NCBI GenBank assembly: GCA_965644295.1
Contig: CBFFRP010000378.1
Coordinates: 62,001-126,000 of the forward strand
Direction of reading: 5' to 3'
DNA length: 64,000 nucleotides
Source of the DNA: Paraphysomonas bandaiensis
Taxonomy: Eukaryota; Protista; Chrysophyceae
A model generated the notes under the pieces. That model ran no database searches and was not told the DNA's origin. It saw nothing but the letters and a program-made list of their open reading frames with translations. The position numbers were made by a program, and so were the translations under genes. The number at the start of each line of letters is the position of its first letter. Within the stretch, counting starts at the first letter, position 1. This document shows, piece by piece, positions 1 to 64,000 of this stretch.

Positions 1-114
1 CTTGAAAAGACTTCTAAGAGTATTCTGTCCCACTTCTTGTCAGTACAAAACTGGGAAGAATGTTCTGCATCTCAGCTCAGTGAATTGAAGTCTCTACTCC
101 AGCAATACAAATAG
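1..114 (+). CDS. Possible 3' end of a gene entering from the left edge (LEKTSKSILSHFLSVQNWEECSASQLSELKSLLQQYK*)
   Basis: Frame 1 is open from base 1 to TAG at 112-114 with protein-like composition. No recognisable motif. Confidence 0.3.
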   Translation, partial: LEKTSKSILSHFLSVQNWEECSASQLSELKSLLQQYK

Positions 115-369
115 CCGAAAGATTGCGCTTGCTATCTGCACCATATATGTACATTGAAATCGTATGCGTCGAAGCAGAAGCTTTATGGGTATAGCCGCTT
201 CGTATTTTTTTTATAATCTTTTATTTCTGTGCTGACAGATTAACGTGGTAGCTAGATAGACTACCACCTCCATTACCACTATATTGCTCTTTATTATGAC
301 TATATAGTGAACATATTCGATTTTATTATTTCATTCATACTGGGGTCTGTGTATATATCAATTTTTGAA

Positions 370-660
370 TTTTTTCGTATATTATTCAATAAATTAGTAT
401 TGTATCTCTATAGTAGGGTAAAGTAGTGAATCTTTGTAAGCCTACTCTTGAGAATCAATCATATATATATATAAATGTCTGTTTCTTTAGCAATAAGCGT
501 TCGAGAGTCAGGACCAGATTAGTAGCTAGATGAAAACTAGTCAAGCTAAATATGCATTTACTAACTATTGTAAACTCTAATACCTTACTATTTACTATGT
601 AACGCTACGAGAATTGCTTGTGCGTCGCCGCAAGCACCAAGATGCGACCATCATTCTTGC
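370..660 (-). mobile_element. Probable 3'-UTR relic of a non-LTR retroelement
   Basis: Reverse complement of 615-652 matches 28590-28627 (just after the LINE-like ORF stop) at 30/38 nt, followed by an AT-rich tail. Boundaries are approximate. Confidence 0.4.
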
Positions 661-1095
661 TATAGTCAAAGATGTGTATGTAGGGTACCTTGCAGCATGA
701 CTAGTGAAAGCAGTGATCTAAGTCTACTACAACCACACTGGAGCGCTTAATAAGACTACACTTTATTATACTTTTATTAATTTTATCAGGTCAGAGGAGC
801 TCGAGTTCATCAGTTTTTATTGAATATTAAGATAATTTTATGCACAGCGACTACGCAGGCACGAAGTGAAACGTATAAAATTATATTTATTCCCGAAACG
901 GATAATTTCGCTTCATACTAAGTATTTATAAAATTCATAAGGAACACCAATATCGATTCGATAGTGTTCATAAAACGACTCAACAATCATCAAGCATTAA
1001 AAAATTCAACCAAACAATCCAAGCAATAAAAATGAATTTATTACAGAGATAATATATATCGCCACTCGATATTATTAAACACCGCTGCGTAATCG

Positions 1096-2415
1096 TTATC
1101 GCATCTCGCCCTTAGTGAAGTAGGAATATACGGTCTCGGCAACCACTCCTGCCCCAGGAATTATCACTTTGGGGTTATCCCAAACCCACTTCATAGTGTT
1201 AGTTATAGGAAACCGTCGAGACGGGGACACTCCACCTTCATTAGGATCAAAAGCCTGCTTCAGCGTAACGAGTGATGCGCCAGATCCAATCAAGGTAGTC
1301 CAAACGGTTGGGTCACCTATAATGGGTTGGTTTGCATCTTGTTCAGATCTTAGGAGACTAACAAACTGGCGATTCATATTCCCCAAACTCTTTATATTCA
1401 GTACTCGTTCCATATTTCTGTAGTCTATCTGTACTGGCCTGAAACGGCCACGAGAACGATGCGATAGACTCAGACGCCGCAGCATTTCGTAAATGCTCAT
1501 AGTTTCTGGCCCAACAGCATCATATATTCGTAGAGTATAGTCGCGTATAGCGGGCGCATTGATATGTTTGGTATTGTATTGAATAGGTCGAATTGATGGC
1601 TCGGTGAGACCTAAAAAGGCAATACGTTCAGCGGCATCATTAACTTCATGCGGTTGGAGAGGAGCCGTACCACTCCCCATTATAGGAGTCAATGGCAGTC
1701 GACACAGATCGGAAAGATTGAGATCACTTCCTCTTTGGCCTACTAGACCATCATGCTTGCTGTACAATAGACCCAGGACAGTGATTGTCACGGGAAGTGC
1801 CATGTTAGATATGGCGAAGTCGGCCATAGCCTTGGCACGTGCGTACGGCACTTGTCCAGCCCTTTCAGCATTGATAGCCTGAGTAGAAGACTGTATCCAG
1901 TGTCCGAACTCCAGTTCTTCACAGGCTTTACATGCTGCCAAGGGAGCTCGATAATTAACATCCATGAGAGCATCGTACTTTCCTTGTTGAGGTCCTGCAA
2001 CAGCAGCAAGGTTTATAAATACAGTATCTGGACCTCTAAGACCAAGACTTCCAAGATGATTCCGCCAAATATCTACATCATGTTGTGCATAATAATCTAC
2101 ACGACTAGCTCGAACAGTTTTCATTCGTTCTATACCATATAATTTTGATAATCTTTGCATAAGTGTACCTGGACTTGATGATAAGAGAACGACCTCTCCT
2201 GGCTCCTCTTTATAATCCAACCGTAATTGATGTATTTCAAGAATACAGTTTAATACTCTACTTCCAAGAAATCCTGAAGGGCCACTAAGTACAATAGTTT
2301 TAGGATGTGAAGTTAAAAGAAGTTCAAGTGCATGTGATATAAGTGATTGATGTTGATATTTACGAAGATTATGAAGTGAATAAGAAGAAGTTGATAGTAT
2401 TTTTTTATATGGCAT
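1096..2415 (-). CDS. NAD(P)-dependent epimerase/dehydratase-like extended SDR (NDUFA9-like fold)
   Basis: Rossmann motif SGPSGFLGSRV, INLAA, SS..A and YARAK (YxxxK), GSGTAPLQP and YDAVGPE segments typical of atypical/extended SDRs. Intronless 439 aa. Confidence 0.85.
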   Translation of the reverse strand: MPYKKILSTSSYSLHNLRKYQHQSLISHALELLLTSHPKTIVLSGPSGFLGSRVLNCILEIHQLRLDYKEEPGEVVLLSSSPGTLMQRLSKLYGIERMKTVRASRVDYYAQHDVDIWRNHLGSLGLRGPDTVFINLAAVAGPQQGKYDALMDVNYRAPLAACKACEELEFGHWIQSSTQAINAERAGQVPYARAKAMADFAISNMALPVTITVLGLLYSKHDGLVGQRGSDLNLSDLCRLPLTPIMGSGTAPLQPHEVNDAAERIAFLGLTEPSIRPIQYNTKHINAPAIRDYTLRIYDAVGPETMSIYEMLRRLSLSHRSRGRFRPVQIDYRNMERVLNIKSLGNMNRQFVSLLRSEQDANQPIIGDPTVWTTLIGSGASLVTLKQAFDPNEGGVSPSRRFPITNTMKWVWDNPKVIIPGAGVVAETVYSYFTKGEMR

Positions 2416-3004
2416 TATTATGTATGTATATATGTATGTATGATTATGAAGTGATTGATGGATGATTGTAGAAGTTAATGAATAGATTTAGATGGATATG
2501 TGAATTTGCTAGGAGGATGTCGATATGAGGATATGAAGATATGATTCTGTTGAGCTGACGTGTGATGGCTTTGTAGTTATGTGACTTGTTCGTTCGTAGA
2601 ATTCTTTATTTGGGGACTATAAAAATCAGTTAACTTCTAAAAAATATGTTTTTTTGGATGTTTTGGGATAGATATTAGGATATTTTGATTTTTGAGGTGT
2701 GTTATTGTGGGAATTAGGATATACAAAGTAGAAAAAAAAGATACCATCAATATTACCGATACACGGATTACTGTCCGTATATATCTATCCGATAAAGTCA
2801 GACTAACAAACAAAGAAAATACTAAGAAATTTATATCAATGGTGCTGAATGGACATGGAAATACACAACACGATCAACTGTCTATGTATATGTATGTATA
2901 TGTATGTATATGTATGTATAAGTGAGCAGATCTCTTGATGTAATTCCAGTGCACACACACACATACATACATACATCAATAACTCCCATATTATAATATT
3001 AAAG

Positions 3005-5016
3005 ATGGAACTTCAAGCTACTATTGATCCTGAAAATCATCCTCCAACAATGCTTGGTAATGATTACTCTCCTGTGACCCAAGAAGCAGGAGATACTCCT
3101 GGTAAGAGCTCTATGTTTGATCTACGAGCCAGTCAAGATATATCATGGAATAGTGTTAATTTCACTGTACAAAACAAATCGAAATATATTTTAAGAGATT
3201 GTTGGGGATCAGTAGAATCAGGCAATGTATGTGCTATACTGGGACCCTCTGGAAGTGGGAAGAGCTCCTTACTGAATGTGATTGGTGGACGACAATCATC
3301 CGGTCCATCAATTGATGTATCTGGAAAATTTTATGTTAATGGAAAATCAATTGATCCTATGAAATTTCGTAAGAATATTGCTTATGTGATGCAAGATGAT
3401 GCTCTGATGGCCACTGCTACACCGAGAGAGGCACTTCAGTTCTCTGCTGCATTGAGGCTGCCAAAGCAATCGTTCTCAGACATCAACGACCGTGTAGCGC
3501 AAACCCTTTCAGCTCTAGGAATAGCGGAGTGTGCTGATACAGTTATTGGGAATGCCTTAATCAAGGGCATCTCCGGAGGACAGCGGAAGAGGACAAGTGT
3601 GGGAATAGAGCTCATCACTAACCCATCCTTATTGCTCCTTGATGAGCCTACTAGGTATGCAATGTATATAAATCCGAATAACTATTATGTGTTTGCTGGT
3701 GTTTGCTATTACGAGTATTTATGGATATGAATATCTAATACTGTGTTTGCAGCGGCCTAGACTCTTATACTGCATTCCAATTGATACACCTGTTACAAAA
3801 GATTGCCGCGAGCAATGCCACCGTTCTCTGCACTATCCACCAGCCATCCTCAGAGGTGTTTCATTTATTTGACCAGGCAATTTTTCTGGCATCAGGTAGA
3901 ATACTGTACAATGGGCCAGTGAAGAGTATTGTATCACACTTCAGCGCGAAGGGTTACACATGCCCCCAGAACTACAACCCTTCGGACTATGTGATGTACC
4001 TCAGTCAGACTGAGCCACTTGAAAGGCTTGAAAAGGCTGGAATAATCAAAGGGTATGAAAATACTGACGGCTCGCCCAATACTTCCTCTGATGACAAAGA
4101 AGCTTCTGCGCTTGAGAATGGTAACCCCGCTTCTCCGGAGAAGCCTCGTTCCGATGCCGAAAACGATGTAATTGGGCATAGTCGAGCAGATTATTTAACA
4201 CAACTGATGTGGCTAATGCTTCGCGAAGGCAGAAATACTTTCCGCAACGTTCCTGCTCTCATTGGACGATTCGGTGTAACAATCGTGCTCAGCATTATAG
4301 TTGGTCTCATCTTTTACAAGGCAGGTGGGGAGGACGATTCGGTGGAGGATAATTTCAGTGCACATGCTGGTCTAATGACTTTCGCAATGATCGATGGCAT
4401 GTTTATGCAGGCCCAACCTGCACTGCTAGAGTTTCCAAATGAACGGCCCATGTTTCTCAGGGAGTATTCGACGGGCACGTACAGTGCAGCTGTGTACTGC
4501 CTCGGCAAGGTCTGCTTAGAAGTTCCTTTGGCGCTTGTACAGTGTTGCATCCAAATGGCCATACTTTATAACATGGGACACTTACAAGGTGACTTTATAG
4601 TGCTTATGATGTGCTCCTTTGGTGTGGGGATGGTCAGTGCATCTGTAAGCATTCTTGTTGGAAGTGTAGTGACTGACCCGAAGCAAGCCTTAGAGATCAT
4701 GCCAATCATATTAGTCCCGCAGATTTTATTTGCTGGTTTCTTTATTCGCACATCACAAATTCCTATTTTCTTGAGGTGGGCACAATATGCTTGCGGACTC
4801 AAATACGCGATTAACATTTTTGCCATAAATGAATTTGCTTCCTATCGTGATTCGTGCGATGGTATGGCAGCTGAGAATTGTATGGGTTATAAAGACAACA
4901 ACGGAATTAACCCTGAGGATTGGTATATCTACGTCATTATTCTAGGTTCACTCTTCGTTGGTCTGAGAACAGTGGCCATGTTTATGTTGTCGAAAAGGGC
5001 GAAGAGATTTTACTAA
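3005..5016 (+). CDS. ABCG (White-type) half-transporter; exons 3005-3654 and 3753-5016
   Basis: Walker A GPSGSGKS, signature ISGGQRKR, Walker B LLLDEP. Splicing GT..AG intron 3655-3752 restores DEPTSGLDS, then TIHQPS, NPSDY and a C-terminal ABC2 membrane domain (ERPMFLRE). Confidence 0.96.
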
Positions 5017-5934
5017 ATACCTATATTCTCTAGTGGAGGCAGCAATGTCAGAGCAGTATAATTGCTGTTAGGACAATTGCATTACGTTACATCACCTAGG
5101 TTGCTTGTTAATATATTTTGCTACCACATCGAAAGAAATGTAATCGTTGCCTAGCAACCAATTAGCATAATAAATTTTGTATTAATAGAATTGAAATTCA
5201 TAGAATTTTCTGCCTTGTGTATTAGCAACATGATCTATATTCTTTCCCTCTGAGGTGATTAGGCAATGCATTATGTAATGCACTGCAATATAGAGAACAA
5301 TTTACGAATATCATCGATGAATGGCCAGTAAAGTTGTCGAAACGCTGAAAATATAAAGCATTGAATATGAGACTATGAAACATGATCCTGGTACATTGTT
5401 TAATAACTTAAAAGAAGAGAGCTTGTGTAGACTCATCTGGACTTGAGCAGGAATCTGAGTTTTGTAGTTGCCATCTTTAGTGCTGGGAAGTTGACCATCT
5501 AAAGGAGTTTTCATAGAAAATAAGTGATATAGTGCTAATTTTGTGTACGCCGCGATTTTACCATCATCAATCAATAATGATTTTAGACAGTCATAATATT
5601 GAATAATCCAAGTACTTCATAGGGTTTTATTGAATTTATATAATACTGTCTATTACTATCGTATTCTTTACCAACGGTTACTTCGAAATTCGAAAGACTT
5701 ATACTTCCGATTTTAATTGCTTACCAATAAGCAAAATCAACATATACTCAACTCAAAATTGAAATGGCATTAAATTGAAAAAGGAAATCAACAGTCTACT
5801 AACTTGTAACAAACAATAACAAAGATAAAACTATCTGGAAAGTGTATAATATACTACAACTTCTACCGCAGGGATACAAATATAACTTCTTCCAATGTCA
5901 TCAGAATGCACACATCAAAACCTAATTTTATAGG

Positions 5935-8277
5935 TTAAAGCTCCCAAGCACTAAGTATATTTGTGCCACATCGATAAGGAAAGTGTTGTCCTCTTCTGAG
6001 ACTGTATCCAAATGGTCTTAATCGTTGCTCAATTCTGCCCAGAGCCGTTCTGTTTTGCAAACTAAATCTCTTGTACGCCAGATCAAAACCATATAGTCGT
6101 CTAATACTTGTCTCGTACACTAATGCAGGATCAAAAAAATCAGAAGATGCACCAATCCCCATTCTATACTGCTCTAGATTTAGCAGTCTCTTGCCAGTTT
6201 CCACAGAACCTCTGATAGTTGTTGCCGTTCTAGTTGACGCTTTCTGCTCTCTGGAAGGTCTTTGAAGCCTATAGCTATACACTGCCTCTCCGAAAATGGA
6301 TTCATCTATATACAAATGTAAAATGCTTCAATATTGCGAGGTGGGTAGTTTCTCCCTATACAAATAAGCGCTAGCTATACGTAGCCTCGTAAAATGAATG
6401 GTACTACCTCCGCATTCCACTTTCGAATTGAAGGGGTTCAAGGACTGTAGACCTTTCATTAAAGACCAATGAAGGAATCCGAAAGTCGACGTATATGATG
6501 ATATACTGGGAAACAGCTCTTGACACACCTACAAATCGTGTGAACAGAATGACTGAGTATGTACCAGCTGTATATTGTCAGCAAACTACTGGGGAGTCTT
6601 ACTATCCCACCTTCTTTGCATGTGTCTTCGACGGCGACGACGATGCAAACTGTATAAGCTTCACGCATACGTTAAAACCTTTGTCAATGAAATCCTCATA
6701 TCTCACTGCAACGACCAAATATATCGTGATGATTCAATTTGCAGAGAACAATTGCGCAATATGTACCTATTCGTATATGCCGCTCACTGAATGTCCAGTT
6801 CGACTGTAGACATTTAGTCAAATATGATTACATTCATTTCCAAATCACGTTGATAAAAGAGCTTATATAGATGCTATATCGCACTTACGCTCAGAAATCC
6901 GTGCAGAGTCTCCATAGTGGACAGCCAACTAAGTCCTTTTCCAGCGGTATTGGCGCAGCTGTAGCATCGAAGTTAGAAGTATCGGTAAATGTACACATAC
7001 TACGTGGTTACGATTATAACACAGCAGTGGCTGCCATCTCAAATATACAACAAATACGAGAAAAAAATATATCATATTGATGGGAAAGTCTGGCAAGCAA
7101 AGTAATACCTATGAGGAGAAGTAGGTTTGCGGTCAGATGGTAGCTTCTTCCCAATATAATCAAGATCATTGCGTTCCATCATGTTGACGAAATGCGTGAC
7201 AGATTTCCATAGAGGCATCCTGACATGAACATCGCCCATATTACGTTTCCTGTGTGCATATACAATTTCAGATTGCCGTATATATCGTTAGATCATAAGG
7301 CCAATATTAGCACAATACTTTCCATCATAAATAATGATACGAATATACGCACTTGTGAAGAGTGTAATCTCCTTTTTCTGCATGCGTCATCCATGTGGCA
7401 CCTCTTGGAAGGGCATTGCTAATACTGCTGGGGTGCTTCATATTTAAAATGAACATAAAATAATATATGAGCATTACAAATAAAAAAGCATTGATTTTCT
7501 ATCAACGTGAACAAAAGAAGGATGTCAATGAGAGTAAGAAACTACTCTTCTGATAATCTACTTGTATAATTGATGATATGACGTGTGTTGTAACCTTAAT
7601 CACGATTATATACTTCTTTTCTCCTGCAGCATCGAACGCATGATGCAAAAATGGGATCTTGAGGAGGTCGGCGGGAGACTTCTGTACTAGCATACTCTTG
7701 TTCATATCCCACAACTGTGACCACTACATTCAAAAACATATCAAATTGTTGGTTGTATCGATACACTATCTCACTTCAGAGACAAGAGAGGAATAAGAGT
7801 CTACTTGGTGTGAACGCCGTAGAGAGCAGTAAACGCCTGGTCGATATACTTTTGATACTTTCTCTATGCCGCATATGACTGTAAACACACCCAGTTGCAT
7901 GATATACATATACACTACCAGATAGCTTCCATTGTCCCTTAAAGTGCAGATTAACACACAACTGCACCACAAGTGGGGACTTACCTCATAATTAAAGCGT
8001 CTACACTGTTCTCCACATGTGGGAAAAAATGTGGATGCATCCGTAACATATTTAAATATTTCATGTACTACACTGTTATATATATGCTTAGTATGTATGT
8101 ATGTATGTATGTATGTATGTATGTATGTATGTATGTATGTATGTATGTATGTATGTATGTATGTATGTACCTTGTGCCAGAGTGAGGCCAGCCTGATATA
8201 TCAACAAATGTATGATTAGAGAGAAGGGATTGAATTGTGATGATTAAGGTGAAGAGGAGAAGTTCTCTGAGATACAT
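5935..8277 (-). CDS. Multi-exon secretory/Golgi-type sulfotransferase family protein
   Basis: Signal/anchor MYLRELLLFTLIITIQ, then GWPHSGT|SVVHEIF across the ATAC-filled intron (5'-PSB-like GxPxSGT), NYE|GQW, WSQLWDMNKSMLVQKSP, YIIVIK|HP and VRYEDF. About 9-10 exons; internal and 3' boundaries are only partly resolved. Confidence 0.75.
8091..8169. repeat. (GTAT)n/(ATAC)n microsatellite inside intron 1 of the sulfotransferase gene
   Basis: About 19-20 perfect tetranucleotide units beginning at the intron donor. Confidence 0.95.
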
Positions 8278-8738
8278 TATAGTGTATGTGGTGGTGTATT
8301 GGGGTAATTATTAAGATATGAGTATGTGGTGTGGTTATATATGGACTTGTCTGTAGGAGTCTCTCTCTCTATATATACACATACGATACTACGACATTTT
8401 GTGATTGGATAATCAAAACCCCCATTATTTTAATTTTTAATCTGATAATATTAAAATATTCCACTTTTATGTTCGAAATACTCCAATATTTCTCTAAATT
8501 GTACACCATAATTGAACGCTTATTAACCAATGATTCAGTAGAGTAGGCATATTATTGGACACTCTCACCCTGATACCTTTAGCAGTATGGTATACGAGTA
8601 GCTTGTATCTTGTACATCTGCAGTGCAGTGTATGTACGAGTACGTCGTATATAGCTATGCACTCTGCACTGCACCGTAACACATACATACATAGCTATGC
8701 ACTCTACATATATACAACCAAGCCATCTCATTCATACA

Positions 8739-9311
8739 ATGCCAATAATGAAACAAGAAGACACAATGGACATCGCAGTAGACCGTGATGTTGATAGCAT
8801 GTTAATGGGAAAGAAGCCAAGTCAATCAATGGCAATGACCGATGAGCGTATATCTGCTATAGAGAAGAGGTTAGCTCAGCGGATAGATGCAGGTCATGCA
8901 GCTCCATCACGATGTGCCCATGCTATGTGCTTATCTGCTGCTAATGGCTATGAGCCAATAGTGAGAATGCTATCAGCCAGACCCTCCAGTACCTTCAACA
9001 AAGCTTACTCTTTCAATGAGCCACTGATGAGAGCCATTAGATCATGGATCAAAGCTAGTACGAATGAAACACTTCGAAAACGGTGTGCAAAGTGTGCAGA
9101 ACTCTTAGTGCGGGCTGGTGCAGACATGAATGCTCCTGACAAATACTTGAAGTCGAAGCTCAGTGCAGCTGACAGACTTAACCAGGATGGATCTCCTTGC
9201 GCACTTTCATTGCTGACTTACTTGTTGTCTTTGCAGTCAGTGGATAAAGATTCCGCTGAGAATAAGCATGTGGGAGATGCTCCTTCCAAAAAACGACGTA
9301 GAGTGAAGTAA
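8739..9311 (+). CDS. Small protein with degenerate ankyrin-like repeats and a C-terminal NLS
   Basis: AMCLSAANGYEPIVRML and CAELLVRAGADMNAPD resemble ankyrin repeats; ends PSKKRRRVK. Start could be 8697, 8739 or 8748. Confidence 0.65.
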   Translation: MPIMKQEDTMDIAVDRDVDSMLMGKKPSQSMAMTDERISAIEKRLAQRIDAGHAAPSRCAHAMCLSAANGYEPIVRMLSARPSSTFNKAYSFNEPLMRAIRSWIKASTNETLRKRCAKCAELLVRAGADMNAPDKYLKSKLSAADRLNQDGSPCALSLLTYLLSLQSVDKDSAENKHVGDAPSKKRRRVK

Positions 9312-9665
9312 CTAAGTTCTTCTACTGTACGCAGTACCAACTGTAGTGAAAAAAGTTATGCTAATACGTTGATACGATATAGTTGCTGCTACGTAGCTAT
9401 TGAATGTTCTATGTAACCACTGTGTTCGCCACAGTGCTACTTTACTGTGATGTATATTTTTATTTTCTTATTTCGATTGCACTTAATTTAACAGACAGCA
9501 ATTTAGTACCACGCACATACAGTGTTCTTGAAATCACGAACGCGACAAAAATCAGTACATCCTTACGCACCACACAACTAAACAGAATACACGCGAAGTA
9601 TAATAACGATTCCACCACAAGCACTAAGTAAAGCAATAGCTTTAACTTCAACTATACTCTAAACA

Positions 9666-11993
9666 CTAGCTAAGCGATCCAAGCATACCCCCAAACAGCA
9701 CAGCATTAATCATTGAAGTTATTTGCTCGACGGGGTCGTTTTGGCCTGAGAAAGAATGAATTTTATTTGGGGAAAATTTCTTTCTGATTGTTCTGCCAAT
9801 CTGTGTGTTTGTATTAGGAAGAGCATCAAAAACTGAAAAAGGCCTTCCGAAATCGAATTCTTGAGTAGATGACATCTGGGGCTTTTGAGAAAATCCGTTG
9901 GCTTTCATTTCACGCAACAGTTCGTCAAGCAGCTGGTCGTAAGTTGGACAGGGGTTAGTTTGAAGTGCTGCTACGAAAGCAGTTGTCATTGCTCCCCCAG
10001 GAGCAGAGAATGCGGATTGAACGTCACAGGAAGTAGTTCCATCTTCGCAGCCACTAAACAACACAACGTCACCGAGAGAATGGTAGGGGTTCGTTTCCTC
10101 TTCGAATAGACGTCGACTCGGGTTCCATGTATACGGTAGATCCAAACCTGTTGTCGTAAAACTTATATAAAAAGATACATCAATTTACTAGATTAAATCA
10201 TACAGACACACAATGTATCAGTCAGACACACATATTCATTTCGGGTGGCATTCAAGGTGTTAATGTCGGTACCAGTGCCAGAGTGGCAAGAGTCCATAAC
10301 AGCTGTCAATCTGACTCCATCTGGTAGGGTCTGTACCAATATCGCACTGATCTCATCATCAGTAATCATCCCTTCTCTTCTAAAGTCAACTACGTAACAG
10401 CAACACGTCAGCATACATACAATCGCTAAAGCCATCACCAAATGAATGTATATCACCAAAACATGTGCATTCCGCATTGCATAAGTCCAGCACAACTCGT
10501 CGACCAAGTCTGTTATTTCTAACCAGTACGTAACAAGAAATACTAGGAATACCTGGTAATATTGTCTCATTCATCCCATCTTCTTCAATACCATGAGGAT
10601 CTTCCTGCTGTGAACCATGTCCAGAATAATGAAAAAATAATGCATCTCCAGGTTTCACATCATGTGCAAGCCAGTGCATGCCTTCTATAATATTCTTTCT
10701 CGTCGGTGCACGGTGACCAGCAATAGAACGTTCATCCGTAAGCACTCGCATATTCATCTCTCCGGTGGGCCAATTAAACGTCCGTGTAAGCAAGGAGTGC
10801 ATTGAGATAACATCATTAACGCACCCACGTAAGGCACCCTGTTGGCCAGTATAGTTAATACCGATGAGTAAAGCACGGTATACAGGACGACGGGGAGGGT
10901 GAGTTGGGCCAAGCGGTGGGGCTGAAATTGGAGGGTGAAGATTACTGGGTGGACGGTAGCCAGATGATGACGATGCCTGTGTCGCAGAATTAATGGTTGG
11001 AGCAGGTAGGTTCGCCGAATGGCTAGTTGTATATCCTGCAGGTACGGATGGAAAACAAGGTGGCACGGGTGGGGAATTAGGTGGTCCGGGCGCCACGGCA
11101 GCATGGACTAGTGTTGGTTGGGACTGATTATACAACGGAACGTGAGATGAAGAGTGCGAAGGTTGTATTTGTGGTGGTGCAGGGTGTGCGTTGGGAGTGG
11201 TGGAAGGGTTTAAGGGAATATCGTTGTATACTCCGCAACTCGTGCAGCACTGTGAACGACACGACGAAGAAGGCAATAGCATACCACATCGTCCGCACAA
11301 GTACCGTGTTATGTGGGCTTGTTGTTGATGTGTGTGTGCATGACTCGGGGAGGGAAGTACTACGGGTTTAGCACTAACAGGTATTCTTGTCTGGGGCTGG
11401 GCCCTGAGTTTTATAAGCGCCGCATCTCTATCTCCCCCACATGACACAAGAGTGTCGTGGATGACTTGCCGAGGTACACCAGGTAAAACTCCATGCAGTT
11501 CATTTACATTCAGATATATTGGAACCATATACTCGATAATAGTGTCACCAAGACCATCAGCCTCTGCAAACACTTCTCCAGATATGCGCATATCACCAGG
11601 AACAAAATTTGGCCATATGTTTTTAATCGACTCATTAAAATCAATTGTTTTCAAGTCTCCTCCAAATGTTTGTTCTAATGCTAAAGCAACATCCTCTTTA
11701 GTCAGACCATGATTATACGGATCAAAATACTGAAACCAATTGAGCTTATTAGATTTTAAGTTCGGAGGTTTCGATGAGAGTAATAAGTCAACAGCTGCAT
11801 AAGCATCCCCATTAGATCTTTGTAATGCTGCTTTAATCTGTATGTATGAGAGGAATGAGAGGAATGAGAAGATATGAATGAGCTACCTGATTAGAGGTAT
11901 GTAGAGGCAGTATGCTCTGGATATGAATGTATATGTATATGAGGATAGTTGGATGTGATGAGATAAACGTACCTTAACAAACCCTTCAGCCAT
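9666..11993 (-). CDS. Type I-like metacaspase (peptidase C14) with N-terminal CUE-like, EF-hand-like, CUE-like, C4 Zn-finger and Pro-rich regions; 5 exons
   Basis: RALLIGINY..LRGCVND, catalytic FHYSGHG and MDSCHSG, p10 region VVLFSGCED..TSCD, GGAMTTAF, QKPQMSS. Upstream exons MAEGFVK|SILPLHTSNQ|IKAALQRSNGDAYAAVDLLL are joined by GT-AG introns and read in frame into ORF 10386..11654. Confidence 0.93.
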
Positions 11994-12481
11994 TATGTAT
12001 ATATATGGTTAAGATGTGGATCATATGAGCATATGGACACTGCTGCCTGTATATATATGCATAGTGGGAGATACATACAGTACATACACATACGTATGTA
12101 TGTACTTTGTACACACCAGCAGCCTGCAGGAGAAGAAATTCTTAAAAAGTCAACTTCGGTCTCCAGCGCATACTGCTGCTGTATATACTGTACCCGTGTA
12201 TGTAGAGGACTTTTCTGGAAGCAGTTACCTCTAACTTTAAAAACTGCCAATTTCTATTAAAAATCTGACCTTAAAAACCTACAACGAATTTTATGAGGAT
12301 CACAAAATCCAGTATTTACGATATTTGCTGTGTATATATATCCGGATATCTAGATATCCTGCAATAACCGTCCTCTCATCTCGTCAATTGCAACTCAGCA
12401 TAGCATTGCAAAGTATATCAGACCATACAGTTTATATATCACTTGTAGATATATGGGTAATCTCTGTGTAAAGACAACCTA

Positions 12482-12979
12482 CCCCATTCCGAGAGCGTGC
12501 CCTAGTAAAGTGCTAGTGTTGACTAGGCTAACTAACGTATAGATTGTTAATAAAATCTCAGCGTATACTTCGTGTGTCGGAACCAAGAAAGCTCTAGCTA
12601 GATCTACACCATACTTGCATAGCCTATATGAGATTAAGAGAAACCCCGCGTATTTTAAGGGAGGGTCTATACTAAACCTGTACTGCGTCATGCATGGTCA
12701 CGAGAAGCTCTGCGTAATCTCTGTTAGGTAATGGGAAGGTACACATGGTCCTACTAGAATCTGCGCGAATTTCATATAAAAGTCATACATAGTTATGAGA
12801 TATTCCGCGTAATCTTAGCAAAGGTGAACACGGGTGGGGCGGCAACAGAATCTGTTCGTGATCTCTGCGGTCAGCTACATTGGTACACGGGTAGGCCGGT
12901 GGTAGAATCAGTGCTATGTCTCGGCGTTATAGGTGGTATACCAGCGAGCCTACACTATGACCACACCCTCGGAATGGGG
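12482..12979. mobile_element. MITE-like non-autonomous DNA transposon (about 500 bp)
   Basis: Terminal inverted repeats CCCCATTCCGAGAGCGTG (12482) and CACACCCTCGGAATGGGG (12962-12979), 16/18 match. Non-coding, with repeated internal CTGCGTAATCT-like motifs. A related terminus occurs at 39100-39116. Confidence 0.7.
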
Positions 12980-13868
12980 CACAGCCGGTTCATCATAAGA
13001 GTAAAGCAGTCGCTGCAAAAGCATGATGTCAGCTACAATTGTCAGTACTGCCCAGACCCCTCTATTGTGTTCCAGTTTTGGAGAGTATGAAATAGGATAA
13101 AGATGTGTACAAGGGATTTTGTATACAAATATAAAGTAAACAACATAAATTGACGAGAAATTGTATTTCAAACTTAATTTAATTGTAATTCTGATGTAGT
13201 GTAGAAGACGCAATTACTTGGAGAGGGTACACAGCACAAAAAGGCCATATGATTGCTATGTGACTACGTGACTACCTATGTGGAATACACTATTTTTGTA
13301 GTCAGCTGTACCCTGTATTAGAATATGGATCTTATTCTAGTATATTCAGTATGTCACTTCAAGACAATGTACGAGAATGCAGTGAAATATAGTGATGTAC
13401 AAATGCTATGATGATATTGAGAAACTGAAATAGTTTGATCTTTCAAGATATGTTCAGTAACGAGAGGTTCGCAAATGTAGGATATTATGCGTGGACGTGA
13501 ATGAGTTAGTGTTGGTTATCACAACTTCTATTAATAAATTTATCTAGTCTTAAGACAAATTCTCTCTGTGATCTAGCTTAAAATGAGCAATTTCCAATTC
13601 CCTGATATGATATACAAATTGGAATTTTAGACAGTAGTTACAGTTGTTACAACATAGTAGTAGGTGATAGAAGGGTTTTTATGGTATGGGACGTAATATA
13701 ACCAAAATCGTACAAATTGATTAAAAATTCTACTACCCAGCACATAGAAAAGTATTTAATAATTGACAGAGAATGAGTAATGATGCTAATGATACCGAGT
13801 ACGCAACATAGTGATATACATTGTACTCACTACCTGACACTAAAATCATATCCCACAAGTATACACTG

Positions 13869-16125
13869 CTATATCTTTAACCATTTCGGCTTTTTGTCGG
13901 AAGATGAACTACTTTTCTTTTCTGTCGACTTCGTATCCGCCAATGTGCGCTGCTTTGACTCAGATACAGCGGGAGCTTCTTCAGATGGCACCTTTGTCGC
14001 CAACTTCTGCCCAGTGGGATAATACTTTCCTACTTCACCGTCTGGCGCCGACCGTGAGAGTTCTTCTCTCAACTCGCTTGTAAGGTAATCCCCAACGGAA
14101 TTCATACTCGACTGACTTCCCTTCCAAGATACATACATTACTGCAGCAGGCACCAAGTGCAGATCTGACAGTGACTCGTTAAGAGGCAATACAATCCGAG
14201 GAGGAGTAGTGTAGAGCTCAAAGTCACACACATCACGTGCAAAGCATGTATAGAGCCAATCTCTGACATTCTCGACGGTATCTCGAGGGTGGAAATTACC
14301 TTGAATGCACACTTTGTCCGAAAATCTAAATTTTCCCAATCAAATAAATAAACAGACAAAATACTGCACAATAAACAAGTATACGCAGCCGTACCTGACT
14401 TTAACGAGGGTTTTGTCGTATACAACCTGCTTTTTTAATTTTTCCAACTCACGTAGAGCACGCGTTGTCAGAGGTGGCCCATCAGGATCACTGACTATTT
14501 TCTTCATTACCGACTTCATAACCATTGACTGATTCTTGCTGTCGTCTTCATCTTCTACATCTACTGATTGAACTTTACCATCTGACATGGTTGTTGCATC
14601 TGTCCATGCCATATACACCTACAAATGTGTCAACGAAGTCACTGTGAATGTACCAGTGGCCCATAAGGTACCTGCGTATTTCGTGTAACCGACTCACGAT
14701 CCCCTTCGAGAGCACGTCGTTTCTTTTCTAACTGTTCCAATTGAACTTCAGTATCTGACTTGACTCCTGCAGCACGTGGCTTTTGCAGTTCACGATAGTA
14801 TAAATTAAATAGTAATACAGAAATCGAATATATACCTGTTGTGATGTGCGAACTATGAGGGGCTTATAGGGGTCGAAAGGAATTGATGGTGTATTGGACT
14901 GCTTCTGAGGTTGCTGTGTTGGAGATGGAGGGCGGCTCTCTGGAGGTATCTCGAGTTCATCCATTGCATTAACGAGAGCCTTACGGACCTCAAGCAAAGC
15001 CGCAATTGGGACACTACTGCTACCTGAATTAGCAGGATTAACACTAGAATAGTCTATTCTTTCGAAAGCAAAATATATCCTCCCAGGTGCAGGAGCGGGT
15101 AAATAGTCCGGCGGCTGAGCAGTGAAGCCGGCAGCGGCCAGCACACGATCCGCACCCTTGCACCCATTGATAACATCACGATATATTTTATTTCCTGTGT
15201 TAATTACTCTGTACTTATGATTCCCTGGATGGGATATTAAATTATCGATATACTTGCAAATCGTAAGAATAGCCGGTCGAGAAGCTTGATCAAAGTTTGA
15301 GTGGAGTAGATCAGATATAGCCTTTTTTACAACAGACGTATCAATACCAGGATGCACTGGGTCAGTGTGTGTCACACGCACAGCAGCTGCATCTGGAGTA
15401 GGGTTTGATACTGCTTGCAGAGGCTCTACAGTCCGTTCGTCTTTAGCGGTAGTATCTTCCACCTTCGAATTGCAAGTAATTGAATCATTTTCAGAAGGTG
15501 ATGCTGTAACGACTGCTGAGAGTAATTGCGTAGGAGGAACAGCTTCCGTCGATGAAGAAGTCTGATCCTGATTCATTGTGTAAGGGTCTGCCTTATCTTC
15601 TAATCGGAGCTGAAGTCGAGCACTGGAGCCATCTAATCCAAGTGAAAGAAGAGTGACAGAACTTAATTGGTCTGTCGTAAATTGTTGTCGAAGGTATACA
15701 ACTAATGGTGATCTTTGTAAGACATCACTGGGAAGAAATCCTTGTGATATAAACTGCTTCAACACATCCTCTAAACTAAATACAGAACTATACCACCATT
15801 ATACACAATATCAATGAACAAATAAGGGATACATATACCTAAATTCACTCGTCGAACTACCACATCCTTCAGCTGATAAAGCAATACGTGTTTTACCAGT
15901 TAATTTATTCTTTATTGGAATTAAATCAACTACTGCATTATTTGGAATCCCACAAAATCTTATTGGTTGAGATTTTTCTATGAGTTTCTTGTTATGTTGG
16001 AGTCCCATATGAAGAGATGAGATACCAAATTCATTACAAGCATCTTCTATTAATTGTTGTACTAAAGATGAACCTGAACTTTTAATTTTCTTTCTAGTTC
16101 CTTGATACTGAATAGTTACTGACAT
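13869..16125 (-). CDS. ASPSCR1: ASPL/TUG-like p97(Cdc48) cofactor: TUG-UBL1, second UBL-like region, PUB domain, UBX domain; about 5 exons
   Basis: N-terminal ubiquitin-like ..IEKSQPIRFCGIPNNAVVDL, PUB motif ICKYIDNLISHPGNHKYRVINTGN..LAAAGF, LTTRALRE, UBX VR|FSDKVCIQGNFHPRDTV..LYTTPPR..LVPAA, C-terminal KPKWLKI. Confidence 0.85.
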
Positions 16126-16212
16126 GATGGAGGTATACTATGAGTGGAAGTAGAAGTGAGAGGAGAGAAGAGATGAAGATAGATAGGAAGAAGAACACGG
16201 AACCATATGAAA

Positions 16213-16767
16213 ACATACATACATACATACATACATACATACATACATACATACATACATACATACATACATACATACATACATACATACATACATACAT
16301 ACATACATACATACATACATACATACATACATACATACATACATACATACATACATACATACATACATACATACATACATACATACATACATACATACAT
16401 ACATACATACATACATACATACATACATACATACATACATACATACATACATACATACATACATACATACATACATACATACATACATACATACATACAT
16501 ACATACATACATACATACATACATACATACATACATACATACATACATACATACATACATACATACCTACATACATACATACCTACATACATACATACAT
16601 ACATACATACATACATACATACATACATACATACATACATACATACATACATACATACATACATACATACATACATACATACATACATACATACATACAT
16701 ACCTACATACATACATACATACCTACATACATACATACATACATACATACATACATACATACATACA

Positions 16768-16799
<32 letters not shown>

Positions 16800-16804
16800 C
16801 ATAC
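16213..16804. repeat. (ATAC)n microsatellite, about 590 bp
   Basis: Nearly perfect tetranucleotide array (about 148 units) with four ATAC>CTAC interruptions. It generates the spurious MYVC/YIHT ORFs. Confidence 0.99.
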
Positions 16805-18056
16805 AAGCAAAGTGTGGATAGCAGCCACATATTTTCATATTAATGTTTGACCTGACAGTCGGCATTCACACAGTTACCATTATTGTGATAAATGGAGTGA
16901 AACTATTACTGATGGGATGAAAGTGGGTTGGGCTTATAGAGCGTCTGTGTAACAACAGGGTTGTGATGAAGGTACGCTAATCTTCACTGTATGTATATAT
17001 ATACCACATATCATCAATGACGATAAGTAAAAGGTTTGACACCAAGTCGACCACATGTATGTATGTTTTGTATGTTTTGCTGGCTGTCGAGTAAAAGGCC
17101 TTGAGACTTTCTAGTATTGAACTTCTCTAGATCGATGGTCGTACAAGACTTGGTTTGTGATATAATAAAGGCGAAACTGAGATGATATACCCATTATATA
17201 CTAGCATGATTTATGCTTAGGTATGCATAACTAATGTATTTGCTGTAGGGGATGCTTGCAGGAGTCACAGGAGGACTTCCATACATAGCATTTTCAATCA
17301 CTGCCCAAACACTGAGGAGAATGATGTCGTATAACAGCGCATCTGTAGGGTGTTCGTAAAAGTATACACTTTCGTGATTGTTTGTATTTTGGTACATGAA
17401 CGGTTTGGTGAAGTGCTTTAGAAATGCTCATAATGCGCTTCTTATAAGGCGTTGTTGGATTGGATTTATTGATGCGTGTATGTCCATATTCCATATGACC
17501 ATTTCATAGACTAGATAAAGAATATTTTGATGTAAAATCAAAGTATAGATTTATCTTCTATTGAAATATGATCATGCTCATCTGAAATCTGAAGTGTTTT
17601 GTATTAACTAATCGGCTTCTAATCTAATACAGCAACTGTCGAATAAGTTATCCATGTATGCCACATTCCAACACTTACTACTAGAGCAACATGGCAGTAG
17701 AGATTTGATGTATGTGTCAGAGTTGAATATGCAAGTTTCGGTATGTGTAGTATTCTGTGAACATTTGAACACAGGCATCAATTAAACCCAAAACGTATAC
17801 CGTATACTATGATTGAGTAACGATATCATTATTGTGTGGGACGAAAAATCGTATAGCATATTGAATACATATTATATTATATGCAACTTTGTGTAAAAGA
17901 TGCGAAATCAGTAATGTTATCGATGTTGTCTAACCATGTGAAACATCTAACAGTACTACAATACTAAAATTCAAAGTACGGCAAAGCAAATTCGGATACA
18001 ATTCCATAGATGGCAACATGCTACATGTCATCACAGCTCTTACACCTATATAACAT

Positions 18057-19109
18057 TTAGTTACCCATCAGTCTGTCCAGAACTTCCTTGGAGAACTCCA
18101 TTTGTACTCCGGCCTGGAGAGCGTAGTCCGGCCCGGTATAACCCCACCAGTCCCAGCAAGCGTTCGAGTTACCTAGACTTACGTCCTTCTTGGCGTATGG
18201 GTATACCACAATGATATCGTTCGCTTCCGCCCAGTCATTATACCCAGCGTGATCTGCCCATACGTCTCCGATGCTCGCATAATCCTGTGCACATCCATGG
18301 AAAGACATGTGCAAACGACATGCGGTTGAACCGTCACTGCAGGCAGTGGGAATGTACACAAATCCAAAATCATTTATGGATGTCCCAGATCCAGTAAAGA
18401 ACTCTGTCTGGTCAAATTGGAAGAGATTAGACTCCTTCGCAGTCCCTTAACAAAATTGTGAGCTCTTAGCCTGATTTCACTCCTAGACTACATTACCTGA
18501 AGAAAGATCACCATAAAAGGTTTCGAAAGCATGACCAGCGCCGGAGTACTCGCAGTCTCCAATGTACGGGGAAGAATTAATTCCACATGGCTCACCATAG
18601 TCTAGAGAAGGAATACAATGCTGAGCAGGTATGGTGTACTCAGTTGTCAACGGAGAGTTCACGAATGGAGCATAATAATCCTCGAGAGTTTTCACAACTG
18701 CAGGGTATACCGTTGTGTCCTTTGATCCACTGAAGACATAAACCTTATCATCTGCCATATTTTCAGTAGGGTCGATAGTTCCCTTGGCAGCCTGGTCGTT
18801 GGTGTAGGATATTAACTTGCTGATCTGTGGACCACCCAGTACATTGTACATACACTGATCAAGGGCAAGAGTCAGAGTCCCTTGAGCACAGAAATATGGG
18901 CCACCAGCAAACACTCCCACCCCACTGAACAGTGAACTGTATGCAACATGCATCTGAACGGCCATAAATCCACCAGATGATAAACCACTGACAGTAACAG
19001 AGCCCTCCAATACATTGAGTTGAGGGAGAGTTATTGTATTGCCGGTGGTGCTATTGGTTGCTGCACATATCCCAACTGAGACAAGAAGAAATCTCAACAG
19101 AGAGATCAT
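18057..19109 (-). CDS. Secreted poly(3-hydroxybutyrate) depolymerase-like esterase; intron 18446-18496
   Basis: Signal peptide MISLLRFLLVSVGICAA, lipase box VTVSGLSSGGFMA, AGGPYFCA, SGSKDTTV, AQHC, LHMSFHGCAQ, IIVVYP, NSNACWDWWGY. Confidence 0.92.
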
Positions 19110-19862
19110 TATAGTACTATTTATTAATGTTTTATGAGGCACAGTGATCTATATATATATACACTGCAATATTCTGGTCATAATTAGGTGTGTTTCACCA
19201 TATATATGTATGTATATGTACTGTACATAGCTATATGTATAGGAGTATATATGTACGTACATATACAGTAGATGATGTTGTGTACCTGTATACCACCACA
19301 GTAGTACTTGTAGTATATACGTATACTGTCCCTATGTGTTCGCCCATCTTTAAGAATTAATCCCCTATTTGGGATTTTGGATAGTATAAATTCTAAATTT
19401 CTGGGATTTTTATGTATGTGTGAGTATATAGAATACAATACATGCTGCTGGTGAGTGAGGAATGTTGGCGATACACATGTATGTACTGTATGTACAGTGC
19501 TATATATATACGTATGAATGTACTGTGTATGTGGTATGCTGCTGTATATATACATACATGTATATGCATATACGAGTAACTGTAGTTTGAATATGTTGCT
19601 GTTATAGTTATATATACAAGCACCATGAACCAGATGCAATATATCAGGAATACGACAGTAACTATCAATATAATTACATAAGTAATATCTCCCCATGTCC
19701 TCTCCATAGTATGATTCATTATACTTCATTATCATAATTAAATAAAGTCTCTGTCGTAATATATTTATATATATATGTAGAGTGCATAGTTTCATCTATT
19801 TCATCGATTAACTCATTAGTTCACTGCTATCAGTTGACGAGAACAGCAATCAAGTTCAAGAA

Positions 19863-22800
19863 ATGTCTGTAGATATGACATACGTGGATCACGATATGGA
19901 AAATATATCACAAATGAGTAAAAAGACAGACTCATCGAGAGCGAAAGCTGTTCATACGAACTGGCTGCATTCTCATCAACATAAGCTCGAAAAACAAAGT
20001 GAAACTGTTTGGCGGATGGTTCATGACTTAGATTCGCTGAATGATGATTCAAAGCTAAGTGTTTATCATGGTATTCCGAATACTTCAGCACCTTTGATGC
20101 CCTCTCAGCTGGCACTGATTAGAATGAGGAAACATCATCAACAAGAAGCAATCATTCGATTCAGGCGCGAGCGGATGATGAAACAGTGCATATCACGCTG
20201 GAAATGTTGCATTGATAGTAGGTATCGTGTTATGCACGATCAAGATAGGGCACAGAAGCACACTCTACGAAGAGCTCTCTCCATTTTTCTTAGCCGTGCA
20301 ATACAGACATGTCATAGCCATCACCTTGAACGCACTCACGATGTACGATATAGTCAAGAGCTTTGTTGGAAAGTGATAAGACGTTTATATGAGCGTGCTA
20401 TATTTCGAAGAAGGAAGTACATGGTATGTGAATACTATACTGAGGAGATGATCGCCTGGCAAAGATGGAAGGGGGCTTTTTCTTCTTATCAGGATAGACG
20501 ATGGACTAATATGGCAACTGAAGTTAAAGGGTATGATTATTGTGCTGGAAAACGTTGCAGATATGCCCTGAATATTTTGCGCTTGAACGTTGCGAAACAC
20601 TTCCAAGATAATAGGGCTTTAGATGAGATACAGCAGGTTCTACGGAGCAAGAAGACTGCCGCCATGAGAAAGTTTCTAGGAATGCTTAGCACCCATAGAT
20701 TCTACAGAGGAGTTTGTATCGCTCAAGCGGAATACTTTATGAAGATGTATCAAGTTAGAACTGCAATAAAAATGTTACAGGCAGCTGTGAAAGCGAGACA
20801 TATTTCTCGGTCTAAGGATTTAATAAGCCTGAGGATGTACGCCACGCTTTGTTTGCGCAGGTAGTCACAATGCATATGTTTTTGCTGCATTTGTTGTAGA
20901 ATGTCTTTTGTAAGTGTTTAATATGAATGTTTGTAGATGGCAACATACTGCGCAATTACATATGAATCGGTATTACCGCCAGTCTCTTAAGTATTTCTAT
21001 CGATCTGCTTTGCGGAGATTGTTTTCACGATGGATGAGAGTTCTCTTCTCCTTACGCAATCAGAAACGTATTCGAACTTTAGCGTGGATGAATTTGAGGC
21101 GCAAGCGTTTATCGATGCATATCTCCAGTGACGGCTTTGGGAAGCAGTTTGGAATGGGTAAACATATATACCGCTGGCGCAAAAGTTTACGCATAGTGAA
21201 GCGAAGTAGAAGACTACTGCGAACAGCACGTTTGTATCAGTGTCATAGGGTATTGTGTTCTGCGTTTAGAAAGCTCCTATGGAATGCTTCGACGAGATTA
21301 ATGTATCGCAAGTCCTATTTAGAGGCCGATGTTATAGCATGGAATCATTATGTTGTCCGTTTGGTTCTGCCTATTTTCAAGAGGTGGAGTGCTCGAACGC
21401 GGCGTCGTTATCATGACGAGGCTCGGCGCGTAACGCTTATAAACAAGAAGGCTATGACAAGTGGGATATGTCACTTTCGTGACTACCAGTATCGCATGAA
21501 AGTATATGTTGAATTATATAAAAGAGGTCGACAACAATTCAAAATCACATCCTCTCGGCGCGCTTTCTCGATTTGGAAGGCGTTTGCTTCCCTAAGGGGA
21601 TACTGGCAGTATGGGCACATGATTCAACGATATCATTTTCGCAAGTTCGCCAAGATTCTTCTCCGAAAGCTCGAAGTTAGAGTTGGATTGAAGCGTCAAC
21701 ATATTTTGGCAGTGCATTGTCAGGAAAAATCATCCCGGGGACGTCTGGCTAGAAGTCAGAAATATGTATTGGAGTATCGTGCTCCTGATTCTTACGACGG
21801 CCCCTTCTGTGCTCTGAATGATTTGTACAAATCCGATATCCACTTCAAACGGATGCGTGGAAAAAACATGCTGCTGATGTGGAAATCATACGTAGAAAAT
21901 TCTGTTGCACAGAGGGATTATTTTCACCAACTTGATGGGTGGTGTAGAATTAAATGTCGTCGCCGAGTAGTGGCCATGCTGAGATATACTGCAACTAGAC
22001 AAGTATTCTCTTTGCAACGCATTGCCCTAACCCATGCACATTCGCTGTGGAAAATGAATAGTCAAAACCGCTGCTTTGACGCGTTGAAAAAATTCAACCA
22101 ATACAGGATCGCCGCTAAAGTACATGAAAGCTCTATCTTCTCCAAAATACGTTTCCTGTTGATAATGCAAACATGGAAAAAGTTTAACTGTTGGTTCGAG
22201 TGTATGACGATCCTGCGTCACAGAGAAATATATGCAGCGATGCACTGTCTCAACCGCACTCGGAGGATAGCATTGCACTCTTGGCAGGGTTGGGTGCAAG
22301 CGAAGCGTGAATTCGAACAGCTGTGCCGTATAACAGAATCAGCTTTCAAGAAAAAACTTAAGTGTTTAAAATTTAATCTTTGGCTGTGCCAATTTTATGG
22401 TATAAAGGGTGTTGAACTTCTGCGACGTCGGAGTGGTATTCCAGTTCGAACTCGGAAACAAAAACATGAAGTCGTTAACAGAATTTATAGTATGAAAACG
22501 TTGTCACGAATGAAGAGTGATAAACATTTTGCTAGACAGAGATTACTTCAAGGGATGGTATTTCTGAAGAAACTTGCCAATTGGGAATTGTACGTAGCCA
22601 GAGCTGGTGTACTTGCGGAAAAAATGTCTTCATGTAGTGCTTATTCTACATATACAACACAGAGAATTTTGAGTTCGCTCTCTCCTCCTCGTCGAGTAGA
22701 TAAAACGTTTGTAACTCTTACATCTTATCATTGTAACGCAAGAAAAGTACAGCATGGTTGGACACAGTGGCGGAACTGGTATCTAAGAAGAAAGGAACTT

Positions 22801-24879
22801 CAGACATCTTTCCTTAGGAGTCGTGATCTCCACTACGCACATGTGAAGTTCAAAGTATTCGAAGTTTTTCGTCATATATATCGCACTAACGAAGAGTTAA
22901 GTACTTACGGCCATCGATATCACGAAATTTTGCGTGTTAAAACTGCGTTGTCGAGTTTTGACTATTGGCGAGAATGCCGTGCGCAAGATAGATCGACATT
23001 GGAGTATTGTATGACTCATTATGAGACACGTCTGCTTAAGCTATGTCTCACAAGCCGATTAGTTTTGAACGCTGAAAGGTTCATTCGTGAGCGGTATCTT
23101 ATACAACATGCGATGATACATAAAAATACTCGAGATGTAGTGATGTATTTGCGGTTATGGAGAAATGAGATTTTGTTTAGAGCACTCACAAAAGAGTACA
23201 ATATTAAGGCATATGTCTATCACCTTAAGCAACTTTGGTTTCCCCGTTTGAAGCAGTTTGTTCTGCGCCAGCACCGTTTGCTGCGTAAGCTGCATTGGTG
23301 CGATTTAAACCATACACGAATGATGCAAAGGCGAGTGTTTGTTACATTGCGTACAATAATTCTTAATCGTGCTCGTGACAAAAAAATGAACCTTTACAGC
23401 AACGGATTTTACAAACGCACTTGTCTTTGGACTCTACTCAGAGCCCTAGGAAAAATAACTTCAGGAGAGCGTTGTCTACGCAGGGCGGATTCGCATAATT
23501 TTGTCTACCGATGTAGAACAGCACTAAAGAAGTGGAAAGCGCGAATTAAGCACCTTCTCCGTGATCATTTCAGAGGCAGTCGGATGTACAAGCGGAATCT
23601 TCACATGCCAGTGTATGGCTCGCAGTGGGCGGACGTTGGCAGACCATCTCTCTCCCCACTGTCACAACATATACTTTTACTTAATTCACATGCGCGGCAC
23701 CTAGTGATGATTTTGTCAAGATATATGCACCGCTGGACGTTGCGGTACAGGGTCTTGCAGAGTGGAGTGCTTGGCGCTGAAGAGTATAAGAGACGGGTCC
23801 AAAAGAAAGCATTCGGTGTATTTAAGCGGAGGATATATAGTTGCTTAGCAATGTCCAGGACGGGTGAAGTCTTGTATGGAGCATGGAAAAGGATAATGCA
23901 CCGCCGTGGTTTGCGGTTCTTTCAGTATCATACCTTCATGTGCAAGGCCTATAAAAAACTAGTCCTACTTCGACTGCGGCGTTACTTTACTTATATGCGA
24001 ACAATATTTTACAACGCTTCTCTGGGTCGTAAATTTATCCACCTAATCTTTACAAACCTCCAACTGAGAGTGCACAAAGAACTAGCACATATATTTCGTG
24101 AGTGGAAGATACATACGCAAGTGGAGCGAACCCTAGAGGAGTACTTAGTTGAAAAGGATGTCGTCAAGAGGTGGATAGCTTTAAAACATGTCCGGGCCTT
24201 GAGTGCTTGGAAAGTTCAAAACCGAATTTATCAGACTGAAAAGCTGGCCACTTTCTTGTATCAGCAGCACGATTTCTTTAAGAAGCGAGGTATACAGAGG
24301 CTGAAAGCTTTTGTAATGTCAGTCGAAGTGGAGAGAAAACGTCAAGTTAGGGCAGCAAAGTTTAGATTCCAGACCATGTGTATAGCTTTCTCCCGACGTA
24401 GTTGCATGATGGCAAAGAGTGTAGCGGCTGATCAAAAAGCTGTTATTTATTTTCATAAGTCATTACTGCGTCTGGGGATGAGTTACTTATGTTACAATAT
24501 ACAGAAACGGAGACTTAATCAACGGCATATATATGCACAAGAAAGGCGACACACCAAGTACAAGTTGCGAGTGGCCACGAATTCTCTGTTAAATTATGCT
24601 GTCAACTCTCGGAGTAAGCGGCATAATAACAAGAAGATGATGCAGTTTTATTTTAAAAAGAAAGTAAATTTAGCGTTTCACGTGCTAGACAGTCGCGTTT
24701 GTATGAAGTGGGCTCGGTCTCAGAGAAACCGCTTGGTGGACATGCAATCAAAGAAGTGTGCAATGTTGCGTGCTATCAAAAGTTTGCAGCATCATGCATT
24801 AAGATCGAAAAGGGCCAGAAGACGAGTGCTTGATCGTGTTTTCCTTGTGACATCCACCTTGGGAATTCCAATTTCTTAA
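19863..24879 (+). CDS. Large basic helical Sfi1-like (centrin-binding) repeat protein; intron 20861-20936; true start probably in upstream exons (about 19440-19860)
   Basis: About 1650 aa, very R/K/H-rich, with recurring F/L..W motifs (ISRWK, FSRWM, FKRWS, FSIWK, LHSWQ, WTQWR, LRLWR, LKKWK, FREWK). The GT-AG intron joins the two ORFs in frame (CGC AG|A TGG). Confidence 0.7.
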
Positions 24880-25099
24880 TTCACTGCAGAGTCCAATTTT
24901 ACTGTGGTGTCAGTTGTTGCTATTCGTGTTGTAGCCATTGGTTCACATTTTTCGTAAAAGCAAATTTGAATCTGTGCATATATAGATTAATTTATTATTT
25001 ACGACCAAGAGATCAAGAACTACACATCCGTGAGCTTTAGAGTTGTGCTGCTAGTAGATGTAACCGAAATATTGCACTATGTAGAATACACACAATACA

Positions 25100-26415
25100 A
25101 CAACGAGTATATTATTACTAATATTTTTATGTTTTTTTGTCGATGTAGTGTGTGTATGTGATACAATGTTCGAAACATTGTTATTCTTGTTGCACAAAAT
25201 ATTAGATATAAATAGTGGTGAAAGGCTTTGTGATTTACGTGTAACCCGGCTAAAGAATTTCAGGGAAACTTAGCAAACTCAATAGTTAGAATAACTGGAG
25301 TAATTATAGTCTTAGGGTCTATGTCGAATGTGAAGTATGTGGAACGTGGAACAGATTAGTGTACTTCGTTCTTTTTTCCTATGTCTAAGGTGACACATCA
25401 TTTATTGTACAGGAGATCGGAGTGCATTACGAATCGTTTTAGTATATTAAACCACGGGTAATAAGGTAATAAGGAAGCTATATCGTCCCGCGCGCAAATA
25501 CTTTAGAATAATTTAAGGTTAGGGACGATACTTCTTATCCCTGGGTTACATTGTAGCTTATCTTGAAGATGTTGAAAACCTAATATAGTATAACTACTAT
25601 AGCTTGCTGTAATAATAAATTGGTAGTAGGGAATGTCTTATTTAGCAAGGCGTTAGAGTTACGACTAATTTTTCATTACAATTTAACTAACTAGTGCTTA
25701 AATCTGATATCCTACTATTTAACACTGCAAAAGCTGCTTTCGCATCACCGCAAGTTTCAAGAAGGTGCAGCCACTTTAGCTCTTGAGTACGTATGGGAGG
25801 CTATTCATGGACATATCGTCCTTCGGTGTCAAGGCACGGTTAACAAGGGGGCCTCCTTTGAGGTAGGAGTCCTCGAAAAGCTTAAGGAGGGTCAGGGTTA
25901 GATGTAGACGGGAGGAGTGTGTTCCGAGGGTGAGTTTGGTGGTGTGATTCAGAGGAGTAGAATCTGTAGAGTGTCAGGGATCCACTGGCTGCAGTGTATA
26001 AGTTGGACGTAAATAGAGCTGGCGGAGTCACCTACGTGTTGGCGTGTTGGGGAGCGCAAGTGTGGGGATGTGAAAGTGTTAGAAGGGTAGGAGATAATGT
26101 GTTCCTTCGCCCAGCTGTGATTATCTGCTGAGGTACCATAGGTCCGAGGTGGGGGGACTCCTTAAGGGTTGTGTGGTTATAGTTGTAGGTCGAGTTGTGG
26201 AGGGACCTGTTGACCTCCTCAAGCGGGGTAGGGTATAGAGGGCACAGACCGTCTTGTTACATCTAGGAGTCGAAGGGCCGGCTGTTGTCTTTGCCGGATT
26301 CGCTGCTTACTAGCAGATATTGTTCTGGCCATTCTTTGCCACTAATGCTTGTGTGGTACAAAAGGGACACTAAAAAGTGTCACATGTGTAGGCGTCTTTG
26401 GGCCTTGACGAATAA
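25100..26415 (-). mobile_element. Degenerate 3' fragment of a LINE-like element on the minus strand
   Basis: C/A-rich on the minus strand like the neighbouring plus-strand copy. Carries a diverged version of the same 3' motif (25733-25775). Frames are broken by stops; left boundary is approximate. Confidence 0.45.
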
Positions 26416-28253
26416 ACAGCATCCGGGAATGGGGAATGGACCCACCCCAGGGATATCCGGCAGAAATCCTACGCAATCGACAGAAATCGAGCCAAGGGCA
26501 AAATCGGAGACGACCTCACAACAGCCGCCAAATGCACAGACTGCGACTACACAACGGACAACATGGCACACATGCTCCTCCAATGCACACAACCGGAGAT
26601 TGCCCTCATACGTGAACACGCCTTCCAAACACAGCAAACACAATTTGACAAACTCCACAGGCAACGACACCCTCATCCATGGTTCCACAACGCTCTGACC
26701 AAATTGGCAAGGGTCGCATGGGATCCTACCACACATCAAGTTGAAAGACACTGGACCGGCCAACTCACCGCATCGCAACTAGCAAACGCCTTCGGCTGCA
26801 ACATTTCCACCTCATTACTCGAATATCAGTTCCACAAACTAGAACAATCTGTCACCAAGATTCTGCTCCCTCTCTACAATGGAGGAATAAACATGCTCAA
26901 AAACAGAGGCTGCAGACCGTCTTGTTACATCTAGGAGTCGAAGGGCCGGCTGTTGTCTTTGCCGGATTCGCTGCTTACTAGCAGATATTGTTCTGGCCAT
27001 TCTTTGCCACTAATGCTTGTGTGGTACAAAAGGGACACTAAAAAGTGTCACATGTGTAGGCGTCTTTGGGCCTTGACGAATAAACAGCATCCGGGAATGG
27101 GGAATGGACCCACCCCAGGGATATCCGGCAGAAATCCTACGCAATCGACAGAAATCGAGCCAAGGGCAAAATCGGAGACGACCTCACAACAGCCGCCAAA
27201 TGCACAGACTGCGACTACACAACGGACAACATGGCACACATGCTCCTCCAATGCACACAACCGGAGATTGCCCTCATACGTGAACACGCCTTCCAAACAC
27301 AGCAAACACAATTTGACAAACTCCACAGGCAACGACACCCTCATCCATGGTTCCACAACGCTCTGACCAAATTGGCAAGGGTCGCATGGGATCCTACCAC
27401 ACATCAAGTTGAAAGACACTGGACCGGCCAACTCACCGCATCGCAACTAGCAAACGCCTTCGGCTGCAACATTTCCACCTCATTACTCGAATATCAGTTC
27501 CACAAACTAGAACAATCTGTCACCAAGATTCTGCTCCCTCTCTACAATGGAGGAATAAACATGCTCAAAAACAGAGGCTGCAGACCGTCTTGTTACATCT
27601 AGGAGTCGAAGGGCCGGCTGTTGTCTTTGCCGGATTCGCTGCTTACTAGCAGATATTGTTCTGGCCATTCTTTGCCACTAATGCTTGTGTGGTACAAAAG
27701 GGACACTAAAAAGTGTCACATGTGTAGGCGTCTTTGGGCCTTGACGAATAAACAGCATCCGGGAATGGGGAATGGACCCACCCCAGGGATATCCGGCAGA
27801 AATCCTACGCAATCGACAGAAATCGAGCCAAGGGCAAAATCGGAGACGACCTCACAACAGCCGCCAAATGCACAGGCTGCGACTACACAACGGACAACAT
27901 GGCACACATGCTCCTCCAATGCACACAACCGGAGATTGCCCTCATACGTGAACACGCCTTCCAAACACAGCAAACACAATTTGACAAACTCCACAGGCAA
28001 CGACACCCTCATCCATGGTTCCACAACGCTCTGACCAAATTGGCAAGGGTCGCATGGGATCCTACCACACATCAAGTTGAAAGACACTGGACCGGCCAAC
28101 TCACCGCATCGCAACTAGCAAACGCCTTCGGCTGCAACATTTCCACCTCATTACTCGAATATCAGTTCCACAAACTAGAACAATCTGTCACCAAGATTCT
28201 GCTCCCTCTCTACAATGGAGGAATAAACATGCTCAAAAACAGAGGCTGCAGAC
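26245..28253. repeat. Tandem array of 3 x 668 bp
   Basis: Identical ORFs recur at 26285/26953/27621 (period 668). Only one visible substitution (A>G at about 27875). Ends share the microhomology CAGAC. Confidence 0.97.
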
Positions 28254-28720
28254 ATCACAACATCAAGGTGACACCAATGACGCAACCCTCGACACTTGCA
28301 AGCTCACAACCACACCGCACACACACTGCCACCAACCCGACAATCCTCCAGCTACTTCAAGTAACATCCACCCCTAGAGCCAAGCCCCCACACGATCTCG
28401 CTCCCAACGCAGGCCTGCAATCCCGGTCCGGAAGCAAACGACCCTCACCACCAAACGAAACCCAGACACGATTGAAACTCCCGGACCCTCAGTCACCGAC
28501 TCACACTCACGAATCCCGGCTCACATGTGGCTCCGGACCGCCAGAGACATTACCCAAAGGAAGACCACCGGACTAAGCCCAACACAAGGGATGGTTGTAC
28601 CAAGGTGCTTGCAGCAATGCACAAGCAGTCCCGAGACAACTGAGTATGTAGCAACTCTACTACCACTAGTCCAAAGTCGTCGTAGATAGCTAACAATAGT
28701 AGTTCTCTCGTGTAATAATC
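26416..28720 (+). mobile_element. 5'-truncated non-LTR (LINE-like) retrotransposon: ORF2 C-terminus with CCHC zinc knuckle, partly triplicated
   Basis: Frame reads ..RDIRQKSYAIDRNRAKG..KCTDCDYTTDNMAHMLLQC (C-x2-C-x8-H-x4-C, zf-RVT-like). The third copy continues to a P/T-rich tail ending KGRPPD* at 28576, then a conserved 3' motif. No RT domain is present. Confidence 0.65.
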
Positions 28721-28918
28721 AGATCTTTATATATGCCCTATCTAAGTGGCTATAGTACCAGAACTACATGCATTGCCCATTCAGGACTCTATGATATCAG
28801 TTTAGGACCCTATATCAAGAATATTATAAGGACCCTATACCATGTTTAGGATGCATATTCTATGCTTTACTCATTAAGATGATGGAGGGGGTAATGAGCT
28901 GTGATGCATATCTACACA

Positions 28919-29217
28919 CTGGGGGTGGTTGTGCATTGTATAAGCATCCTTTGTATATTTTGTATTTGTTACAAAATGCCTCTAATATTGAGTCAATAAT
29001 TATGTGTATTCTAGCCGTAGTTGTATTGCAGTAATATAGAAGAGTTATGCTTCAATTTATTTCCGAAAAATAAGATGCTGACTGCCGATACGATCGTTTC
29101 TTTCATTGAAAAGTCATCGTTTTTTCATTAAAAAGTCACTTTTTTTTACTTTTCACTGAAAAATGGTGACTTTTCAATGAAATAATCGATAAAATCGATA
29201 TGCACAACCACCCCCTG
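28919..29217. mobile_element. MITE with hAT-like termini (about 300 bp)
   Basis: Perfect 16-bp TIR GGGGGTGGTTGTGCAT (28921) / ATGCACAACCACCCCC (29200-29215), right end ..CCCCCTG. Subterminal TTTTCATTGAAAAGTCA repeats in both orientations. No clean TSD. Confidence 0.8.
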
Positions 29218-29550
29218 ATCATATATGATGATGTATACTGCAAATTTATTGCAGTGTATATTTCCATCATCTTGTTCAACGTAGGTCAACACTACACTAC
29301 GATCACATCAAGGGTGAATGGATATTATATACTCGAGGTGCACAAGTGTTCATACCAGACTCATCAGTTGCGACATTCTATACATGGTATGCAGGATTGT
29401 ATTTACGTATTACCTGGATATTAGGGGTTTTGGGTCCTTGAATGTTAAAATACTAAAATACCCCAAAGAAAGTAAAACGTAGGATGCAGTGTACTATTAG
29501 TATACAGTTATACGTTCCTTCTTAGGTTGCTGTGTATATTCAGAGTGGTT

Positions 29551-29662
29551 GAATATTGAGACAACAATTATGTGTATTACAGCCGTAGTTATACTGCAGT
29601 TATATAGAGTATTTTTGATTCATTTTATTCCCGAAAAATGAGATGCTAACTGCTGATACGAT
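29551..29662 (+). repeat. Partial second copy of the MITE internal sequence
   Basis: AATATTGAG.CAA.AATTATGTGTATT..AGCCGTAGTT..CCGAAAAAT.AGATGCT.ACTGC.GATACGAT aligns with 28985-29095. Confidence 0.85.
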
Positions 29663-29949
29663 GTTGTTGCTTGAGGAGTAGGAGTGTGTGTAACATGTAT
29701 GCTATGGTGTTATGCACTTGTTTAGGCTTAACCGAAGTGCTTGGTGCCAACGATCTTGTTGCACTGGCGGTGTTACCTGCGTGGTGGTACTTGGCGGGTG
29801 TCACTTACTGAGCATTAGGTTATTGCCTAGAGTAGTCAGCATAACAATACATTGTGTATTACACTTGTGTGTTTGTGTGGTATACCCGTACTGCGAGCCG
29901 TGATTTCGGTTGTCAAACCGGGTTACGTTACAGTGCTGACTGGGCTACA

Positions 29950-31055
29950 TTTTATAGCAGGAAAGCTGTTGACATGGCAGTCGATTTTACAAACTACAGT
30001 ATTGACATCTTCCATTGTAAAAGTAAATATCAGGCAAAGTGGCTTTCGGAGTGTTGTCCAAACTGCACGTGATTTAACTTTTTGTCAATCAAACTGCGAA
30101 GATATATGTGAGAAGCATCAACAGGGGCATTCAGAAGAGCGTCAGAAAGGGTTGACTGTAAAAGATCGTGACGATGTAAGATTGTATGTAAAATGACTGA
30201 TAGTTGAGATAACTTGAACATAAAGTCGGGGAAATACCAAAACCTGGTAAAATGTATCAAACCTGGTGAAATTTTGGATGATGGTCGGAAAAGGGTATAA
30301 TTATGCACAATAAGTAGCTATAAAGATAATAACAGCGTGAAGAATATTATTTATAATATTTTGATTACTTTCGAACATATTACTTCAATATTACAGCAAA
30401 AAACGTCACCGACTACACGTATATGGCACAAACTATTCCGTCATAAGTATCAAGCTATTCTTTGCACTACACCCCACCACTACGTCGACGTTTTCCGGTG
30501 ACAACATTCTCAGATGAGAGCGCGCTTTGATCCACCAATTCTGTTGCAAACTCTGTTGCTATCTCCCATTGCTGTTTTTTAGTACGTTTCTTTGAAGAAG
30601 TGACTGTATAATAAATAAAACAACTAATATTGTACTGTATTACATTAACATACGAACCTTTCTTGTGCCTCAATTTACTAAGAGCAAATAATAAGTGATA
30701 TTGATTATGGTTTATAAATTTGCAGCTTTAAGTATTAATCAAGGTTCTGTTACTTAATTCTCCTTCTCATTCTCCTACCAACTTCTAACAGTAGGCATAT
30801 GTTCACCGATTGCTTTGAAGTTCGATTTTTGGTGGTTACGTATCTGTCAGTCTCGTTGCTGTGTGGAAAGATGTTGATAAAGAATGTGAAAAGAAAATTT
30901 CAGAGAATGATAAGATGTGATACTCACAATAATATTAATTAATTGATAGTGCTGTAATCAGACGTAAAAATAACAAACTTTATATTATTTTATTAAAAGT
31001 TGATGTGATGACCAAACCTGGTAAAACGGTCAAAACCTGGTGAAATTTTGAAAAT
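29950..31055. mobile_element. Degenerate transposon-like relic with about 40-bp direct repeats at 30237 and 31011
   Basis: AAACCTGGTAAAA....TCAAA(A)CCTGGTGAAATTTTG occurs twice about 775 bp apart, flanking a decayed intron-containing fragment (..QWEIATEFATELVDQSALSSENVVTGKRRR). A broken plus-strand frame IDIFHCKSKYQAKWLSECCP lies upstream. Confidence 0.35.
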
Positions 31056-31151
31056 GTCAATTTAAGATGAGTTTTTGATGTGTTTGGCAATAAATAATGT
31101 AGTAGGGTTAAGGAGAAGATGTTTAGAGACATTTAATAAATTTTACATTAG

Positions 31152-34100
31152 TTACAGGTCAAATTCTACACTGCCGTCTCGCAACAAAGCATTAATCACA
31201 GATATACCACCCTCACGAGCAATGCTGATACTGTTATCGGCGTTCGCAGCAAGTTTACCAAGTACCCTTGCCGCCATAATCTTGCTATCTGCACTGTCCT
31301 CACGCAACAATGCAATCAATGCAGATATACCACCCTCACGAGCTATGCTAATACTGTTATCGGCATTTGAAGCAAGTTTACCAAGTACCCTTGCCGCCAT
31401 AATCTTGCCCTCAGCACTGCCCTCACGCAACAAAGCAATCAATGCAGATATACCGCCCTCACGAGCTATGCTAATACTGTTATCGGCGTTCGCAGCAAGG
31501 TTACCAAGTACCCTTGCCGCAATCAACTTGCCCTCAGCACTTCCCTCACGCAACAAAGCAATCAATGCAGATATACCGCCCTCACGAGCTATGATACTAC
31601 TGTTATCGGTGTTTGAAGCAAGTTTATAAAGTGCCGCTGCCACCTTAATCTTGCCCTCTGCACTGCCCTCACGCAACAAAGCAATCAATGCAGATATACC
31701 ACCCTCACGACCTATGCTGATACTGTAATCGGCGTTTGAAGCAAGCTCATAAAGTACCGCTGCCGCCAGGCGCTGGTGTACTGTACTGCGCTCACGCAAC
31801 AATGCAATCAATGCAGATATACCGCCCTCACGACCTATGCTGATACTGTTATCGGCGTTTGAAGCAAGTTTCTCAAGTACCACTGCCACTTTAATCTTGC
31901 TCTCAGCAATGCCCTCACGCAACAAAGCAATCAATGCAGATATATCTTCCTCACGAGCTATACTGTTACTGTAATCGGCGTTTGAAGCAAGTTTCTCAAG
32001 TGCCGCTGCTGCCTTAATCTTGCCCTCAGCACTGCCCTCACGCAACAAAGCAATCAATGCAGATATACCGCCCTCACGAGCTATGCTAATACTGTTCCCG
32101 GCGTTCGCAGCAAGTTTCTCAAGTGCCGCTGCCGCCTTAATCTTGCACTCTGCACTGCCCTTACGCAACAATGTAATCAATGCAGATATACCGTCCTCAC
32201 GAGCTATGGTAATACTGTTATCAGCGTTTGCAGCAAGGCCGCCAAGTATTGCTGCCGCCATATGCTGGTGTACTGAACTGCCCTCACGCAACAAAGCAAT
32301 CAATGCAGATATATCTTCCTCACGAGCTATGCTAAATCTTTTATCGACGTGTAAAGCAAGATTGCCAAGTACCCTTGCCGCCATTGTGTAAACTTGAGCA
32401 CTGCCCTCACGCAACAAAGCAATCAATGCAGATATACCGCCCTCACGAGCTATGCTGATACTGTTATCGGCGTTTGAAGCAAGTCTACCAAGTACTGCTG
32501 CCGCCATACACTCGTCGTAATAACTGCCCTCACGCAACAAAGCAATCAATGCAGATATACCGCCCTCACGAGCTATGCTAATACTGTTTTCGGCGTTCGC
32601 AGCAAGTTTCTCAAGTACCGCTGCCGCCTTAATCTTGCCCTCTGCGCTGCCCTCACGCAACAAAGCAATCAATGCAGATATACCGCCCTCATGAGCTATG
32701 CTGATACTGTTATCGGCGTTCGCAGCAAGTTTACCAAGTACCCTTGCCGCAATCAACTTGCCCTCAGCACTGCCCTCACGCAACAATGCAATCAATGCAG
32801 ATATACCGCCCTCACGAGCTATGCTGATACTGTTATCGGTGTTTGAAGCAAGTTTATAAAGTGCCGCTGCAACCTTAATCTTGCCATCTGCACTGCCCTC
32901 ACGCAACAAAGCAATCAATGCAGATATACCACCCTCACGAGCTATGCGGATACTGTAATCGGCGTTTGAAGCAAGCTCATAAAGTACCGCTGCCGCCAGG
33001 CGCTGGTGTACTGTACTGCGCTCACGCAACAATGCAATCAATGCAGATATACCGCCCTCACGACCTATGCTGATACTGTTATCGGCGTTTGAAGCAAGTT
33101 TCTCAAGTACCACTGCCACTTTAATCTTGCTCTCAGCAATGCCCTCACGCAACAAAGCAATCAATGCAGATATATCTTCCTCACGAGCTATGCTGTTACT
33201 GTAATCGGCGTTTGAAGCAAGTTTCTCAAGTGCCGCTGCTGCCTTAATCTTGCCCTCAGCACTGCCCTCACGCAACAAAGCAATCAATGCAGATATACCG
33301 CCCTCACGAGCTATGCTAATACTGTTCCCGGCGTTCGCAGCAAGTTTCTCAAGTGCCGCTGCCGCCTTAATCTTGCACTCTGCACTGCCCTTACGCAACA
33401 ATGTAATCAATGCAGATATACCGTCCTCACGAGCTATGGTAATACTGTTATCAGCGTTTGCAGCAAGGCCGCCAAGTATTGCTGCCGCCATACGCTGGTG
33501 TACTGTACTGCCCTCACGCAACAAAGCAATCAATGCAGATATATCTTCCTCACGAGCTATGCTAAATCTTTTATCGACGTGTAAAGCAAGATTGCCAAGT
33601 ACCCTTGCCGCCATTGTGTAAACTTGAGCACTGCCCTCACGCAACAAAGCAATCAATGCAGATATACCGCCCTCACGAGCTATGCTAATACTGTTATCGG
33701 CGTTTGAAGCAAGTCTACCAAGTACTGCTGCCGCCATACACTCGTCGTAATAACTGCCCTCACGCAACAATGCAATCAGTGCAGATATACCACCCTCACG
33801 AGCTATGCTAATACTGTTATCGGCGTTCGAAGCAAGCTCATAAAGCACCTCTGCAGCCAGAATCTTACCCTCTGCAATGTCCTCACGCAACAAAGCAATC
33901 AATGCAGATATACCGCCCTCATGAGCTATGCTGATACTGTTATCGGCGTTCGCAGCAAGTTTACCAAGTACCCTTGCCGCCTTAATCTTACCCTCAGCAC
34001 TGCCCTCACGCAACAAAGCAATCAATGCAGATATATCGTCCTCAAGAGCTATGATGACAACATTATGGGTGTTGAAAGCAAGTTTCTCAAGTAGCGCTGT

Positions 34101-37100
34101 CGCCTTTATCTTTATCTCTGCACTGCCCTCACGCAACAAATCAATCAATGCAGATATACCGCCCTCAAGAGCTATTCTATCTCTGTTAAAGCCGCTACGA
34201 GCAAGCTTATCAAGTACATTAGCCGCAGTATACTGAACCGTTGCACTTTCCTCGCGTAACAAAGTAATCAATGTGGATATATCTTCCTCACGAGCTATTC
34301 TATCTCTGTTATTGACCATTGCAGCAAGGTTGCCAAGTACCTCTGCTGCTTTAACTTTGCCCTCTCGACTGCCCTCACGCAACAAAGCAATCAATGCAGA
34401 TACACCGCCCTGATAACCAATGCTGATACTGTTACCGGCGTTTGAAGCAAGTTTACCAAGTACCGCTGCCGCCTTAATCTTACCCTCTGCGCTGTCCAGA
34501 TGCAACAAAGCAATCAATGCAGATATACTGCCCTCACGAGATATACTAATTCTATACTCGGTGTTTAAAGCTAAGCCACCAAGTACTGGTGCCGTCATAC
34601 ACACGTCTTCACAACTGCGCTTACGTAGCAAAGCAATCAATGCAGATATACCGCCCTCACGAGCTATGCTAACTCTGTTATCGGCGTTTGAAGCAAGTTT
34701 ACCAAGTACCGCTGCCGCCTTAGTCTTGCCCTCTCCACTGCCCTCTCGCAACAAAGCAATCAATGCAGATATACCGCCCTCACGAGCTATGCTAATACTG
34801 TTATCGGCGTTTGAAGCAAGTTTCTCAAGTACCGCTGCCGCCTTAATCTTGCCCTCTGCACTGCCCTCACGCAACAAAGCAATCAATGCAGATATACCGC
34901 CCCCACGAGCAATTCCGTTATCTGCGTTAGAAGCAAACTTATGAAGTACTGCTGCAGCCGTAATCTTGCCCTCAGCATTGTCCAGACGCAACAAAGCAAT
35001 CAATGCAGATATACCGCCCTCACTATCTATGCGGGTACTGTAAGCTACGTTTGAAGAAATATTATCAAGTACTGCCACCCTGCCCTCGTCTCCATAACTA
35101 AGCTTATGTAAAAAAGCAATCAATGTAGATATATCACCCTCACGAGCTATGCTGATACTGTTACCGGCGTTCGCAGCAAGTTTACCAAGTACCCTTGCCG
35201 CCATAATCTTGCCATCTGCACTGCCCTCACGCAACAAAGCAATCAATGCAGATATACCACCCTCACGAGCTATGCTAATACCGTTATCGGCGTTTGAAGC
35301 AAGTTGAACAAGTACCCTTGCCGCCATAATCTTGCCCTCCGCACTGCCCTCACGCAACAAAGCAATCAATACAGATATATCTTCCTCTCGAGCTATGCTA
35401 ACTCTGCTATTCCCATTGCCAAAAAGTTTACGAAGTACCGCTGCCGCCTCAGCACTGCCCTCACGCAACAAAGCAATCAAAGCAGATATACCACCCTCAC
35501 GAACTATGCTGTTACTGTAATTGTCTGTCCCAGAATAAATATTAAGTACTGCAGCAGCCAAACGCTGGTCTCCTTCGCTGCCCTCACGCAACAAAGCAAT
35601 CAATGCAGATATATCACCCTCATAAGCTATTCGGATACTGTTACCGGCATTTGAAGCAAGTTTACCAAGTACCGCTGCCGCCTTAATCTTACCCTCTGCA
35701 CTGCCCTCACGCAGCAAAGCAATCAATGCAGATATACCACCCTCACGAACTATGCGGATACTGTGGTCACAGCTTCGGGTAAATTTATCAAGTACCGCTG
35801 CCGCAATAATCTTGCCCTCTGCACTACACTCACGCAACAATGCAATCAATGCAGATATACCGCCCTCACGAGTTATGTTAACTCTGTTATCCTCTTTGGC
35901 AGCAAGTTTACCAAGTGCCGCTGCCGCCTTAGTCTTGCCCTCTGCACTGCCCTTACGCAACAAAGCAATCAATGCAGATATACCGCCCTCACGAGCAATG
36001 CAAACTCTGTTATCGGCGTTCGCAGCAAGTTTACCAAGTACCGCTGCCACCTTAATCTTACCCTCTGCACTGCCCTTACGCAACAAAGCAATCAATGCAG
36101 ATATACCGCCCTCACGAGCTATGCTGATACTGTTATCGGCATTTGAAGCAAGCTCATAAAGTACCTCTGTAGCCATAATCTTGCCATCAGCACTGCCCTC
36201 ACGCAACAATGCAATCAATGCAGATATACCGCCCTCACGAGCTATGCTAACTTTGTTATCGGCGTTTGAAGCTAGTTTATAAAGTACCACTGCTGCTTTA
36301 ATCTTACCCTCTACACTGCCCTCACGCAACAAAGCAATCAATGCAGATATACCGCCCTCGCGAGCTATGCTAATACTGTAATCGGCGTTCGCAGCAAATT
36401 TTTCAAGTACCGCTGCCGCCTTAACCCTACCCTCTGCAATACCCTCACGCAACAAAGCAATCAATGCAGATATACCACCCTCACGAGCTATGCTAATACT
36501 GACATCGTTGATTGAAACAAGTTTCTCAATTACTGCTGCAGCCTTAACCTTACACTCTGCACTGCCCTCACGCAACAAAGCTATCAACACATATACACCG
36601 CCATCACGAGCTATGCGGATACTGTTATCGGCGTTCGCAGCAAGTTCATCAAGTACTCCTGCCAACAACATCTTATCTTCTGCATAGCCTTCACCCAACA
36701 AACCTATCAATGCAGATATACCGCCCTCACGACCTATGCTAACACTGTTATCGGCGTTCGCAGCAAGTTTACCAAGTACCACTGCCGCCTTAATCTTACC
36801 CTCAGCACTGCCCTCACGCAACAATGCAATCAATGCAGATATACCGCCCTCACGAGCTATGCTGACAATGTTCACGGCGTTTGAAGCAAGTTTATCAAGT
36901 ACCGCTGTCGCCATAACCTTACCCTCTGCACTGCCCTCACGCAATAAAGCAATCAATGCAGATATATCATCCTCACGACCAATCCTGATACTGTTATCGG
37001 CGTATAAAGCAAGTTTGCAAAGTACTGCTGCCGAAATCAATTTGCCCTCTGCACTGCCCTTACGCAACAAAGCAATCAATGCAGATATACCGCCCTCACG

Positions 37101-38318
37101 AGCTATGCTGTTACTGTTAACAGTATTTGAAGCAAGCTCATAAAGTACCTCTGCCGCCTTAATCTTGCCCTCTACACTGCCCTCACGCAACAAAGCAATC
37201 AATGCAGATGTACCGCCCTCACGAGCTATGCTGATACTGTTATCGGCGTTTGAAGCAAGCTCATAAAGTATCATTGCCACCTTCATCTTACCCACCGCAG
37301 TGCCCTCTCGCAACAACGCAATCAATGCAGATATACCACCCTCACGACCTATGCTAATACTGTTTTCGGCGTTCGCAGCAAGTTTCTGAAGTACCGCTGC
37401 CGCCTTAATCTTGCCCTCTGCACTGCCCTCACGCAACAAAGCAATCAATGCAGATATACCGCCCTCACGAGCTATGCTAATACTGTTATCGGCGTTTGAA
37501 GCAAGTTTCTCAAGTACCGCTGCCGCCTTAATCTTGCCCTCAGCACTGCCCTCACGCAACAAAGCAATCAATGCAGATATACCGCCCTCACGACCAATGC
37601 TAACTCTGTTATCGGCGTTTGCAGCAAGCTCATAAAGTATCACTGCTGCCTTAATCTTGCCCTCTGCACTGCCCTCACGCAGCAAAGCTATCGACCGAAT
37701 AATTGCATCATCTGCTTTTGTTGTTCTATATGTTGTCTCATCTGAATGTCGATCATGATTATATCCAGAAGAAGCATTTGTTCCTTCACCAGTTAATGGA
37801 GGGACTGGAAGAGCGTGTTGCTGACTGTCGTTTACAGTCATTCGACTCTGTAACTGTATAATATGTGAGTGAATTTGCTCCTTTTCACTACAAAGTGTTT
37901 CATATTCCAAATCTAAACGTGAACTACTCGACAGTAATTCATTTAATCGTTCTTGTGTGTCTTTAATCTGTTGTTTGATTACTTGTGAGTTATGTCTGAT
38001 CTCTCCCATTTGTGTTGATATTTCTTCCTTTTTTCTTATATTTATAGCAATTTTTGATTGAATTTGTTCGAAGTCTTCAGTCTCACATAATGAACGCTTA
38101 TGATTGGCTGATAAAGAAGTATGACGACAAAAGTCAATTACTGTGAAATTTCTTGGAATTTTATTAATATCAGGTGAAAATCGTTGTGAACATATGGGGC
38201 ATTTATTTGCGCTCAGTTGACTTAAACATGTGATGCAAAGGGTGTGTCCACAGGGTAAGCTTCGAGGATCATACTCTCCCCCATCAGTGTAATCATAACT
38301 ACAACTTGGACACTCCAT
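31152..38318 (-). CDS. RING finger (C3HC4) / coiled-coil / about 53 tandem 41-aa armadillo repeats; putative E3 ubiquitin ligase, intronless
   Basis: CPSC..PRSLPCGHTLCITC..CPIC then RNFTV, heptad-rich region (about aa 80-160), then 123-bp repeats of consensus IAREGGISALIALLREGSAEGKIKAAAVLxKLAxNADNSIS. Uninterrupted 7167-bp ORF. Confidence 0.95.
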   Translation of the reverse strand: MECPSCSYDYTDGGEYDPRSLPCGHTLCITCLSQLSANKCPICSQRFSPDINKIPRNFTVIDFCRHTSLSANHKRSLCETEDFEQIQSKIAINIRKKEEISTQMGEIRHNSQVIKQQIKDTQERLNELLSSSSRLDLEYETLCSEKEQIHSHIIQLQSRMTVNDSQQHALPVPPLTGEGTNASSGYNHDRHSDETTYRTTKADDAIIRSIALLREGSAEGKIKAAVILYELAANADNRVSIGREGGISALIALLREGSAEGKIKAAAVLEKLASNADNSISIAREGGISALIALLREGSAEGKIKAAAVLQKLAANAENSISIGREGGISALIALLREGTAVGKMKVAMILYELASNADNSISIAREGGTSALIALLREGSVEGKIKAAEVLYELASNTVNSNSIAREGGISALIALLRKGSAEGKLISAAVLCKLALYADNSIRIGREDDISALIALLREGSAEGKVMATAVLDKLASNAVNIVSIAREGGISALIALLREGSAEGKIKAAVVLGKLAANADNSVSIGREGGISALIGLLGEGYAEDKMLLAGVLDELAANADNSIRIARDGGVYVLIALLREGSAECKVKAAAVIEKLVSINDVSISIAREGGISALIALLREGIAEGRVKAAAVLEKFAANADYSISIAREGGISALIALLREGSVEGKIKAAVVLYKLASNADNKVSIAREGGISALIALLREGSADGKIMATEVLYELASNADNSISIAREGGISALIALLRKGSAEGKIKVAAVLGKLAANADNRVCIAREGGISALIALLRKGSAEGKTKAAAALGKLAAKEDNRVNITREGGISALIALLRECSAEGKIIAAAVLDKFTRSCDHSIRIVREGGISALIALLREGSAEGKIKAAAVLGKLASNAGNSIRIAYEGDISALIALLREGSEGDQRLAAAVLNIYSGTDNYSNSIVREGGISALIALLREGSAEAAAVLRKLFGNGNSRVSIAREEDISVLIALLREGSAEGKIMAARVLVQLASNADNGISIAREGGISALIALLREGSADGKIMAARVLGKLAANAGNSISIAREGDISTLIAFLHKLSYGDEGRVAVLDNISSNVAYSTRIDSEGGISALIALLRLDNAEGKITAAAVLHKFASNADNGIARGGGISALIALLREGSAEGKIKAAAVLEKLASNADNSISIAREGGISALIALLREGSGEGKTKAAAVLGKLASNADNRVSIAREGGISALIALLRKRSCEDVCMTAPVLGGLALNTEYRISISREGSISALIALLHLDSAEGKIKAAAVLGKLASNAGNSISIGYQGGVSALIALLREGSREGKVKAAEVLGNLAAMVNNRDRIAREEDISTLITLLREESATVQYTAANVLDKLARSGFNRDRIALEGGISALIDLLREGSAEIKIKATALLEKLAFNTHNVVIIALEDDISALIALLREGSAEGKIKAARVLGKLAANADNSISIAHEGGISALIALLREDIAEGKILAAEVLYELASNADNSISIAREGGISALIALLREGSYYDECMAAAVLGRLASNADNSISIAREGGISALIALLREGSAQVYTMAARVLGNLALHVDKRFSIAREEDISALIALLREGSTVHQRMAAAILGGLAANADNSITIAREDGISALITLLRKGSAECKIKAAAALEKLAANAGNSISIAREGGISALIALLREGSAEGKIKAAAALEKLASNADYSNSIAREEDISALIALLREGIAESKIKVAVVLEKLASNADNSISIGREGGISALIALLRERSTVHQRLAAAVLYELASNADYSIRIAREGGISALIALLREGSADGKIKVAAALYKLASNTDNSISIAREGGISALIALLREGSAEGKLIAARVLGKLAANADNSISIAHEGGISALIALLREGSAEGKIKAAAVLEKLAANAENSISIAREGGISALIALLREGSYYDECMAAAVLGRLASNADNSISIAREGGISALIALLREGSAQVYTMAARVLGNLALHVDKRFSIAREEDISALIALLREGSSVHQHMAAAILGGLAANADNSITIAREDGISALITLLRKGSAECKIKAAAALEKLAANAGNSISIAREGGISALIALLREGSAEGKIKAAAALEKLASNADYSNSIAREEDISALIALLREGIAESKIKVAVVLEKLASNADNSISIGREGGISALIALLRERSTVHQRLAAAVLYELASNADYSISIGREGGISALIALLREGSAEGKIKVAAALYKLASNTDNSSIIAREGGISALIALLREGSAEGKLIAARVLGNLAANADNSISIAREGGISALIALLREGSAEGKIMAARVLGKLASNADNSISIAREGGISALIALLREDSADSKIMAARVLGKLAANADNSISIAREGGISVINALLRDGSVEFDL

Positions 38319-38822
38319 ATCAGATCAGATACAGAAATGAAGAGTGAGCTGAGAGGTACAGTAATATCAACCCACCTCCTGAAGTCTGAATGTGACACCA
38401 GATCTATTCTGTCCTAATTTTTCCAACTGACTGTGGAGGATATCCACTCAGATATACAGACATACTGTATGTATGTGTATAACTACAACTGTAGGGTAAA
38501 GTATTTATCATCATCAGCAGACTGGCGTGATGGAAACTCATATCACATATCACACGTACTCTATCGTAATACTCTCCTTCGTACACGTACTCCGATATTC
38601 CCCTATCGTACTCAGTTACCCGTACTTAAGTACATACGTACCTAACTACTCTTCCTCGTACTTCAGGACCCACCACATAGGTACACCATCATATATTTCT
38701 CAATCTAACCTTCTCCTGCAACATATATGGGGTCTAAACTTCCACAATATCATATCTTTTATATATATTCTACCTACAACTCACATTTCTAGTAAAATGA
38801 CGCATATCAGAATCGTCACACC

Positions 38823-39116
38823 TGCCCCATATTGACATCGTAACTAATTACTGCGTGAGGCCATCTAGTGGGTGCGGCTGAGTGCTGCTGCGATTGCTCG
38901 CCTCTGCCTATGTACACATTGCTTAGTTCAGCGGTTCCCCACCCGGGGTCTCACTGCATATTCAGCGCTGAATACCGTGTGATAGTGATGTAGCTAGTTG
39001 GGTTCAGTAGGTAGCTAGCAAATAACATATGACATATGGGACTTAAATCAAGTATTAGTTAGGTACCCACCCGGTCCCCATCCGAATCTACCTAAGTACG
39101 CGCTCAGAATGGGGCA
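38823..39116. mobile_element. Second, more decayed member of the CCCCATT-terminus MITE family
   Basis: Right end GCGCTCAGAATGGGGCA resembles CCCTCGGAATGGGGCA at 12966-12981. Left end TGCCCCATATTGA is an imperfect inverse. Confidence 0.45.
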
Positions 39117-39376
39117 GAAGCTCAGAGGATAGCATTGTTGAGTTCTGCTGTATAATAGGCAACATAATATTTGACTGTAATTAAAGAGTGAGGTAAAGTG
39201 AGCTCATAACAGGACACTAGCCGAGACAACCCTGAATAAAGTTGAAGAAGAAATGAATAGTATTACCGAATTAGACAAAAAAATCAACTGCAGATCATAA
39301 TAGCGATTCATTAAAATATTCGTGTATTAAATACGAACTCGCATATTACATCAGGGCAACAAAATGAACGCAATAA

Positions 39377-40306
39377 TCAGTTAGGAATCTGACTGGTATC
39401 GATTGTTCGGAGATAAGGTTTGACTGCCTCAAAACTGCCAAACATTTCCATTGCAGCTTCATCAGTTACAGATGGTAGGATGACACATCTATCTCCTACA
39501 TTCCAGTTGACAGGTGTTGCGAGCTTCTTGGCATGAGTAAGTTGAAGGGAGTCAATCACGCGCAATATCTCATCGAAATTCCTTCCCGTGCTTGGGGGAT
39601 AAGTAATAATAAGCTTAATCTTTTTGTCTGGACCAATCACAAAGACAGAACGGACAGTAGCTGGTGCACCTATGACCTCTTCATCATCCATCAGCATACC
39701 ATACGTTGTCACGATACTCCGGTCTCGGTCAGCGATGATCGGGAAGTTGACAGCACAGCCGCCGACTTCTTTAATATCCTCCGACCAAGCAATATCTTCT
39801 TCCACAGAGTCACATGAAATAGCACACACCTACATAAGATGTCACCCATACAATACCGTAAGTGAATATAGACATATGACAGGCATATAGACGAGAGACA
39901 TACAGACGAGAGGCATACAGACAACAGGCATACAGACGAGAGGTATAGAGATGAGAGACATAGAGATGAGAGACATAAAGACAACAGGCATAGAGACGAG
40001 AGGCATAGCTCACCTTCACTCCTCGTCGATCAAACTCAGGTTTAAGACGGGCCATTCTCCCCAATTCAGTGGTACATACAGGTGTGAATGCTTTGGGATG
40101 AGAGCAGAGAATAGCCCATTGTGAACCAATCCAATCATGGAAATTCATGGGCCCGTCTGTTGTTTCTGTATATAGTGATATACTATTAATACATACATAC
40201 ATACATACATACATACATACACACACACACAGAGAGAGAGTGAGATACCTGCTTCAAAATTCGGTGCCACATCTCCTAGTCTTAATCCACGTGCAAAAGT
40301 AGCCAT
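39377..40306 (-). CDS. PRDX6: 1-Cys peroxiredoxin (Prx6 family); 3 exons
   Basis: [19 protein letters not shown]|[37 protein letters not shown]|[44 protein letters not shown]. Confidence 0.97.
39865..40007. repeat. 15-bp minisatellite (GACGAGAGGCATACA-like) in peroxiredoxin intron 2
   Basis: About 9 degenerate 15-nt units. Confidence 0.85.
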
Positions 40307-40758
40307 CAGTATAGTGGTTATGTAATGAAGGTTATGTTAATGAGTGTGAGTTGATAGAATGAGAAGGAGGTGTGTGTGTATGTATGTATGGAGATCCTGC
40401 TGCTGTATGAGAGTGCAATAGGAATGATCTAGATACATCTACCCTACACTCACATATATATATATATAGGCATATATAGGCATCTATAGGCGTATATAGG
40501 CATAGGAACACTGTAAACTGCTGCTGGTACTGTATATATCCTATCTTCAACGTACTGCTCTTACACTTCTCATTACAAATAATAAAATTATATTCCAAAA
40601 ACTGCCGATAATATTAAAAATACGAACTTTATATAATTCTACCACATCAAAATTGGCATTTTATAGGTAGAGATCCACCTGGAAACGACTTAGTTTTAAA
40701 GGTAAGGAATGAGCCCATTGCAAGATATTCAGATTAATACGAGTAAAAGAATCAAGAA

Positions 40759-41319
40759 ATGCATTTAGAACCTGTTACTATTGATGATTTATCTTTGTAT
40801 GAGAGTATGTTTTGTGATGAGATATATATGAAAGATCTTGGAGGGGCACAGCCACGAGATAAGGTGCCTGGTATACTGCAACAACAAGTCAATTGCATGG
40901 AATCGGGAAAGGTTGAGCTTTGTTGCATGCATGTATTGTAATCTTTAATTTTATGACAGGGATGGGTATACAAGGTTATGGTTCCTAGTGAATCTGAAGG
41001 AATAGATGTGGCAGTAGGTACAGTCTGTCTGTGGGAAGGCTGGTGGGACAAAGAGAACTGTGCAATCAGTGAATTGGGTTTTGGAATTGTGAGATCATTT
41101 CAAGGGAGAGGATATGGTAGCGCAGCCTTGTCAATGTTGATGAATATGGTGGCAAGTACCCAATCTAGTCGATGGGGGGATATTCATGCGTTCACAAGCT
41201 GCGAGAATGGCAGTTCAAACCGCGTCCTAGAAAAAAGTGGGTTTAAACTCATAGGAAAAGAAAATATGGTTTATGACGGACGCTCCTTTCCGGGTAATCA
41301 CTGGGTATTTAGCAGATAG
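40759..41319 (+). CDS. GNAT N-acetyltransferase, RimJ/RimL (Acetyltransf_3) type; intron 40912-40959
   Basis: ELGFGIVRSFQGRGYGS (acetyl-CoA motif A) and ENGSSNRVLEKSGF. A 48-nt GT-AG intron joins ..MESGK|GWVYKV in frame. Confidence 0.9.
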
Positions 41320-41739
41320 GTGCCGATTGGGCGTTCTTTTGTGCTTCTTTTCATATATGAAATGTGTGTAACTTTGGCACTACAGTGCACTTACTTTAGT
41401 GGCAGTATGTTCTGAATCTTATCCCTATAATTGAATAGCATGCTGGTGTAGATACGGAGCTATACAGCTATGTACTTCCTTCTGTATTTGATAAACTTCT
41501 TGCTATGGGTAATAATATAGTAATTAAATAAAGGACCAGCCTTATTTCTCGTTTTTATTTTTCATCGGTATTTATCTTTAAGAACTATATATATTCTTTA
41601 TTATAGGTTACAGCCAGATTACTCACAGTAGGTTTCAAGTACTTAAAACGCTGCCACCCTTTTCCACAAATACAGTCTAATTTGTCGCATTTAAATTTTT
41701 TATGCCTGCAACAGATCAGAGTGAAAGAGAACAAAAATC

Positions 41740-43362
41740 TTATAAGAACTTTGGAAATTGAAATAAATCAAACTCCATATTCTGATATTTCGAGAACACC
41801 ACTATTGCAACATAAGCTAGGACGGCTGCTGCAGTCGTCCCTCCATACATCATAGTCTTGTCAAGTCTATGATATAACCGCTCTTCGTTGGCTGTGTGAC
41901 TTCCCACATCTAAGTGCCGAATACATTCTTTTAAACGATGTAACGTGCATGTACCAGTGAGAAGACGTAGCTTATTCGAGGGGCCAATATCACCAAGGTT
42001 TCCTACTGCCCACAGTGAAAACTCTTCGATCGTCGCATCTTCCGCTAATGAAGGAGTACTGCGATACCGTGGACTCCTGTGAAAGTCAACATTTAGGTGC
42101 AAGTCATTAACGTGAAGACCCAGCTATACCTGTTTATTAACTCCCGTAGGACAACACACAGTCGCTTCGCCTCCGCCAATTCTGATGATTCACTCTCTTC
42201 GACTTCACTCGAAGCAATATCTGGAGAGTCAACACCACCTTCTGGTAGACGCTCTGGACCAAAAGGAGCAGCGACCACTGTATAGGAATCCTCGCTGCGT
42301 GTATCTGGAGAGCCTATAGATCCGTTTGGCAACTCAGAAGGGTTGAAATCTGGTAGCACTTGATCTTCGCTGCTATCTACTATGTCCCTTGATTCAATGT
42401 GCAATCCGGAATATATGGTTGTTCGTGGTGTAGTGTATGGCACTGTACTTAAAGGAGGGAAAGGAACCCAAGGTCTGCTTTCTGTGGATAGTTCTCTGTC
42501 GCATATGGATTCTAGCTCACAATAGTGCAGCCCAGCAGTTCCCTCCTCCTCTACATATACTGGTGAATAATGTATGCATAAATCGTATTGTTATAATTTT
42601 GTACCGTATATATCCTTGATTCGATACCGGCCATTCATCACTTTGGCCTCAACACAACATCTGCCATCTGCACGTGTACCAGTTAATATATGCAAATATA
42701 TTGTTCTCACGTACCTCGAAGGAACTCAATCTCCCGTATTTGTGCTACCAATGCGACATCGAGGTTATCAATTTGGACACAGGCAAACCGGCGAGTGGTA
42801 TTAGCAACACGATGCATCATCAACTACAATAAAGTTCAAGAAAAGCGTGACATATATGTCGCGTTTGTAATAAATACCTTATACTTCTCCTCAAAAAAGC
42901 GAGCCGTAAATATAAATCCCGGGTAGATGTCATAAAAAGTACAGAAGTAGATAGGAACAAAGTTCTTCCACGTCTCTCTCTCAGAGCGTGCATCCATGAG
43001 TCGACTATTGTACAACTGTGGATTTGTTGCCACAGCAATACTCATTAGCATAACGTTCTACATCATAACGTTATCAATGTATAATATAGTGAATATAAAG
43101 TACCTCTTTAGCTTCCTCAGGACATATATTACAAACTGAGCGACATGTCATACATCTCTTTATTTTAGATTGTGACATATACTGCACTAAACACAGACGA
43201 CAGAATGAATGACCACATGGAATAGTTATCTACCAATACAGATAGTAAGATATGTATTATATAAACAATATCAATTACCGGTTCACATATTAGAGATAAG
43301 CAAACTGGACATTCAACAAGACGTTCAATATCATTGTAGTATGTATCCTCATTACTATGCAT
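41740..43362 (-). CDS. RING finger + LON-peptidase N-terminal (PUA-like) domain protein (LONRF-like) with C-terminal transmembrane helix; multi-exon
   Basis: VECPVCLSLICEP|ITIPCGHSFCRLCLV..RCMTCRSVC, then IYPG..ARFFEEKY, DGRCCVEAKVMNGRYRIKD, FSLWAVG..KLRLLTGTCTLHRL, and terminal hydrophobic AAAVLAYVAIVVF. Start is uncertain. Confidence 0.82.
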
Positions 43363-43700
43363 TCTATCTGATTATATATATATATAGTACAGTTATAAGA
43401 GAGAGGTTACATATCTAAATTCTCATATGAATAGATTATGTATACATTAAAGAGTGTTAAGGGATTTATTGTGTATTATTAAACGATCTTATTAAGTGGG
43501 TCATTAACACTGACTTGATGCAGGCTTTATAGCAGCAGTACATCTCGCTCTTTCCATATGTATAATCTTTGTGTATCTACAATGTATAGAAATTACCCTT
43601 TTTTTAATTATTTATCATGAAAATGGATGGTTTATTTTAATTTCGGCACTTTTAGGTCTTCCTTGATCGATTTTTCAGCCCTTGTCCTTCATACACACCA

Positions 43701-43878
43701 CAGTGGTGTCCATATCCAGCATACCGTATCGGCATCCTTTGTGTATTTTTGTTCCAAGATGCCTCTAATATTGAGACAATAATTATATGTATTTCAGACG
43801 TAGTTGTACTTCACTAAAATAGAAGTTTTCTGCTTCTACTTTTTTCCGAAAAATAACATGCTGACTGCCGATACGACC
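43701..43878 (+). mobile_element. Third, diverged copy of the MITE family at 28919-29217
   Basis: GCATCCTTTGT..ATGCCTCTAATATTGAG.CAATAATTAT..CCGAAAAATAA.ATGCTGACTGCCGATACGA aligns over about 150 bp. Starts CAGTGGTG and contains inverted CGTATCGGCA/TGCCGATACG. Confidence 0.75.
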
Positions 43879-44677
43879 TAGATAGAAGGATCTTCTCACT
43901 CTCTTATGCCTGCCTTAAACTGAATATATAGAGAGGGAGGGTGTATGTCGAGGTTTACTTGATCGAATGATTCAGTGATGGTTTAATGTAAGACAATGAT
44001 TCAGTATACTAGACGTTTGAGTAAGCGTTTGATTAAGAATAGTTTGATTATGTATACATCACAACAAGACGGAAATATGTGGAATATATCGATATACAGA
44101 TACATATATATGTATGTATGAAAGTATAATTAATACAACGACAAAGTTTGTCTAAGATTCCAAATTATTTTACGGAAGTGTATAGCACATCTGTCTAGAT
44201 TCTAGATACAGCGATGAAATTGATTACTGAGTTTACGAAATCTATTTAGTCACATTAGAATTTCATTTTGTTAGTTTCCAATGAATTAGTGAATGCAGAA
44301 ATCATTTCTAGTGTAGACTATTGTTTAATATGAGGTATATTATACCGTTGCATGTACTAACTTCACTCAATCACACACAACGAAATCAAAGAATAAAAGG
44401 TGTGTGAGGTTCTGTATATTCCCTGCAGTGCGTAGCTAGAAGCGTTTGTTATTTTGATGAGACGAATTACATAGAGCACTTAGCATGACATAACTCATTA
44501 TTACTACCAACTTCCCCATCTGCACTTCTGCAATAACTGCGCATCTACCTTGCGCTTCTCTTCTGCCCCCCCAATACACTACCTACTGTTTCTAGATATA
44601 TCTATCCATCTCTAAAGGACGCATGTCACCGGAAATATATCCAACGCATGCACTTTTATCAGGCTGGTTGACAGATA

Positions 44678-46746
44678 TTAGCGCCCGTCACTGCTCTTAA
44701 CATGGTCTTCTCCAGCTCCTTCCAGGCCCATAATGACATTGTCTGAATCCAGCATAGCTGATATATTTGCGCTGTCTAAAGATGTAGTTCTCTGTCTTCC
44801 ACCGAGCCGGGATCGGGGTGACCCCATGGAGGGTGTGTGTGTATAACTATGTGGCGATGCTGTTCCCCTAGGCTTCTCATCTGTGGCATGATATCGACTT
44901 GGTGACCCGCCTTCAGCTTCCACCGACCGTGTTCGTCTTCGCCCTAACTCCACAAACCTCAATGCCGATCCCTCATCTTTTCCCCCATCGCTAAGACCAT
45001 GGGAGCTTGCCAATATATCATCTACCTTATCTCCAAATGCACTCTCCAAGAACGATCCCATAGCCCCAAAATATCCTTCATGTTCCAAGAATAGAGCTTC
45101 CATAGTCTGCTTTGACCAGAAGCTGATTGCAAATGCCAACCGGCGACATGAAATATTATTATGTCGCATAAAGTTTCCGACAAAGAATATCTTTCTACAG
45201 CTGTGTAACTGGGCGTTCAGATATGCCACTTGACCAATATTGTTCGTAATCATCATCAACAGTGCAATAGCTAAATCTTCCTCCTGAAGTCCCTCATGTG
45301 GATTCTCCGCCATTACTAGCTTACCGAAAGATGATGCCACCATGCTTCCTACGAATAAAATAGAAGTCGAATCAGATATTCAACAGAATTGATGACAGTT
45401 TCCAATACAATTTCGCCAACAGCTAGCAGTGTTCATCGCTCTCCTATTATACATATCTACGATCTCACCTTTAAGATTCATCTGATCGTAGTTAGACCCG
45501 TAAATATCTCGAACCAGCATGTCAACTTCACTGTTGTCTCCCGATTCTGCCATGTCCAACACCTCCTCAAACGTTGTGCACCGGGTAAAGAGTCGGCAAA
45601 GTCCCCAGTATGTGCCTCCTCCTATACTAGTACCACTAACTCTTTCAAACTGGCCAGGACCAGTTACTTTCATAATGCTTACACCGGACCCTATGTTGAC
45701 GACCAAGTACGGAAACGGGTCGGTAGCCGTCAGTACATGGTACGGAATTTGAACCTAAATATAGAAATTGGTGATTTCAAGCATGCTGTCATAGCAATCA
45801 TAAGAGCGTATGCATTAAAAGACATGAAAAATGTAGTTATCATATAGCGGTTATCTACCTTATGAACATAGTCTTTGGCGTCCCTCTGCCACACTTTATC
45901 CTGGTCAGAGGCATCCTCATCATACCTAGTACACAATATAATATGAATAGGAGCATGTAGCATACTGTAAATAGAAAATCATATTTCAAATAATGCAATC
46001 ACTACTGCGATACTGAACACACGCTACAATATGGATGGTACGGGCTGGGTACCTGTATGTATAACATTCACTGGGGTAATTCATCAGTATGAAGTGCATT
46101 CCTCGAATTAAACACTGCAACTCATCAAACTTTAAGACATCAATGTCCAGGTGGTCGTGAATGCATTGAGAATATTTATGGGCTCCGCCGCCAGTACACC
46201 CAATGCTCTTTATATCCTGGGTCACATCAGTAGCGCTCAAGTGTTGAATAGCTGTCTCTAACATCCTAGTTTCAAACCGAATGAAGTGGAAACGACCGCC
46301 TAGAATACTCGAGTAGAATCCCAAAGCCTGGTCTCGACGCCCAGTTTGACCTAATAGCTGTTGGCTCTGCATAGCTTGGTATATCTGCTCCAATGCAGCC
46401 TGGTGTGCGGGGGTGTCGAAATGATCAAAACTCTTATCGCGCGATAATGGAGGCTGATTAACAGATCCATTCTCATCATCCTTCCCCTTTGCACTAGGTC
46501 GTTTTTCAAAATATACAATTTTCGATAAAGTTCCGCCAATATCCATACCAAATATCCCTGTTTAATATATCATACGCTATACACCAGGCTGATTATATAC
46601 GTATCACCTCCAATATTGACCGATCCTTCCTTCTTTCTCTTACGTCTCTTTGATATCTCTTTCTTCATACGCCATCTAGTAAATCCAACAAATGCCACAG
46701 CAGCTGTTAAAGCCAAACATATCATAAAAGAGTGACGTTTTGACAT
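44678..46746 (-). CDS. PANK: Type II pantothenate kinase (fumble family) with N-terminal membrane anchor; 5 exons
   Basis: FGMDIGGTLSKIVY, CTGGGAHKY, DELQCLIRG, FPYLVVNIGSGVSI, RVSGTSIGGGTYWGL, VDMLVRDIYG, VASSFGK, ITNNIGQVA, FVGNF, LFLEHEGYFGAMG. Confidence 0.96.
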
Positions 46747-48119
46747 ATGTTTCTATTAATATATGAGTGCTATGAAATATATATATATATATGAGTTATG
46801 TGTTGTAAAGGGGTAATAACTACATCATATTCATGACAAGTACACACATATTAGTTTGATTAGTGTGATTATTTTGTCAATGAATTGTTGTGTAGATTGA
46901 TCTCTATGTGGTATGGTTACATGATTATACTCACTCATCATATATACATACTCTGTATATTAGTGTGGCTGTATATATATATACCTACACGATACATATA
47001 TGTATACAGCAGTATATTATATATATATATATGTAGTATATTATAGTACAATTCCTACTGTCGCCTGTAGCCTTTCCACTCTAAATATCCCACTTTTCGA
47101 ATTTTCGAAACTAATTTTCGGCTTATTTTCCTAATTTTCACATACCAAAAAAACACAATGCTTGTTGCTCCTGGTACGGTATATATACAGGAGTATATAC
47201 CGGTATATGGTATAGCAGTGGACACATAGCTACAGCAGTTGTCATAGTATCCATTAGTCCTGGATACAGTAAGAAGTAAGATAGAGAGATGCAGATATCA
47301 AAATTGAGGGTCAGATTAAGTGGTACAATATTCTCTGAATATCTGCATGCATACATGAGTACACGAGACTGTGTATAACTACATGCACCGAGAACATGAA
47401 ACTTCGAATAGGATGCAAACTATACCACATCTATTTGCACATCCTGACATTGGAGCCACTAGGAACAATGCTCAAGGGTCAGATTGCTAGTTAACTATGT
47501 TGCTAGCGCACATGTAATTTGCAGTAGAACTACTGAATTACTAGCGTACAAGCAAACCCGTCCCAATGAACCGTGCAAAGAATAATCACGACATGATGTA
47601 AAGCCGTGGGCTTTTATAACACCCTTGGTAGTTTAATATAATGATATATTGGTATATGCGGTTATAGTATATGAATAATGAATACATAAGTTTTATAAGT
47701 AGTAGGTAGATTGAATTATTAGTAGTTAGCTAATGGAACATGGATATAGACGTAAACCAACGGGTGGCAATCGCGTAGACCAACGAAATCGTGTGTTCGA
47801 GTCCTAGTAGAGCATGTTCGAGGCCTAAAATTAGAAAGTTGGACAATGTTAATATTTCCTTAATCAACTAAGTAAGAATTGGTAAGTAATGATGAAAGAT
47901 TGAGCTGTACGTAGTAAGTAGTAAACGACTGTTCAGATCCTTAGAATTGAATATTTCAAGCACAGAAATAGAAGTACAACAAAGAACAAGAATAATTCCT
48001 CGCACATTTAAGTCGATAATTATAACATAACACTAAAAAGGGATATCTAAAGTAGTTTCTGTTAGCTTTCGCTTCGTGGAGAGAATCATCACTTGAAACG
48101 CGACTAAGTCAAGGGCTTA

Positions 48120-49955
48120 TCAAACGTATATAATCTCTTCTTCTCTGCATGTATGAGACTTCTCGACTATCACTTGGTAACTATCAGGTGCATAGTCACC
48201 ACTACTCGCATTGTCGCCATGGTCATCATTGTCATCAACTCCAAGTATCATTTCGCTATTTTCAAGAGATGCATCAGATTTGTCTCGGACTATCATCTCG
48301 TATTCCTCGCAGTGTACATCTACGTCACACTTATCATCACATTCGACAGGGACACCCTTATTTGGAGTAACGGGATATTCAGTATTAGTATAACAGCAAG
48401 CGCATATTGTCCGCAAAAATCGACCCTTGAAGTCAGGGTAGAGGACAGCGGACAAGACAATTACAACATATAAACAAGCCACAATCGCGAATTGACACGT
48501 CCATAGAATATAGAATCCTGAAAATGTATCGCCGCAGAAACCATCGTTAACTACAGTCACCCAAACCTCGTGTAAATACTGACATTGGGCATATTCCAGT
48601 ACGTTAACAATTTCAGAGAATGTATCGCTCACATGCGGAAGAATATCTTCAATCTATGAACAGTACAAAATGTTATGAAGTAAACTAAATATGTTACGAA
48701 TTACGCACTTGATTGTAGCAGGCTGTACTGATATCGTCATACCGCTGCATTTGGTCAAGTGTTTTATTGATATTTTCAGCGTAGGTTCGTGCGTCATCCA
48801 TCGGTCCTTCTAACGGATCACGTCCTACGCAACTAATCACAATATAATTACCGATATACGAAATATGGGCTACCAGAACAGAGTGTATAATATCTCGCAA
48901 CGTCTTCAATGTAACCCGATGGAGTAAGTGTAAAGATGCTCTCCGCGGGATGATAACAAAAATCAGACACTGCCATCTGCAAGCATATCAATCTATATAC
49001 ACAAAGCTATTTTTAAAAAACGCACCACCATCACCATTTCCACACAGGCTATACCAGCCAAGGCAATGATTAAGGCCTCTGTGACCAGAATGCATACTTT
49101 CAAGACAAATGCGTTATTCGATACAATACTTAACGAAAATACGAGTATCAACACAAAAATAGCACACACAAAAGTAATAACGACGTCGTTTTTGTAATTG
49201 ACTGCGTATGTATCGAGATGACTGTTAGCGATGTCAATACCCTTTGGAACGGAGCGCGTGTACGACTGAGATACATTGACAGCACCATCAAACTCTCTTA
49301 CATAAGTTGCAATGTCCTCTAGCTCCTCGTCGTAGGAACCGCACGAGTTGTCGTCGAGGAAATGCGCAACTCGAAGTGAATCATCTGCCATCAGATTTAG
49401 TGATCCTTCAACTCCACGAGCAATGTCACTAATGAAGTCAAGGCCATCCTGAATAGTATTAACACCGTTGTTCATATCATTATTGCCTTTCAATATAACA
49501 CAATTGGATGCAAATATTCCACACAGTAATAGAGCGCAAGTTGATAATATATAAGGTCGCTTTCTCTTCTCGCCGAGCTTCTTCTTCTCTAGTCCTTCCC
49601 TGCCACAGCACCATAGACCACAATTCAAGAAACATTTACAGAGCCCTCGACACTTCTCATAAAGAGTACGTAATAAAATAATAAGTTGAAATAATATAAC
49701 AGCTGCTGCAATAATAACTATTATAATAATAGGAAGAGTTATGAGTGATTTGCCGTATGAGTTGGCCTCAGATGATGATGATAAGTCGAATGTATTGCTG
49801 CGTCTATTCAATTGCCAGTCTAAATGAGGGATTTGATGAGCTTGTTTGACATGATCTGAAGGTGTATAATTATCATGACAGTGTCCATTAGAGATGTATA
49901 GGATAAGATACAGGGCTATAGGCTGTATAGGGAATATATGGTGATATAGAGACAT
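48120..49955 (-). CDS. Multi-pass membrane protein of Tweety/prominin-like topology; 3 exons
   Basis: Signal peptide, TM1, Cys-rich loop, TM2, long extracellular helical region, TM3-TM4, then MAVSDFCYHP, YIVISC, ..VNDGFCGDTFSGF, TM5 and an acidic tail. Assignment rests on topology and Cys pattern only. Confidence 0.65.
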
Positions 49956-50526
49956 ATCAGACCTATGGAGGGTAGTGGGAGGGAGATGTTATCTGAGAGA
50001 AGAGGGTAGAGATGTGGGAATGGATAATAGGTCCAATATGATGATAGTATATATCATCTACGAGGGGGGACTATGAGTGATATGATCATATGTACACTGC
50101 AGCTGTATGGTACACTCACATACCCTGTATATACACTATAAATGGACATGACTACAAAAAAACATATATCTTATATTTGAACCACTAAATACCCCGGTAT
50201 ATAGCCTAAATAGCTCAAAATAATGGGTTTAGTGAAGAACCCATTGGTGTAAAATAGCCATTTTTATTGTTATTGTGGTAATATCCTGCCATACTATACA
50301 CATGTACTGCTATACATCTAACACAGTACGTGTTGCTGACTGCTGCTGTATAGCATATATATATATATAAGGAGTATGTACATGTATATAAGTATGTACA
50401 GTACATGTATGTATGTTATATGGCAGTATGTGCATATGAACTATCAATACGACTATCACTCATAGCATATAGTAGAAACCTTCCAAGACAATCATAATAC
50501 TTACTCATTAAATCTAATTATTAATC

Positions 50527-50965
50527 ATGGTATATCTGATCTATTAACTTTACTGGCATTTAACTATACATAGGACTATAGGGGGCAACGATTAAGTGAG
50601 ATCATGTACTACATAATTACCATATTATTTGGAGTATGTACTGTGATAGTATCATATGAACTCATAATCAATTTGTTTGTATTAGGTTATTGCATGGATA
50701 TACGGTTACATTCATTCGGATTTTAAATTGACAGTATACGGATGGTTTGCAGGTTTATGTCTTGCTATTTTGGTAAGGTATTACTACTTACTCCATTGTC
50801 ATTCTCATATTTTTGTAGCTGTGTGTTCCAGATTGGCCATATTTTAATAGAAACAAAGTGGAATGGTTGGATGAGCTCCCAAGTCGTTCTGAAGGGAATG
50901 CTGACGAGTCCAGCAAAAGTGAGAAAGCACGAAAGAAAAGACGAACAACTAAGAAGAAAGATTAG
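50527..50965 (+). CDS. SPCS1: Signal peptidase complex subunit 1 (SPC12); exons 50527-50529, 50574-50633, 50686-50772, 50819-50965
   Basis: Three GT-AG introns give M|DYRGQRLSEIMYYIITILFG|VIAWIYGYIHSDFKLTVYGWFAGLCLAIL|LCVPDWPYFNRNKVEWLDE..KKKD*, matching the SPC12 pattern MD..GQ.L.E..GY....F..VPDWP.FNR....W. Confidence 0.93.
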
Positions 50966-52164
50966 TCTACTTTGTTTTTATATTTTGAGCTTGTCAATAA
51001 TAGAGGACTTTAGGGCGGCTCCGTATAGTAACGCTTTTAAGTAGCATATGTTTCATAAATGCACGAGCAAGCCCTGCGACAACGAATACAGCGAGGTAGT
51101 AACCTCAATAAAATTCAAGCCTGCGCAGTCGCAGTGTATCTATTACATATTACGCTAGCATATAACGTAATAATTTTCTATAGCAGTAACATAATTAGTG
51201 AACAAGTGGTTGAGACATCCTATTATACCCATAAACTACCAGGAATGAGTAGCTCAACCACAGGGACTGGAATGAAATAGCAACCGCTAACTCACGTAAT
51301 ACAATATAATTATATTTTTTACAATAGCTAACTTCGATTCCTCTTCTTTTTAGTATGTTACATCTCCAAATTTCAAATTGTAGGTATTGTTCATAGTTCG
51401 TAGCAGGAAAACAACATCAGTTATGAACACTTGGTTGTACTAGATGAAAAGTGGATAGTCAATTGTCAGAGATGGAATAAAACTTGCTTGTATATCAGTT
51501 GCGAGAGCTTCATTATATATACAAATTGAGTTTAGGGCTTTTAATCGTAGAAACTTTCGCACATTCTCCCCTTCCGCGAAATAAGGAAGTTTATTGTAGT
51601 GCGATAAGTGCCGTTCTTCCCTAGACTTATGTACGTGAATGCTCATATATCAAACTCACGCTATTCTTATTTATTATTATTTAGTATGACTCATTTTGGA
51701 TCAAACAGGTTCTTTAAGAGTAACTAGTAATTAGTAAGTCCCTGTTGTGGCCAACCGGATGTAATTATACTTTGATTTGTACACCTGATGTTCGAGTCTA
51801 CTAGTTAAACATAATATAGACAGTCATTTCTCGGGTGCCATAGCACCATTAGCCTTATCTCCGAAGTTTGCAGATCTGGTGAAAGATGACAACTTCTGCC
51901 AAAGGATTTATTAAAATACTACAATCAAAAGTCGTAGTGAGAAGACAACATTCACCTATTAAAGTACACACTACAAAATATGACAAAACTAGTTGACTGC
52001 AGAGATTTCAATGATTATTAATCATTTCTGTACATAACAGCTTAAAATAACAAGCATAATATTAAACGTGAATCAAGAAAATATTAATCCTAATTGCTTG
52101 AGAAACATCGCATCTACAGCTAGTTTTGTACAATCCTCGACTTACGTCTTCACACACTGACTCA

Positions 52165-52345
52165 CTCTTCAAATTAGATTAACTGCAGCCTTTGCTCCTC
52201 TAATGCATCTCGCTACCAGCATATTCAAGCACTTAACGGGTTTCTTTGGACACATCCAAACTTCCACATTGACTGTTGTATCCCTGTTGCACATACTTGT
52301 TTCACAATCATCACAATCTCATTATAGGTTCCATTGATGTTGTTA
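52165..52345 (-). pseudogene. Possible decayed TRAF-type zinc-finger fragment
   Basis: One frame reads DCDDCETSMCNRD..WMCPKKPVKCLN; flanked by stops/frameshifts. Confidence 0.25.
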
Positions 52346-52815
52346 TTAATGTGCAGACTGTCGATATCTCGTTAGCTATCTGAGAACTCGAACTGAACTA
52401 CTGGGCGATAAAGCTGGCTCGAGCTTGACATATATCTCATATGTAGAGTGTGATGATGAGAAGATATCAGTCTATCACGATATATGATCGATCTCAGATA
52501 GATGGGAGACTTATGCTCTCTAAGATGATCATATCTATGCATATATATACGCATACACATATATATATATATGTATATACACATATATAGATATATACAC
52601 TGCTGTAGTATACATATACAGTCATGTCATTATAGAGATTTTATATTTTGGGTATAAAAAATAGTTTATAAATGCATCTGTCTGACCATGTATCGTAAGG
52701 TATGTTGATTCTTCTAGCTCTTCGGAGCCGGTTCTCAACAAATGATGAGGGTAACAAACTGCCGGCAACTTGCTGAAAAGCTCGTTCATTTGGTAGAAAA
52801 ATGGCACGCCACCGC

Positions 52816-53062
52816 CTACTTGTTACGCAATGTGCTATTCCCTCTGAACCCCCCCATTTTTATAACCCAAAAACCTAACCAATTATCATAAAACCCTATT
52901 TTACCATAACCCCTAAACTTCAAAACCCCTGATTTTAATCTACTTGTTACGCAATGTGCTATTCCCTCTGAACCCCCCCACCCAAAAACCTAACCAAATA
53001 TCATAAAACCCTATTTTACGAAAAAATCTACACTATAAAACCCCTGATTTTTAGCCTACTAT
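52816..53062. repeat. Two tandem copies of an about 124-bp unit rich in telomere-like AAACCCT motifs
   Basis: CTACTTGTTACGCAATGTGCTATTCCCTCTGAACCCCCC is identical at 52816 and 52940; each is followed by CCCAAAAACCTAACC..AAAACCCTATTTT..AAAACCCCTGATTTT. Confidence 0.9.
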
Positions 53063-53113
53063 TACTCTCAAAAGAGCATCCTACTGAGCCCACTATCCAC
53101 ATGATATAATCGC

Positions 53114-53298
53114 CATTAAGAGGTCCTCAGATGCACTACGAGGTCTGCAGATGCATTAAGAGGTCTGCATATGCATTAAGAGGTCTTCAGATGCATTAAG
53201 AGGTCTTCAGATGCACTAAGAGGTCTGCAGATGCACTAAGAGGTCTGCAGATGCACTAAGAGGTCTTCAGATGCACTAAGAGGTCTGCAGATGCATTA
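53114..53298. repeat. 20-bp minisatellite, 9 copies of CAYTAAGAGGTCTKCAGATG
   Basis: Directly abutting 20-nt units with 1-2 variable positions and no spacers. Confidence 0.95.
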
Positions 53299-54090
53299 GA
53301 TATCAGTGAACGAATGTATTGAATTCATAATGGACAATACTAACAAGGCCTGGATATATATTGCAAACCACTAACACTTGCAGTTAACCGATAGGGGGTT
53401 ATGTATGTATTGCTGTATGCTTATAGCACACATATAGACATATATATACGTACAGCTACTTCATATCCATATATAACCGTTACAGTTGGATGTAGTAAGA
53501 TGTATTGTTCAACTACAGTATCATGTCCTTCAATATAACATCTACACTGTACAGCACACATATAAGATACTGTATATATAAGAGAACTCCTTCATGATTC
53601 TATCATTAGATCATTAGCATGTGATGTATGGTAGTCTAATGTGTTGTTTACTTGTAGTACAGTACGTACTTTTATTACGATGTGATTATAAGCTCATTAT
53701 ATTCAGACCGTATCATATACTTTAATGTTGAAATCACCTGTCATTTGATAGCAGCAGTCACAGTGGTAATCAATTATACAACACGACAAAGAAAAGTCAT
53801 GAGTAGCAATTTATAAATGACTATTAAATAATAAACATAACCCATGAAATACAAATTCATTTTGTTCACACTGCATGTACAGAGATAATATAAATAGAAC
53901 AAGCGCAGGAATGCAATTCATGTACTCTTCGTTCCAATATTTAGTTTGTTTCCCTATGTATATGTCACGTCGTGATATTATTATGAATAAGCTTAACTCG
54001 ACTATATACAATCGATGAAACATAGAAGCATAATCTGAGCAACACAATATACATAGCTCGGATTTAGTCGAATATATATATCTATGATGT

Positions 54091-54402
54091 CCCTACTAAA
54101 TTTATCCGACGTTCTTACTAAACTAAAAAGTGCCACTTAGTAACACTTACTTCTATTCACACTTAGTAGCACATTTATATAAGTTTCACCATCGACAACA
54201 TTCCAAAACAATTTTTAAAATGAATCTACTGTCAACTATATATTTCTTCGTACTAAATTAAAAATGGCAGCTGAGCCTACTACATTTCACAAACATTCCT
54301 ACTAAGTCAATTCTACAAAATTTCAGTACGGCTCAACTGCCAATTTTAGATCAGTAGAAACATCTGCAAAATTGAGTAGAAACAAATGGAAAATTTAGTA
54401 GG
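54091..54402. mobile_element. Imperfect palindromic (foldback/MITE-like) element
   Basis: CCTACTAAATTT (54092) vs AAATTTAGTAGG (54391), and AAAATGGCAGCTGAGCC (about 54261) vs GGCTCAACTGCCAATTTT (54330), with many CTACTAA motifs. Confidence 0.45.
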
Positions 54403-55510
54403 TTTAAAAATGACGCGAGGATTTGTTGGCACATTAGGCCCATTAAACTGACAACAATATTATGTTATTAATAAAAAATAAACTACCTACAGAACATAGG
54501 GAAAAACGCATTTAGCACCCACTCATGAAAACTCTAGAATTAATATATACATTTCAGGGGATACGTCAACAACGCTTTCCTGAACTTGAATCATGATCAT
54601 GATAGCACGCCATTATTTATTTCAGTGCAGCTCAACTGCCAATTTTAGATCAGTAGAAACATCTGCAAAATTGAGTAGAAACAAATGGAAAATTTAGTAG
54701 GTTTAAAAATGACGCGAGGATTTGTTGGCACATTAGGCCCATTAAACTGACAACAATATTATGTTATTAATAAAAAATAAACTACCTACAGAACATAGGG
54801 AAAAACGCATTTAGCACCCACTCATGAAAACTCTAGAATTAATATATACATTTCAGGGGATACGTCAACAACGCTTTCCTGAACTTGAATCATGATCATG
54901 ATAGCACGCCATTATTTATTTCAGTGCAGCTCAACTGCCAATTTTAGATCAGTAGAAACATCTGCAAAATTGAGTAGAAACAAATGGAAAATTTAGTAGG
55001 TTTAAAAATGACGCGAGGATTTGTTGGCACATTAGGCCCATTAAACTGACAACAATATTATGTTATTAATAAAAAATAAACTACCTACAGAACATAGGGA
55101 AAAACGCATTTAGCACCCACTCATGAAAACTCTAGAATTAATATATACATTTCAGGGGATACGTCAACAACGCTTTCCTGAACTTGAATCATGATCATGA
55201 TAGCACGCCATTATTTATTTCAGTGCAGCTCAACTGCCAATTTTAGATCAGTAGAAACATCTGCAAAATTGAGTAGAAACAAATGGAAAATTTAGTAGGT
55301 TTAAAAATGACGCGAGGATTTGTTGGCACATTAGGCCCATTAAACTGACAACAATATTATGTTATTAATAAAAAATAAACTACCTACAGAACATAGGGAA
55401 AAACGCATTTAGCACCCACTCATGAAAACTCTAGAATTAATATTTACATTTCAGGGGATACGTCAACAACGCATTCCTGAACTTGAATCATGATCATGAT
55501 AGCACACCAT
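54320..55510. repeat. Tandem array of 4 x 299 bp
   Basis: GCTCAACTGCCAATTTTAGATCAG recurs at 54331, 54630, 54929 and 55228. Inner copies look identical; outer edges carry a few substitutions. Confidence 0.97.
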
Positions 55511-55727
55511 CATCAAAACGAATTACATAACCAAGACGAGCTTCAGAATAGACGTGTCTAATCATCGTGCCTAATAAAATGCCAAGATAATACATCAAAC
55601 CAACGAGACATTCAACCAAACGAAAAACTACCAAATCAGATATAAACCAGAAACTAGACTGTGGAGTGAATAAAACATCAGGGCCTCTAGAAGGCTGATC
55701 AAACTGCTAATCCAGAGGAATGGACGC

Positions 55728-58700
55728 TCAAGTCGGAACGCTGGTTGGCTGTCCAGTAGGTTGACCCGTAGGTTGCCCTGTAGGTTGTCCACTTGGCTGT
55801 ACTGTTGGTTGACCAGTAGGTTGTCCTGTAGGCTGTCCCGTAGGCTGACCACTTGGCTCACCGGTGGGCTGTCCAGTTGGACTAGTCGGAACACTAGTTG
55901 GCTGTCCTGACGGTACTACTGTGGGTTGTCCAGTAGGTTGACCCGTAGGTTGCCCTGTAGGTTGTCCACTTGGCTGAACTGTTGGTTGACCAGTAGGTTG
56001 TCCAGTAGGCTGTCCCGTAGGCTGACCACTTGGCTCACCGGTGGGCTGTCCAGTTGGGCTAGTCGGAACACTGGTTGGCTGGCCTGACGGTACTACTGTG
56101 GGTTGTCCAGTAGGTTGACCCGTAGGTTGCCCTGTAGGTTGTCCACTTGGCTGAACTGTTGGTTGACCAGTAGGTTGTCCTGTAGGCTGTCCCGTAGGCT
56201 GACCACTTGGCTCACCGGTGGGCTGTCCAGTTGGACTAGTCGGAACACTAGTTGGCTGTCCTGACGGTACTACTGTGGGTTGTCCAGTAGGTTGACCCGT
56301 AGGTTGCCCTGTAGGTTGTCCACTTGGCTGAACTGTTGGTTGACCAGTAGGTTGTCCAGTAGGCTGTCCCGTAGGCTGACCACTTGGCTCACCGGTGGGC
56401 TGTCCAGTTGGGCTAGTCGGAACACTGGTTGGCTGGCCTGACGGTACTACTGTGGGTTGTCCAGTAGGTTGACCCGTAGGTTGCCCTGTAGGTTGTCCAC
56501 TTGGCTGAACTGTTGGTTGACCAGTAGGTTGTCCTGTAGGCTGTCCCGTAGGCTGACCACTTGGCTCACCGGTGGGCTGTCCAGTTGGACTAGTCGGAAC
56601 ACTGGTTGGCTGGCCTGACGGTACTACTGTGGGTTGTCCAGTAGGTTGACCCGTAGGTTGCCCTGTAGGTTGTCCACTTGGCTGAACTGTTGGTTGACCA
56701 GTAGGTTGTCCAGTAGGCTGTCCCGTAGGCTGACCACTTGGCGCACCGGTGGGCTGTCCAGTTGGGCTAGTCGGAACACTGGTTGGCTGGCCTGACGGTA
56801 CTACTGTGGGTTGTCCAGTAGGTTGACCCGTAGGTTGCCCTGTAGGTTGTCCACTTGGCTGAACTGTTGGTTGACCAGTAGGTTGTCCAGTAGGCTGTCC
56901 CGTAGGCTGACCACTTGGCTCACCGGTGGGCTGTCCAGTTGGGCTAGTCGGAACACTAGTTGGCTGGCCTGACGGTACTACTGTGGGTTGTCCAGTAGGT
57001 TGGCCCGTAGGTTGCCCTGTAGGTTGTCCACTTGGCTGAACTGTTGGTTGACCAGTAGGTTGACCAGTAGGCTGTCCCGTAGGCTGACCACTTGGCTCAC
57101 CGGTGGGCTGTCCAGTTGGACTAGTCGGAACACTGGTTGGCTGGCCTGACGGTACTACTGTAGGTTGTCCAGTAGGTTGACCCGTAGGTTGCCCTGTAGG
57201 TTGTCCACTTGGCTGAACTGTTGGTTGACCAGTAGGTTGTCCAGTAGGCTGTCCCGTAGGCTGACCACTTGGCGCACCGGTGGGCTGTCCAGTTGGGCTA
57301 GTCGGAACACTGGTTGGCTGGCCTGACGGTACTACTGTGGGTTGTCCAGTAGGTTGACCCGTAGGTTGCCCTGTAGGTTGTCCACTTGGCTGAACTGTTG
57401 GTTGACCAGTAGGTTGTCCAGTAGGCTGTCCCGTAGGCTGACCACTTGGCTCACCGGTGGGCTGTCCAGTTGGGCTAGTCGGAACACTAGTTGGCTGGCC
57501 TGACGGTACTACTGTGGGTTGTCCAGTAGGTTGGCCCGTAGGTTGCCCTGTAGGTTGTCCACTTGGCTGAACTGTTGGTTGACCAGTAGGTTGACCAGTA
57601 GGCTGTCCCGTAGGCTGACCACTTGGCTCACCGGTGGGCTGTCCAGTTGGACTAGTCGGAACACTGGTTGGCTGGCCTGACGGTACTACTGTAGGTTGTC
57701 CAGTAGGTTGACCCGTAGGTTGCCCTGTAGGTTGTCCACTTGGCTGAACTGTTGGTTGACCAGTAGGTTGTCCAGTAGGCTGTCCCGTAGGCTGACCACT
57801 TGGCTCACCGGTGGGCTGTCCAGTTGGACTAGTCGGAACACTGGTTGGCTGGCCTGACGGTACTACTGTGGGTTGTCCAGTAGGTTGACCCGTAGGTTGC
57901 CCTGTAGGTTGTCCACTTGGCTGAACTGTTGGTTGACCAGTAGGTTGTCCAGTAGGCTGTCCAGTAGGCTGACCACTTGGCGCACCGGTGGGCTGTCCAG
58001 TTGGGCTAGTCGGAACACTGGTTGGCTGGCCTGACGGTACTACTGTGGGTTGTCCAGTAGGTTGACCCGTAGGTTGCCCTGTAGGTTGTCCACTTGGCTG
58101 AACTGTTGGTTGACCAGTAGGTTGTCCTGTAGGCTGTCCCGTAGGCTGACCACTTGGCTCACCGGTGGGCTGTCCAGTTGGGCTAGTCGGAACACTGGTT
58201 GGCTGGCCTGACGGTACTACTGTGGGTTGTCCAGTAGGTTGACCCGTAGGTTGCCCTGTAGGTTGTCCACTTGGCTGAACTGTTGGTTGACCAGTAGGTT
58301 GTCCAGTAGGCTGTCCCGTAGGCTGACCACTTGGCTCACCGGTGGGCTGTCCAGTTGGACTAGTCGGAACACTGGTTGGCTGGCCTGACGGTACTACTGT
58401 GGGTTGTCCAGTAGGTTGACCCGTAGGTTGCCCTGTAGGTTGTCCACTTGGCTGAACTGTTGGTTGACCAGTAGGTTGTCCAGTAGGCTGTCCCGTAGGC
58501 TGACCACTTGGCTCACCGGTGGGCTGTCCAGTTGGACTAGTCGGAACACTGGTTGGCTGGCCTGACGGTACTACTGTGGGTTGTCCAGTAGGTTGACCCG
58601 TAGGTTGCCCTGTAGGTTGTCCACTTGGCTGTACTGTTGGTTGACCAGTAGGTTGTCCTGTAGGCTGTCCCGTAGGCTGACCACTTGGCTCACCGGTGGG

Positions 58701-61700
58701 CTGTCCAGTTGGACTAGTCGGAACACTGGTTGGCTGGCCTGACGGTACTACTGTGGGTTGTCCAGTAGGTTGACCCGTAGGTTGCCCTGTAGGTTGTCCA
58801 CTTGGCTGAACTGTTGGTTGACCAGTAGGTTGTCCAGTAGGCTGTCCAGTAGGCTGACCACTTGGCGCACCGGTGGGCTGTCCAGTTGGGCTAGTCGGAA
58901 CACTGGTTGGCTGGCCTGACGGTACTACTGTGGGTTGTCCAGTAGGTTGACCCGTAGGTTGCCCTGTAGGTTGTCCACTTGGCTGAACTGTTGGTTGACC
59001 AGTAGGTTGTCCAGTAGGCTGTCCCGTAGGCTGACCACTTGGCTCACCGGTGGGCTGTCCAGTTGGGCTAGTCGGAACACTAGTTGGCTGTCCTGACGGT
59101 ACTACTGTGGGTTGTCCAGTAGGTTGACCCGTAGGTTGCCCTGTAGGTTGTCCACTTGGCTGTACTGTTGGTTGACCAGTAGGTTGTCCAGTAGGCTGTC
59201 CCGTAGGCTGACCACTTGGCGCACCGGTGGGCTGTCCAGTTGGACTAGTCGGAACACTGGTTGGCTGGCCTGACGGTACTACTGTGGGTTGTCCAGTAGG
59301 TTGACCCGTAGGTTGCCCTGTAGGTTGTCCACTTGGCTGAACTGTTGGTTGACCAGTAGGTTGTCCAGTAGGCTGTCCCGTAGGCTGACCACTTGGCGCA
59401 CCGGTGGGCTGTCCAGTTGGACTAGTCGGAACACTGGTTGGCTGGCCTGACGGTACTACTGTGGGTTGTCCAGTAGGTTGACCCGTAGGTTGCCCTGTAG
59501 GTTGTCCACTTGGCTGAACTGTTGGTTGACCAGTAGGTTGTCCTGTAGGCTGTCCCGTAGGCTGACCTGTTGGCTCACCGGTGGGCTGTCCAGTTGGGCT
59601 AGTCGGAACACTGGTTGGCTGGCCTGACGGTACTACTGTGGGTTGTCCAGTAGGTTGACCCGTAGGTTGCCCTGTAGGTTGTCCACTTGGCTGAACTGTT
59701 GGTTGACCAGTAGGTTGTCCTGTAGGCTGTCCCGTAGGCTGACCACTTGGCTCACCGGTGGGCTGTCCAGTTGGACTAGTCGGAACACTAGATGGCTGCC
59801 CTGACGGTACTACTGTGGGTTGTCCAGTAGGTTGACCCGTAGGTTGCCCTGTAGGTTGCCCACTTGGCTGAACTGTTGGTTGACCAGTAGGTTGTCCAGT
59901 AGGCTGTCCCGTAGGCTGACCACTTGGCTCACCGGTGGGCTGTCCAGTTGGACTAGTCGGAACACTGGTTGGCTGTCCTGTAGGTTGACCCGTAGGTTGA
60001 CCAGTAGGCTGACCCGTAGGCTGTCCCGTAGGCTGACCACTTGGCTCACCGGTGGGCTGTCCAGTTGGGCTAGTCGGAACGCTGGTTGGCTGGCCTGACG
60101 GTACTACTGTGGGCTGTCCAGTGGGTTGACACGTAGGTTGCCCTGTAGGTTGTCCACTTGGCTGAACTGTTGGTTGACCAGTAGGTTGTCCTGTAGGCTG
60201 TCCCGTAGGCTGACCACTTGGCTCACCGGTGGGCTGTCCAGTTGGACTAGTCGGAACACTAGTTGGCTGTCCTGTTGGTACTACTGTGGGTTGTCCAGTA
60301 GGTTGACCCGTAGGTTGCCCTGTAGGTTGTCCACTTGGCTGAACTGTTGGTTGACCAGTAGGTTGTCCTGTAGGCTGTCCCGTAGGCTGACTACTTGGCT
60401 CACCGGTGGGCTGTCCAGTTGGACTAGTCGGAACACTAGTTGGCTGGCCTGACGGTACTACTGTGGGTTGTCCAGTAGGTTGACCCGTAGGTTGCCCTGT
60501 AGGTTGTCCACTTGGCTGAACTGTTGGTTGACCAGTAGGTTGTCCTGTAGGCTGTCCCGTAGGCTGACCACTTGGCTCACCGGTGGGCTGTCCAGTTGGA
60601 CTAGTCGGAACACTTGTGGGCTGGCCTGACGGTACTACTGTGGGTTGTCCAGTAGGTTGACCCGTAGGTTGCCCTGTAGGTTGTCCACTTGGCTGAACTG
60701 TTGGTTGACCAGTAGGTTGTCCAGTAGGCTGTCCAGTAGGCTGACCACTTGGCTCACCGGTGGGCTGTCCAGTTGGACTAGTCGGAACACTGGTGGGCTG
60801 GCCTGACGGTACTACTGTGGGTTGTCCAGTAGGTTGCCCTGTAGGTTGTCCACTTGGCTGACCTGTTGGTTGACCTGTCGGTTCACACGATGGCACAGAA
60901 CTTGGCTTGAATGTTGGAACTTTACTTGGGATAGCGGTTGGCTGCCCTGAAGGTATTGTACTTGGGTTTCCACTGGGGGTACAACTTGGTTGTCCTGTCG
61001 GCTGTCCACTTGGTATACACGATGGTATACCGGACGGGATATGACTAGGTAAAAATGAAGGCATCGCGCTAGGTGAACCAGTAGGCTCACCACTTGGTAA
61101 CGAAGTGGGAACACGTGTAGGTTGACTACTTGGGGTTAGACTGGGTACTGACGAGGGGACCCCAGTTGGTTGGCTGCTCGGTTGAGTGCTGGGATTAGAT
61201 GACGGGGAAGCCGAAGGTTGGCCTGTAGGAACCACAGTAGGCTCTCCACTCGGCTCTGCACTGGGTTGTCCACTAGGCTGCCCTGAAGGTTCACCCGAAG
61301 GTATGGTGCTAGGCAGTGCACTAGGCATCGCACTAGGTAGTGTTGTCGGTTGACCAGATGGAATACACGATGGCTGCCCAGTTGGATCAGATGTCGGTTG
61401 AACGCTGGGTGCTCCTGACGGAAACGCAGATGGTATGCCACTGGGCTCACCAGACGGAATACATGTTGGCTGCCCACTTGGCTCACCCGATGGTTGACCA
61501 CTTGGCAAACCGGAAGGTATAACAGTGGGTTGGCCGGAAGGCATCCCTGAAGGAACTGCACTTGGCTGTCCTGAGGGAAAACATGTTGGCAAAGACGTCG
61601 GCTGACCGCTGGGGGATGTTGGTATACTGGAGGGCTGCCCGGATGGCACACAAGAAGGCAATCCGCTCGGCTGACTTGTAGGAACACAAGTAGGCTGACC

Positions 61701-64000
61701 ACTAGGTTGCCCCGACGGAATTGACGTAGGTGATGTCGGCATTGAGCTAGGTATACAGGTTGGTTCTCCAGACGGTTGTGAAGAAGGAATTGAAGTGGGG
61801 GCACGTAAATATGGATTATATTCCAGTAACAACGCTGGATAATCGTTGCCTGTCAGCAGCCCATTTTCTGTTGGTATAGGAATAAATTCATATAGCAGAA
61901 GAGATTCAACCATATCAATAACAGTGCCATTCGTATAATACGGATAGATCCGGAAGGTGCGAATATCATTCCAAAATGCACGTGATAAGTTGGATATTAC
62001 TTGATTACTTAGTGTCACAACTTCGTTAATGTCATTTCCATAGTACGAGAGAGGTGCGAAATCTTCATAGCGGTTTGGTAGCGTTGTCCCCTCGGATATG
62101 GTCACAGATATATTCGCTTTACTACTATCTAAAGTGTATAAAAACTTCCACGGAACATCTAGGTGCGAAATGCGACCGACCACAGAATGAAACGTGACAT
62201 CCCACATATAGCCACCGCTTGTTCTGTTGCGACCAACACTTAATTCATTGATGCCAGTTAAATTTCTTAACACAGCCCCCATAACCTCTGCTGTGGTAGT
62301 TAAAGCAAGCTTTGCAGACTTCTGGGAACGATAAGCTAGTATAAATTCACCATGCACTTCCATCCCTGAGTTTGACACAATGCTGATACTTTGTACTACA
62401 ACGAGTGGGTTAACTATGGATATCGCATCGATATACTCGCCATTAGAATCTGATCCATACACAAGGGCTATAGCAGGGGTATCACGGCGAATGGTACCCA
62501 TATACGTCTGGCCCATGCGGTTTTCATTTGACGAACCACGGAGCCCTCCAGCACAGGAAGTGCTAATGCCATCGAAGTCATATATATTGGCCTCAACAAA
62601 TACACGTCCACCACCACCGTTACCTCCAGGAGAGTTCATGTCTAAACTACACGATGAGTCTTCAACCGCACATGCTCGACCACCATCGGCAGAAACTTTT
62701 CCTAACCCATACACAAAAATCGTTTTAAGATAGACACTACCGCCAGCACCACCACCGCCACCGCCGTACACAGATTCACCGTTGGACTCAATTGTTGATG
62801 CACTTGAAATCGATATATCCCTAGAGCTGATGATCCACACCACCCCTCCACCATTCCCACCTCTTCCACAGTTCCCACCTGTTGAACCTCCTCCACTGCC
62901 AAGAGCATTTGGAATGTCTTCATGAGATCCATAAGTAGCTCCTCCGCCTGATATATTCCCAACCGGTATCACACCACCCGAACCAATAGAAATATAGCTC
63001 GTACTCTCTCGGTAATAGGCATTGATTCCGGGCATTCCCTCACCTCCGTGACCTCCTCCACTACCGCCCGTGTCTCCACCATACCCCCCACCAGGACCCT
63101 CGCCTTGAGCTCCCCCCGCTACACCCCCAGTATACCCCAGTCCAGAAGAAGAAATAGAAGATCTACCGGACAGAGAAACACTCCTAGCTGTAATATTTAC
63201 GATACGGCCCCGGATGACCGAGTCGGTCAGATACACATCGTTGAAGCAAAATGAATCACTCTGAGTACCACTTCGAATATGCTTTGAATTTTCACCAATT
63301 ACGAAATTCGCCCCCTGTGAAAGTATAAGGTTGAGGCACGTGTTGTCATCACTGTCCAGATCACCCGACAAGCGAAGTGTATAGTTGCTGATGGTAATAT
63401 CAGCTAGCGGTCTCCATCTCACATGCTCACCGATATCGACCATGGTTCCATGCGTACCAATAATTCGGGTAGCGGAGATAATACCTACTCCTGAAAATTC
63501 GATATGCGCTTGAGAATTCGACACCTCGACGAGATCAAAAGTGTTGTTCGCTCTATGCTCAATACCATATGTGTCATTCGCAAAAAAATAAGTTGTGGGA
63601 GCAGTGCTTTCGACTTGTGTTGCATTGCTCAGCAACTCTACAAAATCAGACAGTTCCTCATTTGCATAAGTGGAAAAATTTTCCCAAGATATGACGTGTA
63701 GGTTTCTGTACTTCGGTGATTCACTAATACAATTCAAATTCGACAATAAAACGGTGCCGGCAGCACCAGAGACTACTTGATAATCCGATACTGCGTTTAC
63801 AGACAGCCCTCCAAGTGCACTTACAGTGCCATGAAAATGATCGAGGCACGCATCTATCTTAATTCTACCAGCGGATCCCCCTCCACCATACAGTGCGCTC
63901 AATACGCTACCATGTCCTCCGTTTGCCGAAATGGTGCCTATGCCGCGGAAACTTCCGCGGACGTCAATTACTATACTGCCACCAGCTCCACCACCTCCTC
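55728..64000 (-). CDS. Giant Gly-rich repeat / PT (mucin-like) repeat cell-surface protein, 5'-incomplete (more than 2750 aa)
   Basis: Frame stays open to the window end (GGGGAGGSIVIDV..ISANGG). Repeated GGGGSGG[S/R]I.I and I.A.GG motifs, GGSGGGHGGEG..LGSGGG block, then about 2000 aa of P[ST]xx repeats. Confidence 0.9.
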   Translation of the reverse strand, partial: GGGGAGGSIVIDVRGSFRGIGTISANGGHGSVLSALYGGGGSAGRIKIDACLDHFHGTVSALGGLSVNAVSDYQVVSGAAGTVLLSNLNCISESPKYRNLHVISWENFSTYANEELSDFVELLSNATQVESTAPTTYFFANDTYGIEHRANNTFDLVEVSNSQAHIEFSGVGIISATRIIGTHGTMVDIGEHVRWRPLADITISNYTLRLSGDLDSDDNTCLNLILSQGANFVIGENSKHIRSGTQSDSFCFNDVYLTDSVIRGRIVNITARSVSLSGRSSISSSGLGYTGGVAGGAQGEGPGGGYGGDTGGSGGGHGGEGMPGINAYYRESTSYISIGSGGVIPVGNISGGGATYGSHEDIPNALGSGGGSTGGNCGRGGNGGGVVWIISSRDISISSASTIESNGESVYGGGGGGAGGSVYLKTIFVYGLGKVSADGGRACAVEDSSCSLDMNSPGGNGGGGRVFVEANIYDFDGISTSCAGGLRGSSNENRMGQTYMGTIRRDTPAIALVYGSDSNGEYIDAISIVNPLVVVQSISIVSNSGMEVHGEFILAYRSQKSAKLALTTTAEVMGAVLRNLTGINELSVGRNRTSGGYMWDVTFHSVVGRISHLDVPWKFLYTLDSSKANISVTISEGTTLPNRYEDFAPLSYYGNDINEVVTLSNQVISNLSRAFWNDIRTFRIYPYYTNGTVIDMVESLLLYEFIPIPTENGLLTGNDYPALLLEYNPYLRAPTSIPSSQPSGEPTCIPSSMPTSPTSIPSGQPSGQPTCVPTSQPSGLPSCVPSGQPSSIPTSPSGQPTSLPTCFPSGQPSAVPSGMPSGQPTVIPSGLPSGQPSGEPSGQPTCIPSGEPSGIPSAFPSGAPSVQPTSDPTGQPSCIPSGQPTTLPSAMPSALPSTIPSGEPSGQPSGQPSAEPSGEPTVVPTGQPSASPSSNPSTQPSSQPTGVPSSVPSLTPSSQPTRVPTSLPSGEPTGSPSAMPSFLPSHIPSGIPSCIPSGQPTGQPSCTPSGNPSTIPSGQPTAIPSKVPTFKPSSVPSCEPTGQPTGQPSGQPTGQPTGQPTVVPSGQPTSVPTSPTGQPTGEPSGQPTGQPTGQPTGQPTVQPSGQPTGQPTGQPTGQPTVVPSGQPTSVPTSPTGQPTGEPSGQPTGQPTGQPTGQPTVQPSGQPTGQPTGQPTGQPTVVPSGQPTSVPTSPTGQPTGEPSSQPTGQPTGQPTGQPTVQPSGQPTGQPTGQPTGQPTVVPTGQPTSVPTSPTGQPTGEPSGQPTGQPTGQPTGQPTVQPSGQPTGQPTCQPTGQPTVVPSGQPTSVPTSPTGQPTGEPSGQPTGQPTGQPTGQPTGQPTGQPTSVPTSPTGQPTGEPSGQPTGQPTGQPTGQPTVQPSGQPTGQPTGQPTGQPTVVPSGQPSSVPTSPTGQPTGEPSGQPTGQPTGQPTGQPTVQPSGQPTGQPTGQPTGQPTVVPSGQPTSVPTSPTGQPTGEPTGQPTGQPTGQPTGQPTVQPSGQPTGQPTGQPTGQPTVVPSGQPTSVPTSPTGQPTGAPSGQPTGQPTGQPTGQPTVQPSGQPTGQPTGQPTGQPTVVPSGQPTSVPTSPTGQPTGAPSGQPTGQPTGQPTGQPTVQPSGQPTGQPTGQPTGQPTVVPSGQPTSVPTSPTGQPTGEPSGQPTGQPTGQPTGQPTVQPSGQPTGQPTGQPTGQPTVVPSGQPTSVPTSPTGQPTGAPSGQPTGQPTGQPTGQPTVQPSGQPTGQPTGQPTGQPTVVPSGQPTSVPTSPTGQPTGEPSGQPTGQPTGQPTGQPTVQPSGQPTGQPTGQPTGQPTVVPSGQPTSVPTSPTGQPTGEPSGQPTGQPTGQPTGQPTVQPSGQPTGQPTGQPTGQPTVVPSGQPTSVPTSPTGQPTGEPSGQPTGQPTGQPTGQPTVQPSGQPTGQPTGQPTGQPTVVPSGQPTSVPTSPTGQPTGEPSGQPTGQPTGQPTGQPTVQPSGQPTGQPTGQPTGQPTVVPSGQPTSVPTSPTGQPTGAPSGQPTGQPTGQPTGQPTVQPSGQPTGQPTGQPTGQPTVVPSGQPTSVPTSPTGQPTGEPSGQPTGQPTGQPTGQPTVQPSGQPTGQPTGQPTGQPTVVPSGQPTSVPTSPTGQPTGEPSGQPTGQPTGQPTGQPTVQPSGQPTGQPTGQPTGQPTVVPSGQPTSVPTSPTGQPTGEPSGQPTGQPTGQPTGQPTVQPSGQPTGQPTGQPTGQPTVVPSGQPTSVPTSPTGQPTGAPSGQPTGQPTGQPTGQPTVQPSGQPTGQPTGQPTGQPTVVPSGQPTSVPTSPTGQPTGEPSGQPTGQPTGQPTGQPTVQPSGQPTGQPTGQPTGQPTVVPSGQPTSVPTSPTGQPTGEPSGQPTGQPTGQPTGQPTVQPSGQPTGQPTGQPTGQPTVVPSGQPTSVPTSPTGQPTGAPSGQPTGQPTGQPTGQPTVQPSGQPTGQPTGQPTGQPTVVPSGQPTSVPTSPTGQPTGEPSGQPTGQPTGQPTGQPTVQPSGQPTGQPTGQPTGQPTVVPSGQPTSVPTSPTGQPTGEPSGQPTGQPTGQPTGQPTVQPSGQPTGQPTGQPTGQPTVVPSGQPTSVPTSPTGQPTGEPSGQPTGQPTGQPTGQPTVQPSGQPTGQPTGQPTGQPTVVPSGQPTSVPTSPTGQPTGEPSGQPTGQPTGQPTGQPTVQPSGQPTGQPTGQPTGQPTVVPSGQPTSVPTSPTGQPTGEPSGQPTGQPTGQPTGQPTVQPSGQPTGQPTGQPTGQPTSVPT
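55731..60860 (-). repeat. Coding tandem array, about 29 x 177 bp (59 aa) built from 12-bp PTGQ subunits
   Basis: CTAGTCGGAAC recurs every 177 bp (55882, 56059, 56236...). Unit is PSGQPTGQPTGQPTGQPTVQ-PSGQPTGQPTGQPTGQPTVV-PSGQPTSVPTSPTGQPTGE. Confidence 0.97.

Follow-up and report, generated by a model that had tools for sequence, protein, structure and literature searches.

A RING-coiled-coil protein with 53 tandem armadillo units in the flagellate Paraphysomonas bandaiensis

A single gene on the minus strand of the window analyzed here (a 64,000-nucleotide stretch of a Paraphysomonas bandaiensis contig) encodes a RING finger, a coiled coil and 53 tandem armadillo (ARM) units. The gene is real, unusual and lineage-specific; it is not a demonstrated new system. 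It probably specifies a lineage-restricted RING-coiled-coil-ARM-array ligase, belonging to a three-gene family of this marine, chrysophyte-type flagellate, whose array has grown by tandem duplication and carries a near-neutral surface. Judged from its sequence, the gene is functional, since its 7.1-kb open reading frame (ORF) is intact, the ARM scaffold is constrained and the RING omega is low (0.23-0.33 in comparisons between paralogues). The tests reported below do not show the role of a fast-diversifying immune sensor.

Gene structure and domain organization

The coding sequence (31152..38318, minus strand) is complete and lies in a single exon of 2388 codons followed by a stop. As had been proposed in the initial annotation, this 7.1-kb frame is uninterrupted and its few short units (19, 22 and 23) result from in-frame deletions; in the other frames across the same interval, the longest ORF does not exceed 184 aa. 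The transcript contig of a paralogue carries 65 nt of leader ahead of the equivalent ATG, and this leader aligns to positions 38319-38382 of the window. From the N- to the C-terminus, the protein is composed of a C3HC4 RING, a helix of 88 residues with regular heptads, a disordered linker, the 53 ARM units and a partial cap. The succession of RING, coiled coil and giant ARM array that had been read from the sequence was thus recovered by Pfam, AlphaFold and the heptad register.

The RING finger (aa 3-43; 38190..38312, minus strand) was matched above the cut-offs by the Pfam models zf-RING_UBOX (PF13445, 1.1e-7), zf-RING_5 (PF14634, 1.5e-7) and zf-C3HC4 (PF00097, 6e-5). Its ligands are C3, C6, C23, H25, C28, C31, C40 and C43, in the canonical eight-ligand spacing C-X2-C-X(9-39)-C-X(1-3)-H-X(2-3)-C-X2-C-X(4-48)-C-X2-C, and all eight are identical across the three paralogues. 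The U-box model of Pfam did not match this domain, in which the eight Cys/His ligands are present instead. At position 5, in the first zinc loop, the 53-unit copy contains a Ser where the paralogues contain the Ile of C-P-I-C. This position is usually in contact with the E2, so that the 53-unit copy may be a weak ligase.

The coiled-coil helix (aa 80-167; 37818..38081, minus strand) was predicted by AlphaFold as one helix with a pLDDT of 75-88. It is spanned by one unbroken heptad register in which 5-6 of 8 a/d positions are hydrophobic; shuffled heptads gave 3.67±0.4 such positions, and none of the 500 shuffles matched the helix. It is followed by a low-complexity linker (aa 168-203; 37710..37817, minus strand), with a pLDDT below 50 over residues 168-198. 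Residues 44-79, which connect the RING to the coiled coil, include only one Cys, and no zf-B_box match was obtained with Pfam at E<=0.1 in the whole protein. The same domain was absent from 10 of the best remote RING-plus-helix relatives, those that were scanned with Pfam. The protein had been called TRIM-like; as a statement of membership this was rejected, the RING and the coiled coil being present and the B-box missing.

The armadillo array

The array (aa 204-2369; 31212..37709, minus strand) contains 53 tandem units of 41 aa (123 bp), in agreement with the initial estimate of about 53. Tandem Repeats Finder (TRF) reported a period of 123 bp, 53.2 copies and 80% matches over 31165-37692, and Pfam matched Arm (PF00514, 3.3e-35) and ARM_PUB (8.2e-35). 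When the units were set in register, three were found to be shortened in frame: unit 19 (37 aa; 35385..35495), by a 12-bp deletion at the start of helix 3, and units 22 (40 aa) and 23 (39 aa; together 34902..35138). A partial 54th unit of 19 aa (31155..31211) forms a C-terminal cap, and a similar cap is found in the 12-unit paralogue after its frameshift.

The AlphaFold model of units 24-35 (pLDDT 87.8) is an ARM superhelix with three helices per unit, at unit positions 2-12, 15-28 and 32-40, in keeping with the armadillo definition of ~42-aa repeats whose three helices stack into a right-handed superhelix. In the Foldseek comparison, Vac8 (TM 0.8) and beta-catenin (TM 0.65-0.69) were both matched with a probability of 1.0, ODAD2 was also matched, and an engineered ARM protein ranked third.

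Amino-acid entropy is 0-0.9 bits at unit codons 3-14 (ARM helix 2), which are nearly fixed, and 1.1-2.2 bits at codons 15-20, 23, 26-27 and 30-37, so that the variation of the array is concentrated in helix 1 and, within helix 3, on its exposed side. From the helix placement in the AlphaFold model and the alignment with Pfam Arm, the variable positions 16, 19/20, 23, 26/27 and 30 are predicted to be a single exposed stripe on the groove helix, which the initial annotation had described as a hypervariable binding helix. In the ungapped Pfam Arm match, positions 23 and 27 fall on the Trp and Asn of the consensus helix 3; these importin-type positions are occupied here by Ala or a variable residue and by Lys or a variable residue, respectively.

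Furthermore, the helix-2 segment had been described as near-invariant even at synonymous sites. Its conservation at the amino-acid level is borne out by the entropy values, and the 35-mer quoted for it is found at 46 places when up to 3 mismatches are allowed (15 exact; none in shuffles). The synonymous part of the claim needs qualification: synonymous diversity is low throughout the unit (mean ~0.14), and that of the conserved block is not significantly below the rest (0.097 vs 0.160; Mann-Whitney p=0.20), being lower only than that of codons 15-21 (p=0.018).

Paralogues, relatives and locus

The genome contains two paralogues, C338 (715 aa, 12 units) and C527 (1893 aa, 41 units, with 2-unit and 9-unit periodicity in its array). 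Both are represented in the transcript assemblies (P0015, P0175); no transcript specific to the 53-unit copy was found. The assemblers demonstrably collapse the genes of this family and produce chimeras. An exhaustive search of 1.84 billion representative proteins returned, below E=1e-30, only the transcript of the paralogue. The best remote relatives of the RING plus helix show 25-31% identity, the named sources being the chrysophyte Mallomonas, a glaucophyte and a shrimp. In the literature searched, no description was found of a RING and coiled-coil head joined to 53 consensus-like repeats.

Duplication, selection and recombination among the units

Units 33-41 (32688..33794, minus strand) and 43-51 (31458..32564, minus strand) are the two near-identical copies of an internal duplication with a period of 10 units (1230 bp). 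They are separated by 19 differences in 1107 bp (98.3% identity; 0-5 nt per unit). The peptides and cassettes quoted in the initial annotation are all present in the protein; their recurrence, which had been ascribed to recombined modules, is in large part explained by this recent 10-unit (1.23 kb) duplication. Of the 19 differences, 16 are alleles already found in other units (expected, 51%; p=0.0026), and this conversion-like signal was seen only between the duplicated blocks.

In the codon analysis, which relies on a single tree and is compromised by between-unit conversion, the scaffold was found under constraint (alpha 1, beta 0.25, p=1e-4). For the exposed helix-3 sites, a set picked after the fact, fixing the synonymous rate gave an omega of ~1.5 (p=0.0014), and under this setting site 30 held up under Bonferroni correction. 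When the synonymous rate was free, the same sites gave alpha 2, beta 1.5 and an omega of 0.75 (not significant), and not one site survived multiple-test correction. On the strength of the fixed-rate values, some positive selection may act on the exposed helix-3 sites.

These results bear on the reading given in the initial annotation, that of an immune-type sensor which diversifies: the helix-3 cassettes would be specificity modules, shuffled via the conserved block and kept under diversifying selection, and the protein would ubiquitinate viral or bacterial targets. The location of the variation, centred on the groove face and including the equivalents of the ligand-contacting Trp and Asn, is what such a sensor would display, and the fixed-rate omega of the exposed helix-3 sites points in the same direction. 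However, omega exceeds 1 only under that setting: it is 0.77 among the units overall and ~0.5 in the cassette (codons 15-21; alpha 2, beta 1), where beta is below alpha (p=0.02).

In the same way, positions 15-20 are replaced wholesale in about 10 units, which form 3-4 cassette families, similar replacements occur at this place in the units of C338, and the two paralogues vary at the same positions as the 53-unit copy (rho 0.79 and 0.47), all of which suits a sensor; but no divergent cassette common to the paralogues was found. The greatly unequal array lengths (53, 41 and 12 units) and the conversion-like differences between the duplicated blocks would also agree with module shuffling. Breakpoints within the conserved block are nevertheless not indicated by the PHI test among the units (p=0.07-0.15, not significant), incompatibility is independent of distance, and the units, which differ by a mean of 23/123 nt, are related to their consensus in a star-like manner and not as mosaics. 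Moreover, the changes accumulated since the block duplication (10 non-synonymous and 9 synonymous) correspond to an omega of ~0.4, the neighbouring genes are housekeeping genes and no allelic contig for this locus was found in the assembly. The sensor reading is considered unlikely.

Discussion

A structural or scaffolding solenoid, for instance cytoskeletal or flagellar, in which the ARM rod is functional and the RING is secondary or degenerate in the 53-unit copy, was also considered. The host is a flagellate with many giant ARM proteins in its genome, and the closest solved sequences are those of the axonemal ARM proteins ODAD2/ARMC4 (1.2e-20) and PF16, then Vac8; however, the ODAD2 matches, at 21% identity, reflect generic ARM similarity. 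A near-neutral surface is compatible with a rod devoid of a specific ligand, and the Ile-to-Ser change in the first RING loop would suit a secondary RING, but the ligands and most residues of this domain are under purifying selection in the three paralogues, and we consider the rod improbable.

More speculatively, and by analogy with designed armadillo proteins, the three genes could be protist-specific modular recognise-and-ubiquitinate receptors, each ARM unit using its exposed helix-3 residues to read about two residues of a target chain in extended form and the array being rewritten by duplication, deletion and short-patch conversion so as to track viral or prey proteins. This is quite unlikely; if true, it would amount to a TRIM-like restriction system based on a programmable ARM code.

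Finally, it is very unlikely that the array, notably at the 10-unit duplicate, was expanded or collapsed during assembly and that the real gene is different: two 1.1-kb blocks at 98.3% identity and transcript assemblers that collapse this family and build chimeras invite the suspicion, but the divergence among units makes most of the array uniquely placeable, the blocks differ at 19 sites with the frame intact throughout, and the locus lies inside a contig of more than 400 kb with unique flanks.

The preferred reading remains that of a lineage-restricted ligase. In this scheme, the coiled coil would pair two chains and the RING would recruit a ubiquitin-charged E2, while the very long ARM superhelix would serve as a binding platform, with substrates or a polymeric partner lying along the helix-3 groove. 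The array would have grown by tandem duplication, sometimes of one unit and sometimes of a block of several units, as exemplified by the 10-unit duplication, presumably through unequal crossover. After this growth, purifying selection would have preserved helix 2 and the helix-3 core, which form the buried scaffold, and the exposed helix-3 and helix-1 positions would be drifting at an approximately neutral rate, with occasional short-patch gene conversion between units.

Ligases combining a RING or U-box with an armadillo domain are already well known from plants; a RING-coiled-coil head on a 53-repeat array is unusual, and it has no close relative outside the organism's own family among the 1.84 billion representatives. 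The gene offers a clean natural case of the growth and divergence of a repeat protein, in which a block was duplicated, the core stayed fixed and the surface was left free. Should the groove residues prove to turn over between strains, the gene would become a candidate for an innate-immune ligase of a free-living protist.

Comparison with known systems

The nearest known design is that of the plant U-box armadillo E3 ligases (PUB-ARM: PUB12/13, SPL11, ARC1, SAUL1), in which an N-terminal E2-recruiting RING-type fold is likewise combined with a C-terminal substrate-binding ARM array, as reflected by the ARM_PUB match; the ligase function of the 53-unit protein is a prediction. It differs from them by a zinc-binding C3HC4 RING instead of a U-box (RING-like, without zinc ligands), by the 88-residue coiled coil that separates the RING from the array and by its 53 near-identical units, whereas plant PUBs contain roughly 5-12 diverged repeats. 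No orthology to PUB-ARM proteins was detectable in the exhaustive search.

With TRIM/RBCC proteins, it shares the succession of RING, long coiled coil and variable recognition domain, as well as the occurrence in small paralogous families. However, TRIM proteins contain one or two B-boxes after the RING and before the coiled coil, and an ARM array, the C-terminal domain here, is not known as one of the domains that usually end a TRIM protein. The fold is common to the 53-unit array and the canonical ARM proteins (Vac8, beta-catenin, importin-alpha, ODAD2/ARMC4), but the latter contain 10-12 diverged repeats and no RING.

TAL-effector-type arrays provide an analogy only: as in the ARM array, their tandem units are near-identical in DNA, vary mainly at a few specificity positions and evolve by unit duplication and recombination. 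Fold, ligand and kingdom are different, and the ARM array varies at about 15 positions per unit, without a clear selection signature. Finally, engineered ARM proteins (dArmRP, of the PDB 4rv1 type) resemble the array in that near-identical units combine a hydrophobic scaffold that is fixed with groove residues that vary. The 53-unit array, by contrast, is natural, far longer and joined to a predicted ligase module, and it represents a natural counterpart to these designed armadillo binders.

Architecture of the encoded protein

The gene at window 31152-38318 (minus strand) was read as a single unbroken ORF of 2388 codons, the longest ORF in the other frames of the region being at most 184 aa. 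Tandem Repeats Finder detected a repeat with a period of 123 bp, 53.2 copies and 80% matches at window 31165-37692, and both the intact frame and the repeat array claimed in the initial annotation were thereby borne out. In the in-register layout of the protein, a RING finger (residues 3-43) is followed by a helical segment (residues 80-167), a linker (residues 168-203), an array of 53 armadillo (ARM) units of 41 residues (residues 204-2369) and, C-terminal to this array, a partial unit of 19 residues which forms a cap. Units 19, 22 and 23 comprise 37, 40 and 39 residues, respectively, and therefore carry in-frame deletions, as had been stated. Furthermore, 46 copies of the 35-mer taken from the repeat were counted when up to three mismatches were allowed, versus 0 in shuffles, and all the quoted peptides were found in the protein. 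The initial observation on this gene is confirmed.

The head of the protein was recognized by the Pfam zinc-RING models zf-RING_UBOX (1.1e-7) and zf-RING_5 (1.5e-7). Its eight zinc ligands have the canonical C3HC4 spacing and are unchanged across two paralogues located on contigs C338 and C527 of the same assembly; the RING part of the N-terminal AlphaFold model has a pLDDT of about 45-57. In this type of model, residues 80-167 form one helix (pLDDT 75-88), after which the linker is disordered. The helix keeps one continuous heptad register in which hydrophobic residues fill a mean of 5.6 of the 8 a/d positions (3.7±0.4 in shuffles), and a predicted coiled coil, by which chains would pair, is therefore a reasonable reading.

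The first zinc loop of the RING reads C-P-S-C in the window copy, with serine encoded by codon 5 (window 38304-38306), the residue being isoleucine (C-P-I-C) in both paralogues and in the transcript P0015. In RING ligases, this position usually touches the E2 and, judging from this residue, the window copy may be a weaker ligase.

The array matched the Pfam Arm model (3.3e-35) and the ARM region of plant PUB proteins (8.2e-35). A fragment of 12 units (units 24-35) was modelled with a pLDDT of 87.8; each unit consists of three helices, which span positions 2-12, 15-28 and 32-40. When this model was submitted to Foldseek, Vac8 (TM 0.8), beta-catenin (about 0.67), the axonemal ODAD2 and an engineered ARM protein were retrieved; by sequence, the nearest solved chains were ODAD2/ARMC4 (1.2e-20), then Vac8 and beta-catenin.

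The variability of the units was placed by means of the ungapped register of Pfam Arm, the limits of the helices and their periodicity. Codons 3-14, which correspond to ARM helix 2, are near-fixed among units, and entropy reaches 1.1-2.2 bits at unit codons 15-20, 23, 26-27 and 30-37. Pfam Arm aligns with the unit without gaps (40 residues, profile positions 1-40), and positions 23 and 27 of the unit thereby fall on the consensus Trp and Asn positions, whose residues contact the ligand in importin-type repeats. The variable helix-3 positions 16, 19/20, 23, 26/27 and 30 recur at intervals of 3-4 residues and so form a single exposed stripe, the conserved positions 18, 21, 22, 25, 28 and 29 being presumably buried. 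Entropy, Pfam register and stripe together support the proposal that the variation lies on the groove helix. In addition, the variable unit positions are common to both paralogues (Spearman 0.79 and 0.47).

Paralogues and transcripts

The search of the assembly (62.5 Mb, 669 contigs) for paralogues, suggested in the initial annotation, yielded the two genes with the same head. The C338 paralogue (715 aa, 12 units) has a head 81% identical to that of the window copy, and the C527 paralogue (L006:2653-8334 in the C527 region; 1893 aa, 41 units) one that is 69% identical. The corresponding head dS values from the window gene are 0.16 and 0.48, with a RING omega (dN/dS) of 0.23-0.33 between paralogues. 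In the C338 gene, the last full unit is frameshifted (L005:5560-5700 in the C338 region), the rest of the unit and a family-type C-terminal cap being encoded in the next frame. Since the same premature end is found in the transcript contig L008, this frameshift is not an assembly error.

C527 is built of two alternating unit types (2-unit period) with a 9-unit higher-order period. In contrast to the window copy, many of its units retain the canonical Asn at position 27. The C338 units are mostly nearest to consensus-like units of the window gene. Positional orthology of units across the paralogues was rejected, as it holds only for units 1-2. No divergent cassette, the cassettes being small recurring helix-3 segments, was found in common with the paralogues.

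P0015, a transcript-like contig from JGI, corresponds to the C338 gene. The MMETSP transcript P0175 is a chimera in which the head and units of C338 are joined to the tail of C527 within the conserved helix-2 block. Transcription of both paralogues follows from these matches; for the window copy, the transcript searches yielded no specific transcript. Assemblers jump between paralogues in the conserved block, and the chimeric nature of P0175 makes transcriptome-derived protein sets unreliable for this family.

Selection on the units

The conserved block had been described as near-invariant even at synonymous sites. When strictly synonymous diversity was measured on unit pairs sharing the same residue, values of 0.097 for helix 2, 0.266 for codons 15-21, 0.115 for codons 22-29, 0.157 for codons 30-37 and 0.098 for the unit junction were obtained. 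Helix 2 was lower only in comparison with codons 15-21 (p=0.018); against the remainder of the unit, the difference was not significant (p=0.20), and its special conservation at the DNA level was rejected on this basis. Between the helix-2 consensus of the window copy and that of C527, 0 synonymous differences were counted across same-residue codons; about 2.4 would be expected, which by our rough estimate (p about 0.09) is only suggestive. The unit is young or homogenised as a whole, without a distinct status for helix 2.

Pairwise Nei-Gojobori dN/dS came to 0.72-0.76 over all codons; by segment, it was 0.39 in helix 2, 0.56-0.60 in codons 15-21, 1.43-1.49 in codons 22-29 and 0.57 in codons 30-37. 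Maximum-likelihood fitting of GY94 to 41 non-redundant units gave an omega of 0.772, in a codon analysis whose single-tree assumption is broken by conversion between units. In our own site-wise analysis on the GY94-fit tree, in which neither the synonymous (alpha) nor the non-synonymous (beta) rate was constrained, helix 2 (alpha 1, beta 0.25, p=1e-4) and codons 15-21 (alpha 2, beta 1, p=0.02) deviated in the purifying direction, and the exposed helix-3 sites (alpha 2, beta 1.5) did not deviate significantly. At sites 24, 32 and 39, beta exceeded alpha (p about 0.01), none of the three surviving correction for 41 tests. In a second run, the synonymous rate was fixed at the array average, as site models usually assume; omega was then about 1.5 at the exposed helix-3 sites (p=0.0014), a set picked partly post hoc, and site 30 reached p=7e-4.

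The weak signal of positive selection is model-dependent, exposed helix 3 exceeding 1 only with the synonymous rate fixed, and the diversifying selection put forward earlier is not clearly supported. The honest reading is that the ARM scaffold is under purifying selection and that its surface evolves at about the neutral rate.

Duplication and probable conversion within the array

Units 33-41 and 43-51 are related by a recent block duplication with a period of 1230 bp, with 19 differing sites over 1107 bp (0-5 per unit). The recurring cassettes of the initial annotation are present as peptides, but several of them are due to this one block duplication. Shuffling of cassettes through the conserved block received no confirmation: the PHI-type test was not significant (p=0.07-0.15), and the incompatibility of informative site pairs (about 59%) was independent of distance. 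The divergent cassettes form three or four families of two to four units each, which unit duplication explains as well as shuffling does; units 26, 29 and 33-35 are among the carriers of cassettes. The duplicated blocks show one positive sign of conversion. Of their 19 differences, which comprise 10 non-synonymous and 9 synonymous changes, 16 use an allele that other units already carry (expectation 51%, p=0.0026).

For most units, the nearest units are 2 and 24, both consensus-like, and the pattern is star-like. Outside the duplicated block, the greater similarity of neighbouring units that frequent local unequal crossover would produce is absent (22.9 differences at lag 1 versus a mean of 23.3, only lag 10 standing out). 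An adenine-specific, DGR-like origin of the divergent cassettes and an origin by frameshift pairs were likewise dismissed, since substitutions occur at all four bases and no shifted-frame relation was seen.

Distribution and genomic context

Exact look-up of the three family proteins gave no match, and word searches with the 715-aa paralogue returned only generic ARM proteins of at most 36% identity (Phytophthora kinase-ARM, one Paraphysomonas protein). A metagenome scan yielded two irrelevant matches at 30%. When the 205-residue head was used as the query of an exhaustive phmmer search, only P0015 fell below 1e-30; the remaining matches were generic RING or RING-plus-helix proteins of 25-31% identity, one of them from the chrysophyte Mallomonas. 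Giant ARM proteins are common in the P. bandaiensis genome; at C66:349274-359983, a 3772-aa open frame contains many ARM repeats that are distant relatives of the array (24-38% identity).

The neighbouring ORFs are of housekeeping type (peroxiredoxin, pantothenate kinase, PUB-domain protein, Tweety-like protein). No allelic contig for the locus was found in the assembly, where the matches were dispersed repeats only, and the gene flanks are unique except for short dispersed repeats. These lie at window 38822-39116, 29662-29934 and 30223-30679 (about 290, 270 and 460 bp), have dozens of copies each, spread over many contigs with 80-95% identity, and resemble SINE or MITE elements. The 158 bp directly 3' of the stop codon (window 30994-31151) match C237:53807-53966 at 86% identity, beside a copy of one of these dispersed repeats; the segment may be what remains of a further family member, or it may belong to a composite element.

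Elsewhere in the window, 15/60-bp tandem repeats and an (ATAC)n microsatellite (39881-40008 and 40189-40229) lie directly upstream of the peroxiredoxin-like ORF (39377-39829). A 2724-aa ORF at 55728-63902 (minus strand), which reaches the window edge, occupies an island of 54-58% GC and consists mostly of Pfam PT repeats (47 stretches).

Relation to known ligase families

The reading of the gene as an immune receptor gained no support from the tests run and is considered improbable. The window protein belongs both to the RING finger proteins and to the ARM-repeat proteins. The proposed TRIM-like identity was abandoned because no B-box was detected by Pfam in the window protein at E<=0.1; none was present either among the scanned remote RING and RING-plus-helix relatives. 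As it has a RING instead of a U-box, it is not a PUB. No paper describing the combination of RING, coiled coil and ARM array was found in the literature search. In its predicted working mode, the protein is closest to the PUB-ARM ligases, to which layout it adds a TRIM-style coiled coil, and its array resembles those of consensus-designed armadillo proteins.
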